Of a DNA stretch of 64,000 bases, positions 1 to 64,000 are shown one piece after another (the stretch's first letter is position 1; the number at the start of each line of letters is the position of its first letter). The notes below the pieces were generated by a model that worked only from the letters and a program-made list of their open reading frames with translations, was not told the origin of the DNA and did no database searches. Position numbers and translations under genes: made by a program. Source of the stretch: Penicillus capitatus (lineage: Eukaryota; Plantae; Chlorophyta); contig OZ287694.1 in the NCBI GenBank assembly GCA_965649825.1, positions 619,197-683,196 on the forward strand. The letters are read 5' to 3'.

Positions 1-2727
1 GAGATGGACTGAATCAAAGTAAGGTTTAGGCCTCTACGACATGAACAGACTCAGATCAACAATGCCATCTCTTCCGTGCTCTCTACCGCAGAGATAGAGA
101 GTGCAAGCAGACATTGTAATCCTGAGCTTGTTTATCGCTCACTGGATGACATGAGGCTGTTCGCGTAGAGATAAAAACAGAACATCTCCCCTGTATTGTA
201 AGAATATCAATTTACGCCAACTTGGATCGATTGGTCAAGGATAGAGAACCTGCACGATGATGCAAACAATCCTTAGAAGCAGAAAGGCAAAGGATGATTT
301 CTCCATTCATCGACTCTAATTGGCTGAGAAATATCGCGAGCATGAAATGTAGTGTTGCGGTGTATTGCCATTCTCACCCAAAGAGGTATCCAACCCCTTC
401 TAGGGAAAACAGAGAGAGTTCGTGCATCCCTGACATTCAGTTCTCCTTTGATGTGACAGGCCGCGTCGATCTGCCTGGCGAAGGACACGACGAAGGTCAC
501 ATCCGAACAGCAGCATCGCACAGCCAGTATAACATCTGCTGTCCTGGCATCTTGCTTTACGAGGTACTGAATCCACGAGCACAGGGATAGATAGTGGGAT
601 CGCCCTCGATGATAACAGGTATGCCAAGATGATCTGGGATCCCTCCTTTTCACTGATTAGCTAGACACGACGATGCTCGAAGCCAGGAGGCGTGGTCTGA
701 GGATATCGAGACGTCTTCCTTGGCAGGCAAACAAGTCAATCGTGCAAAGCGAGAGCCCAACGTCTTACGTTCCGTCATCTGCGCCGGCAGAATCGACGGT
801 GTACCGACTGTTTGTTCGTTCAGCGTTACGGTTGAGACGAACTTCGTTTTTGGACACGGTCGACCACGAGCGACGTGCACGCTACGACAAGAACAGCACC
901 TGGACTATAGTCAAGCTTGACGCGTTGTAACGTTGTCAACCCATCGCGGACTGCTGAAAAGATTTTCCATGCAACACATCGTTCGACATGCAAGACAGAA
1001 TAAAAGAATAACCGAAAGGGCAGGAAAGACGAGTACGAACGGTAGGGTTAAGTCTCAAGCCGATGCTCTTATCCTCCCTTTGTTTTCTGACTCGTCATAC
1101 AGGACTGCCCAGAACACAGCTCGTTATCTCTTAATTGATTGCTTGCTATCTGACTAAAAAGTAGGACCGGTCTTTGATCAAGGGAACCATTTTGCTACCG
1201 TCAGAACGGCGACATTCTATTCAGATGCAGAGCTAGATGAATTGAGTTGTTTTAGATGTCTAGTCAAATGGGTCATTTTAGGGCGATCGGTTGACTCTAC
1301 GAAATCTGAGCGCTGGTGACAGTGCTACATTACGCATTTTCCGATGCCATGATCATTCTGCGCAACGGAAAGTGCACCAGAAGCAAATGGTACGGCGAAG
1401 GATGTTGATAGATTGCGTTGTTGAACAACGGCCTTGTCAGTTCGGTTATGCTTCGGTAGTAAGTTGCACTCACTTAAGTTAGGAAAGGAACAAAGTCGGC
1501 AAACTCCTTCTGCGGCTGGGAAACAAGTCATCAAGAAACCTTACCATCTAATACCAATCATACCAAAGACCGTATGAAAAGGCACTGTGAAATGCCCTAC
1601 AAGGATACACTTTTAGTGTCGACATGTAACATGGTCAATTGGATGGACTGATATAGGCATCGTTCTCTACAATAACGCCAACGCATAAACGCACCTCGGA
1701 GACTTTCAGAAGTATATACCGAATTCTTGTTCTTGGTTATCTGTTTCTTTCTCATTGCGTTTTGTGAAAAAATACAAGAGTCGGATCGATGGCCGATCGC
1801 AGACTTGGCGTAAGGAAGGTACAATGCGCACGTCAGAAGTGTGAGCATGAATGGTGAATTCTCCGCTCGCGGATCAATAATCCATCCAGAGTGAACAGAA
1901 GTGAAAGACGTCTGGCTCGGCAGATATACAACGAAGAGCTGGAAGGCCACGATAGTCGAATACGAGTTAACACGATCCATTGTGTCACATGACGAATACC
2001 GTCACAGGAAGACGCTCTGGCATCACGTGCGTCTGGCCCCACTCCTGCCAGACGACACTGGTATTCAGCATCCCGATAGAGGTTTTAGCAATGCTTCGTC
2101 GTGTCCAAGAGATATCCGACAGAAGCCTTTCGATGGTTAGCAGCGTCTGTAGCTGTACGGAATCACGGTCGTGGTGATACGTGCAAACCGTCGTACGAAT
2201 AAATCGTCTGGCGACCATTGATTCGTGTCTTTTGTGTTCGTCTGCTTTGTTCCTCTCCGACCGAGCTGCAAACCACTGCGACTTGTGTGCGGACCACCTT
2301 CCTGTTGTTCGTGCGTTGGTCTGGCGACGCAGTACACGTCCTTCAAACCGATCGCGGAAGGCGGAGCAGAACGCAGTCGGAGGTTTGTCGACGGAGGTCG
2401 TCGGCTGTTTCCGCAGTGATCCGACCCGCCCGGAGAGAACGACGACGGGCAGTGGAACCACGAGCGCGGAGGACGACGTATACTGCGAAGTTTGCGTCCG
2501 AAGAAAAGCAAACTCCTAACTGACGCGTCAGAAACCGACGGGTCGTGCGTCGACTCTCCATGCAAGTAGGCTCTCCTTCGACCGCGCATCGCCTAAGCAC
2601 GTTGGTTTCTTCAAGGAGGCTCTGATTCCAATAGATTCCCGAGAGATTGCGATACCGCCCAACGAACAAGGCGAAAAGGGTACCATCACCGCGCACAACA
2701 TCCTCAGGCGAAAAGGGCACCATTACA

Positions 2728-3691
2728 GTTTCCCTGCCAGCGGCGCCCTCGGGAAATCCACGTGAGCCGAGTTAGCCATTATACCCAGGGGGTCAACGCA
2801 TGGGCGTGTGTTTCAGATGCAGCTGTCACCCGGTGGTGGCACCTGGCCGAGGCAGCTCTGCGGTGGGATAAGCGGAGTATGCGTGGACGTGGCGTCATTC
2901 TGAAGCGCTGGGCCCGGTCCAAGCCCCTCGCGTTCGGATCTGTCGCCGGTACCTTGAAGGATGCTGGCTTTGGAGGCCCCCACTCAGGACCCGCGTTTCC
3001 CTTTTTTCTGTAAGGGTCTCTTGTTAGGGTCTTTTCTTTCGTCCTGAGTGGGTTTTTCATTTCGCCGTATTAGACATTAGTTTTTTATTACTTTGTTAGA
3101 TCCTGCTCTTTCTGTTCTCCTTTCTGTGTTTAGTATAGAACCTCTCTTGACTGTGTCTTTTATTTCACTTCACTTCTATGTGTGCTCGGCGACCTTTCTG
3201 TCGCGTTTACTTTGTTCATGTTATGGTTTTCCAATTTTGTTTTTCTCATTCCCTGTGTTTTCCTGTTTGTTACTGTGCTGTTTGGGCTTGAGACCGGCCA
3301 CCTGCCTTCTTGACTGTGTGTTTCTCTGTTCGTGTTTTATTGCATGTGTGTTTTTTCATCTATACTGTGTGTTTTGCTTTTTTCTGTCCCTTCTTTGTGT
3401 GTTTTTTATTAGCGTGCGCGCCGCCTTTGCCTCCTTAGCTGGCTCTGCAGGGGGAAAGCACAGTGAAGGTGTGGGGTGAGGCTTTGCACGGGTCGGTGTC
3501 CCTGTCGTGGATGGTGACAGAAGCGGGCCCTGCAAGCTTTCGCTACCCCCCAGGTCAGATCCCTACCTCTCTTCTCGCAACTCTACTCGACATGTGTGTC
3601 TGCCACTAGGCTGTGGGTCGGGTCGCCGTCCGCCTCCAATGGACAGCTGGCGATATACTTCACCCGAGGGCGCCGCACGGGCAGTGGAAAC
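2728..3691. mobile_element. Non-autonomous ~965-bp element with imperfect terminal inverted repeats (MITE-like), copy A
   Basis: Left end GTTTCCCTGCCAGCGGCGCCCTCGGG; reverse complement of right end GTTTCCACTGCCCGTGCGGCGCCCTCGGG. Interior has a long T-rich non-coding tract (about 3000-3420) and no transposase. No clear TSD. Confidence 0.6.
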
Positions 3692-3693
3692 TA

Positions 3694-5711
3694 GGTGTTC
3701 GCTGTACGGAGACACAGTATCGAATGTCGCCCGAGGACGACGCGTGTCAGCCGTGTCCTCCGAATGCAAACTGTGCATCCGATAACGTCGTTCAGCCGAA
3801 CCGAGAGTACTGGCATCCGTATCCGTGCTCCGTGCACATGCGGGAATGCCTGAGCCAATCTGCGTGCGATTTTGATCGAGAGGCGCAGCTGGTCGCCATC
3901 ACAAGAGATATGCACGACTGTGATCTCAACGCGGCCACTGAAAGTGCCTATGCCGAAGAACAATGCAATGAGGTCTCGTTTTCCTTCTCCTAACCCCTTT
4001 TCTCCTATCTCTCGTGAAGCAGGGATACAGAGGCCCGCTTTGTGGTGAATGCAGAAGTGGATACGGTCATACGTCTTCTTGGGACTGCGACCGGTGCGAC
4101 AAGGACCTGAGCATTGCCTACCTAGTTCTCTCTGTTGTCGTCGTCTTGGCACTCAGCAGCTTCGCCATCAAGAGTAGTCTGGGACCAGCTCTATCAAGTG
4201 GACAAGACATCGCGCGGCTCCTTCGCCAAGTGCCAGCACGCAAGCTGATCAGAACCGTTTCTGTTCCGGAAGAACTCCAGTTGGCAGAACTCGGTGGTCC
4301 GTCAAGCAGAGTCGTCTCATCAAGGCGCCAGGCGACCGAGATCGCACGCAGTCATGGAAGCGACGAAGATAGCCAACTGTCAGCCGAACTGGCCAAATGG
4401 AAACTCGTCGAGATCTTTAAGGTACATACAGCATCAGACGCGGCTCCGTAAAGAATCTCTTGTTTCCAGATCACGATCAATTCTTTGCAGACGATTTCGG
4501 TGGCGACATACATCAGCTCCAACTGGACATCCTCGGCAAAGTCGCTGATCTCGGCAACAGGTAGGCCGCCATCGTCCCGCTTTCGGATAAGGGGCAGAGT
4601 TGTTCGATGGATAGATGTTGTTGGAGGCATGATGTTGAACACGGCGTCCTTTTCCATCGGATGTCTCACTCCGGTGGAGGCCGCCTTCCCCCGGTCCATC
4701 CTTCGCCCGATCGTCGCCATAGCCGTTCCAGTTGCCGCTCTCCTCCTGCACGGCGTTTTCTGGTTCTGCGTGGCGATGAGATCCGCAGAGAGCTGGGAGT
4801 ATTTGAAGAAGAGGTGGTCATTGAGCTTCCTTGCAGTTTCCTACCTGACCTATGTCCGGATCACCAAAAACGCCGTGAATGTGCTTTCCTGCGTCCGAGT
4901 GCGCCAATCCATCCACACAGGCGCAGAAAGCACGAGGTATCGCTGAACACAGGCGACCACCGTCAAGTGTTTCGCAGGATCCCATGCCATCCTTGTCAGT
5001 GTCCTTGGCCTACCCGTCCTCCTTTTGTTCACGCTCGGATTCCCAGTGCTGTTGTCGTGGAAGCTGCTGAGAAAGAGAAACCTCGATCCCTCGCACGAGA
5101 GCTGGTTTATGGATGCCACAGCGTTTCTGTATCGGGCTTACGCCGACAGGTTTGTCTATTGGGAGTCCCTTGTCCTGTTTCGAAAAGCGCTGTTGACGAT
5201 CGTCGTGGCATTTGGATACCACCTAGGATCGAACCTCCAAGCCATCCTTGCCGTCTGCATACTGACCACGGCACTGTACCTGCACACGATATGTCATCCC
5301 TTCCGAAACGAATCTGCCAGTCTGAATGTGTATGAAGAGGCCGTTCTCTTTTTCTCGAACATTACCTTTGTCATGGCTCTCTTATTCAATGACGATCGGA
5401 TCGGAAATGCTCTGAGGGTAGTGCTATCAGTTTTATTTTTTCTGTCGATCTGTGGACTGTTGGCTTTCTTGGGCTTTGTCTTTTCTCAGGCAACCTTTGC
5501 CTATATGCGCGTCGTACTGGAAATAGAAGAGGTTCTACAGATCGATGCGCTTGGCAATTTGCGAGTGATGCGCGAGTTCATGATCTTCAAAGTGGCGCAG
5601 AATGTCCCTCGCACGAGAAGCTTCATTCGTAAATCCAAATCCGATGAGGAGCAAGCAAACATTGGCCTGAACGCCAGACGAGATTCGACGGGTTTCTCCT
5701 CAGGATTGTGA
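3694..5711 (+). pseudogene. 5'-truncated beta-helix/Cys-rich/multi-TM receptor (stalk and membrane domain only) with a premature stop
   Basis: Exons encode CQPCPPNANC...YWHPYPCSVHMRECL, GYRGPLCGECRSGYG, several hydrophobic segments and FLYRAYADRFVYWESLVLFRK, all homologous to the C-terminal half of 13165-19403. TGA at 4944-4946 where copy B has TGG (Trp). No signal peptide or beta-helix upstream. Confidence 0.85.
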
Positions 5712-6741
5712 CCGTCGCAAACGATGGCCTCGAGCCTTGTATTCATGTCACAGACGGTTGTCGCGTGTTATGAGAGATCTCTTTGAAAGAACAACACTTT
5801 TCAGACTGTTGGCTCCCTGACATGCGAAACTACGGTTAACGCGACGTTCAGAATAGTGTCCAAAAAGACGAAAAAGCTATATGAAGATTTCCACTTACAT
5901 ACTGCTCAGCTTCGCCTTATTCCGACCCCAATCTCGCCGTTCTCCGCCATCTGAGAAACGCGCTTGCGGCCTTAACTGTCGAATCTAGGTTCCTCTTCTT
6001 GCTTACGGCGAGACCTTTAGCCACTCAATCTCTGTCAAGTTTTCCGTTTGATCCTCGCACTTGTCGACATTCATGCAGTCAGTCATGGTGGCATGCAGGA
6101 ACGTGATGTGGACAGCATTGGTGTGTCCGATTTGGCATTACCACATCTAACAAGCGTCTCCGCCACTTGTCTGCCACCATATCTGCCAAGGTCGACCTCT
6201 ACGGAGAAAACAACGCATTCCTTTGCAGTCTCCTTCGATTTTGCCTCATTCTTTGTCACTTAACTAAAAATTGAATAGAGAAGCTGGTGAAATGAGGAAG
6301 GCAAACCGAAGCGTCAACGTCAGCTCTCTCCCATGGATGTCCGACATCACATCACTCTATACGTCCACCCAAAGGATGTGAAGTGCGAGTCTGGATATAA
6401 GTTTAGACACGCCAGAGCTGGCCGTTGTCTGTCACTGTCATGTCAATGAAATGCGTTCAAGAGAGACGACACACACGAACGACAGTCGCCATCTCGTATA
6501 ATTCATTCAATCATTCGTCCTATCGAATGCGTTCGTCGAACCGCGAGGTGAAAAACATGTCCACCACAAGAACACCGCCATTTACAGCTTTGACGAAGGG
6601 AACGCGAACAGGCCGAATGCTCGAGGGTGACTTCACAGAGTTGAACACTGTGTTTCGATGCATTCAATGATCATAACGGATAGTGTCCGTACGGCACAGC
6701 AGCATCGTTAACGTCCATCATTTTCCTTTCTCTGCAACACG

Positions 6742-9249
6742 ATGGATGTCATAAGCGCGGCCCTAAAGGTGGCCGAAAGAATCGTCGACCGTGGCGCACT
6801 CGCCGTCACAAACGCCGAGGAGCGCAAACTGCTTGCCTCCTTGGCGGGACAAACGAAGCCGTTTCTGCAGACACTAGAGCAGCTTCACGTGGATGACCCC
6901 TCACTGCTCGCGGCGCTGGACCTCATGCTCCACGCACTCAATGAAGCAGACCGAGTCATAGAGGACTGTTGCAAGTCCACATGTTTGACAGGGATGTTAT
7001 TCGCTTCGCGGAACAGCGATAAGCTGAAGCACGTCGCTCAGAAGCTGCAACACGCGTTGCAACAGGTGCCTCTGGCCAGTCTGCCGATTGTGGGTGAGAT
7101 GCATGAATGCATGCTCGCTCTCCAAGACAACCTTCGCAAAGCCAAGTTCGACAGCGTGGCTGCATCGACGCATCAGACGAGGGTGTGGAAAGACGAAATG
7201 GAGAAGGCGTTCAACAGAAATCTGGAAGGGACAGAAGAGATGGAGACAATCCTCGTTGACATGATGAAGGAGCATTCCAGAACAGTCGAAGCCAAACTGC
7301 AGGACTTGGCTGTGCTGAAGGATTACATGCGCGAGGCGCGAAGAAATAAAGACCGGCTAATGGAGTACGAGCTAAAGCATATCATCGACGCCATTAATGA
7401 ATCGCTTAAGTAGACAGAACAGACCACGGCTTCGGATTTGTCTGCAGAACTTCTTGATCAGCTTTGTTGTTGTCCTATCAGCAAGGAGGTCATGAAGGAC
7501 CCAGTCGTGCTGAAAGATTCGGGCGTCACTTATGAGAGAGCCAGCATTGAGGATTGGATGCGACGCGGGAATAAGAAGGACCCCGTAACCGAAACTGAAA
7601 TCAAATCTTACGAGCTAATTCCAAGTCTATTGGCCAAGAGTCTTGTGAGTTTCGCAATTGCAATCGATGGATCGGAGAAACACCAAACCGAGACTAGAAA
7701 ACGACCCCCTCTCGGGGATGGATTAAACAAAGGACGCGGCCAGCATACACGTGCAGAAAATGCTGCCACTTCCGTCTGCATCCATTCCACTATCATATAT
7801 CATTGATGATGCGAATTTCAAGGTTGAGGAGAGGAGGAAGCGAGGAGGAGACCCAGTACGCGCTGAGTATTTTCCACAGTTCTTTACACCTCTCACGATA
7901 GCACCGCCGCCTGTCAGAGAAATAAGTCGATATGAGAAGGCAAGGGCGTAGTAACAAAGGCATGCAGTCGTTTGGAAGCGTATGTTGCAACGACAGGTCA
8001 GAGACATTCATTGCGATGACTTCGCCTTCGTCCACTTGGCTCATGCCCATTGCACAAGGGAGCACTGTGCTATTAAATGCATTGAACGTGGGAGAAAAGT
8101 AAGGCACGTGTGTTCCGTTGAGGATTTGCCAATGTCGAAGTGGGATGACAGATCGACAAGTACGTGCTGTATGGGATACTTAACCATCGAAGGTTATCTC
8201 ATCGTCACGTGATTCAGTTTAAAGAGGTTGCCAAACTATTGCTACTTCATTACAGCTTCTGCAAAAGTGTGACGGGTGATTGACATTCAGGTGTATTTGA
8301 CCCCCTCGTATTTGTGCATCGTCACAGAGTATGCTCCGGGTGGCAGTATGTTGGATTATGTCAAGATAAAAGATGATCCCAGCGAGAAGGAGATGCGTTG
8401 GTTTTTTCAGCAACTTATCATCGGTGTGGACCATTGCCATCAAATGAAAGTGGTACGTCCTGAGGTCAAACTCAAAGATGCTTGGCTGGATGGTGGCCGA
8501 CGTCCTCTCCTCAAAATCTCCCCCTTTAGATATAATGTGGTGAGCAGTGTCGTTACTGTCACTTTATCATTTTTCGGACGTTCCCTCCTCTGCAGCACGA
8601 TGAAGACAATTTAACACCGTTACCTGGAGTGGGTACACCCGTCTACGTGGCACCAGAGGTCATCGCGCCACGACAGGCATATGATAGCAAAGTGCGCGTT
8701 CGATTGCGCGACATCCAGAAGATGATGATGTGTGGTCTCGTTGTCTACAGAAAGCAAGCGTTTGGTCCTGTGGAGTTTGTCTGTACTTTATGATTTTTGC
8801 ATGTTATCCCTTCAAGAACGACAAGGCACGCCATGTCCAGACAATCAGACTACCTCATTCCCTTCCTCTGCTGCTAATCCTGTGTTTTCAGTGTATTTTG
8901 GAAATGCCGTTATCAATTCCCGAACATCCCGCCATCTCTGCCGATTTGGAAGACCTGTTGCACAAGATGATGGAAAAGGATCCAGAGAAACGGATCGGTA
9001 TAAAAGACATCATGGAACATCGCTGGTTTCAAACTGATCTTATAAATGTCGCCATAGACATAAACAAAGAACTCGGCAATCAAAGGGCAAGAAGTCGCTT
9101 GCAAGTAAGATCGATCTGTCCACATCACACCTCTCTTTGATGGAGTCTTACAGAGTGAAGAAGAGGTCCGTGCTATCGTGGAAGAAGCAAAGATTCCTGC
9201 TACAGATAAAGGGCTTAGATTAGACATCGTTTACACAGTAGGGGATTAG
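6742..9249 (+). CDS. MLKL-like four-helix-bundle domain + U-box + SnRK2-like pseudokinase (multi-exon; one in-frame TAG at 7411-7413)
   Basis: 6742-7410: helical domain (ALDLMLHALNEADRVIEDCCKSTCLTGMLFASRNSDKLKHVAQKL) matching the MLKL N-terminal pattern. Same frame continues after TAG into a U-box (CPISKEVMKDPVVLKDSGVTYERASIEDW). Spliced exons then give RYEKVRDI...AIKCIERGRKIDKY...LNHRRLSHRHVIQFKEVYLTP...FFQQLIIGVDHCH...GTPVYVAPEV...VWSCGVCLY...DPEKRIGIKDIMEHRWF, colinear with SnRK2 kinases. Exon joins inferred by eye. Confidence 0.8.
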
Positions 9250-10499
9250 ATGCACAGATACATACAAAGGGATCCGGGATTATATTTTACTCGTTTTAAT
9301 TATCTGTTGCCGCACTTGCAAAATCACTCAGTTTTGTAAAGACATCCCACTCACTCCCTTGGACATTCAGAATTGGATCTAGCACATCCAACCCTGATTT
9401 AGACTCCGTTATATTATTGTATTGATGAACGGCTGCAGATTATGTGAAACTAGATCGAGTTCAGTGCGAAACGCGAAGGGTCCGACAGAACTAACTATGC
9501 GCCGTCATCGTAGCTGTCACATGAGTTTCGAAAAAAAGCAGACGATACCTCTTCAGATTCGAGATCAAAATATGGTATCCTATGTTTTGACAGCAAAGAC
9601 GATCTACTACCAAGGAGATAATGCGGCGGTCGACCTTTTCAAACAGACCTTCATCCAGCTCCATCTGGAAAGCAAATTCTGGAACGAGTATCCGGTTAGG
9701 AAAGCCCATTGCTCTTGCCAAACGCTGCGAGAATCACCCCCACCCGCATCGGATTCAACGCCGTGCCACATCACGTTCCTGCATCCGGAGTCACTGGCAT
9801 GTTCCTTGATGAAACAGATCACACAGCAGTCCAGTACCTCTATCACTCCCATTGACATTGGCCATGACGATCGGATGCACAAGATCATCTCCATGAAGTT
9901 ATGACACCCATTTGCTGTCCACTCCCTAATGAGTGGGCTCTTTTATAGTCCAGTACATTGTTCTCAAACAGACAGAGATCGATGAGAAATCGTTTGCAAG
10001 GAGACCAAAGACCGGAAATCCAGCACTTTAGCATACGATTACCCCTTCTCCTATAAAAACGGCGCCCTCTCCCCGAACGTCGACTCTTGCTGGACACTGG
10101 ATCTCTTGGCTGGTACCATCGTTAGCGGCAAGAGCACGTGGATAACACCATAGACTGATATTAGAGAAGTGTCTCTAAGAGTGGCGTGATCTTCACTGCT
10201 GTAAGTCGTGCGCTTGGCGGAAAAGAGTGAGATACGTGCTCTCCAGCATCTACGTACGCCGAGTGGTTTGATGCAGGTGTATGTTTGTCGTACGACTAGC
10301 GGTTTTTGATCAGACTCATTTTATCTGCAGAACGTTTCTTTGTTCTTCGCAGCTTAGTGAATCGTGAGAATCGACACGTGTTCAAGGATGGATGCAATCT
10401 GTGCGATTTTTCTGATGGTGTTCCAGGACACCTACGAAAGAGTGTTTAGCGTTAGGTGTTGTTCAGGGAATTCACGCCGTTCTGTGTGTCACACAGACG

Positions 10500-11083
10500 C
10501 CTCTGGCTTCTGTATCTGCACCTGATTACGCGAGCGTCATCAGCGTCGCGTTTGAAGATGATTTTGGACTGCAAGAGGCGATAGACTCCGAAGGAGAGAT
10601 AGAGATGCCTCCGGAAGCTCCTGGTTCGCTCATGACCCAAGAGTCATCAGTCGTACTTATCACAACTGCATTGCAGAAGCAATGAAATCGGACGAAGCGC
10701 AAGAGAAGGCTGAGATAGACGTGGACGTCACATACACATACTACGCCCATATCGACTTTGATGTAGCAGATGTGGAAAGTGAAGGGGAAGGAGAAGGGGA
10801 GCACGATGCCGATGTCGACGTCGCTGCAGAGGAAGTGGAAGAAGAGGAAAAGAAAACAAAGAAGAGACAGAAAAAGAAGAAACCGACGACGATTCAAGTG
10901 TCCGAACGAACCACCCAGAATACTGTCGTGGAAAAAACTCCACAGAAATATCCAAGCACAACTCCCCCAAAGGCCACCAAGGATGAAGGAATTGATGGAG
11001 AGGGGCAACCTGTCTTGTTGGAAAGGAGTTCCAGACCTGATCCACAAGCACTTGTGTACGCAGTAGGACAGCTTGTCGGCTGA
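10500..11083 (+). CDS. Acidic low-complexity protein with shared C-terminal GI..G.PV..RPDPQA motif (family member 1; 5' end unresolved)
   Basis: ORF 10682..11083 is Glu/Asp-rich and ends TPPKATKDEGIDGEGQPVLLERSSRPDPQALVYAVGQLVG, which closely matches the end of 22595..23140. An upstream exon at about 10500-10652 can be joined by a short GT-AG intron. Confidence 0.65.
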
Positions 11084-11329
11084 ATTCCATCGAGTCGACA
11101 GAAGAGAGCGAAGGGGTCGCTGCTCAGACATGTTGTTCTCGCAATGGATAGCACATACATGAGTGGATTCTTTCTGAGGCCACTTTGTGATACATTGGGA
11201 AAGAACTGCATCGCACAATGTGAATACCCCTGTAAAGCAAATAAACAAAGTTCTTTGGACGAAGCACAAAGCGTTGAACGAAGAAGGATCACGTTCGTTA
11301 GACGACGATACTGAATAGATGATCATGTG

Positions 11330-12115
11330 TTCGAAAGGACACTGCCACTCGTCGAGAGAGGAATCCTGCCAGACATGGCCCTTCGCGTGCATGATCTGCA
11401 ACTACTACACTGTCCGCTCTTGACGATGATATCTACCGATATTCCGTTTCTTAAACAACGACCACGTGTGCAACGAAGATCACCTCTTGTATCGACAAAA
11501 CAATCCTGCCACAACTGTTCAGGATGCCAGCTACGGTGGAAGGCACGCAGGGTAACAGAATGCGCTGTACGCTCTTTCACACTCTCTCCGCAAGCTGCAC
11601 GCCAAGTGTTACAGAAAGGATGGTTCTTGACGACAAAACCGGATCCCGTGTGTCTATTGGGTTGCATTTCACCCCAAAGCGGGCTGCTAAGGACTTTCGA
11701 ACGGCGTTGCAAGAGGCGCTGCCATCCCCGTTGTAATCGAATCGGTCGCCAAACGCTACCTTTGACAGAATCGAATCGACAGAAATCGACTGCGTAGCTC
11801 AAACGGAACTCGCGAAGGCGGAGGAGCGCAAGAACAGAAGCGACGGTTAAATAAAAATCCAAAAGTTTTTGTCCGGGTGGTGAGACTCCATCGTCGTCGG
11901 CCCCCGAACTCAGCGCGACGTTGTCCTTTCCCCGCCGTAACCCATCGAACTCGGCGCGGGCTCGCCAGACACAACCGGTCAACTCTGATGGGACAACCCC
12001 TCCTCTGTGTCCGGCGCAGGTATCGAACCCCCGCGGTCGTACTTCTCGAACTGGTCCAACTGCACCATCCGCTTCGGGTCGATCCCCACAGTCGAGAACA
12101 CGCTGTCGCCAAGGT
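11330..12115 (+). CDS. Possible multi-exon hypothetical protein (weak EVH1/PH-like C-terminal helix motif, Ser/Pro-rich tail)
   Basis: Peptide SIGLHFTPKRAAKDFRTALQE resembles the end of EVH1/PH-like folds, and plausible splice sites occur. Gene model not resolved. Confidence 0.2.
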
Positions 12116-13164
12116 AAGCCCGCCCGTGACGACTCTCTCGGCAACTTTTGACGACTTTCTCCACCGATCACTCTACACCCGTGACGACTTCGCCGGCGAC
12201 TCTTTGACGACTTTGTCGTCCACCCGCCGGATGTCACTGTGGCACTCTGTGGTCGGCAACACTATGTGTTGCATCACGCTATTTATTTGAGTCATGGCTG
12301 CCCATGCGACGTGTTTTGGCGTTCAGGACATCGAGATCAAGCAATGCATTCATTTTCGATTCACGTTTGCTTTAGCGCTGTTTCTATTTTGTTCGTTCCG
12401 TGCCCGAGTCTGTGTTTCATTCACTACCATGTTTCTCCTCCGTCGGACTGATGGTGACAGTACGGAGTTCGTTTTCTGAAAGCTGTCGCTCTTTATCGAA
12501 ACTCCTCGTCAGTTTATCGCATGATCAATACCGACAACGAAGCTGATCCCTACTGAGTGTATTCTCGTCATCTCGATAGAAAGGTCGAGTACAGATGTTT
12601 CTTCTACGTTCCGACGATTGGACTGACTGGCCTCTAGAGCCTCAAGCGGCGTTCGGGATTGGACTGTAAAAGACAGTGGTTGATCATCAGAAAGCTTTTT
12701 GTCAACGAGCTTTAGGAAAAGTTGCACCAAACGGTATCCTTCGAGACTCAATTCGGGAGATCGATGCATTGAACAATACAAATGCTGTCTGTACATGACG
12801 AGCAAAGCTCTACGCTACAAAACGGCAGAGGAAGACCGAACGATGCAACGGACACGTCGAACAAACAAACCAGAGTGAGCAAGTCGTGTCGACCACTCCG
12901 CAGTACGCGAGCCGACACACAATCGAACACAGAACGCTCAATTTCGCCAATGATAACAGCGAACATCGCGGAGAACCACACTGAGAAGTCTCTCCTGTCG
13001 TGTCGGGAAGAGAGCACTTAAAGAACGCAGCGTTTCTCCGTTCCGGGATTCGTTCGAGTTTTACCGAAGTCCGACGCGTGCCGCGATATCGTTTTCTCGC
13101 CCACCAAGGGGACACTAAGTTCCTTTCGCGTACGTTTCGCAGAAGGCAACAACGACGCAGCAGC

Positions 13165-16100
13165 ATGGCACCTTCGATGATGCTCTGGGTATCGCTTCTG
13201 ACCATCTGTGTCGCCACGCTGTGTGCCTCGCAGCCCGACTCTCGCGCTCCCAACGTCGCGGGATCGTCTTCGAGGGCCACCACGAAGTCGACAGGTGAGC
13301 TTTGCACTGCTGCCGTCTCTTCGCGTGTCGGTTCGACTCTTTTGCCGTCTCTCCCGCTAAACGAGACCGAAATCTCACATCTCTCTCTCTGAGTCCTCCC
13401 CTTCTGGAGTAGGCGACGAGTCAGCGGCACTTCCCATGTCCACAGACAGCGGCTCGAAGGAGTCCGACGATGCGAAATCCCACCACGCTGTACATCCTCG
13501 GCATCGACGGCTGCCTGCGGAATTGCGTCTTGTGTTTCCCCAGGCACCCAGATCTGTCCGTTCTCTGCAGCAAAGCCTCGAGGACGCCGGGGAAGAAGGT
13601 CTGAAACCCCGCCGCGGCGGATATACGGCCGTGACGTTGTCTTGAGCAGGTCGGTGTCAGCTGACGAGCAGCGCGATTGCGTCCATCCTCGACGTCGAAA
13701 CCAGAACGTGGCTCATCGACGACCGGCATCTGGACGACATCTCACACGACCTGCAAACTGTCATCGACTGCAGCAGCGACGGAGACACCATTCTCTTCAA
13801 CACCACGCGGCCAATCACGCCTCCAAGACGCATCGAGATTCCATGGAACCTGACCCTCAGTGACGCCGTGGACGCGATCGATCTCGAGAACGGCGTGTTT
13901 CCAAAGTCGGAGTCGCCGACGACGTTCACGTGTCCCGAAGGAGACGGCGTCTTCTCCATAAAGTGAGGATCCCCATCGACCGTGGGACAGGGCGATATCT
14001 TGCATCACCTCACTCGTCGTGTGCGTGCAGGACGGGAACAGCCCTTATCGCAAACATCGTCTTCAAGAACTGCACCCTGGACGAACAGGACGGCGCCATC
14101 GTGCAGCTAGATGAGTGTACATCGAAGGAAGCGAGCGGGACCGTTCGCCTTCACCGCGTGGCGTTTCGCGGACATCGACTGAACGGCACGAGCGCGTTCT
14201 CCTCTGGCGCCGAGTGCGCGTCGGTGGAGATGATCCGCGTCAAGTTCTCTGACAACTCCTGTGGGGACGCATGCTTCGCGCAGCTGGCCGCCGCCGCCGA
14301 CCTGAGACACGTCCGTCTCGAACGAAACGTGCCTGTAGCGAGTCTGGACACAAGACGTCCCGTCTCGCTGCTGCGTCTGCTCGCTGGATCGACGACTAAG
14401 GTCGTCGACATCCAACTAAGCCAGAATGCCGTCGCAGGGGTCCACGTCAGCGATGGGACGTTGAACCTGACCCAGTCGACCTTCGAGCGCAACTCCGAGG
14501 GTCCGACGGTCCGTTTGGACCAGGGCAGTCGAGCACACATTGCCGACTGCGTGTTCCGAGGGAACGAGGCGTCGATTCAGAGAGCGGAAGAGACGCTGCC
14601 CGAGTCGCTGCTCGCCTTCGAGAGCAGCGGGTTCAGATGCGTGCCCGTCACGATGACGCGGGGAAGCGCTCTCTTGTCGTTCGACAGCGACGTCAGAGTG
14701 AAGGGCTGCGAGTTTAGGAACAACAAGGTGCACGGAGACGCCAGCGGAATCTTCGCATCGGGCGGCACTCTGGAAGTCGACGCGTGCAGCTTCAGAGACA
14801 ACTCCGCGACTAAGGCCGGAGGCGCCGTCTATCTGCTCAACGCGCTGGCTCTGTTCGATAACGTCGTCTGCGTCGATAACAGCGCCGAAGACGGTGGTGG
14901 ATGTCTCTTCGCCGAGAACGCCACTGGCTGGATCGTCGACTCGCGTCTGAAAGGCAATTCGGCTTCAAAGGGAGGCGCTCTCTGCGTCAAGAAGTCCACC
15001 GAGATGCAGATCCAGAACAGCTCCTTCGTCGGCAATAGCGCTGAGGAGAGCGGCGGGGGAGCCCACGTCCAGGCCGAGCTCTGTCGCTTCGTCGAATGCC
15101 GGTTCGAGAGGAACAAGGCAAGGACGGGAGGCGGCCTGAACGTCGACAAAGACAGTGTCGTCCGCATCGAGCGCTCCACCTTCGTTCAGAACAATGCGTC
15201 CGATTCTGGCGGCGGCATGTCGAGCGAGAGAAGCGTCGTAGAACTGGAGGCCATCGAGCTGACAGGCAACCGCGCAAGCAGTCAGGGCGGAGCCGTCCGG
15301 GTAAAGGAAGAATCGACGATCCGTGTTCGGGATTCGCAGTTCCGGGAGAACAGTGCCAGGATATACGGCGGGGCGATGGTGGTGCAGAACAGCAAGGGGA
15401 CGCTCTCCGGATGCGAGGTCGAGAGGAACGTGGCGGACATCGGCGGAGGAATCGAGCTGTCGCGCACGTCCTCCCTCGAGATCCGAAACAACTCCGAATT
15501 CGTCGAAAACCGAGCGAGAAATGGAGTGGGCGGCGGAATCGACTGTCAAGGCCGAAGCGAGTTAAAAATCTCGGACGCCGAATTTCGGGACAACAATGCA
15601 TCGCGTCAAGGAGGGGCCATCTTCCTGTACGTGTCCTCTCTAAACGGGGAGCGTCTGGTGATGCTGGATAACGTCTGCGGGGATATGGGCGCTGGGGTGT
15701 TTCTCTACGGCAAAAGCACGGCGGAGTTCTCTGACTCGCTTTTCCAGCAAAATCGAGCAGAGTACGGAGGGGCAGTCTTTGTGCGCGAGTCGCAGGTACA
15801 CGTGCGTGGTAGCAAGTTCTTTGATTGTCGAGCAGAGAAGAATGGAGGCGGCGTCTATATCGAATCCCAATCCGTTGTCGTTTTCGAAGGCTCTGCTTCC
15901 GAGTTTTTGTGGAACATCGCCGCAGGGGGCGAGGGCGGCGGTGTGTACTGCTCGGATGGAAACCTGACGGGAGAATCGCTGAGCTTCGTGAAGAACTATG
16001 CTGCCGATGGAGGCGGGATCGCGATGAACATGGAATGCGAGGCAACGCTGTCTCTTGTGAACTTCAGAGCGAACAATGCCTCTCGTGGCGGAGGCCTCTA

Positions 16101-19100
16101 CGTCACAGGAGGGTCCAGAGTGGACCTGCGCAGCGGGTCGTTCGAAGACAGCCAGACTTCCGAGATGGGAGCCGCCATCCACGTCGAGCTTTCCTCTCTT
16201 AAGCTTCGCGGCGCCACGTTCCTGAACGGAACCTCCCAGACAGGCGGATTCGTCACGTGTCGGGGAGCCGACGTGACGATCAGGAATTCGCAGGCGGACA
16301 TCGGCCTGGCGAGTGAAACTGGAGGATTCATGGACGCAAGCGAGAGCAGCAACGTCTCCATCGCCAATCTGTCCCTCAGCGGCATGCGTGCCAAGACAGG
16401 CGGCGCATTTCACCTTGCAGCGTCCAACCTGCGTGCCAGAGGGCTTAGAGTGAACGGATCCTCGGCGGAGGAATCGGGTGGCGGGATTCACGCAGATCAA
16501 GGGTCGTCTATTCTCTGCCTCAAATGCGCCTTCGAGGGGAACGCAGCTGGCCGTTCCGGAGGCGGCGTCTCGATCGCATCCGCAGAACCGCAGCAGCTGG
16601 TCTACCAGTTCGACGGGTGTCACTTCAGCAACAACAGCGCCACACTCGGAGGTGCGTCGATCCTGCATCTCTGGGAGGAACGGATCGAGAGTGTTGCGGT
16701 GTAGGTGGGATTCACTACCTGAGCAATCACACGGCACCGGACTGTGGCAGACCGGAGGCCAACTGCACCCTGGTCGCCCTGGGCGGCGTTGAGCTCAAGA
16801 ACAACAGTGCCGAGTGCGGCGGCGGCATCTTCACGAGCGACCCGACAGCGTTCAGATTCCGCTGCCCGGAACATCACGAACGAGACGAGCTGGGGTTCTA
16901 TAGCGAAAGGGAGCTGGATGGAATGCGCGTTCTCAGATCCGATAAAGACCTCTGCGCCGGCGCGTGGTCCGGCAACACGGAGATCAACTTCGGACCCGAC
17001 GTCGCCACCTACGCCCGTCGCATCCTGTGGTTCATAGAGGACGCGAGTGGACCTGAGGCGGAGACGATCCAGATAGAGGAAACCCGCAAACGCATCGACT
17101 ACAAGAGCGGCGAGCCGCTTCCGAAGATCCGCCTCGAGGTGGTCGACGCGTTTGGCCAAGGACCTGCCTTCGGAGCGGGCAATGCCACGGTGGCGGCGGT
17201 GATGTGGTCTCCCTCGACGGACCCGTCCAAGAGCAATGCGCTCTTTCCGGGCAACGTCAGTCTGCTCATGGTGGACGGCACCGCAGAGTTTTCCGAGATC
17301 CGCGGCCTCCAGACGCCGAACGACTGCCTCGTGCGGATCGACTTCAGCGAAGACGCGCTGCCGACTCTGGAGATCGACGTGACCGTCCGGGATTGCATCA
17401 TAGGAGAGGCGCCGAACAACGATCGGACCCTCTGCGTCCCGTGCTCCCAGAGACAGTGCAGGGTGTCGAAGAAAGACGACCAGTGTCAGCCGTGCCCCGA
17501 GAATGCAAACTGCTCGTCCATAAACGTCATCCAGCCCAACAGAAAGTACTGGCACCGCCATCCGTGCTCGGTGCACATGCAGGAGTGCCTGAGCCGAACG
17601 GCGTGCGACTTCGATCGCGAGGAGGGACTAACGACTGTCACGGCAGAGATGCAGGACTGCACATTCAGCCAAACGATGGATGAAGATTACAGCCAGACGC
17701 AATGCCGAGAGGTGCCGTGCCTTCTCCCGTCGTCCCCTGTGCACTCTGACTACTTCTTTCTCAGGGCTACACCGGGCTGTTGTGTGGAGACTGCGAGGCT
17801 GGTTACGGTCACAGTTCTTCGTTCGACTGCGATCAATGCGACACGGGTCTCAGCATCGCGACCCTGGCGATCTCCATCATGCTGGTGCTGGCTCTCAGCA
17901 GCTTTGCCATCCGAAGCAGTCTGGTCCCGGTGCAGAATCCTCGACGCGACGCTAGAGCCAGTCGTCGAAGGATGTCGCGACGCTTTATCGGAGTAGCAAC
18001 CTCGGCTCCAGCCAGCATCCAGCTGGCGCCACTCGTCTCGCGCAGCAACCCTCCACCGAGATCGAGGCACACGCAGAACGAAGCGAGCCAGGAGGACGGG
18101 GGCGAGAGCTCGGCCGTGATGGCCAAGTGGAAAACGGTCGAGATCTTCAAGGTGAGGCTCCGCGAGCACGTTCTCACGATCACCGCTTGCATTTGCAGAT
18201 CACCATCAATTTTCTGCAAGTGATGTCGGTGGCGATCTACATCAACGCGAACTGGACGTCGTCGTCGACATCCCTCATCTCAGCAACAGGTCACGCCTCT
18301 CAGCGCTCTTCCGCAGGGAGTGCTCACGATTCGTGTGGATCTCAGACGCGGTCGGCGGCATGATGTCGGGAAGGGCGTCTTTCTCTGCCGAGTGTCTCGC
18401 GCCGGCGAACGCAGTCGTCGCACGGCCGGTCATTCGAGCCATCATCAGCTTCGCCATTCCCGTCGTCGCCGTTCTCCTCTACGGCATCTTCTGGCTGTGC
18501 ATGGCGTGCAGATCCGCCGAGGGCTGGCACTACTTCAAGAAGAGATGGCTGCTGAGCGTCGTCGCCGTCGCCTACCTCACCTACGTCTGGATCACGAAGA
18601 CCGCCGCCAACACCCTCTACTGCATTAGAGTGCACGATTCCGTCGACGTGGACGTCGACACCATGCATCGCTACTGGTCGCAGGACACATCCTTGCGCTG
18701 CTACAGAGGCCCCCACGCCGTTCTCGCCTTCACACTGGGCTGGCCGGTGATCGCCGCCTTCACGGTCGGATTCCCCGCCTTCCTGTACTACAATCTGCAC
18801 AACAGTCGCAGCTCCGATGGCCGACCGGCGGCCGTCTTCATGGAGATCGCCGCCTTTCTGTACCGAGCCTACTCGGACGACTTCAGATACTGGGAGCTGG
18901 TCATCATGTGTCGCAAGACGCTGCTCACCGTCGTCGCTGTGTTCGGCTACCACCTCGGATTCAATCTCCAGGCCGTTCTCGCCGTGTGCGTTCTGACGAC
19001 GGCGCTCTATCTCCACATCAGTGCCCGTCCCTTCAGAAAGGAGTTTGACGCACTGAACGCCTACGAAGGGGCGTCTCTGTTCGTCTCCAACATCACCTTC

Positions 19101-19403
19101 GTTTTGGCGCTCCTCTACGACGACAATCGCACTCGGGATGCCACGAAGACCTTCTTGAATCTCTTGCTCTGTGCGCTGGTCGGCGGGCTGTTTCTCACGT
19201 TTTTCTGCCTGTTTGTTCAGTCCGGGTTGATACACCTGCGTCTGGTTCTCGAGGAGGAAGGAATCATTGACGACGCCCAGCGGCAGAAGTCGATTGCGAT
19301 CGTCAAGACGTTCGTGACGACGACGTTGGAGCAGTGTTGGTCGCAGATGAAGAAGATGAGCTTCAAGACGAAACCAAGCTCGGAGGAAGAAGAGGCCTTG
19401 TGA
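13165..19403 (+). CDS. Large cell-surface receptor/adhesin: signal peptide, POMP-like parallel beta-helix repeats, Cys-rich stalk, multi-pass TM domain
   Basis: Signal peptide MAPSMMLWVSLLTICVATLCASQ. The 924-aa ORF has many FxxNxA..GGA/GGG repeats. Cys-rich CQPCPENANC and GYTGLLCGDC follow. ORF 18333..19403 has several TM segments and FLYRAYSDDFRYWELVIMCRK. Exons join by GT-AG introns with no obvious frame defect. Confidence 0.9.
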
Positions 19404-19962
19404 ACTCGCCTCCGAACGGCTGACCCTTTCCATCGTGCCTGTGCAGACTCTCGAACTCTTATATCTATGCTTAAGTCAAGTGCGCTTTTAACTAAGATAG
19501 ATTCAAATAAACGAACGGGTGGTGGGTGCTTAAGTTTGTACATGAAAACCGTCTGCCCTTGTTATAGTTGACGTTTCGTGCAGCGAAAGTCGCGTCTTTA
19601 CTGACGTCTGTTTCGCGTCTGCTCGTTCGCGGTCGAAAGTGAAGACAGTGGTCGAAACGTCCCTGCGTTAGACGGCGGCGTCTTTCTCGCTGAATGCATG
19701 GGCAGTAGTAAATCCGTCTCGGTGATCACGATGAGCGGCCGAGAGTCGAGTAAACGACGGATTTGAAGTACAAGTCTGGAGTACGGTTAGAGCATGGGAA
19801 TAAAGTCCGACTGCTTAGTCCGCAAGTCAGTTGTAGTGTGCTTTGTTGAATCGAGGCTTTTCAGTCGGAGAGAACTCGGAGTCTTCAAAGTTCGAAAGAA
19901 AGTCTCGGTTGCGACATCTCTAGAATGGCTGCCTTACGCAGACGCGACGTGCCACTCGTACG

Positions 19963-21094
19963 ATGCTCCACGCCGCGTTCCGTGTCTTGAGTTTTCCGTG
20001 CGATTCAGGTGCTGCCGCTGGTGTGCCTTCTTCTGAGCGGAGCCGACTTTGCGATTGCGGCGAGAACACTGCCGGCGCCGCGCTTCGGTTTCAGGTATCG
20101 TCTCTGCGCAAAAATGCGTATCACGAACGAAGTCGGTTTGTACAGTGGGATTGATGCCTCGCATATCGAGGCATCGTTGAGAAGCAGTGGCAGGTCTCTC
20201 AAGAACGACTGCGCTGCGAAGGAGTGTTCGGATCTCGAGGAGACGCCGGAGGCCAATGCCCCGGACGCGGCAGTTGCGATGTTCCACGAAGCGACCGAGG
20301 CAGAAGAGACGGAACGAGCATCAGATACAGTTACTGCAGCAGAAGCCCTGGACCTACCACCAACCGAAGCCGGCGATGCGGCAGTGGCTCTGCCACAGGA
20401 ATCGACGGTTCTTGCGATCGCTGGTGGTCCAGTAGGAGAGACAGATGCAGATGCTGCTTCCGCTATGGCGCCCGCTTCTCCCGAAAACTCCGTGTTGTTG
20501 AACACTGTCCTCTCGCCAGATGGCAGACTCGACGTTCCTGTTGCACAGCCAACACCACTGGATGAAGATCAAAGGGAGACGTTGGACGATTCGAATGAAG
20601 ATTTCGTTGCCTCCTCGTCCACATTAGCCGTAGAGAGTTCTACCACTGGCAAGTCCCCGTCAACGATGACATCAACAATTGTCCCAGTCCAAGACTCAAA
20701 ATATTCGGATGAAACGGTGAAGCTGGCTGAAGATCCATCCTTGAAGTCGAAACTCTCTACTCTTCTTGATGGGGATCTCGAAGAACCGACAAGATTTGAA
20801 GGCGGAATGGAGCCATTTGAGGCGCCACTGGAAGAACCATCATCAGCAGAACCATCTGTCCCGTCCGCAGTGGAACCGGATACGGAGCCAGTAGAGGAAC
20901 CGGACTCTGCGCCAGCTCTACAGGAGAGTGTCGTTCAGCGGACTCCTGTAGACAAACTACGGAAGAATGGACCGAAACCGAAACCACCAAGTCCAAGTGG
21001 AATTGTCGTTATCAGCGACGGAAATCCTGTGCCAATGATTCCCAGAGATCCTCCCAAACCCGCAGGCGCTATCGTCGAAGCATTCCCTCGTTGA
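19963..21094 (+). CDS. Acidic Pro/Ser/Glu-rich probably secreted protein (family member 2, divergent C-terminal motif)
   Basis: 361-aa open frame with hydrophobic N-terminus (VLPLVCLLLSGADFAIAAR) and an acidic body, ending SGIVVISDGNPVPMIPRDPPKPAGAIVEAFPR. Start codon and first intron uncertain. Confidence 0.65.
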
Positions 21095-22241
21095 CGGCAA
21101 GACATTCCCTCTCTAGTCCTTACAGAACATAAGATTCGCGTGCTAAACGTATCGAACCAGTCGGATAGTCTAAAACGCTTGTGGCTGACAGCCACAGAAT
21201 CAAACGCTCTGTTAGTGAATTAAACTGTCAAGACACAATGACTCTTTAGATACGTACGACAAACGGATACAGTCGCGCGATCGATCTTACACCTCACCAC
21301 GCAACAGTCATTCAACACCAGACACCGCATCAGAAGGGCTAAAGATGCTTCGTCATTTCCCCACGATGCATCGAAGAGAAGATGTCTCACAATCCGTCGT
21401 CGAACTGAATGGAATGTAATTAATAGCAAAGATGGATCTGCCTTTATAACCACATCTCGAAAAATGTTAGCATGGCAGAAGAGCAAGGGCTTCTTTACGG
21501 CTGTGTGCACTTCGAAGAGCGCCTCTCGTCGAAGCCATCACTTTCGAGAGCGCACTTTGGCTCGGACGTTCGCCATGCGTTGCAGGAAGAGCAAAAGAAA
21601 GTGAGTTGACCTGGCCGCCAGCGCTTGTTTGAAAGATGACATGCCGTAACGTTATTCTCTCAAGTGAACCCTCAATGTTCTGCTTGTCGCGGAATCTGGT
21701 CAAAACGACGTCGTTTGCTCAAAACGAGAACAGGTGCGCGGAAAAGAGATCTCTGTCCTCTCTGCTGTCGACGAACGTGCCTTTATGTAAGCAAGCGTCT
21801 GCAGACCATGCCTCATTGTTTCCACAAAGCAAACCTGTCACATCGCTGCCGGGGTCTTCTGAAACGGGCGTATCCGTCAGCGCCGTCATTTAAACGAACA
21901 CGCACTGAATCCGAGAAGCACTCGTTCAGTCACTATAGACTGGAAACAGGCTCCGTGTCGACTTGCTTACGATTGGTTCCTTCGATGATTTCTGCGACCA
22001 AAACAGTCTTCTTTCTGGTGCTGTCACGCAGAATCTCGATAGGAACCGTTTAACGTCAGGTGCTGCTCAGGCGATTCTGGCTATTCAGTGCTCCGCGCCT
22101 CCACCTTTAAGTACCTCTAACCTTCTGCCGTGACTTACTTTGCTGAACCGTTCCTGGCCTCAGTGCGCAGGGGCGGACCAAAGACAGACTCCGTTTATTT
22201 CTTACTTGATAGCGGACTTTGCGAATGACATTCCTCTGTAG

Positions 22242-23140
22242 GTGACGGCATCTGGCAGGTCTCTGATGAAAGCGTGCAGCGGGCAAGACTGCAAACCAGA
22301 GGACTTCGTGGAGGAGACCGGTATCCCAAGCACCGCTCTGCCCTCCCTTGCAGAAGAATCCGATGCACAAACGGCGGCCTGCCCATCTGCAGATTCTATA
22401 GAATCCGCGATGGGACACGATAAGGACCTGGTTGCTTGTGATGCTGCAGCAACCGTCCAAAGTGCTGCCGATTATTGTCATGAAAGCATGGATCGAGAAG
22501 AGATGTCATCCACGGTGTCTGTCGAAGGTATCTATGACCAACTCTAGATGCAAACGGAAAACAGACTGTAGATACGGACGCTTCGCTGGCAGAGGTGACT
22601 TTGTGCTCTGCATCCGCACTGGATATCGTCGATGCCGATGTGCTACTGACAGATGATTCGACGGGACTGGAAGATCTGATGGATCTGTACGAAGCGATGG
22701 GAATAACTTCAGATCAAGCTCACAGATCGCTTTCGTTCTTAGAATCTATGGATGCCCTAATCGAAGCATCTGTCGGAATAGCATCTCTCGAAACATTCGA
22801 TGACTATGCGCAGGATTCCGATTATGCGCCAGAGGAGTCTGCGCCATCTTCCGATTATGCTCCGGAGTCTGCGCCATCTTCCGATTATGCTCCGGAGTCT
22901 GCGCCATCTTCCGATTATGCTCCGGAGTCTGTGGCAGAACCTGCGTCATTTCCACTCCCCGATACAGTCACTCCGATTCCTGTCATAGACGCAACAATTC
23001 AGAGCTCCCCTAGAAACACTCCCCCGAGCGCCACCAAGGATAATGGAATTGTCGGCGTGGGTCAGCCGGTGCAGCCACTGAATGACACCAGACCTGATCC
23101 ACAGGCCTTTATTGCAGCAGTAAAGCAGTATAGCAGCTGA
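22242..23140 (+). CDS. Acidic protein with SSDYAPESAP repeats and shared C-terminal motif (family member 3; 5' exons upstream unresolved)
   Basis: Exonic ORFs 22242..22547 (begins after a CTGTAG acceptor) and 22595..23140, ending TPPSATKDNGIVGVGQPVQPLNDTRPDPQAFIAAVKQYSS. A hydrophobic MISATKTVFFLV at 21985 may be the signal-peptide exon. Confidence 0.7.
22818..22932 (+). repeat. 30-bp coding tandem repeat (~3.8 copies; SSDYAPESAP)
   Basis: TTCCGATTATGCTCCGGAGTCTGCGCCATC repeated head to tail in frame. Confidence 0.95.
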
Positions 23141-24781
23141 ATTTTGGAACATTAAAACGATCAGAGAATGAAAACACAGTTGCGAAACATTTCTATTGCG
23201 ACTCGAATGTTATCGATTAAATTCGCTCCAAGCGCATATTTGTTTAGCACTCTTTGGACAAACAGAGCCGGTTCAGTAAAAATGACAACATCCGAACAGT
23301 TCGTAGCAATCGCCGGCAGATGTGCACGGTATCGACCAGCGAACGAACACACGCACCAACCTTACTTCATGCATACGGTCGCGGTTTCGGTCTACTCAGA
23401 TAGACATAGCCAGCCACTCGTCGAGTAAAGAATTGAAAGAGTATCTAAGACTCGCGCTATGAGTCTGGTTGGTCTATTGTTTGGTCAACGTAACGCTTTC
23501 CGAAGGTCGATCACAGTGGAAGTATATGTCTCCTCTCGTATCATCTAATCAGGCCTTCGGCTGTTTAGAATACAATTTACGACAGTATGCGCAGACAGCA
23601 GATCACAAAGAGGACTGGAACTGCAGCAGAATGGAGTGTGTCGAAAGCTTCGGCTTTCCGAAACCACCTAGCGTATTTGCCAACAGATATGGCACCGAAA
23701 TAGTTTCTCAGTCAGGGTATTGAAGCAGCAGAGTGCGAGTTGTACACCAAAGAAGCTCCTTGACGCCGCAGAACGGACGAGTGTCAAATAGAATGATTGC
23801 GCTGCAGACTCGACGGTGACTTTCATGACTGACTCCTAACAGCAACCGGAAGGGCCTGCGATTTGAGAAGGGCTGTTGTCTTCGCCTAAGCCATCTAGTC
23901 ATGAATGCCATCCGATAAGTGCGGTAGAGCACACAAGTCGTCTTTCAGTTCCATCACTCTGTTCTCCACTCCGTCCATCTCACAAACAATTCCGTGAAAA
24001 ACATCGTGTGGCTTGCCCATTCTCACTACCCTGAGATGATTGCATCGAGAATGCATGATCCGTGGACATCTGTCGGGTTCTTCTCGATGTCACAGCATGA
24101 AGAGTGGGGGAGGTGGTGAGGTAGGTGTCCCGCACGCAGTTCCGGTCTGTTAAAGAAGAAAGCCTTCTAGGCAAACATTCACTTCTTCTTTCAACCTACG
24201 CTTCCGCTCCGCAAGCACAGTGTTCGCGACGTTGATGACGGCAGGGGAAGTCCGATGGTGTCGTCTTGTCGAATTCGTCGACGAAAACTGACTAACGCTT
24301 CCAAGACGAAGATCGGGAAACGGCAAGAAAGGGGAGACCTTAAGAATGGAGCTAGCACGACGAGATTCTGTCGACGACGGTTTCGGAGTGTTGTTGTGTT
24401 CATGCCGACAATGACGTTGCTTGACTTTTCTGGCAAATGCCAAACGTCTGCATACAAAACCGTTTCGCATACGAATGCATAGAACCTTCGACCGACGAAG
24501 TCGTCTGCACGCAATTTTGTCGTCGGCAACGCCGTTGAGGCTAATCTCGTTCGATTATCGCGAGGAGAGGCGAGAGGCGCGGCGTTTTCGTCACGTCACA
24601 TACTTAAAAGTGTCACAGAGAAAGCGTATGGCTCACCCTATAAGGTGCATAATGCAGGTCATTCTCTTCGGCAAGGAAAAGGAGGAAAAGTCCCGTCACA
24701 GCTTAGAATATTGAGCCCGGTTTGCGAGCTCAGCTTGCAAAAAGAAAAGACTATCTATCTTGCTAATGGATGTCGATCAGC

Positions 24782-27700
24782 TTATGCCTCGGCCGCCGAT
24801 TGCTCGGCGATCTCGGAGTATTCGGATGTCGGACATATCTTGCCAATCTGATGTTTGACTTCGTAGCTGATCCAGTGTGCGAGAACGCGGAAACTGCCAG
24901 CATCAGATGCGACGAGCTCGTCGCGCTCTCTCAGCTTATACTTCAGGTACTCAGCTGCGAACTTGAGAATGTAGAAAACAAAAACGAAAAATGCAATGAC
25001 ATTCAGCAAAGCGCATGCGACTGTGAGCAGCTCGCGAGTAAAGTTTTCTGGATAGCTCTCGTCTTTGAGCATGACAGCTGCCAACGTTGTCGCCACTGAC
25101 ACAAAAAGAGACGCCAGTTCCATTCCATTGAGGTCTTTAAAGTCATCGCGGTATGGCATCACCAGAGTGTGAGCCAGGATGGCAAGCATGATGATGTACG
25201 CGACGCCGGTGATCGGCAATCCGCTGTCGAACAGGTGAGCGCAGAACACAAGAAAGGCGATGGCGGCCTTCCTTGCAACGATGGCGACTTCCCAGTATCG
25301 ACGATGATCCATTCGGTAAGAGCGGTAGAGGAATCCCGTTGTCTGGTACGCCCATGCGTCCTTGTGGACGAGGTGCTGCGGTGCATTTTTAAGGACGACG
25401 ACGAAGAGTGTGAAGAGTCCGCCGTACATTGGACACACAAACGCAACGACCACTCCGTAGAGGAGCGTACTGTGGTCTCCTTCGTAGCACTTCATGCTTG
25501 TGTCGACGGCCCAGTACATGTGCGTCGCGTTGACCTCTGCGATTTCTGCCGAGTCGTGCACGTCGACGCAGAGGAAGACGCTCAGTGCGGTCTTCAGTAC
25601 CGGCACGAGGGTCACATACCAGATGACCATCACCGAAAGCAAGCATCTCTTCGACAGGTAGCGGTGAAGCCCATCGTTTCCGGATCTCGCCGATCTCGCC
25701 GTCCAGAACACGATCCAACAGAGAAGCACGACGCAGGGAACAACGCACACGCTGACGACGAGTGCCATTGCCGTCGGCTGCAAGGACAGGTGTTTTGAGG
25801 TCAGACACACGACGGAGCGTCGAATGCCATCCGTCGCCAGACCTCCGAACATTTCTGACAGCAGCACAACAGTCGACAAGCGGAAACTTACGAGATTCTG
25901 GTCTCACCTGCCGCTGCCGCCATAACGATTACAGGAATCGCATACCCCACGTCAAGGGAAGCCAGAAGAACAGTCGTTTGGACGTAGCTCAGAGTGATCT
26001 AAAAACGACGTTTTTCAGTAGAAGGTAAACGGATCGAGTTTCCACCTTAAACATTTCGACGGCCTTCCACTTGGCCAAAGTCTCCTCGGAAGCAGGCACT
26101 CCAGCGGTTTGGACCTAAAGCGTACTCATTCGGCGGATGCTCTGATGATGTGATTCTAGACTCACTTCCCTCCCGAGTCCCGGCGATCCAATGACTTCTG
26201 CCGACGTAGACGGTGCACTCTGCTCATGAGTCTGCGCAGTGTCTCCGCGAAGAACGCTGACCGTTCCGTGGATCGTGATGCCCGTCATAGCCAGAAGAAT
26301 GATCGCCGACGTCAGAATGTAGGCCACGTTGTAGAGCCCCTTCAAACACTTTTTGCATTTCGAGGACAAACCAGCCCCGAAGTCTTCTTTGCAGGATCCA
26401 CAGAGTGGGCCCGTGTGACCCTTGTGAAGAAACAGACAGATGATTCAACGATCTAAAGAGTCAAGAATACATCTTACCTCGGCGCACTGAGCTTGCGTGT
26501 AATTCTCAATCCATTCTTCTTTGAAATTACAGCTCGAGACGTCTTCAACCATGGTCTTCAACTTTTCGGAGCGGCCTTGAGACTCGCAGGCGGAAGCCGG
26601 CAGGCATCTGTGAAGGTGATCTGAGCACGGCATTTGCTGCCAGTAGCCGTCGTCTGGAGTGATCACTCGAGACTCGCAGTTGCCATTCTCCGGACAGGGC
26701 TTACAATCTTCCGCAGAGAGGAGGAAGTTGTACGTCGTGCTGCTGCAGGTCTCACAGAATCCAGCATTCGACACAAACTCGCCGACAGAGCAGTTGTGGA
26801 CTCTCACGGTAATCCCGATGCTCTTGATCGCTTTTTCGCCAAACTCGACAATGAGGTCGTAGACTCCAGGCGGTACAAAGCCTTTGATGGATCGAAAAGT
26901 GCAAGCTCCTCTCTCCATCGGGACAACGATCGACACAAGCAAAAACTGACCGACCGGTGATGACATTCTGGCATCGACTGGGCGGTAGTTTGTCGCGGGA
27001 CTTTGCTTCAGTTCGTCCAACAGCTCGACTGTTGCGGTTGGCAGATCTGTGCCAATATGATATCCTTCTATCACACAGTTCTCTCCACCACTCACACAGA
27101 CGGCCTTGTTCGTGTCGTCCAACGTCATCTCTGCCGTTGCGGCATACGTCCCAACGTTAGGACCATAAACGCCACCGTGATTGCCTTTCCACGATGGGCA
27201 AATGTCCTTGTCCGATTTTAGTTGGCTCAAGGCTTTCCACTCTTTCTCCTCGTAGAAACGCAAACCGACATCTGACGAAGTGCTGACGCAACTCAAACGG
27301 ATTGCTTCTAGGTAGCCAGCGAAGACGGCCCCTCCGGCGACGCTGGCTTCGTTACCCGACAATTGGGTATCCGTCAAGGCCATAACGGGGCAGTGGATGC
27401 TCCTTGCCAAACATTTCGTGTGCCTTTCACTCGAGACGAAGAAAAGACCGCCTACAGATAAGCAGTAACAAGGTTTTTTGCTCTCTCGGAGCGAGCACTC
27501 ACCTCCCAGATCAGCCGTATTTTCTTCAACGTGGTTTCTTACAAGCTGCAATGGCAGAGTCTGATCGGAATGGGCATCGAAGAAAACTGCACCGCCGTTG
27601 CCATGCTTCGCCGAGTTGTTCCGAAACGTGCAGTCGGTGCACAAGAAGGTCGACGCCGCGGATCCCATAACGCCGCCGCCGTTTTCGCCAGCTTCGCAGT

Positions 27701-30700
27701 GAAGAATAGAGAGGTTACGTGCAACGAGATGAGATTTCTTCAATCGGATGAATCCACCGTTTTCGGATCTTCCTTGTTCAACTGTGGATTTATTTATGAG
27801 AATCGAGGAGCCTTTGAATGCTGCGGCAAAACCACCATAGCTTCTCGCAACGCTAAGGGCGAATTGCGATTGTGAGATGCTCAGAGTGGAATTCCATGCC
27901 CAAACGAAGCCCCCAGTTTTGGAACTGCAGTTGACGGCGCTGGCGTGCTCCATTTTTGCCGTGGAGTTTGTCGTGTACATGAATCCTCCAAACGTCGCGC
28001 TATTGTCGGCCGCCTTCGTATGTTTTAGTATGAAATTCGATTCTACGGCGCGCACGAAACCACCCCGTTTTGCGCTGTTGTTGGCCGCTTTCGTCTCGTC
28101 CAGCTTCACCGTCGAGCTCTGCGTCAGCACAAATCCTCCACTATCTTGTGCACTGTTGGAAGTCGCGATGGTGTGCTCGAGCGTCACGTTCGATTCTTCA
28201 ACTTCCATGAAACCGCCAAACTTCGCGTTGTTGCTTGCTGCTTTTGTCTCTTGCAGCAATACTGTCGAGCTCCATGCATTCATGAACCCGCCCCACCCTT
28301 GTGCACTGTTGGCGATTGCGTTCGTGTGCTCGAGCGTCACGTTCGATTGTGCTACGACCATGAACCCGCCACCTTCTTGTGCACTATTTGCAATGGCTTT
28401 AGTGCGGGTGAGTGTCACATTCGATTCATGTGTACCCATAAATCCTCCTGCTCTCGCTCTGTTGCCGACTGCGATCGTCTCTTGCAGCAATATAGTCGAG
28501 CTCCACGCCATCATGAACCCGCCGAGCTCAGCGGTGTTGTTGGCCGCTCTAGTGCCGTTTAGCTTCACAGTCGAGTTCCACATCGATACGAACCCGCCAT
28601 TCTCTTGTGCACTGTTGGCAGTCGCGTTGGTGCTCTCAAGCGACACGTTCGATTTTTCAACTTGCATGAACCCGCCCCGCTTCGCGTTGTTGTTTGCCGC
28701 TTTAGTGCCGTCCAGCTTCACAGTCGAGTTCTTTATCGATATAAACCCGCCGTACTCTTGTGCACTGTTGCCGACTGCGTTGGTGCTCTCAAGCGACACG
28801 TTCGATTCTCCAACATGCATGAACCCGCCGTACTGCAGAGCAGTGTTGAAAGTCGCGTTGGTGTGCTTGAGCGTCGCGTTCGACTCTCCAACTTGCATGA
28901 AGCCGCCCTGCTTCGCGTTGTTGTTGGCCGCTTTGGTGAGCGCGAGTGTCACAGTCGAGTTCTTCATCGATATGAACCCGCCGTACTCTTGTGCACTGTT
29001 GCCGACTGCGTTGGTGCGATCAAGTTTCACATTCGAACCATAAGCACGCATAAACCCGCCGTACTCTTGTGCACTGTTGCCAACTGCGTTGGTGTCCCTG
29101 AGCGACACGTTCGATTCTTCTACTTTAATGAACCCGCCCCGCTTCGCGTTGTTGTTGGCCGCTCTAGTGCCGTCCAGCTTCACAGTCGAGCTCCCTATTG
29201 ATATGAACCCGCCGTACTTTTGCGCACTGTTGGCTGTCGCGTTGGTGTCTTCCAACTCTATGGTCGAGTCCAGCGTCAACATGAACCCGCCATGCTTTTC
29301 CGCAATGTTTGCGGTCGCGTTGGTGTGCTTGAGCATCGCGTTCGATTCTTCAACTTGCATGAAGCCGCCCTGCTTCGCGTTGTTGCCGGCCGCTTTCGTG
29401 CTGTCCATCTTCACAGTCAATCTCCACCCATAGATAAACCCGCCTAACTCCCGAGCAGTGTTGAAAGTCGCGTTGGTGTGCTTGAGCGTCGCGTTCGACT
29501 CTCCAACTTGCATGAAGCCGCCCTGCTTCGCGTTGTTGCCGGCCGCTTCGGTACCGTTTAGCTTCACAGTCGAGTTCCACATCGATACGAACCCGCCGTA
29601 CTCTTGTGCACTGTTGGCTGTCGCGTTGGTGTCTTCCAACTCTATGGTCGAGTCAAACGTCAACATGAATCCACCACTCTGGGTCGCAATGTTTGCGGTC
29701 GCATTGGTGTGCTTGAGCGTCGCGTTCGATTCTTCAACTTGCATGAAGCCGCCCCGCTTCGCGCTGTTGTTGGCCGCTTTGGTGAGCGCGAGTGTCACAG
29801 TCGAGTTCTTCATCGATATGAACCCGCCGTACTCTTTTGCACTGTTGCCGACTGCGTTGGTGCGATCAAGTTTCACATTCGAATCATAAGCACGCATAAA
29901 CCCGCCGTACTCTTGTGCACTGTTGCCAACTGCGTTGGTGCTCTCAAGCGACACGTTCGATTCTTCAACTTTCATAAACCCGCCACGCTCTTGTGCACTG
30001 TTGGCAGTCGCGTTGGTGTCTTTCAACTCTACCGTCGAGTAAAACGTCAACATGAATCCACCACTCTGGGTCGCAATGTTTGCGGTCGCATTGGTGTGCT
30101 TGAGCGTCGCGTTCGATTCTTCAACTTGCATGAAGCCGCCCCGCTTCGCGTTGTTGTTGGCCGCTTTCGTGCTATCCATCTTCACAGTCAATCTCCACCC
30201 ATAGATGAATCCGCCTAACTCCCGAGCAGTGTTGAAAGTCGCGTTGGTGTGCTTGAGCGTCGCGTTCGATTCTTCAACGGCTATGAAACCACCCCATCTC
30301 GCGTTGTTGCCGGCAGCTTCGGTGCCGTCCAGCTTCACAGTCGAGTTCCACCCATAAATGAACCCGCCTAACTCCTGAGCAGTGTTGAAAGTCGCGTTGG
30401 TGTGCTTGAGCGTCGCGTTCGATTCTTCAACTTGCATGAAGCCGCCCTGCTTCGCGCTGTTGCCGACTGCGTTGGTGCGATCAAGCATCGCATTTGAACC
30501 ATAAGCACACACAAACCCGCCATGCTCTTGTGCACTGTTTGCAGTGGCATTCGTGTCTTCCAACTCTACGACTGAGTTCAGCGTCAACATGAACCCGCAA
30601 TGCTTTTCCGCAATGTTTGCGGTCGCGTTGGTGTGCTGGAGCGCCGCGTTCGATTCTCCAACGGCTATGAAACCACCCCAACTCGCGTTGTTGCCGGCAG

Positions 30701-32452
30701 CTTCGGTGCCGTCCAGCTTCACAGTCGAGCTCCACGCCATCATGAACCCGCCGAACTCGGCGGTGTTGTTGGCCGCTTTAGTGCCGTTTAGCTTCACAGT
30801 CGAGTTCTTCATCGATATGAACCCGCCGTACTCTTTTGCACTATTGCCGACCGCATTCGTGTCGTCTAGCTTCACCGTCGAGTTGAACACCATCATGAAT
30901 CCTCCGTTTTCTTGTGCGCTATTGGCATTCGAGATTGTGTGCATGAACTTTGCTTCTGAGTCTTCTACGTAGACGCATGTTCCATTATCAAAGCCGACAT
31001 TTTCGTTGAAAATGGACCCGGAGACGGAGATTTTCGATTCTTTGGCGAAAATTGCGACTCCTCCGAAGCCTTCATTTGCAACGAAGGCGCATTCTTCCAT
31101 TTGAACAGACGACTTGACCAAATGAAAGCAGTGGTTCTTTGTGGCTTCGACGATCCGTGTACCCAGAAAATTCCGTTCGAACGACGCATTCGACACTGTG
31201 AGAGAGCCATCTTGAATTTTGACGCCGCCGATCTCGTTTTTTCGAACCGTGAATCCTTGGATCGTGGTGTTGGATGAAGCAGCACCAAAGAGCAAGGAGG
31301 ATTGCTGCCCCTTGGTCTTGGCCATTTTGTTTTCGAAAGCGGTGCAGTTTTCCAACCGGTTCTTCTTTCCGAGATGGACCCCGCAAGATTTGCCAGAACA
31401 GACGTTCTCCGTGATCTCCACTCCCACCATTTCAAGTTCGAAACACGACGAGGAGGGCATTCGAAGTCCGGAAGCCGCAATCAGCTCGTTCTTTCGGAAG
31501 ACGACTCGGTGCAGAGCTATGAGGCCGTAGGTGTCTTGGGAATGGCATGCTTCGACGTCAACAACCGCTTGGGATCCATCCGTGCCGTCGAATGCACACT
31601 CTTCAATGACGAGATCGACGAAAGTGACATTCATGGACCTACAAGCGAAACGAGAATGACCATCATTCTCACTCGACGCGGTCTTACTGGACGAGAAAGA
31701 GGCCAGAGTTCTTGTGGGGACATGTGAATGTTGTCTTTGTTTTTGGGCTGGGATTGACGCCGTCGTTAGAGTCGGCGTCTTCGACTTGGGTCATAAGGGT
31801 CAGTTGCCAGGGAATGGTGACTCGCGACGGTGGGCGCACGACACCTGTCGCGTTAAACGACAGAACATCGCCTTCTTTGGTGCAGTTGACAATCTTTTGG
31901 AGATCGTTGTCGATTTCCTTAAGCACGGTGCCGTCGACAAGCCATGTTTTGCTGTCGGCTGCCATGTATCTTTCTGTAGCATCATGCGTCAACGCACATT
32001 CAAAACCTAACACGTCGGAACACCCTCAGAAATCGGCATTCGGCACATTGAATGGAAAAAGCCGAACCTGTAATGATTCCATGACCAGACGCGTTGACCT
32101 GAGAAGGGGCGCGGGCCTCGTTTACCATCTAGAGACAAAAAACAAGATGTTCAATGCCTTTACTGCCGAATGGCGGCAGGCGAATCCGAACATTACCTTT
32201 CGAACGAGGTCGACAGAGAAAGCTGTGGGTGTTTTAGAAAGCCTGAGTGGCGGTTCGTCGTCCGTTTTGCCTAAAACAGCAAACAGCACTGCTGACGAGT
32301 CGCAGCGAAGTTAGCGTTAGAAAACCGTCTTTGGCAGAAGCGGCATCTGGAGGACGCGGGTGCGCGCTTTGAACTGCGCGTGACAGTCCGACTCCGTGCG
32401 CGAACGCGCAGCAGAGTAGACAGAGCTTGAGGCAAGACAGAATTCTTCGCAT
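24782..32452 (-). CDS. Large cell-surface receptor/adhesin, second complete paralog, with expanded beta-helix repeat array
   Basis: Signal peptide MRRILSCLKLCLLCCAFAHG at 32452. Exon 31684..32013 (TWLVDG..LQKIVNC..GD..PWQLTL..TFTCP) is homologous to about 13650-13960. Then a 1729-aa uninterrupted frame with GGF repeats, CKPCPENGNC, GHTGPLCGSC, and the TM domain in 24782..25879 (FLYRSYRMDHRRYWEVAIVARK). Confidence 0.9.
27740..30930 (-). repeat. Coding tandem array of ~42 units of 75/78 bp (25/26 aa; S[TN]xxLxxTxAxxNxAxxxGGFx)
   Basis: 42 GGF/CGF cores counted in the 1729-aa ORF. Near-identical DNA blocks recur, e.g. about 28921-29094 vs 29766-29940, and 29380-29500 vs 30150-30270. Confidence 0.95.
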
Positions 32453-33786
32453 CGTGAGGACGAGAGCGTCTGAACGAAACGTTGCCGAATGCGTCGTTTC
32501 GTTCGACGCGAATCATTAACGGCGGATTGATGCGACGAACGAAAAGACAGATGCATCAATCTGTCTTCACAGAACGATGCGCTCTGTCTCGTCGGACGTT
32601 AACGTCACCGAGGTCGAGACATCGTTTTATCTGGCGCTGTCCACGAAGCATCGACTGCCATGACATTGCACGATCTGACCGATACGGCTGCAGATATCCA
32701 GTGTTCGAGATTTAAACATAAATCGTCATCAACTGCATGTAGCCGAGACACAGTGGGGCAGTGATGCACTCGATTCACGGCTGCTGCAAACGACAGACGA
32801 TTTATTTCTGACGAGGGCCACGCGGAAGTGTGAGCTTCAGTGAGAATCCTTCAATCAGTCTTCCATGTCGTCTGTCATCTGCACACGTCTTTTGATAGAA
32901 ATCAAGAGTGCCTTCCTGTCACACTGGAGCAACATGGATTCCAGATCCACTTGTGGAAGGCAAAGCTCACCGGGACAGGAAGATACAAATGTCGCGTGTC
33001 TAGTCTTCCTGGCAGAGCGAGCCACTGAGTCGGCAGTAAACGTCTGATTGCGTCCGTCACATCGTCAGTCTGGACATCATGTCGAGTGTTCCAGACGGTA
33101 TGTGTGTCAAAGTCTTCCTTCTTCTGTCATTCATTTCGGATGCCACCAGGATTCTCTGCCCTTTTTGATTCTTTGTCCCAGTCAGGTCAGCTGGGTGCGA
33201 TACTGATGCAGTTCCGTCTTTACGACGAAGTCAGATACACATGTCGATTCTTGGCCGTGCATCTGAGCTGGATGCGCCCTCAGCGTCGACAGGTCGACTT
33301 TGGTTAACGACTGCTCCTAACACAACACAGCAGTCACATCCAAAACTCGACCTAAGAGTACGTACCTACCTTCCGATTCGGTCTACGTCTGCAGCACGAT
33401 GGTATTTGCATCGCTTCTGCCGTGCGACGACTCTCGACGTTTTTGTGGCTGAAGGAAGAATCAATCTCCGGCGGTGATACTAAGGTAACAGGTGTCTTGT
33501 CTGTTATCAGAAGGGCTGTCTGTTCGATCTTCCTGGGTGCTTTCAACGCCCTGCAGTTGGTTTCGAACTTCTCGCCCGCCCGACTGTCTACTGATAAGTC
33601 CGAACCGTTCTTCGAAACATGTTCTTGGAGCAAGCAGTCTCTTCTTTCCCGATTGCATTAGAGTCAGAGACAGCCCTTCGTTTCCCAGAGTCACACTCTA
33701 TTCTGTCGTTCACACTTTGCCGACAATGGAGAGAAATTGGCAATGAAACCTGTTGCAGTCACGGGCTGGAGCTCAAACAGCAAGTG

Positions 33787-33814
33787 CATCCATCCATCCA
33801 TCCATCCATCCATC
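33787..33814 (+). repeat. (CATC)7 microsatellite
   Basis: Seven perfect CATC units read directly. Confidence 0.95.
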
Positions 33815-36800
33815 CTACGCATGTGACACAGGACACAACTTCGACGCTTCGTCATGTCCGTGGCATGAATACCGAAAACGTATGGATGGTGTATGGCATC
33901 TTTCGCGAGACAGGAAACGACTCGATCGGAGAGATAGACTGCGCAACGATAACGTTGCAGTCCAGCGGGCGAACGTGTTGGATGCCGTAGACGGCAGGCA
34001 GCCACGCACGCGTACAGTCACTGATGACGTGGTAGTACGACCACTCCGGCTGTCGCTGCCCCGTCACATCTGTTGGTTGAATTTGCTTCGTTCACTGGCA
34101 CGGCCATCGCTGAGAGGGATATCTCAAATTCAAATCAAAACCTAGACAGAGATACCCCTTCAGTTAGAGAGCATTAGTAGGATATAGAAATGCAAGAATA
34201 CCTTGAGTTTGCAGAGGTTATGGAATCGTCGGAGATTGGCACCCTCAAAGATGCACGCCAGTGAGCTCTGTTCGCCTCCTACCTGCGAAAATCCGGCATG
34301 CCATCCGTCTCAGGCCCCGCAGGTACATTCCTCCTTGAAGAATAGCAGCTACACGACACAAGAGCATAGCTTCAGAACTGCGGGCGTGTTGCTACATCTG
34401 TCGTACATTCTGACATAGATGACTCCATTCATGCAGCTCTGTCAACGCAGTCGACAGATTTAATAAAGTCAATTCTCCAAATCATCTCGAACGCAGCAAC
34501 TGAAGTTTCACATGAATGCGCAGTCACAAGGTTCCATCATTGGAGATCGCTAAATTGAAAACAGTTAATGTACGACAAGGTCGACAGCGACAGGCCAACA
34601 CCTGTTTGCCATAGATGTCTGACGGCATTGCGGGAGGACCCCTTACGATCCGTTTTAGAACGCAGATGCGTGCTCACGACACTCCTGTCGGGCCGCGTAC
34701 GGATGCCGATAATGACGACGCCAGCAGGTGATACAATGACGATCCTCAGTCCATCGTCTGCCGGTATCTTCGTCAGAATCCGAATACCCGAACTCGCAGA
34801 CTCTTCGTTCGACAACAAAGCTCGGTTCATCCTCAGTGGACACATCCAAAGGGATAAGACAATGCGAACGGGGTCGAGAACGACATGTGCTGAACAGAGG
34901 ATACGAACGGCACTTGGACACTCGTCGTTTCAGTCGCTGTCGCGTTTCGTACCGGATGGGACACTCTCACTGCAAGCGAGGAAGTATTAGAAACGCCCAA
35001 CAGCATCACAGTCAACATGGATCATCTTGGCATTCATAGTATAACATGGATTGTCACTTCTATGGAGTGAGAGGCCGGAAACATCCGAACCGTCTTCCTA
35101 GGCGCATTTCGACTTAAAGACCTGTCTATCTACGGATGTCTACATGGAACCTTTCGATTTGCTTAATACGCATGCGGTTTACGGCAAGGCTGCTGTATCG
35201 TACTATAAAGCCATCGATATTGTAAAGGGTATGGCAAATGCCAGGCCATGCATGCCCTACTCTTATGGGTTTCGCAGCAAATGGTACGTGCGTGACCACG
35301 AAGCCGGCCTACGATAAGCGAGGTTCTGTGTCGATCACTGTTTCGTGCTCTATAGTGTCGACTGCGCCGTTCTCCGTTCGATAAGAAGAGCAGACGTGAA
35401 ACCTAGAAGACACGTCGGCGGTGTACGGGAAGAAATGGTAACGCCGAACACGATTCCGTCTCTGCCCACTAGGCTGCTTTTCTTTCAGGGATCTTGGTCG
35501 CGTCGCGCTGGGCAGGCGACAGAATCTACTGGCTATGACAACGGTGTTTGCCGTTCATGATCCCTCCTCGGGTTTGCTGCAAGGCGACGCTCTCCTTCCA
35601 CAACTGGAGATGAAAATGAAGACGCCACAGAACGCATCCTGTCACATCATCGCCAACGGAAGGAAGATGACATGCAAGGTTGAGCGAAGAGAAACGTATC
35701 TACAGAGGACGTCAGTGGAAACACAGGAACCTGTCCGCAATGCGTCCTCCTCTCGTCAGAGCCGACACATTCGACGTAGGCGGGCACGGCATAAACACAC
35801 ATCTCTGGTAAAGATACTACACGTACTGCCTTGCAGCTCGTCCTCACTTCGATCAAGAGAATGCGGATTCAAAGATCAAGACAATGACAAATGGCAAGCA
35901 AGGGCCTGGGAGTTTTCTACAGAGCAAGATGGACAGCATTTGTTGGGTGTCAGGAGAGGTTTCTTCGCCAAAACACCAACCAATGACTGATCGTTTTTTC
36001 CAGGGTGCGTCTTTCGGCTGCAGCCGCTTCCATGAATGGTTTACTGTACGTTAGAGTGGAGTTCGATCCATCATCTGTCAGAGGACGTGTTCAGATTCTA
36101 GATGGCCACGGTGTTCTCACGGAAGAACTGGATTCTGCGACCGAGCATGGTTGGATCACTTTTCTCTCACACTTTCCGCCTGCGACGGGAGGCATTTTTG
36201 CAACAAACGTGCTGCGGCCAGAAAGGAAGCGCGTTTATCATCTTTACCCCTTGCTCGTCAGAGGATCGACAGAGCAAGATGGAGATGTGCATCGGTTTCG
36301 AGTTCTTCTCTCAGCGCTATCAAGTGAGAGTGATACGAGGTTCGGGGGAGAAACTTGTGGTATGTGCATTTTTACGCTATCATTATCGACGGAGCGTGTT
36401 TCACACGTGCGGCGCGTTTTTTCTCTCATGGCCTCTTTCGTGTCGGTAAGTCTCTTTGTCAGCGCCGTTGCTACTGTATCGTTCATTATTAAAACGTCAC
36501 TGTCGCCGCTTGTGTACCATTGATTCGGCATTCTTCTCGTTGTCTAGCAGTAGATGGCGTGAAAAGACAGCTGCGCTTACCACGGATGCGTGATCTGGCG
36601 TCTAGGAGAATCCCTGTCGGTCTTTGCAGAAATGCGGTATTGAAGGCTTTTCTCGTTGAAGGGAATGCGAGGATGACCGGATTCGAATCTGAGTTTACTT
36701 TCGCCGACTGCAACAGGGAAATCCGCCTTTCCAAGCTCTCTATGCGTCAGCCTGAATCTGAGATCCGTGTCATTTCGTTTCAGACATTCTAAACGGATCT

Positions 36801-38311
36801 AACAGGCTTTTTGGCCTTTTTGTCTTTGGTCTTCTTCCGACCCCTCCGCGACCTGCGGAGTACTCGACCGTGTCGTCTACGGATGCTCAGGGGATTGCCT
36901 ACGGTAGCGGCGCCCGTCTCAGGGAAGGACGACGTTGCAGATGAGATGCCAAAAAGGAAGTGCATTCGGATGTCGCACACTTTTGCAATGTCCGTCGATG
37001 GCTCCTTTACCACCTCTTCATCTACGTCTTCCACAGCGACACATTTCTGCATACGGTTTCTCCATTGCTGCGTCGGCCTCAGGCTAAAGGCGAAGGGAGC
37101 TTGTGCAGGTCTCTTTGTGTGATACCATAGCTGGACTTCGTCAAGTACAACGTCTCGGTCGGAGAAATCGAACGACGCAATCGATTCCCAAGTGACTCGG
37201 ACAGTTAGCCACACACCAACTTGCCATTCCCTCTGCCTTCCATCTACTGCCAGAGCAATCCTTGCTGTCTCAATGAGACTCCCCCATCTGAACTCTTTGT
37301 TCTCTGGCCGAGATTCCGCGCCCCAGGAGCACAGCTCCCGCGCGCTTCACGCCCACAGAAAGAACAACAACAGTCGCCGCGACAGTCGTGACGAAAAGAC
37401 GGCCGATGTGCATTACGCTTTCGGAATCCTCGACTCATTGGAGAGTCTGGTAAGCGAACTCCCGCATCTCTGCGGAGACATCGAGCTCGTACCACTGGAA
37501 CCGCGCCATCGCTATTCTTCGACGCCATCTTCCAGTTTGCCTGCCGCACACGGGGCCATCCCTTGTTCGACATGTATACTGGCATGGATAGGCGAACCTT
37601 TCCCCTTAACAACAAAGTTCAGTTGGTTCTTCTTTATCGTCGAGTGGATTCAGATCTGGTTCCAGCCTCTATTCAAACTGTTCATCCTAGCTATCAGAGA
37701 ATCCTCCCTTCAGGTGTCAAGATCGTTTTGATTTCATTTGGTCGAAGTCTACGTTTGCTGCGACTGTTCTATTCAGTGCTCTCAGTCTAGTCGACGGCAC
37801 ATCCGTTCCTTCCCCTGTCAAAACTTGCGATTCGACGTGAAGAGGTGAATAAAGTGCCACTGCGGATCGACTATTGTTCGTCATTTAGACATGATGTACA
37901 GACACATGACGCCCAACGGCATCTCTTTGCGAATAGCATCGCAGTCACTGCCGACGCCAACACCTTTGGCAACTCTATGCTCTTCGCTTCGACATCGCTT
38001 ACCGATCTTCATGTCGTTCGGCCAAGAGACCTTTAGTTGACGCGCCAGCGCACGAATGCACGGATACGTGTTCCCTAGTCGAAGTTTCCAAGTTGTCGGC
38101 GGCCAGGCGGCGAGTAGTTTCTCAGTCATTCAGCAGACGGATGTCATCTATAGAGTCGATGGTCGTTCGAAGATGGCGAGAACGCGAATGGAAAATTCCT
38201 CGTCGGTACATTAAAGACGAAAGTTGCATGAATTGAATTGTTTGATCTGTCGCTTCGCAACAGCCGAGTTGCATGAATGGAAGACAAATGCGTTCGATGT
38301 TGAACATTCTA

Positions 38312-40706
38312 TCACGGCCCATAGTATGCGTCAGACCACGTGCCGTGAAATCCATGACCAATCGTTTGCTCCAAATAAAGAATGGCAATAGGACCACCCG
38401 CAATCTTAGCGGCGTCGAGAATCACGAATTCCGTCTTCTGACGGAATGCATCGTAACAGAAGGCGACAATCCATCCATCCTCCTCCTCCACTCCTCTCGG
38501 TTCTGACAAAAAACATCACCAACCGTTCCTGAGAATGCGTTTTCATGGTTGGCCAGACGCACTTGGTATAAAGCGTGGCTCGCCGACGAAGTAGTGCTCC
38601 CCTTTCGTCCATGTCTCCATGCCTCCGGTTTCGTAGTCGAACTGAGACACGACACGATCAGCGATGCGAAGCACGCATAGGTGGACGCACTTTTCCCAGT
38701 ACTTGTGTCGCGGTGTGTGCATCTGGATACATCAGGGTAACCATATAGATAAAGCGCTGACGTCGTCCGACGTTGTGCGGATTCACACTGGCGAATTCCA
38801 TTGCATGCGTCGTCATCTCTCTCGTCTCCACGCCGCCGTCCGGTGACAGTGTCGTTCGCCTCAACCTAAGAAAAAAGTCACAGCGACAGGAAAGACACTC
38901 GAGATGATTCAGAGACCGTGGGCCCATGTCGATATCAGGTTCGTAGACCTCGAAGCCGGGCGGCTTCTGATCGACAATGCGGCCGAACGGGTATGTCGGA
39001 TAGTGGGTCGCGTCGACGATCACATGACCGTCCTCTTCGAAGGCGTTGATGAAGTGAAACGAGAAGGTTGTCTCCTTGAGCTGCCAACGAACATCAGAGG
39101 GGTCACACAACAATGAGACGGTTGGGTAGCATGGTGTGCATGCATACCTGGTAGACCTTTGGTGCGACGTCCTTCGGTACATGACCGTCGGGTGATGGAC
39201 GAGGCAACAGATGAAGCTGAAACACTCGAGGGTTTCTCGTGTGCCGTCTTTTAATACAGACATCTCACTTCGTGGACGCCGGCATCTTCGAAGTCAAACG
39301 CGTTTCCTGCGCTGGCATTCTGATCGATGAGTTTCTTCATATCCAGTCGCATTGGAAACTGGAGATCGAGTGTTACGAGTGAGGCAATCGCATCGCCGGC
39401 TTTACCTTGTAGAAGACGTAATAGTTTTCAGTGACGCCGACGGAGTGCAAAAGTGAGACTCTGTCAAAGGAATACTTCTGTCGAGCACGAACCTTCAGAT
39501 CTTCGTCAATTTCGCACAGGCTGATATCCGTTCGTATAAATGACGAAGAGAGGGTCGGCTACAGAAAAGAACAGCTCAAAGGACAGTTAAGCGAAATGGA
39601 TTTTGACCACGTATTGCGTCATATGCAAGACAGTGACGTCACGTCGCGCATCGTATACAGCGTCGCCGACGCCGAAAACGGAATCAGCATCCAGATGACG
39701 GCAACCTAGAACGATTGGATAGGTCATTAGCGCTAATGCCATGTGCCAAACGAGAAGGAGTCGCGAGGGCCTCACTGGAATTCTGCGGGGAAGAGAAGAA
39801 CTGCTTCATGCAGAGATGCCATACAGTAGAGAATAGATCTTGCTTCGATCGCGGATCGATCGTCTGCAGTGTATAAGGGTTGAGTACCGTCAAATATGCA
39901 CCCTGCAAAGAAAAGCGTTTGTGAACGACGGCGGTGTCACGCAACAGATGACGATACTTCTTGTGCGATGAGTAGTTTGTTTCCTGCCGCGATCGGCATT
40001 CCGTTTCCTGGGTTTCTGGGAAGGATTGATACAAAGGGTAATCCGCCGTTCTTTGGCACGGATCCGAACACGCCAGTAAACAACCGCCTGCCAGCCTCCT
40101 CTTCGATCATAGAACTGCGTTGCAAGACATGATGCGACTGAGAAGTGCCGCGGGGTCGGCTTTACTGAAGTGTCCGGACAAATCTGGACCGAAAGAAGGC
40201 CTTGCCGTCTCGAATGGCGATGCTTGCGATGACGCCGTTCGCGTCGAAGAACGAACGAAACGTCTCGCCCAAGAACTCAATCTCTCCAGGGCCATTCCTA
40301 TCGCCACGCGTTGGATACGAATGGCATGAGAATCGCGTGTCCGCTACCGGAAGTAGGTGCCGTGCAGCTCTGCCGGAATTTCGCCTTCGACGTTCTCGAC
40401 CCAGTATCCCTCGGGGCATTCTTCGACGGATGTGTAGGCGGAGAAGTAGCGCCTAGAAAAGCACAGAACGGTGCGACGACGACGCGTCATTCGGCAGTAC
40501 TCTATGCAGATGTTTGTTCGTGCACGCTCGTCCTCCGTTTGTTCCGCCAGAGAGGACGGCGACTGGGGACTCGGACGACTGGTGAAAGTGCATTCGGACG
40601 CTTTTGGGATGTCGGCAATGCGCTTGGACGAGCGATTCTTGCGAGAAAAACTGCGCGGAATGCAAAACGTGGTACCAGAGACACTAGCGAGACGAACGGA
40701 TTTCAT
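38312..40706 (-). CDS. Carotenoid cleavage dioxygenase (RPE65/CCD superfamily), probably plastid-targeted, multi-exon
   Basis: Ser/Arg-rich transit-peptide-like start MKSVRLASVSGTTFC. Motifs VEGEIPAELHGTYFRNGPG, FFRSRFVRT, LLHSVGVTENYYVF, FSFHFINAFEEDG, MEFASVNP and EEDGWIV...GHGFHGTW. Confidence 0.92.
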
Positions 40707-42073
40707 GTTAACAGACAACGCGAGGGAGAAAAGTTTAGACTCTGATCTCAAAATACGAACTAAAGATTTTGCGCTCGGGAAATCGATGTTGAACTCCAGT
40801 CATGCTAGTGTCAGCACATGTGGTTCAGGCATTTCGTGCATCCATGATGCATGCCGTAGCTGATGTGACGCGTACCGCTCGAATCGATGCATCTAGTCGA
40901 ACACCGCTTCAAACGATCTTGGCACCAACTGTGTATCGTCGTGCTGCAGTCTCTGGCAATGTTCCCTTAATTCGCGTTCATGATGACCCCGGAAACCAAC
41001 GAAGTGGATGATTCGGTTCGGCGATGTTCATTCGAAGATGGAATTGAGGTGACTGGCGAGTCGCTTCACATGAGGCAGCAAACAATCTCTGCCATCTGGC
41101 AACCTTTTCGTCCGATGAATGTGAGTGGTCTCTCACGTACTTGTCAGTTCGGCAGAAGAACAAAGAGATCCTCGTTGTCGAACTGCCATTAGACAAGATG
41201 AGCTGTCAGGTCATGGATACTGGAACCAAGGGGTAAAGAAGATGACGTGGACATCTCATGCAAAGATGCAGCGAAGAGGTGGGTGATACTCATGACAGTC
41301 GAATACGAGTTAACACGATCCATTGTGTCACATGACGAATGCCATCACAGGAAGACTCTCTGGCATAACATGCGTCTGGCCCCACTCCTGCCAGACGACA
41401 CTGGTATTCAGCATCCTGAGAGAGGTTCTAGCAATGCTTCGTCGTGTCCAAGAGATATCCGACAGAAGCCTTACGATGGTTAGCAGCGTGTGTGGCTGTA
41501 TGGAATCGCGGTCGTGGCGATACGTGGTAACCGTCGTACGAATAAAACCTCCTGCCGACCATTGAGTCGTGTCTTTTCAGTTCGTCTGCTTCGTTCCTCT
41601 CCAACCGAGCTCCAGACCACTGCGACTTGTGTGCGCACCACCTTCCTGTTGTTCGTGCGTTAGTCTGGCTTCGAAACACGCGTCCTTCAAACCGATCGCG
41701 GAAGGCGGAGCAGAACGCAGTCGGAGGTTTGTCGACGGAGGTCGTCCGTTGTTTTCCGCAGTGATCCGACCCTCCCGGAGAGAACGACGACGGGAAGTGG
41801 AACCGCGAGCGCGGAGAACGACGTGTACTGCGAAGTTTGCGTCGTCGAAAAAAAAATCCTAACCGATGCGTCAGAAACCGACGGGTCGTGCGTCGACTCT
41901 CCATGCAAGTAGGCTCTCCTGCGACCGCGCATCGCCTAAGCACGTTTGTTTCTTCAAGGAGGCTCTGAGGCCAATAGATTCCCGAGCGACTGCGATACCG
42001 CGCAGAACATCATCACGTGCAAAGGGCACCATCACCGCGCAGAACATCACCAGGCGAAGAGGGCACCATCAGA

Positions 42074-43045
42074 GTTTCCCTGCCAGCGGCGCCCTCGGGA
42101 AATCCACGTGAGCCGAGTTAGCCATCACACCCAGGGGTCAACGCATGGTTGTGTGTTTCAGATGCAGCTGTCACCTGGTGGTGGCACCTGGCTGAGGCAG
42201 CTCTGCGGTGGGATAGGCGGAGTATGCGTGGACGTGGCGTCATTCTGAAGCGCTGGGCCCGGTCCAAGCCCCTCGTGTTCGGATCTGTCGCCGGTACCTT
42301 GAAGGATGCTGGCTTTGGAGGCCCCCACTCAGGACCCGCATTTCCCTTTTTTCTATAAGGGTCTCTTGTTAGGGTCTTTTCTTTCGTCCTGAGTGGGTTT
42401 TTCAGTTCGCCGTGTTAGACATTAGTTTTTTATTACTTTGTTAGATCCTGCTCTTTCTGTTCTCCTTTCTGTGTTTAGAGTAAGTAGCCTCTTTCTTGAC
42501 TGTACATTAATTTTTTTTACTTTTTCTATGTGTGCTCTGGCGACCTTTCTGTCGCGCTTACTTTATTCATGTTTATTGTTTCCCAATTTTGTTTTGTCTC
42601 ATTCCCTGTGTTTTCCTGTTTGTTACTGTGCTGTTTGGGCTTGAGACCGGCCACCTGCCTTCTTGACTGTGTGTTTCTCTGTTCGTGTTTTATTGCATGT
42701 GTGTTTTTTTATCTATACTGTGTGTTTTGCTTTTTTCTGTCCCTTCTTTGTGTGTTTTTTTTATTAGCGTGCGCGCCGCCTTTGCCTCCTTAGCTGGCTC
42801 TGCAGGGGGAAAGCACAGTGAAGGTGTGGGGTAGGCTTTGCACGGGTCGGTGTCCCTGTCGTGGATGGTGACAGAAGCGGGCCCTGCAAGCTTTCGCTAC
42901 CCCCCAGGTCAGATCCCTACCTCTCTTCTCGCAACTCTACTTGACATGTGTGTCTGCCACTAGGCTGTGGGTCGGGTCGCCGTCCGCCTCCAATGGACAG
43001 CTGGCGATATACTTCACCCGAGGGCGCCGCACGGGCAGAGGAAAC
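42074..43045. mobile_element. Non-autonomous TIR element, copy B
   Basis: Left GTTTCCCTGCCAGCGGCGCCCTCGGG; right CCCGAGGGCGCCGCACGGGCAGAGGAAAC. Same T-rich interior as 2728-3691. Confidence 0.6.
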
Positions 43046-43047
43046 CA

Positions 43048-45063
43048 TGTGTTCGATGCACGAAGACACAGTATCGAATGTCACCCGAGGACGACGCGTG
43101 TCAGCCGTGTCCTCCGAATGCAAACTGTGCATCCGATAGCGTCATTCAGCCGAACCGAGAGTACTGGCATCCGTATCCGTGCTCCGTGCACATGCAGGAA
43201 TGCCTGAGCCAATCTGCGTGCGATTTTGATCGAGAGGCGCAGCTGGTCGCCATCACAAGAGATACGCATGACTGCGATCTCAACGCGGCCACTGAAAGTG
43301 CCTATGCTGAAGAACAATGCAATGAGGTCTCGTTTTCCTTCTCCTAACCCCTTTTCTCCTATCTCTCGTGAAGCAGGGATACAGAGGCCCGCTTTGTGGT
43401 GAATGCAGAAGTGGATACGATCACACGTCTTCTTTGGACTGCGACCGATGCGACAAGGACCTGAGCATTGCCTACCTAGTTCTCTCTGTCGTCGTCGTTT
43501 TGGCACTCAGCAGCTTCGCCATCAGGAGTAGTCTGGGACCAGCTCTATCAAGTGGACAAGACATCGCGCGGCTCCTTCGCCAAGTGCCAGCACGCAAGCT
43601 GATCAGGACCGTTTCTGTTCCGGAAGAACTCCAGTTGGCAGAACTCGGTGGTCCGTCAAGCAGAGTCGTCTCATCAAGGCGCCAGGCGACCGAGATCGCA
43701 GGCAGTCGTGGAAGCGACGAAGATAGCCAACTGTCAGCCGAACTGGCCAAATGGAAACTCGTCGAGATCTTTAAGGTACATACAGCATCAGATGCGGCTC
43801 CGTAAAGAATCTCTGTTTCCAGATCACGGTCAATTTTTTGCAGATGATTTCGGTGGCGATATACATCAGCTCCAACTGGACATCCTCGGCAAAGTCGCTG
43901 ATCTCGGCAACAGGTAGGCCGCCATCGTCCCGCTTTCAGATCTGGGACAGACTGTTCGATGGATAGATGTCGTTGGAGGCACGATGTTGAACACGGCGTC
44001 CTTTTCTATCGGATGTCTCACTCCGGTGGAGGCCGCCTTCCCCCGGTCCATCCTTCCCCCGATCGTCACCATAGCCGCTCCAGTTGCCGCTCTCCTCCTG
44101 CACGGCGTTTTCTGGTTCTGCGTGGCGATGAGATCCGCAGAGAGCTGGGAGTATTTGAAGAAGAGGTGGTCATTGAGCTTCCTTGCAGTTTCCTACCTGA
44201 CCTGTGTCTGGATCACCAAAAACGCCGTGAATGTGCTTTCCTGCGTCCGAGTGCGCCAATCCATCCACACAGGCGCAGAAAGCACGAGCTATCGCTGGAC
44301 ACAGGCAACCACCGTCAAGTGTTTCGCAGGATCCCATACCATCCTTGTCAGTGTCCTTGGCCTACCCGTCCTCCTTTTCTTCACGATCGGATTCCCAGTG
44401 CTGTTGTCGTGGAAGCTACTGAGAAAGAGAAACCGCGATCCCTCGCACGAGAGCTGGTTTATGGATGCCACAGCGTTTCTGTATCGGGCTTACGCCGACA
44501 GGTTTATCTATTGGGAATCCCTTGTCCTGTTCCGAAAAGCGCTGTTGACGATCGTCGTGGCATTTGGATACCACCTAGGATCGAACCTCCAAGCCATCCT
44601 TGCCGTCTGCATCCTGACCACGGCACTGTACCTGCACACGATATGTCATCCCTTCCGAAACGAATTTGCCAGTCTGAATGTGTATGAAGAGGCCGTTCTC
44701 TTTTTCTCGAACATTACCTTTGTCATGGCTCTCTTATTCAATGACGATCGGATCGGAAATGCTCTGAGGGTAGTGCTATCAGTTTTATTTTTTCTGTCGA
44801 TCTGTGGACTGTTGGCTTTCTTGGGCTTTGTCTTTTCTCAGGCAACCTTTGCCTATATGCGTGTCGTACTGGAAATAGAAGAGGTTCCACAGATCGATGC
44901 GCTTGGCAATTTGCGAGTGATGCGCGGGTTCATGATCTTTAAAGTGGCGCAGAATGTCCCTCGCATGAGAAGCTTCATTCGTAAATCCAAAGCCGATGAG
45001 GAGCAAACAAACATTGGCCTGAACGCCAGACGAGATTCGGCGGGTTTCTCCTCAGGATTGTGA
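43048..45063 (+). pseudogene. 5'-truncated receptor (Cys-rich stalk + multi-TM domain), remaining frame intact
   Basis: Starts CVRCTKTQYRMSPEDDACQPCPPNANC two bases after the TIR end. Exons splice to the open 359-aa TM ORF 43984..45063. No upstream signal peptide or beta-helix. It could still be an expressed truncated gene. Confidence 0.75.
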
Positions 45064-45723
45064 CCGTCGCAAACGATGGCCTCGAGCCTGGTATTCATAT
45101 CACAGACGGTTGTCGCGTGTTGTGAGAGATCACTTTGAAAGAATAACACTTTTCGGACTGTTGGCTCCCTGTCATGCGAACTTAGGTTAACGCGACCTTC
45201 AGAATAGTGTCCAGAAAGACGAAAAGGCTATATGAAGATTTCCACTTGCATGCTGCTCAGCCTCGCCTTATTCCGACCCCAATCTCGCCGTTCTTTACCA
45301 TCCGAGAAACGCGCTTGCGGCCTTAACTGTCGAATCTAGGTTTCTCTTCTTGCTAACGGCGAAACCTTTAGCCACTCAATCTCTGCCACGTTTTCTGTTA
45401 ACGCTGGCAGAAAGCGCTCGTGCATGAGATGCAGAAGCGCCTCCATGGCCGTCGGCATCGCCACCGGAATCGACGCCAATTCTTCCAAAGACACCTCCTC
45501 CTACACCATCCCTCTGCTCACCATCGCCCTCTGTGCAAAACCACCTCGGCCGTCGCGGCAAACGCCGCCATGAGTTCCTCCACGGTCGTCATGACTTCGC
45601 TTCGGCACGTCGCAGTCAACGTCACAATCATGGCGTCCATCAACGGCGCCATTAGTGACACGCGGCGGCGCAGCGTCTTCATTACCTCATCATCGCGTTT
45701 CGCTTGTGTTCTTCTGCTCCATC

Positions 45724-46474
45724 ATGGGTCGTCGTCCTGCGCGTTGCTATCGTCAAATCAAGGGCCGTCCGTATCCCGAATCGCGATACTGTCGCGGTGT
45801 GCCCGACCCGAAGATACGTATCTACGACGTGGGTATGAAGAAAGCGCCCGTCGACCAGTTTCCTTATGTCGTCCATCTGGTCAGCTGGGAGAAAGAAAAC
45901 GTCTCGTCGGAGGCGCTCGAGGCAGCGCGCATCGCTGCGAATAAGTATCTGGTGAACAACGCCGGCAAAGAGTCGTTCCATCTGCGCATTCGTGTACATC
46001 CATCCTTTCCACGTCCTGCGCATCAACAAGATGCTCTCCTGTGCTGGCGCCGATCGTCTACAGACCGGAATGCGTGGTGCCTTCGGGAAAGCGGCTGGCG
46101 TCTGCGCCCGAGTCGGCATCGGTACTGTGCTTATGTCCATTCGGTGAGGTCACACGTAAAGGCGGCGCCAAAATGTGTGACATGTGTGTACGGTTAGATG
46201 CAAGGATAATCATGCGGCAGTGGCGGCGGAGAGTCTACGCCGAGCGAAGTTCAAGTTTCCGGGGCGGCAGAAAATCGTCACTGGGCGTAACTGGGGGTTT
46301 ACGCAGTTTTCGCGTGAGGATTACGTCAAGTGGCGTCGATCGGGTCGTGTGATACCGGACGGTGTGACGGCGAAGCTCTTGAGCAACCATGGCCCGCTGA
46401 ACGCCCGACCCACCGAACGGATCTTCACCGAAGCCGCAAGGGCCGGCGGCCGGGCCGTCCACGTCGAAGACTGA
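45724..46474 (+). CDS. RPL10: 60S ribosomal protein L10 (uL16), one intron; apparent +4 frameshift at 45997-46004
   Basis: [37 protein letters not shown]... Removing one CATC restores [32 protein letters not shown]. Intron about 46144-46198, then [26 protein letters not shown]. Confidence 0.95.
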
Positions 46475-46479
46475 TTCGA

Positions 46480-47279
46480 GACATTGCACGAATGCTTTTT
46501 AAAAGCCGAGACATCGAAAGATCCACATCGCAAAGCTGCACCCGACGAGCGCGATCCACGGAAAATGCCGCCTGCGAGATAGCAAGCAAGGTATGAGGCG
46601 TCGCAGGAGTGATGCAAGCGACGGCGCACCCACCTTTCGTGGAGTTTGGATTTGAGAACGTATTTGACGGCCGTCAGCATGATGGACCCCGCCGCTATCA
46701 TCAATAGTAGACTCTTGCTGTACAAACTGACCTGCAGGATTTTGAGAAACGTCGCCAGAACGAGCCAGGATTCGGCTGTCTGCGCGTCGGCAGGTAGCGC
46801 AATCTACAGGAAACCGTTGTTTGCAGATGACGTCTGCGAACGGGCGAGTAACGGACCGCTGCTGGACGCGTTCGCCATTCCTCCAGATCGAATCTGTTCG
46901 TGGACGCTAACGCAGCCAATGCCGCCGAGTCCTGCGACGCAGCGACCTCTCGATGAGAGACGTCACGATGAGATAGGCACCTTCTCTGCTGTTGGCACAT
47001 GTTCTGTCGCCTCGGACGTCTCCGGCGCATCCGTCGACCTCTGCAGCACGATAACGCGTTTGCGAGAGAGAAGAGCGCGACCTGTGCTGGACGTCTGTGC
47101 TGTCGCGAAGGTGGACTGCCTGATGTCTGGCGTCGCACTGCTGATATGCCTCGATGCGGTAGAGGGACACTGATGCGAAGGCGTCGACCAGGATCTCTCG
47201 ATGAACCGTCGTCGGCGGCGGCGGTGCGATTTCGAATCGGTGCTACGCGGAGGCCTTGAACGAAGGCGACGCGGTCCAT
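46480..47279 (-). CDS. Hypothetical small protein, possible organellar targeting and TM segments
   Basis: Open frame 46701..47279 with an Arg/Ser/Ala-rich N-terminus. Candidate spliced hydrophobic exons (SWLVLATFLKILQ; FPWIALVGCSFAMWIF). No family recognised. Confidence 0.3.
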
Positions 47280-47337
47280 CCTGACAATCGCTGTCCGTGG
47301 CGTACGGCATTCCCGACGCCTTCCGTTTCAACCGACG

Positions 47338-48553
47338 ATGCATCCAGCCAGCACCGGTCCAGCCAAGCACTCCGTTGCGGTCGGTCACGAACGGTCCTTG
47401 CGTTTGAGGTCCTCGAAGCGGGTCCTTTCAAGCGGATCCCATTATTCGCGAATTCTTGCGCATTCTCGAGACGTCGAAGGATATCACCATTGCCGTCGCA
47501 GCAGTAAAAGTCCTCACAGGTGCCGTCGCAATAAGAGTGACAACAATCCACTGTCACACATCTGTCACATCACAGGGCGTATCGAAAACACGTCGGCGAC
47601 GACTGTCATGGAGCTGCACAAAGAACTCAGCGAAACGGCCAGCCGTCTGCAACAGTACTCCTCCCATACAGCGGCGACGGCGCCTCAGATGATAATACAC
47701 GTCTCTGTAGGGCCAAGCCGTCGGACATCTCGTTGAAGACAGCGTGTGATCTCTTCCTGCATTACGTCGCCCGCGGTCGCAACGTTCCCGATTTTGAAGT
47801 GCTGAAGAAGCAGTTCATCGATGTGCGTCGTCTTTCTCGCCGCCCGTACAGATGTCCTTGCACTTAGAGAGGCAATGCCTTCGCTGAGATGTCCTTCGAG
47901 GCGCGTCAGGCCATTGCGCATCACGGCAAGCCCTTCATCGAACACGGCAAGACGATTTTGGTCCACGGCTACTCGCGTGTCGTCGTCGCTATCCTCAAAC
48001 ACGCCGCCAGCGAAGTCTCGCAACGATCCGTGCCCTTTGCCGTCTTCATCTTGCCGTCTAGGGTGTGCCCTTTCACGTGGTGCTGACCGAAGGGCGGCCG
48101 AATGGAACGGGCATCGATCTGGCGAAGATCCTCGAGGCGAACAAGATCTCGGCGACGGTGGTGCTGGACAGCGGCGTTGGCTACATTATGGACCGCGTCG
48201 ATTGCGTCTTGGTCGGAGCGGGTGGCATCACACAGAACGGCGGCGTCATCAGCAAGCTGGGCACCTACCAGATCGCCCTGGCCGCGAAGAAACTGAACAA
48301 GCCGTTCTATGTCGCCGCCGAGAGCTACAAGTTTTCGCGTCTCTACCCACTGAACCAGGCGGACGTCCCGAGAGAGGCCGCTCCGGTGGATTTCGGTCCG
48401 CTGCTTCCGCCGGGGATCGAAATCGTCAACCCGACTCGGGACTTCACGCCGCCGGAGTATATCTCTCAGCTCATCACGGATCTCGGCATCCTGCAACCGG
48501 CAGCCGTCAACGACGAACTCTACAAGATGTACTCAAACATTCGAATGAACTAG
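47338..48553 (+). CDS. EIF2B1: Translation initiation factor eIF2B alpha subunit, multi-exon
   Basis: IAVAAVKVL, ILVHGYSRVVVAIL, VLTEGRP, VVLDSGVGYIMDRVDCVLVGAGGITQNGGVISKLGTYQIAL..KPFYVAAESYKFSRLYPLNQ, DFTPPEYISQLITDLGIL. Exact start uncertain. Confidence 0.9.
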
Positions 48554-48774
48554 AAACGCATTGGATCTCCGATACCATCACACCATACCCTCACCGCCGA
48601 TGCGCCCGCCTCGACGCCATCTCGTCTCGCCTTTGACTGAACTGCGTTGCGGGACATTCTATATGTGACGAGAGGGAGTGTGCGTTAGGAAGGCGTCTGT
48701 TGGATGAGCGTGTGCTCGGGCGATGCATCTGTTTGCCATTTTGTTCATCTGGGCGTTCTTGATTAAGGCAATGC

Positions 48775-51195
48775 ATGGCGGCCTCTCTGCAAACGCGACG
48801 TGCGATTCTGTCGAAGCTGAGACAGTTTCGAAAGAAGACAGCGACGCCGAGCCACGTATCGCTCTTGTGCGGAAGGAGGGTTAACGGATACTGGTGCCAC
48901 AGGAGCGACGTCTTCGACGTCAAGGCATCGAAGGTTACCGACAGCACGCGCTGGAAGTGATCGAACGGGATGAGGATATCGAAGCTGTGGTGAAGGCACT
49001 GGATATGCGTTCCCTCTACCGAGATCCACGTTTCTGCCACTGGAGTGCGTCCGAGCAACGACTCCCCTGTGTACAGAATCGTCTGCTCGACGTCTCTAGG
49101 CGCCGAACGGTGGCGTCCTTGTGTTCGTGGCGCAGTGCAGAAGGCGGCGGAGCGATTGGTGCGGCGCAAAACGGTAGGAGATGAGAATCCCGTGCGCCAA
49201 CTGCTCATCACCGTCCTGCGTCAGAGACTGCTGGATTGGTCACGGTGTACAGGACTGGTTCACCAAATGCTGCGGAGCTACATCTGGCACAAGGCACCGG
49301 TCGACGAGGCAAGATCCCGCTTACCAGATCTCGTGCCGCCAAATCAGAGATCCGTGGCAGATACTTTCGTTGGCCAAGAGGATGTTCGATCCGGCGAGAG
49401 CAACGGTGGCCCTCATACCGTCCACCTCGATGCTGCGTCTGCTGCTCACGGTCACGCAACAGCGCGGCGACGCTGGTGTCTTCTGCAAGACGTGGACGTC
49501 CCTAGTATGCGCCCTGCCTCATCCATCGGGCACAGGAACTCTGGTTGCTTCTAGGTGAAGCCAGTGCTGCGGGAGCATTATGCAAAAAAGGTACCCGTCG
49601 CTGTATCGAGTGCGTACATCGGCGGATGTCTCTCCTTCGATTATCCCCTCACGTTCGACGAAGCGTTGAACGATGGGGAGAGCTACACGTCGAAGGCCAT
49701 CGGAGAGCTAATCAAGATAAACGACGCGTCGTCGAGATCAGGTCACACGTTTTCGTCGTTCTGCGTACGAGAGTGCTGATGATGTTCAGACGGGCCGTTG
49801 CTGGATTCGGATGTGCTGATCCAACTGATCCGCCAGTCCTCGTCCTCGTCGGCGTTGCAGCTCGCGTTGCAGCTCGCGTTGAACAGCCGGCTCGGCAGAC
49901 AACGGATCTCTCAACGCAAGCAAAAAGGACAGGAGATGCTGTTCTTGCACGATCAGCAGAAACAGACGCCACTTCAGTTTCTCTGGGATGGAACCATGAG
50001 CCAGAAATCGTGCCGTCTGGGCGGACCCGTCTCCCGGACAGCTATGCTAGCCTATCTGAGATGTGGACACCTGCAGCAAGTCACGCAGATCGTCTCCAGC
50101 CACGCAGCCTCCGCAAAACCCTCCATGGTGTCTCCTTGTCTCTTTGGATCTTCAGGAAGCGCGAACACAATCTGGTGACAGGTGTTGAACACGATGATGC
50201 AGATCGGCGATCGAGCGGATCATCCGCAGATGATGAAGGCGGCGTTTCGGCAGATGCTGGACGGCGATGTGCTGCCGCACGTGCGGAATATACGACGGCT
50301 GCTTGTGCGTCTGGCAGATCCTCTCGTATCCTGCGGATTCCGCGGACGGCTGGGCGGTCTCATGGGATTTGTCGACTCCTATCTGCCACTTGTGTCCGTC
50401 CGCGACGTCAAGGCCCTATTCCTTGCACTGAATATCTCCGGAAGCATGCCCGACGTCATCCTCAGTGTCCTGAAGCGACTGATGCGACCCGATTACGATC
50501 CAGAGGAGAGACTGGGTGTGGCGTACCCCTTTTCTGTTTCCAGGCACTACCGCACGTTTCAAAAGACGGTGCGGCTGTCGTTGCTGGATCACCGACGATG
50601 GCAAGAGCAGCACGGGATCGATGACGGGTGGAGATTCCGGGTTCTGCTGACCGCCGGGCACCATCTCCGACAACGACCGATCTACTTCTCCCAGCTTCTG
50701 CCCTTGGCCGAAGAGTGGCTCCACATCGCCGCCGCCTTTCGTTCGACTGCCCTCTCAAGAGGTCTCTCCCAGTTCGATCGCATTGGATAGATCGGTGGAA
50801 TGGGTCAGGAACGTGGGTCACCTCGGGCGACGACGCCATCTTCAGTGTCCTGCTCTCTTTCCTCATACGACCAGACGGCTCCCTCGAGCTCCTGAAGAGA
50901 GGTCCACTTCCACGCATACGAGATATATGAGCGACAGGTGTGTCATCCAGGCAGCCTGTTCCATCTCATGCGACTGGGACTAATGTCCGGTATCCTCCCC
51001 GGCGCAAAATCGCGACGTACATTGTATTACTTCACGCAGCACATCACACAGAGCCGTGGCCGGCCATTTATGTACTACCGACGGTCCTATCCCGGCAGCC
51101 TTCTCGATGTCAACGAGGTAGGCCTAAGCCGCCGTGCCTCGAAGGCGGATCGCTTTATCCCGCCTCTCCTGTCGGCAGATCATGCGCGCGTTTGA
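48775..51195 (+). CDS. Hypothetical multi-exon protein (mostly helical; organellar RNA-binding type possible)
   Basis: Series of + strand protein-like frames (48775, 49045, 49555, 49798, 50182, 50628, 50938) separated by plausible short introns. No recognisable domain. Confidence 0.5.
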
Positions 51196-51374
51196 TCGTC
51201 CACTGGAGTGGTCCGTCGAGCAGCAATGCCTCCTGTCGTCCGTTGTGTGTCGTCACTTGATCGATGACTGCTTCCGTCGCATCGCCGACGTGAGCGGTCC
51301 ATCTCTGCCATTAACGTTGCGTTCCGCCTGAGAACGTGTCATTGCGTGTCACTTGACGGCCGTTTGTTCGTGCG

Positions 51375-51830
51375 ATGCCGTTCAAGAAATGCGTCGAGGT
51401 CGGCCGCTTGGCCGTCGTGAATTTTGGCCCAGACTACGGTCAGCCGATCGTCATCGCGGACATCGTCGATCAGAACCGCGTGGGCACGACGGGTCCCCTC
51501 TTCGAGCGCCATCGTGTGCGTTCTTAGGTCCTGGTTGATCATCCAGACTTTCCATGTCGCCGTCTGATGAACCTAAAGCGCCTGACGATGACGAATCTGC
51601 ATCTCGATGTGCCGCGTATATTCAAGAAGACGACTATGAAGACGGCTCTGGGAAAGAACGATGTGTTTGCGAAGTTTAAGGAGAGTGACCGAGGAAAAAA
51701 ACTCGCGGCGGCGAGGGAGAAGAGGGAGATGACGGATCTGGATCGCTGGAGGGCATCGAAGAAGCGTTTTGAACGGGCCAAGAAGATCCGCCAAGTCTAT
51801 GAGCGACTCAAAAAGGAAAACGCACTCTGA
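51375..51830 (+). CDS. RPL14: 60S ribosomal protein L14 (eL14), one intron
   Basis: MPFKKCVEVGRLAVVNFGPDYGQPIVIADIVDQNR, intron, VLVDHP...MNLKRLTMT...KKLAAAREKREMTDLDRWR. Confidence 0.95.
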
Positions 51831-53105
51831 TGCATGTCGGACGCGAAGGAAACAACTTTACATGTAATGCATATCCGAAAAGCATTCTATCTGATAAGTG
51901 TGACACCCGCTTGACTTTCTGTAACCACGGTAGATGGAAACGGATGGAGTGACGGGGACGCACGCGGATCGGAATACCTAGTCATTGCAGGTTGAGAAGT
52001 GTGCGGCCTCGACAAGAAAGGCGTCTTTCGTCGTTCTAGAAAAACATCTGGTCATTGATGACAGATCGAAGACAGCTAGAGGAATAGTAGCGAGTATGGA
52101 GACTGCACTAGATGCCGGGATCTTCATTCACAGCTTTGCCAAATCAGCACCAGCTGAACACGAAGCTATGGAAGGATAAGGTTAGTGGAAAAGATATCGA
52201 TGTCCGAGCAAATCTTATTCACTTTTCTGATAAAACACCGTTCCCATAACAATGAGTATTTGGAATTCTTTGAGTGCTGTAAAGTGGTGCGAACTTTCCC
52301 TTGTGTAACCAGACCAATCGCAAGTGGCGATTTCAAAAGAGACTGTATAGCATCATTGCCGCTCTTTTATTTAAAGTTAAGAGGAGATTGACTGACGACA
52401 AGTTGAGCGTTTACCCGAACTCGACCAATGAGTACCTCTGACGGTCCTAGGGTCACTATGTCTTCGGAGGCGAAGATCACGAAGTCGACGCTTCTGTCCT
52501 CTGAGCTCCGCCGCGTATCGTAAAGTTCCACGTGATAGATGACTTGTTCCGCTCCCTGTTGGTGGAGCTCCGCTTGTTCGCCTCGGCGAAACTGGTTGAG
52601 GGGCTCCTCGAAGGTTGGATATGAAGGAGAACACGGGACAAGCACGCGTCGAATCTTCGTTCAGAGTGTCGCCGATCAGGTCGAACGCAAAACGTAAGCA
52701 GCGGAAGACTTCTGAAGTTTACAGAGTAAGGTCTGGAATAATCTGATTTCCCAATTAGGTACCCACGTGGTGATGTGACTTTCTTAGGTAGGTGACTCAG
52801 TGAGCTGTCAGAGCCACAGGGAATGGCCCCTTGGCCCCGTGACTAGACAGCAAGCGCCCCTCGAACACATGAACCCCTCAACAACAAGGCACTAAGTAGT
52901 CCCATCGCCAGGCGACAGTCACATCGAGGATTGAGTATTGAAGCGAGGGTCGGACACGTACGATATCTTTCGCTTGTCATCTGAGTTTACATTTGAGTCT
53001 CGTCCCGCGTCCGTTCGTTCCGTGTTAGTGCCACCACGAGGAGGCACACAGGCTCGACGTTGCGTTGGCGAACGCATCGTTGTTTAGACCGAGTTTTTGG
53101 AAAAT

Positions 53106-53187
53106 CATAAGATGAAATGCTTTTTTACAAGATTGTTACGAGCATAAGATGAAATGCTTTTTTACAAGATTGTCACGAGCATAAGAT
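53106..53187 (+). repeat. 37-bp direct repeat x2.2
   Basis: CATAAGATGAAATGCTTTTTTACAAGATTGTYACGAG twice, plus CATAAGAT. Confidence 0.9.
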
Positions 53188-53436
53188 CATGTCCTTCTTT
53201 ACGGGATTCCGCCGCCAGTAAGAAAGGTGGACGCCTCGTGGAGACGCCCGCTTTGCATCGCCATCGGGATTTACAAGTGGGCCCGACGACGCTAGAAGAG
53301 CCCAACTGTCTGCGCCAAAATCGTCGTGCGGTTTCCGCCGTCTACGGTAGCGTCTCAAGTGGTGTGCAAAGGATACTTCAATACTTGTATACTTCTGAAA
53401 TTGAATAATTCGATACTTACTTCAGTGAGCGAGCGG

Positions 53437-55382
53437 TACGACTGACGGAACAACGAATACCACGCGTTCGGTGTGTTCGGACTCGAAGTGCGCATCTGGG
53501 GGGAGTATCTCCCAGAAGGAAGGGCAATCACGAGGACCCCCTCCCCTCCGGAAAGAAAGGAAATCACACGGATGTCCTTCCCCCTGGGATTCCTCAACCA
53601 GGTCGGAAAGGTGGACGCCTCATGGAGACGCCCCCTGCATCGCCTTCGGGACTTACGGGTGGGCCCGACGCCACTAAGAAGCGCCCAACGGTCCGAGCCA
53701 CAACCGGCACGCGGTTTCCGCCGTTTCCGTCAGCTTCATGTGTGGTGGTGTGCGAAAATTGGATACTTTGATACTTCGAAAATTGGATACTTTGATACTT
53801 CGAAAATTGGATACTTTGATGCTTCAGTCGGTAATACGACTGACGGAACAACGAACACCACGCGTTCGGTGCGTTTGGACTCGAAGTGCGCATCTGGGGG
53901 GAGTATCTCCCAGAAGGAAGGGCAATCACGAGGACCCCCTCCCCTCCGGAAAGAAAGGAAATCACACGGATGTCCTTCCCCCTGGGATTCCTCAACCAGG
54001 TCGGAAAGGTGGACGCCTCATGGAGACGCCCCCTGCATCGCCTTCGGGACTTACGGGTGGGCCCGACGCCACTAAGAAGCGCCCAACGGTCCGAGCCACA
54101 ACCGGCACGCGGTTTCCGCCGTTTCCGTCAGCGTCATGTGTGGTGGTGTGCGAAAATTGGATACTTTGATGCTTCGAAAATTGGATACATTGATACTTCG
54201 AAAATTGGATACTTTGATACTTCAGTCGGTAATACGACTGACGGAACAACGAACACCACGCGTTCGGTGCGTTTGGACTCGAAGTGCGCATCCGGGGGGA
54301 GTATCTCCCAGAAGGAAGGGCAATCACGAGGACCCCCTCCCCTCCGGAAAGAAAGGAAATCACACGGATGTCCTTCCCCCTGGGATTCCTCAACCAGGTC
54401 GGAAAGGTGGACGCCTCATGGAGACGCCCCCTGCATCGCCTTCGGGACTTACGGGTGGGCCCGACGCCACTAAGAAGCGCCCAACGGTCCGAGCCACAAC
54501 CGGCACGCGGTTTCCGCCGTTTCCGTCAGCGTCATGTGTGGTGGTGTGCGAAAATTGGATACTTTGATACTTCGAACATTGGATACTTTGATACTTCGAA
54601 AATTGGATACTTTGATACTTCAGTCGGTAATACGACTGACGGAACAACGAACACCACGCGTTCGGTGCGCTGGACTCGAAGTACGCATCTGGGGGGAGTA
54701 TCTCCCAGAAGGAAGGGCAATCACGAGGACCCCCTCCCCTCCGGAAAGAAAGGAAATCACACGGATGTCCTTCCCCCTGGGATTCCTCAACCAGGTCGGA
54801 AAGGTGGACGCCTCATGGAGACGCCCCCTGCATCGCCTAGGGGACTTACGGGTGGGCCCGACGCCACTAAGAAGCGCCCAACGGTCCGAGCCACAACCGG
54901 CACGCGGTTTCCGCCGTTTCCGTCAGCGTCATGTGTGGCGGTGTGCGAAAATTAGATACTTTGATACTTCGAAAATTGGATACTTTGATACTTCGAACAT
55001 TGGATACTTTGATACTTCAGTACTTTGATACTTCAGTCGGAAATACGACTGACGGAACAACGAACACCACGCGTTCGGTGCGCTGGACTCGAAGTGCGCA
55101 TCTGGGGGGAGTATCTCCCAGAAGGAAGGGCAATCACGAGGACCCCCTCCCCTCCGGAAAGAAAGGAAATCACACGGATGTCCTTCCCCCTGGGATTCCT
55201 CAACCAGGTCGGAAAGGTGGACGCCTCATGGAGACGCCCCCTGCTTCGCCTTCGGGACTTACGGGTGGGCCCGACGCCACTAAGAAGCGCCCAACGGTCC
55301 GAGCCACAACCGGCACGCGGTTTCCGCCGTTTCCGTCAGCGTCATGTGTGGTGGTGTGCGAAAATTGGATACTTTGATACTT
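53437..55382 (+). repeat. Tandem array of ~398-bp units (5 near-identical copies, diverged partial copies on both sides), each with 24-bp subrepeats
   Basis: TACGACTGACGGAACAACGAA recurs at 53437, 53835, 54233, 54631 and 55044. Units contain up to three AAAATTGGATACTTTGATACTTCG; the last has one. Diverged flanks at about 53185-53436 and 55383-55470. 398 is not a multiple of 3, so the ORFs here are artefacts. Confidence 0.97.
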
Positions 55383-56074
55383 CGACAGACGGAATAACCA
55401 ATACGACGTGTTCGGCGCATCGGACTCAAACTTCGCAACTGCGGGGGAGTATTTCACGGAAAGAAAGAATGACGGAAAGTGGAGTGCGTCGTCACTTATA
55501 TACCTTTCAGTTGATGTGACAACGTCACTGCACTTTGTCGCTCGATTAGCCAATCGCGACGCGAGTTTTAAAGAACAACCGTCGGAAGAGGAAGCTGCAA
55601 GGAAGCGCCGATTCAGCCGGTGGCCAATCGCGGCCCGGTATCGGAATATTCGCTCTTCTTGTTACTCCGACTTCCGCACCATGCGTAGCGACGGTCGAAG
55701 CCCGTGCCTTAAGCACAAGGGTCACAAAATGTCAAGCAAATGCCGAACCTGATAATCATAGCGATATATGTCGCTATCACCGAGACCTCCGTGGCGATAT
55801 GACTGTCTTGTTGTGAAAGGGCGGGTCGTCTTTTTCAAAGAGGTGCTAGCTGTCCTGTCACGCAAGGTCTAAGTTCGTTAGGGGATTTTATTTTTTGCTT
55901 CTGTGGATTTGATGTTTAATTTGCCTAGAAAGTCATCAGAAGGGGGCTCAAGTTGTGAATTGCTTTCCGACCTCTAAAACGTTTGTTCTCCACCCTGGCC
56001 GATGACAACGTCAATCGCGAATTCCGCCGACACTCATTCCATTGTTGTGTTGTTGTGTTAAGCAAACACGCCCC

Positions 56075-56530
56075 TAACAATGAGCTCATCTACTTACACT
56101 TGTGTCGATCTCCAAGCGACAGGTCGTAGGTTCGCTACACCTTCCCATCCAAAAATAGACCCGCGGCCTCTACGTCACAGATTCACAATAGCTTCCGGAA
56201 TCTTCGCAGAGTATTCCTTTTTTCCTACTTACTACAGCACCCTATAAAAGCGTTGTAGATATACAGACCTTGTCTTTCGTTTGTAAGACTTTACGTTTCA
56301 CAGGTTTACGTGCGCCCATCTTTAAAATTGTTTCCATCTAAAACCTACGCGACAGTGTTCAGCCACATCGCTCTTAATATGAGCTCATACATAATCTATT
56401 TACACGCATGTCAATCTCTAAATAACAGGTCGTAGGTCCTCGGTGACTTCCCTCCACCTTTCTATCTAAACATACGCCCGTGCTATCTATATCACATATT
56501 CCGAGCAGATTCCGGAATATTCTTCTTTGT
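56075..56530 (+). repeat. Diverged ~300-bp direct duplication
   Basis: ATGAGCTCAT...ACAGGTCGTAGGT...TTCCGGAAT occurs at about 56079 and again at about 56380. Confidence 0.65.
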
Positions 56531-56780
56531 TACTAAAAATAATCTCGCGCCGCCTTGATGTCAAATCACTAAAACACTATAAAAAACTCTCAAGCGGGAG
56601 GCGCCGGTCGCGCGCTCGAGAGAACCAACAGTGGAAGACTTTTAAAGTTTGGAAGGCAAAGTCGTCATCGCCGGGATTTCCTTGTCGATGTGACTGCCTT
56701 GTTTGCAATGGGTCATCTGTGGGAAAGGGCGTTTGTTGTCATTTCACGAGGAGAAATGTCACGGGGAAGCGCCGCGCTAA

Positions 56781-57370
56781 ACGAACCTAACAGTGGAAGA
56801 CTTGTTTGTTTACAGAGCAAGATCTAGAACGGTTCGAATTGCCGATTAAACATGTGCATGATGACGTACGTGACTTTCTAGGCAGTCGAGTCTTTAGAGC
56901 GCCAGAACCAGAGAACCATGTCCCCAGACGCAGCCGAACTCCATTTGAAAAGAAAGGCAGCGCTCCTTGGCACAGATGACCCCCTCAGAACAAGACAAAC
57001 ACTTCACCGGAGCAAATCTTGGCGACAAAGACCTTGTTAGCTCTGGCTCAAAAATGTTGTGTTATGAAGACAGTGAATGACGTGACATGAGTTGCTGGCA
57101 TGAGCCAAACGTTTGCACACGAAACTGTCGCCAAGATTTCCTTGTTGATGTGACTGTCTTGCTGGGCAAGGTTCATGTGTTGTCAGGTGCGCTGGCTATC
57201 TTGTCATATCGGTTCAATGGGGACTAAAGGGCCGTTTTTTATGGTGCTGGCAGCGTGCTGGCTCACCTGCCTAGGAAGTCGCTTCATCGTGCACATATTT
57301 TGTGAACAGTCTGAATCATTCTAGACCTTGCTCCGTAAACAAACAAGTCTTCCGCTGTTAAGTTCGTCTT
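56781..57370. mobile_element. ~590-bp inverted-repeat (MITE-like) unit made of the same module family
   Basis: ACGAACCTAACAGTGGAAGACTTGTTTGTTTACAGAGCAAGATCTAGAA at 56781 vs reverse complement of about 57320-57367, ACGAACTTAACAGCGGAAGACTTGTTTGTTTACGGAGCAAGGTCTAGAA. Confidence 0.6.
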
Positions 57371-57379
57371 CGTTCGGCC

Positions 57380-59100
57380 TACCGGCGACAGTATCTCCTG
57401 TGATGTGCCTTGACGAGCAAATTCGTCACAAGACGCTCGACGATGTATGTACCTGAGTCCATCTCCTGCGCGAATCGATTTCCCTCCGATGACGTCCTGG
57501 AATCAGTCTTACTTGTAAAGACATCCATCCGCCCGATTTCACGATACGGAGCGACTGGATTTCGATGTGCAGCAGATTCGATGCCACGCTTCGATGGGGT
57601 AGGCGGCCGAAGATTCAATCTGCGTTGCGCAGTTAGTGGGTCTTGTCACTCTATGTCTGTCCAACAACGTTTCTGCAAGACGTGCACGCGAGTTCTTCAA
57701 TAAATCGTCGGCTGCAAACGCCGTTCTCTCTTTTGAATGTGATGATCCTCATGCCCAGTTTGCTGAAAGTTGCCATTTGGTTCAATCGGCCTTCTAGCTA
57801 GCTTCGTGCGAATCTCGCGAGTGAAAGCATCTCCCACAGACTGCGAACCTATTCGGCATTACGAGTAGTAAGTAGTTAGTTAGTACTCCTGGCGCGCATC
57901 CTCCCTGCAGTTAGTGCAAGCTTGCTGAGAAAGCAGCTTCGTGTGTAGAACGGACCTGCCACGTGGCTGCGTTCGGTTCCTCTTAAACTGTTCGCGTGCT
58001 CGGACATTCAGAAGCATTGTGCCAAGTCGACAAGGAAACAAGAAGTCAAAGTTCTGTCGTGCAAATGTTTCCCGTTGAACTCTGTCCTTGTGTGAGCGCT
58101 CGAACATCAGTCCTCGCAAATGCTTGCGTTTGCTACCAGGAGGAAGAACTTGACACCGCTTGACAAACGAGAAGCTTCCATTACAGTCGAAGACAGAGAG
58201 AATCGCCAGGCGGTCATTCTTCTTGCAAACGACGGTTGATGTGGCGCCGAGGATTTCAGAAGTTTTCCTCCGAAAGGCGTGCACAAGTCTATTCCGCGTT
58301 CACCTCACTTTCGTCATCGTGCTCTTGATCTCGCGATGCACGTGCTTTCCCTTGGACATAGTTCGCAGTCGGTTGCCTAACAACGTGAGCTATGTCTGAA
58401 ACCAAGCGACGCAAACACATGTCGTACAAGTTGCCTTGTACAAACTGTCTTGCGCATGGTCTCGATGATCCGAAAATGCCCGTAACCGAATCGTGCCTGC
58501 GCGAGCGAGCTAATTCGCTAACGAGAATCACCAAAGCCACTGTTGGAATCCTGACGCCTGTCTCTTCGAAGCGGTGTGACAGCTGTCGGAAACGTCTCAC
58601 GGATCGCGAGAGACATGTAGAGGACATGTAGAGAAGCTGATTCGCACATGAAGGGGTCAACAGTTTCCTGTCGGTCACGTGAACGGCGCTGCTATCATTC
58701 GTCAGAACTGTCGAGGTGCTAAGGCAGCGGAGGAAACACGCCGTCTTTAGTAGAGCCCTTTGGTTGCTGGACGACAGTAAAGTCCTTGTTCATCGGTCTG
58801 CCCACAGCCGCCATCTGCAGATCCTTATCCGCACTGGTTACTTTCATAAGCGTTTGAATGCAATCCTTGTCGACTGCAAGTGACCATCCCAGTCTCATCA
58901 CCGCACATAGAAAATGTGGCACAACTGTAGGACTTCGGAGAGGAGAAGACAATAAGTCGACAACGGCGTGTCGCATGCGTTAAAGCGCACTGCGATTCGG
59001 ATCGCATCCGCCAAGAGGCGATTGATGCGCGATTCAGTCGACGCGCGTATTGATTCAACTCGGCTTTCACTTACTGTTGTTCCAGGGGCGCACTCTGGTT
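57380..59100 (-). CDS. Possible multi-exon hypothetical protein, 3' end abutting the inverted-repeat module
   Basis: Successive minus-strand open frames (58898, 58289, 57880, 57379) and an intron-like GTACTAAC...AATAG at about 57830-57866. No family recognised. Confidence 0.3.
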
Positions 59101-59166
59101 GCAAAGTGTAGCCGACGATCTAGTGGAAACGGACACGCTTCTCGACGTCTCTTACGGGACACATTC

Positions 59167-59245
59167 TGACGTGACCCGGTAGGGGACAGCTGTTACCTTC
59201 GCCGTCCTCTCATTTCGGACAGCTGTCCCCTTCCGGGTCACGTCA
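59167..59245. repeat. 79-bp hairpin: 27-bp arms (1 mismatch), 25-nt loop
   Basis: TGACGTGACCCGGTAGGGGACAGCTGT ... ACAGCTGTCCCCTTCCGGGTCACGTCA. Confidence 0.9.
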
Positions 59246-60029
59246 CTGTGAACATACTTAATGCACGTCACTTGTTAAACTCTGCCCTCTGTAATCCATC
59301 CGAATGCGTCGAGGTAAACCTCGACGCATTCGCTTACTCATTCATTACAGTTACCATCCGATTATTATACACCCGTCTAGGAAGCTCCGCGTCCGCTGGC
59401 GGCCTCGAATACATCGCCCAAGAATGGAAGCTCCAAGGAAGGAAGTGGCATTGAAGTGTCAAACGAACAGCTGCTGATGTACCCTCGATACAATGGTCTT
59501 AGACCCCTCCTCTGATTTTTAACCTAAAAAAGGATGTAAGAACCACCAATTTTTTTATTGCCATCCAATTATTGTGTCTGGGACGAATAAAACTGACACA
59601 GCTTATTCTCGGACTCCGGTGTCTCACTCATCTTCGATAACGCTGATCGGAAGAGCATCGTCGCGGTGAGGGCTCACACACGCAAAAACACTCTTTCTGT
59701 CCCTCTCATCCTTCTCGGTCGGCCTTGCAAGGTAATAACCGACGAACTGTGCTGTGGCCGGGTCGTGCACCAGGACAACACTGGCGTAGACATCGTTTGA
59801 GTCTTCAACGAATTCCAGTTCCCAGACACATGCTCTGTCTTTGCTGCAAGCACAACACGATTAGATCGCACGATGACCAGACAATCGAAGATAAGCAGTC
59901 TTTCTGGCGATAGGAAGGTGCAAAAATGTGTGCCTTTCTCTTTTTCGTGTGCTGGGCGTCATGATTGTAAGATAACAACTTGACGGGGATGCGTCGGATA
60001 AACGTGCGCCGCGGTCGTGCACACGCGGA

Positions 60030-60290
60030 GACGAAGACGGACGGAGCAGTGTCGAACCAATGCAGAAGACGCCATGATGTTGGACTTGGTACGGCTTAGT
60101 TCATCCGTAAGTGTTTTGATACAGTCCATGCATCTCTCGGGTGACCTGCAGACTAGCGAGGGGCACTTGCCTCAACGCATGCTCCAGCTTCTGAGCCGCA
60201 TGTCTAAGTGCGTCGATGTTCCTCAAGAAGCAGAACATCGCTGCAAGATACGTTGACTTGCAGCATGTCTCTATGACTCGAGTCCGTCTC
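60030..60290 (-). pseudogene. Frameshifted fragment of a paralog of the MLKL-like domain at 6742
   Basis: RVIETCCKSTYLAAMFCFLRNIDALRHAAQKLEHALRQVPLASLQVTREMH vs RVIEDCCKSTCLTGMLFASRNSDKLKHVAQKLQHALQQVPLASLPIVGEMH. Homology continues across +1 shifts (DETD/RVIE; H/CIKTLTDELSRTK). Confidence 0.85.
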
Positions 60291-60386
60291 GTCATCCTCC
60301 GTGGTCGAGTCGGGAGATGGAGTTCTCGGCGAATTTTGGCAGCAGGTTTGATGCAGCTTCAATTGTTTCCCTTTCTCAGTCTGCAT

Positions 60387-64000: not shown

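Follow-up and report, generated by a model that had tools for sequence, protein, structure and literature searches.

In the current analysis, we examined a 64,000-nucleotide stretch of Penicillus capitatus DNA (contig OZ287694.1; hereafter, the window), in which positions 6742 to 9249 of the forward strand carry two adjoining units: ORF A, with a helical domain followed by a U-box, and ORF B, a degenerate kinase related to SnRK2. The features are as follows.

6742-7410 (+): N-terminal helical domain of ORF A (UND/MLKL_N-like four-helix bundle plus further helices), 223 codons
7411-7413 (+): in-frame TAG, premature relative to the paralogs, between helical domain and U-box
7414-7644 (+): remainder of ORF A, a linker and the U-box (PF04564 match at about 7468-7629)
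7645-7806 (+): ORF A tail, 53 codons plus the stop TGA (7804-7806), homologous to the first part of the long paralogs' C-terminal region
7806-7811 (+): ATGATG, the conserved ORF B start, in frame with kinase exon 1 in the paralogous loci L005 to L008 but not in the window
7823-7939 (+): kinase exon 1, a Glu/Arg/Lys-rich N-terminal extension ending RYEK, with near-neutral divergence
7940-7996 (+): GC-AG intron of 57 nt, its gcaag donor and cag acceptor kept in all five copies
7997-8098 (+): kinase exon 2, with a degenerate Gly loop (HCDDFA) and the beta3 Lys kept (AIKCIERG)
8152-8226 (+): kinase exon 3, 75 bp, the length of plant SnRK2 exon 2, with the alphaC Glu replaced by Gly (VLYGILNHR)
8291-8539 (+): kinase exon 4, 249 bp (102 + 54 + 93), with the catalytic loop RPEVKLKD and PFR for DFG
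8596-8691 (+): kinase exon 5, the activation segment (GTPVYVAPE)
8751-8834 (+): kinase exon 6 (SVWSCG...), with about 33 nt fewer than its paralogous counterparts
8835-8891 (+): intron 6 region, with a substitute donor GTCCAG at 8835 or in-frame retention
8892-9104 (+): kinase exon 7, the C-lobe (alphaG to alphaI)
9154-9249 (+): kinase exon 8, with the SnRK2 box QSEEEVRAIVEEAKIP and the stop TAG (9247-9249)

Elsewhere in the window, a Pfam scan of ten other long ORFs gave a single match, to a beta-helix protein, and a search of the window against Rfam gave none.

The list of ORFs and their translations places an ATG-initiated ORF of 223 amino acids at 6742-7413 (+). Taken alone, its helical domain falls below threshold for both of the relevant Pfam profiles, MLKL_N (E = 7e-5; 22.8 bits, cut-off 27) and PUB10_N (PF25368; E = 2e-4; 22.4 bits, cut-off 32.6). 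When ten family members were scanned, PUB10_N was matched in all ten at E <= 0.01 (best E, 5.4e-9), MCAfunc in seven and MLKL_N in four; judged family-wide in this manner, PUB10_N is the better fit at the profile level. A search of the PDB by sequence with the N-terminal domain found no significant match, and Foldseek searches with an AF2 model of the domain (pLDDT 72) returned the human MLKL executioner domain as the top PDB folds at E-values of 0.24 or higher, with 6zvo_A at probability 1.0, a target-normalised TM score of 0.62 and an E-value of 0.24. Together, the ten-member Pfam scan and the modelled fold put the domain in the MLKL_N/PUB10_N/MCAfunc group, in keeping with the MLKL-like bundle that an earlier note on this DNA had proposed, and the U-box that it had called clear is just that (E = 3.2e-13; 50.1 bits against a cut-off of 21.4), sited 3' of the TAG. 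Since a helical domain followed by a U-box is an ordinary plant PUB module, and since PUB10_N fits better, no MLKL-like executor role is implied.

For the kinase part, SnRK2 proteins come first among the PDB matches, followed by AMPK and further CAMK-group kinases; the best match is SRK2E (1.5e-63, versus 4.5e-33 for AMPK), in an alignment that runs through the SnRK2 box. Plant SnRK2 genes have exons of 75, 102, 54, 93, and 93 bp (PMC5433004), to which the window's exons of 75, 249 and 96 bp correspond, the second being the sum of plant exons 3 to 5. SRK2E/OST1 and SAPK10 are examples of the SnRK2 kinases that give the best PDB matches, and the SnRK2 box is common to both sides of the comparison. 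However, unlike these kinases, the window copy has an extra GC-AG intron that divides plant exon 1, and it lacks acidic domain II (the ABA box), as the ORF terminates 15 residues past the aligned SnRK2-box stretch. The Gly loop GSGNFG has become HCDDFA, the alphaC Glu is Gly, HRDLKLEN reads RPEVKLKD and DFG reads PFR, so that the HRD Asp, catalytic Asn and DFG Asp are all replaced; the APE motif is kept, and the beta3 Lys is the sole catalytic residue retained among those tested (Gly loop, Lys, alphaC Glu, HRD Asp, Asn, and DFG Asp). Both the SnRK2 ancestry and the list of dismantled motifs in the earlier note were accordingly borne out. P0013, the closest relative and an active-looking one, keeps every catalytic motif except for SRD in place of HRD, and shares 51% identity with the window pseudokinase and 63 to 66% with those of L006 and L005.

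The earlier note had also described the helical domain, U-box and kinase as one reading unit and, from this, as a candidate single-chain cell-death executor with a built-in E3 ligase. The reading frames do not bear this out. TAG 7411-7413 parts the helical domain from the U-box, and TGA 7804-7806 precedes the kinase; because these two in-frame stops separate the parts, no single four-helix-bundle-U-box-pseudokinase protein is encoded. In the intact paralogs, too, ORF A and ORF B stand apart, the former with a conserved stop and the latter with a conserved start. The codon aligned with the TAG is CAG in L006, L007 and L008 and CCG in L005, and the proteins P0045 to P0049 have Q or P at this position; more than 15 paralogs are free of internal TAG or TAA. 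The genetic code is taken to be standard, because neighboring long ORFs terminate in TGA, TAA, and TAG, and an alternative code in which TAG specifies Gln, as in some ulvophytes, was rejected, since long ORFs of family members also end in TAG, TAA, or TGA. Nor could a plausible short GT-AG intron be found that would remove the TAG and spare the start of the U-box. The sole frame-keeping short GT-AG option (7410-7481) deletes the start of the U-box, and the others have weak GC donors or take out large portions of the domains. The hypothetical U-box-to-kinase intron that a single reading unit would need (7645 to 7756, joining at 7757) was set aside as well, as it is in frame in the window only and meets stops in L005 and L006. 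In the linker/U-box segment, the paralog alignment shows LIPSL in the window, versus LIPNR in the long paralogs.

Three paralogous loci in the same assembly repeat this layout, L005 and L006 on the window's contig and L007 on another. In each, a 354-amino-acid ORF A with UND and U-box is followed directly by a pseudokinase ORF B with introns at the same places, and the splice sites, including the GC donor, match those of the window; L005 is 85.8% identical to the window in DNA over 5 kb. A UND-U-box ligase gene and an SnRK2-derived pseudokinase gene are therefore physically linked in four loci, the window included. A further copy, L008, retains kinase exon 1 and has lost the rest of the kinase. 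In L005 to L008, the ORF B ATG either abuts the ORF A stop (0 to 3 nt after it) or overlaps it, and the predicted proteins begin MMCIKK.. (L005), MLRICK.. (L006), MMCIQK.. (L007), and MCINED.. (L008). The relative frame of ORF A and ORF B is the same in L005 and L008 and shifted in the window, L006 and L007. Catalytic residues have been lost in these copies also. In all three aligned copies (window, L005, and L006), the alphaC Glu is Gly and the Asp of DFG is gone, the motif reading PFR, GFK, or GFR. In place of the catalytic-loop Asn, L005 and L006 have His, and the window has Asp. The catalytic Asp survives in L005 and L006, as RD and HD, and L007 has lost the beta3 Lys too. Long paralogs of 616 to 794 amino acids bear an extra all-beta C-terminal domain that matches nothing in Pfam, and the alignment places the kinase at exactly the position of this domain. 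The family also includes truncated or frameshifted members (P0007 and P0050 to P0053), and the scanned JGI metagenome contigs held no relatives of it.

Comparison among the copies shows that there are two ORFs and that their adjacency is conserved. One alternative, which we regard as improbable, is that intact or ancestral copies splice from GTGAGT at 7645, just after the U-box, to an acceptor beyond the ORF A stop, thereby losing the tail and the stop and yielding one UND-U-box-pseudokinase protein; the window copy would then differ from them by a nonsense mutation of recent date. The GTGAGT occurs in four of the five copies, the window, L005 and L006 all offer in-frame donor-acceptor pairs (e.g., 7645 to 7822, 7828 or 7831), the ORF A tail diverges at a near-neutral pace between copies, and the kinase sits where the long paralogs have their C-terminal domain. 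Moreover, because ORF B starts 0 to 3 nt after a 354-codon ORF, there is no space for a promoter of its own, and a Caulerpa gene model (P0084) does join UND, U-box, ankyrin repeats, and kinase in one chain. However, GTGAGT at 7645 is also a Val-Ser codon pair and only a putative donor, and the acceptors available to it read AAG or GAG, unlike the CAG or TAG of the gene's real acceptors. The in-frame splice shared among copies, which we considered as evidence for fusion and discarded, is not independent support, because any copies whose ORF A and exon 1 are free of frame-shifting indels will share it automatically. Against a fusion, too, five intact paralogs (P0045 to P0049; 354 or 355 amino acids) share the end point of the window's TGA, with a 53-codon tail free of frameshifts, and in four of the five copies the conserved ATG opens the reading frame of kinase exon 1. 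Finally, a phmmer search with P0013 over 146 new UND+U-box representatives found a kinase only in P0084, and this was of TKL type rather than SnRK2. The near-neutral divergence of the ORF A tail and of kinase exon 1 nevertheless counts against reading the locus as two adjacent ORFs, since it leaves room there for an intron or a spliced fusion.

Selection was assessed by comparing site classes, since NG86 dN/dS (0.4 for the kinase), although tried, overstates constraint relative to intron and 4-fold sites. The ratio of 0-fold to 4-fold divergence in ORF A between copies is 0.33 to 0.5 (about 0.4 to 0.5 for the helical domain), which shows ORF A to be under purifying selection. The kinase behaves differently, and this bears on a second alternative, namely, that ORF A is the only gene, followed by chance by the exons of a dead SnRK2 pseudogene that segmental duplication copied with it and that decays at a copy-specific pace. 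Between L005 and L006, kinase divergence is 0.127 at 0-fold sites, 0.120 in introns and 0.174 at 4-fold sites, i.e., about neutral, and such values are compatible equally with decay and with fast adaptive change. Motif loss has been stepwise and copy specific, extending to the beta3 Lys in L007 and to everything beyond exon 1 in L008; the window has lost a splice donor, some 33 nt and the frame of the start, and other family members are truncated or frameshifted, as noted above. However, in the window, L005, and L006, kinase exons 2 to 8 stay open as far as the natural terminator, their indels are all multiples of 3 (as are those of exon 1 among five copies), and splice sites have been kept. 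When substitutions were placed at random at the observed load, the frame stayed open in only 0.4 to 0.7% of simulations (for the window, P of about 0.004). Furthermore, on the long branch leading to the window, 0-fold divergence in the kinase is 0.20 to 0.22, versus 0.33 at 4-fold and intron sites. As judged from these copies, the frame of ORF B is shown to be maintained while its residues change fast, and we consider it unlikely that the kinase is a mere passenger.

The window copy itself is the most degenerate of those examined. Relative to the paralogs, it carries the TAG in place of CAG or CCG, has a 1-nt deletion between 7818 and 7819, so that the start of ORF B no longer shares the kinase frame, and has CA at 8842-8843 in place of the intron 6 donor (GTGAAC or GTGAGC in paralogs); to these are added the deletion of about 33 nt and catalytic losses beyond those of the paralogs. 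At positions invariant in ten long paralogs, it differs at 21.9%, compared with 0.9 to 13.9% in the others. Given the TAG and the 1-nt deletion, it could therefore produce at most the 223-residue helical protein and, with a start at the alternative ATG at 7760, a pseudokinase (the frame of exon 1 is open from 7751). It might instead be argued that the locus is intact and functional and that both lesions come from a minor haplotype or from mistakes in assembly or consensus calling. The sequence comes from a long-read metagenome assembly, the U-box segment is nearly identical to that of L005 (0-fold divergence, 0.03), and pN/pS on the terminal (unpolarised) window branch is 0.29 for ORF A (0.46 for the kinase), indicating constraint until recently. 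On this value, the TAG is recent, an allele, or an assembly error, and if the window copy is disabled, its disabling would likewise be recent. However, coverage of the contig is 34x, a depth at which base substitutions are rare in a long-read consensus, and several independent lesions have gathered in one copy. Even if both errors are granted, ORF A still terminates at TGA 7804-7806, and we think it very unlikely that the locus is whole.

Several known systems resemble the locus in part. Like Arabidopsis PUB10, PUB12, and PUB13 (PF25368 + PF04564 + ARM), ORF A has a PUB10_N/MLKL_N/MCAfunc helical domain and then a U-box. In contrast to these proteins, which continue into ARM repeats, ORF A ends 53 codons past the U-box, the long paralogs have their all-beta domain instead, and Pfam found no ARM repeats in the window copy or in P0047 and P0048. 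A Pfam scan covering 44 of the best 150 database representatives related to the UND+U-box module found ARM repeats in 16 of these more distant relatives and PUB10_N at E <= 1e-4 in nine (best, 1.2e-34), the C-terminal domains being ARM, ankyrin, or others. MLKL of animals and plants unites bundle, brace, and pseudokinase in one chain, whereas here a U-box and two stops intervene; the likeness lies in the predicted N-terminal fold and in the dead kinase encoded next to it. The MLKL pseudokinase is TKL/RIPK related, whereas that of the window is a CAMK-group, SnRK2-derived kinase, and MLKL kills cells by oligomerizing and permeabilizing membranes. Plant proteins of the PUB32-35 and PUB50-55 class combine a U-box with an active RLCK-type kinase N-terminal to it; the linkage is alike, but the kinase is not SnRK2 derived. 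The same is true of P0084 (Caulerpa lentillifera model g5121.t1), whose TKL-type kinase lies about 900 residues past the U-box in the single predicted chain. Apart from this model, no fused UND-U-box-kinase protein, and none with an SnRK2 kinase, was present among the best 150 database representatives. The closest named relatives are from Caulerpa lentillifera for both parts and from Ostreobium also for the kinase, which fits a probable origin in a bryopsidalean (siphonous) green alga. The earlier note did not recognize the architecture as described; UND+U-box is a known plant PUB module, and the pairing with an SnRK2 pseudokinase looks to be new, as our searches found no earlier description.

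Polycistronic nuclear loci have been described in green algae (Gallaher et al. 2021, PMC7896298), and leaky scanning has been considered for such loci (PMC11291117), with both reports arguing against read-through. The present locus is similar in having two same-strand ORFs with a minimal spacer and a relative frame that varies among copies. However, leaky scanning fits short upstream ORFs, whereas ORF A has 354 codons; this misfit and the missing promoter space weigh against the two-ORF reading. ORF B, moreover, has eight introns. The pair may be expressed as a bicistron or as a spliced fusion, or ORF B may have a promoter of its own.

On balance, we favor, with some confidence, the interpretation that the locus is a decaying copy of a lineage-specific two-ORF cassette that has been duplicated several times. 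In this scheme, the intact ORF A (354 amino acids) would be a plant-PUB-type E3 ubiquitin ligase composed of a UND/MLKL_N-like bundle, further helices, and a U-box, and it would have arisen by truncation of the 616- to 794-amino-acid family with its all-beta C-terminal domain. ORF B, with its ATG next to or over the ORF A stop, would be a pseudokinase derived from SnRK2 that keeps the SnRK2 box and the intron positions of plant SnRK2 genes; three residues (alphaC Glu, catalytic-loop Asn, and DFG Asp) would already have been missing in the ancestor that the copies share. The two would presumably be coexpressed, and we infer that the pseudokinase may serve the ligase as a noncatalytic partner, be it adaptor, regulator, or decoy, rather than as part of an MLKL-type membrane-permeabilizing chain. 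This role is modelled on plant kinases that team with UND-containing PUBs; plant PUBs of this class work with kinases, and PUB12/13 are reported to target ABI1, a PP2C of the SnRK2 pathway (PMC4667695). In the window, ORF A would halt after the helical domain, and ORF B would be severed from its conserved start.

A more speculative and rather doubtful extension is that ligase and pseudokinase of L005 and L006 come from one transcript (bicistron or spliced fusion) and act as a switch, and that the bryopsidalean family amounts to an algal receptor-like repertoire for immune or wound responses. The dead kinase would then sense or recruit a target for the MLKL_N-like/U-box effector, and the repertoire would combine UND-U-box with beta-barrel, ankyrin, or kinase modules under birth-and-death evolution; such a reading echoes the NB-ARC-SnRK2-like fusion of [Myrmecia] bisecta.

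At present, the window is best regarded as showing one damaged copy within a gene family that evolves fast, and as a lead rather than a discovery. If the two-ORF cassette works, it would be a case, beyond the land plants, of a PUB-type E3 with an MLKL-like bundle tied to a pseudokinase dedicated to it, and SnRK2 would join the kinases that have been converted to noncatalytic modules. Its relevance would lie in how the ubiquitin, kinase, and cell-death signaling modules of the plant lineage are assembled.

The stretch at window 6742-9249 had been put forward in the earlier note as one reading unit, joining an MLKL-like four-helix bundle, a U-box and an SnRK2-derived pseudokinase in a candidate cell-death executor. 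We find instead that it is interrupted by an in-frame TAG and that the U-box frame beyond this is itself closed by a TGA. Its parts are as follows.

6742-7413: ORF with an ATG start, 223 aa, helical domain
7411-7413: in-frame TAG between helical domain and U-box
After the TAG to TGA 7804-7806: U-box frame, in the same frame as the helical ORF
3' of the U-box frame, ending with TAG 9247-9249: kinase fold in eight exons

The window sequence is eukaryotic, with short GT-AG introns (49-64 nt), and the genetic code in use is the standard one: long ORFs nearby, family members included, end in TGA (9), TAA (5) and TAG (4). No plausible short GT-AG intron excising TAG 7411-7413 was found; the sole frame-keeping option around it, 7410-7481, was rejected, as it removes the first U-box residues. 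Taken as one reading, 6742 to 7806 is exactly 354 codons. Paralogs carry CAG (three loci) or CCG (one) at the position of the TAG, and all five intact short forms share an identical stop site; the window TAG thus arose by nonsense mutation in one member of a family of 354-aa proteins, and the stop that closes the U-box tail is conserved. A U-box-to-kinase join from donor GTGAGT at 7645 to the acceptor at 7756 was also rejected, since it keeps frame in the window only and meets stops in the paralogous loci L005 and L006. Other donor-acceptor pairs keep frame in all three aligned copies, which is automatic because frame-shifting indels are absent on both sides, and their acceptors are AAG or GAG, where those elsewhere in the gene are CAG or TAG. 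On these grounds we take the unit to be a pair of abutting ORFs: ORF A, a putative ligase with a plant-type U-box N-terminal domain (UND) and a U-box, and ORF B, the pseudokinase.

The full arrangement is repeated in three further loci, L005 (85.8% DNA identity to window 5500-10500), L006 (75.6% over 3 kb) and L007 (on another contig). In each, SnRK2-like exons come straight after the 354-aa ORF, and splice sites are shared with the window, down to the unusual GC donor that opens the first kinase intron; a fourth locus, L008, retains kinase exon 1 only. A conserved ATG(ATG)TGCATT lies 0-3 nt past the ORF A stop or overlaps it, and its ATG shares the reading frame of kinase exon 1 in all four of these loci; the window copy has lost this register through deletion of 1 nt between 7818 and 7819. 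The register between ORF A and ORF B is not constant across copies, which argues against read-through. A right-handed beta-helix/PMP-repeat protein ORF, downstream of the window cassette, is found upstream of it in L005 (1-2226) and L008 (1-1185), there accompanied by further ORFs (332, about 160 and 359 aa); duplication thus extended beyond the cassette. Rfam gave nothing at gathering thresholds over the window, the rest of which contains the following.

1948-6048 and 41291-45399: segmental duplication, 4.1 kb, 94.9% identity, with its end some 700 bp 5' of ORF A
13930-16704 (+): beta-helix/PMP-repeat ORF (Pfam Beta_helix, 4e-37)
26445-31634 (-): uninterrupted 1729-aa ORF, internally highly repetitive, without a Pfam match
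31836-31934 (-): tRNA-Leu(CAA), 99 nt, the only RNA gene found
53189-55385: units repeated in tandem every 400 bp or so, with 84-93% identity between copies
59743-60864 (both strands): remnants of long-form U-box paralogs

The UND and U-box part is of a known kind. The 223-aa ORF is recorded in ENA metagenome assembly ERZ25074695 (contig ctg340529_34x_l, 1.84 Mb), and protein searches returned two paralog groups, mostly from that assembly. The short forms (P0045-P0049; 354/355 aa) have intact ORFs and are 83-88% identical to the window helical domain. The long forms (P0001-P0010) are mostly intronless and 616-794 aa in length, P0007 being a copy truncated to 381 aa; their first ~335 residues share 57-64% identity with the window and lead into a C-terminal domain of ~290 aa. 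The U-box is clear (Pfam E 3e-13). Both helical-domain matches of the first ORF are below threshold (MLKL_N, 22.8 bits, cut-off 27; PUB10_N, 22.4 bits, cut-off 32.6), and across ten family members PUB10_N matches 10 (best E 5.4e-9), MCAfunc 7, MLKL_N 4 and Rx_N 1. An AF2 model built from a 10-sequence alignment (pLDDT 72) is all-helical, and the top PDB hits for it are structures of the human MLKL executioner domain (6zvo, 2msv and 6zz1), at a probability of 0.9-1.0 and a TMt of about 0.6 but with E 0.24 or higher. The likeness to MLKL is real at the level of this helical-bundle group; among its families, that of the plant U-box N-terminal domain fits best. A profile search over 1.84 billion representatives gave 316 proteins at E<=1e-10; a scan of 44 full-length relatives gave a U-box in 43, the ARM repeats of classical PUBs in 16, ankyrin repeats in six and a kinase in one. 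The one with a kinase, P0084 (Caulerpa lentillifera g5121.t1), is a predicted 1550-aa gene model joining in one chain a UND/MLKL_N-like domain, a U-box, about nine ankyrin repeats and a kinase of TKL type, not SnRK2 (HRDLNSIN; NFE instead of DFG). The nearest named relatives are from Caulerpa for both ORFs and also Ostreobium for the kinase, which suggests that the host is a bryopsidalean alga.

Loci of the long paralogs are listed here.

L001, 10001-11869: P0001, with a Ty3-like polyprotein just upstream
L002, 10001-11851: P0006, adjoining a Ty3-like reverse transcriptase/integrase
L004, 10001-11929: long paralog

The L002 contig (ctg296184_87.61x_c, 46.6 kb) has 87x coverage, and we read its suffix '_c' as flagging it circular. 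The long-paralog C-terminal domain has no Pfam match and is modeled as all-beta, with about 16 strands (AF2, pLDDT 70), which we read as two predicted up-and-down barrels; its best PDB matches, kievitone hydratase (E 1.5e-3) and avidins (probability 1.0, TMt about 0.6), are both weak. The same domain lies between U-box and ankyrin repeats in Caulerpa proteins. The fragments at window 59743-60864 are pseudogene debris of this family: P0001 residues 72-142 are matched at 60064-60277 (-), with residues 72-121 78% identical, alongside pieces of the P0002 C-terminal extension.

The kinase fold (Pfam Pkinase, E 6e-40) is SnRK2-like, as proposed: it matches Arabidopsis SRK2E at 1.5e-63 (AMPK, 4.5e-33) in an alignment extending through the SnRK2 box, and its exons of 75 bp and 249 bp (=102+54+93) match the conserved lengths of 75, 102, 54 and 93 bp in plant SnRK2 genes (PMC5433004). 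Every motif change described is present (Gly loop HCDDFA, alphaC Glu to Gly, HRDLKLEN to RPEVKLKD, DFG to PFR), with the beta3 Lys and APE retained, so domain content and pseudokinase state are confirmed. The aligned copies compare as follows.

Gly loop: window HCDDFA; L005 CSGEFA; L006 CSGDFG
HRD segment: window RPE; L005 CRD (Asp kept); L006 SHD (Asp kept)
Catalytic-loop Asn: window Asp; L005 His; L006 His
DFG: window PFR; L005 GFK; L006 GFR

The alphaC Glu (now Gly), catalytic-loop Asn and DFG Asp are missing in all three, and the cassette ancestor was therefore already a pseudokinase; L007 has lost the beta3 Lys too. Nearest among database sequences is P0013 (environmental transcripts), whose catalytic motifs are retained, with SRD replacing HRD; it is 66% identical to ORF B of L005 and 63% to that of L006 but 51% to the window copy, which has therefore drifted furthest. 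The window copy is, in addition, missing about 33 nt from exon 6 and has CA in place of the paralogs' GT at the intron-6 donor. Elsewhere among green algae, [Myrmecia] bisecta WJX72_001264 (P0011, 824 aa) combines NB-ARC with an SnRK2-like domain (Gly loop degenerate, beta3 Lys absent), a second case of this fold attached to an immune-type module.

Constraint on ORF A shows in its 0-fold/4-fold divergence ratios, 0.33 for the U-box and about 0.4-0.5 for the helical domain; the ORF A tail and kinase exon 1 diverge near-neutrally. For kinase exons 2-8, window against L005/L006, 0-fold divergence is 0.20-0.22 and that of 4-fold and intron sites 0.33. These exons are stop-free up to the natural terminator in all three copies, with every indel a multiple of 3, whereas random substitution simulated at the observed load left the frame open in only 0.4-0.7% of runs; the frame has thus been kept amid fast residue change. 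Such a pattern is more easily explained by a fast-evolving pseudokinase that is translated than by a relic that died long ago. The exons may nonetheless have begun to decay recently, as 0-fold divergence between L005 and L006 (0.127) is about neutral (intron, 0.120). Within window 6600-9400, ORF A joins window with L005, whereas in the kinase region L005 and L006 group together and the window stands apart; the copies are therefore mosaics, which probably arose through gene conversion. The region upstream of ORF A is 3% divergent between window and L005. Of the positions that do not vary among the ten long paralogs, 21.9% are altered in the window (others, 0.9-13.9%). Along the window's own branch, pN/pS for ORF A is 0.29; the nonsense change is therefore a recent one.

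The earlier observation holds in part, and its interpretation has partial support: the three domains and the pseudokinase state are confirmed. Two of the three MLKL-defining features testable here are absent: unlike that of MLKL, the window pseudokinase lies outside the helical domain's chain and is not of TKL lineage. Sequence alone does not sustain a claim to a new executor. Our searches found no description of a UND and U-box of the ORF A type paired with an SnRK2-derived pseudokinase, and as far as they show the pairing is a new variant. What is shown is a pair of ORFs that stay adjacent across copies, a ligase under constraint and a pseudokinase whose frame has been preserved. ORF A and ORF B may be co-expressed; nuclear polycistronic mRNAs are expressed in green algae (PMC7896298, PMC11291117), although the long ORF A is ill-suited to the leaky scanning described for them. 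From the window copy, ORF A translation would end after the helical domain, and ORF B would be possible only from an alternative ATG at 7760. Plant UND-PUBs work with kinases, and the PP2C of the SnRK2 pathway is a PUB12/13 target (PMC4667695). The pseudokinase may serve as a noncatalytic partner of the ligase, whether adaptor, regulator or decoy.
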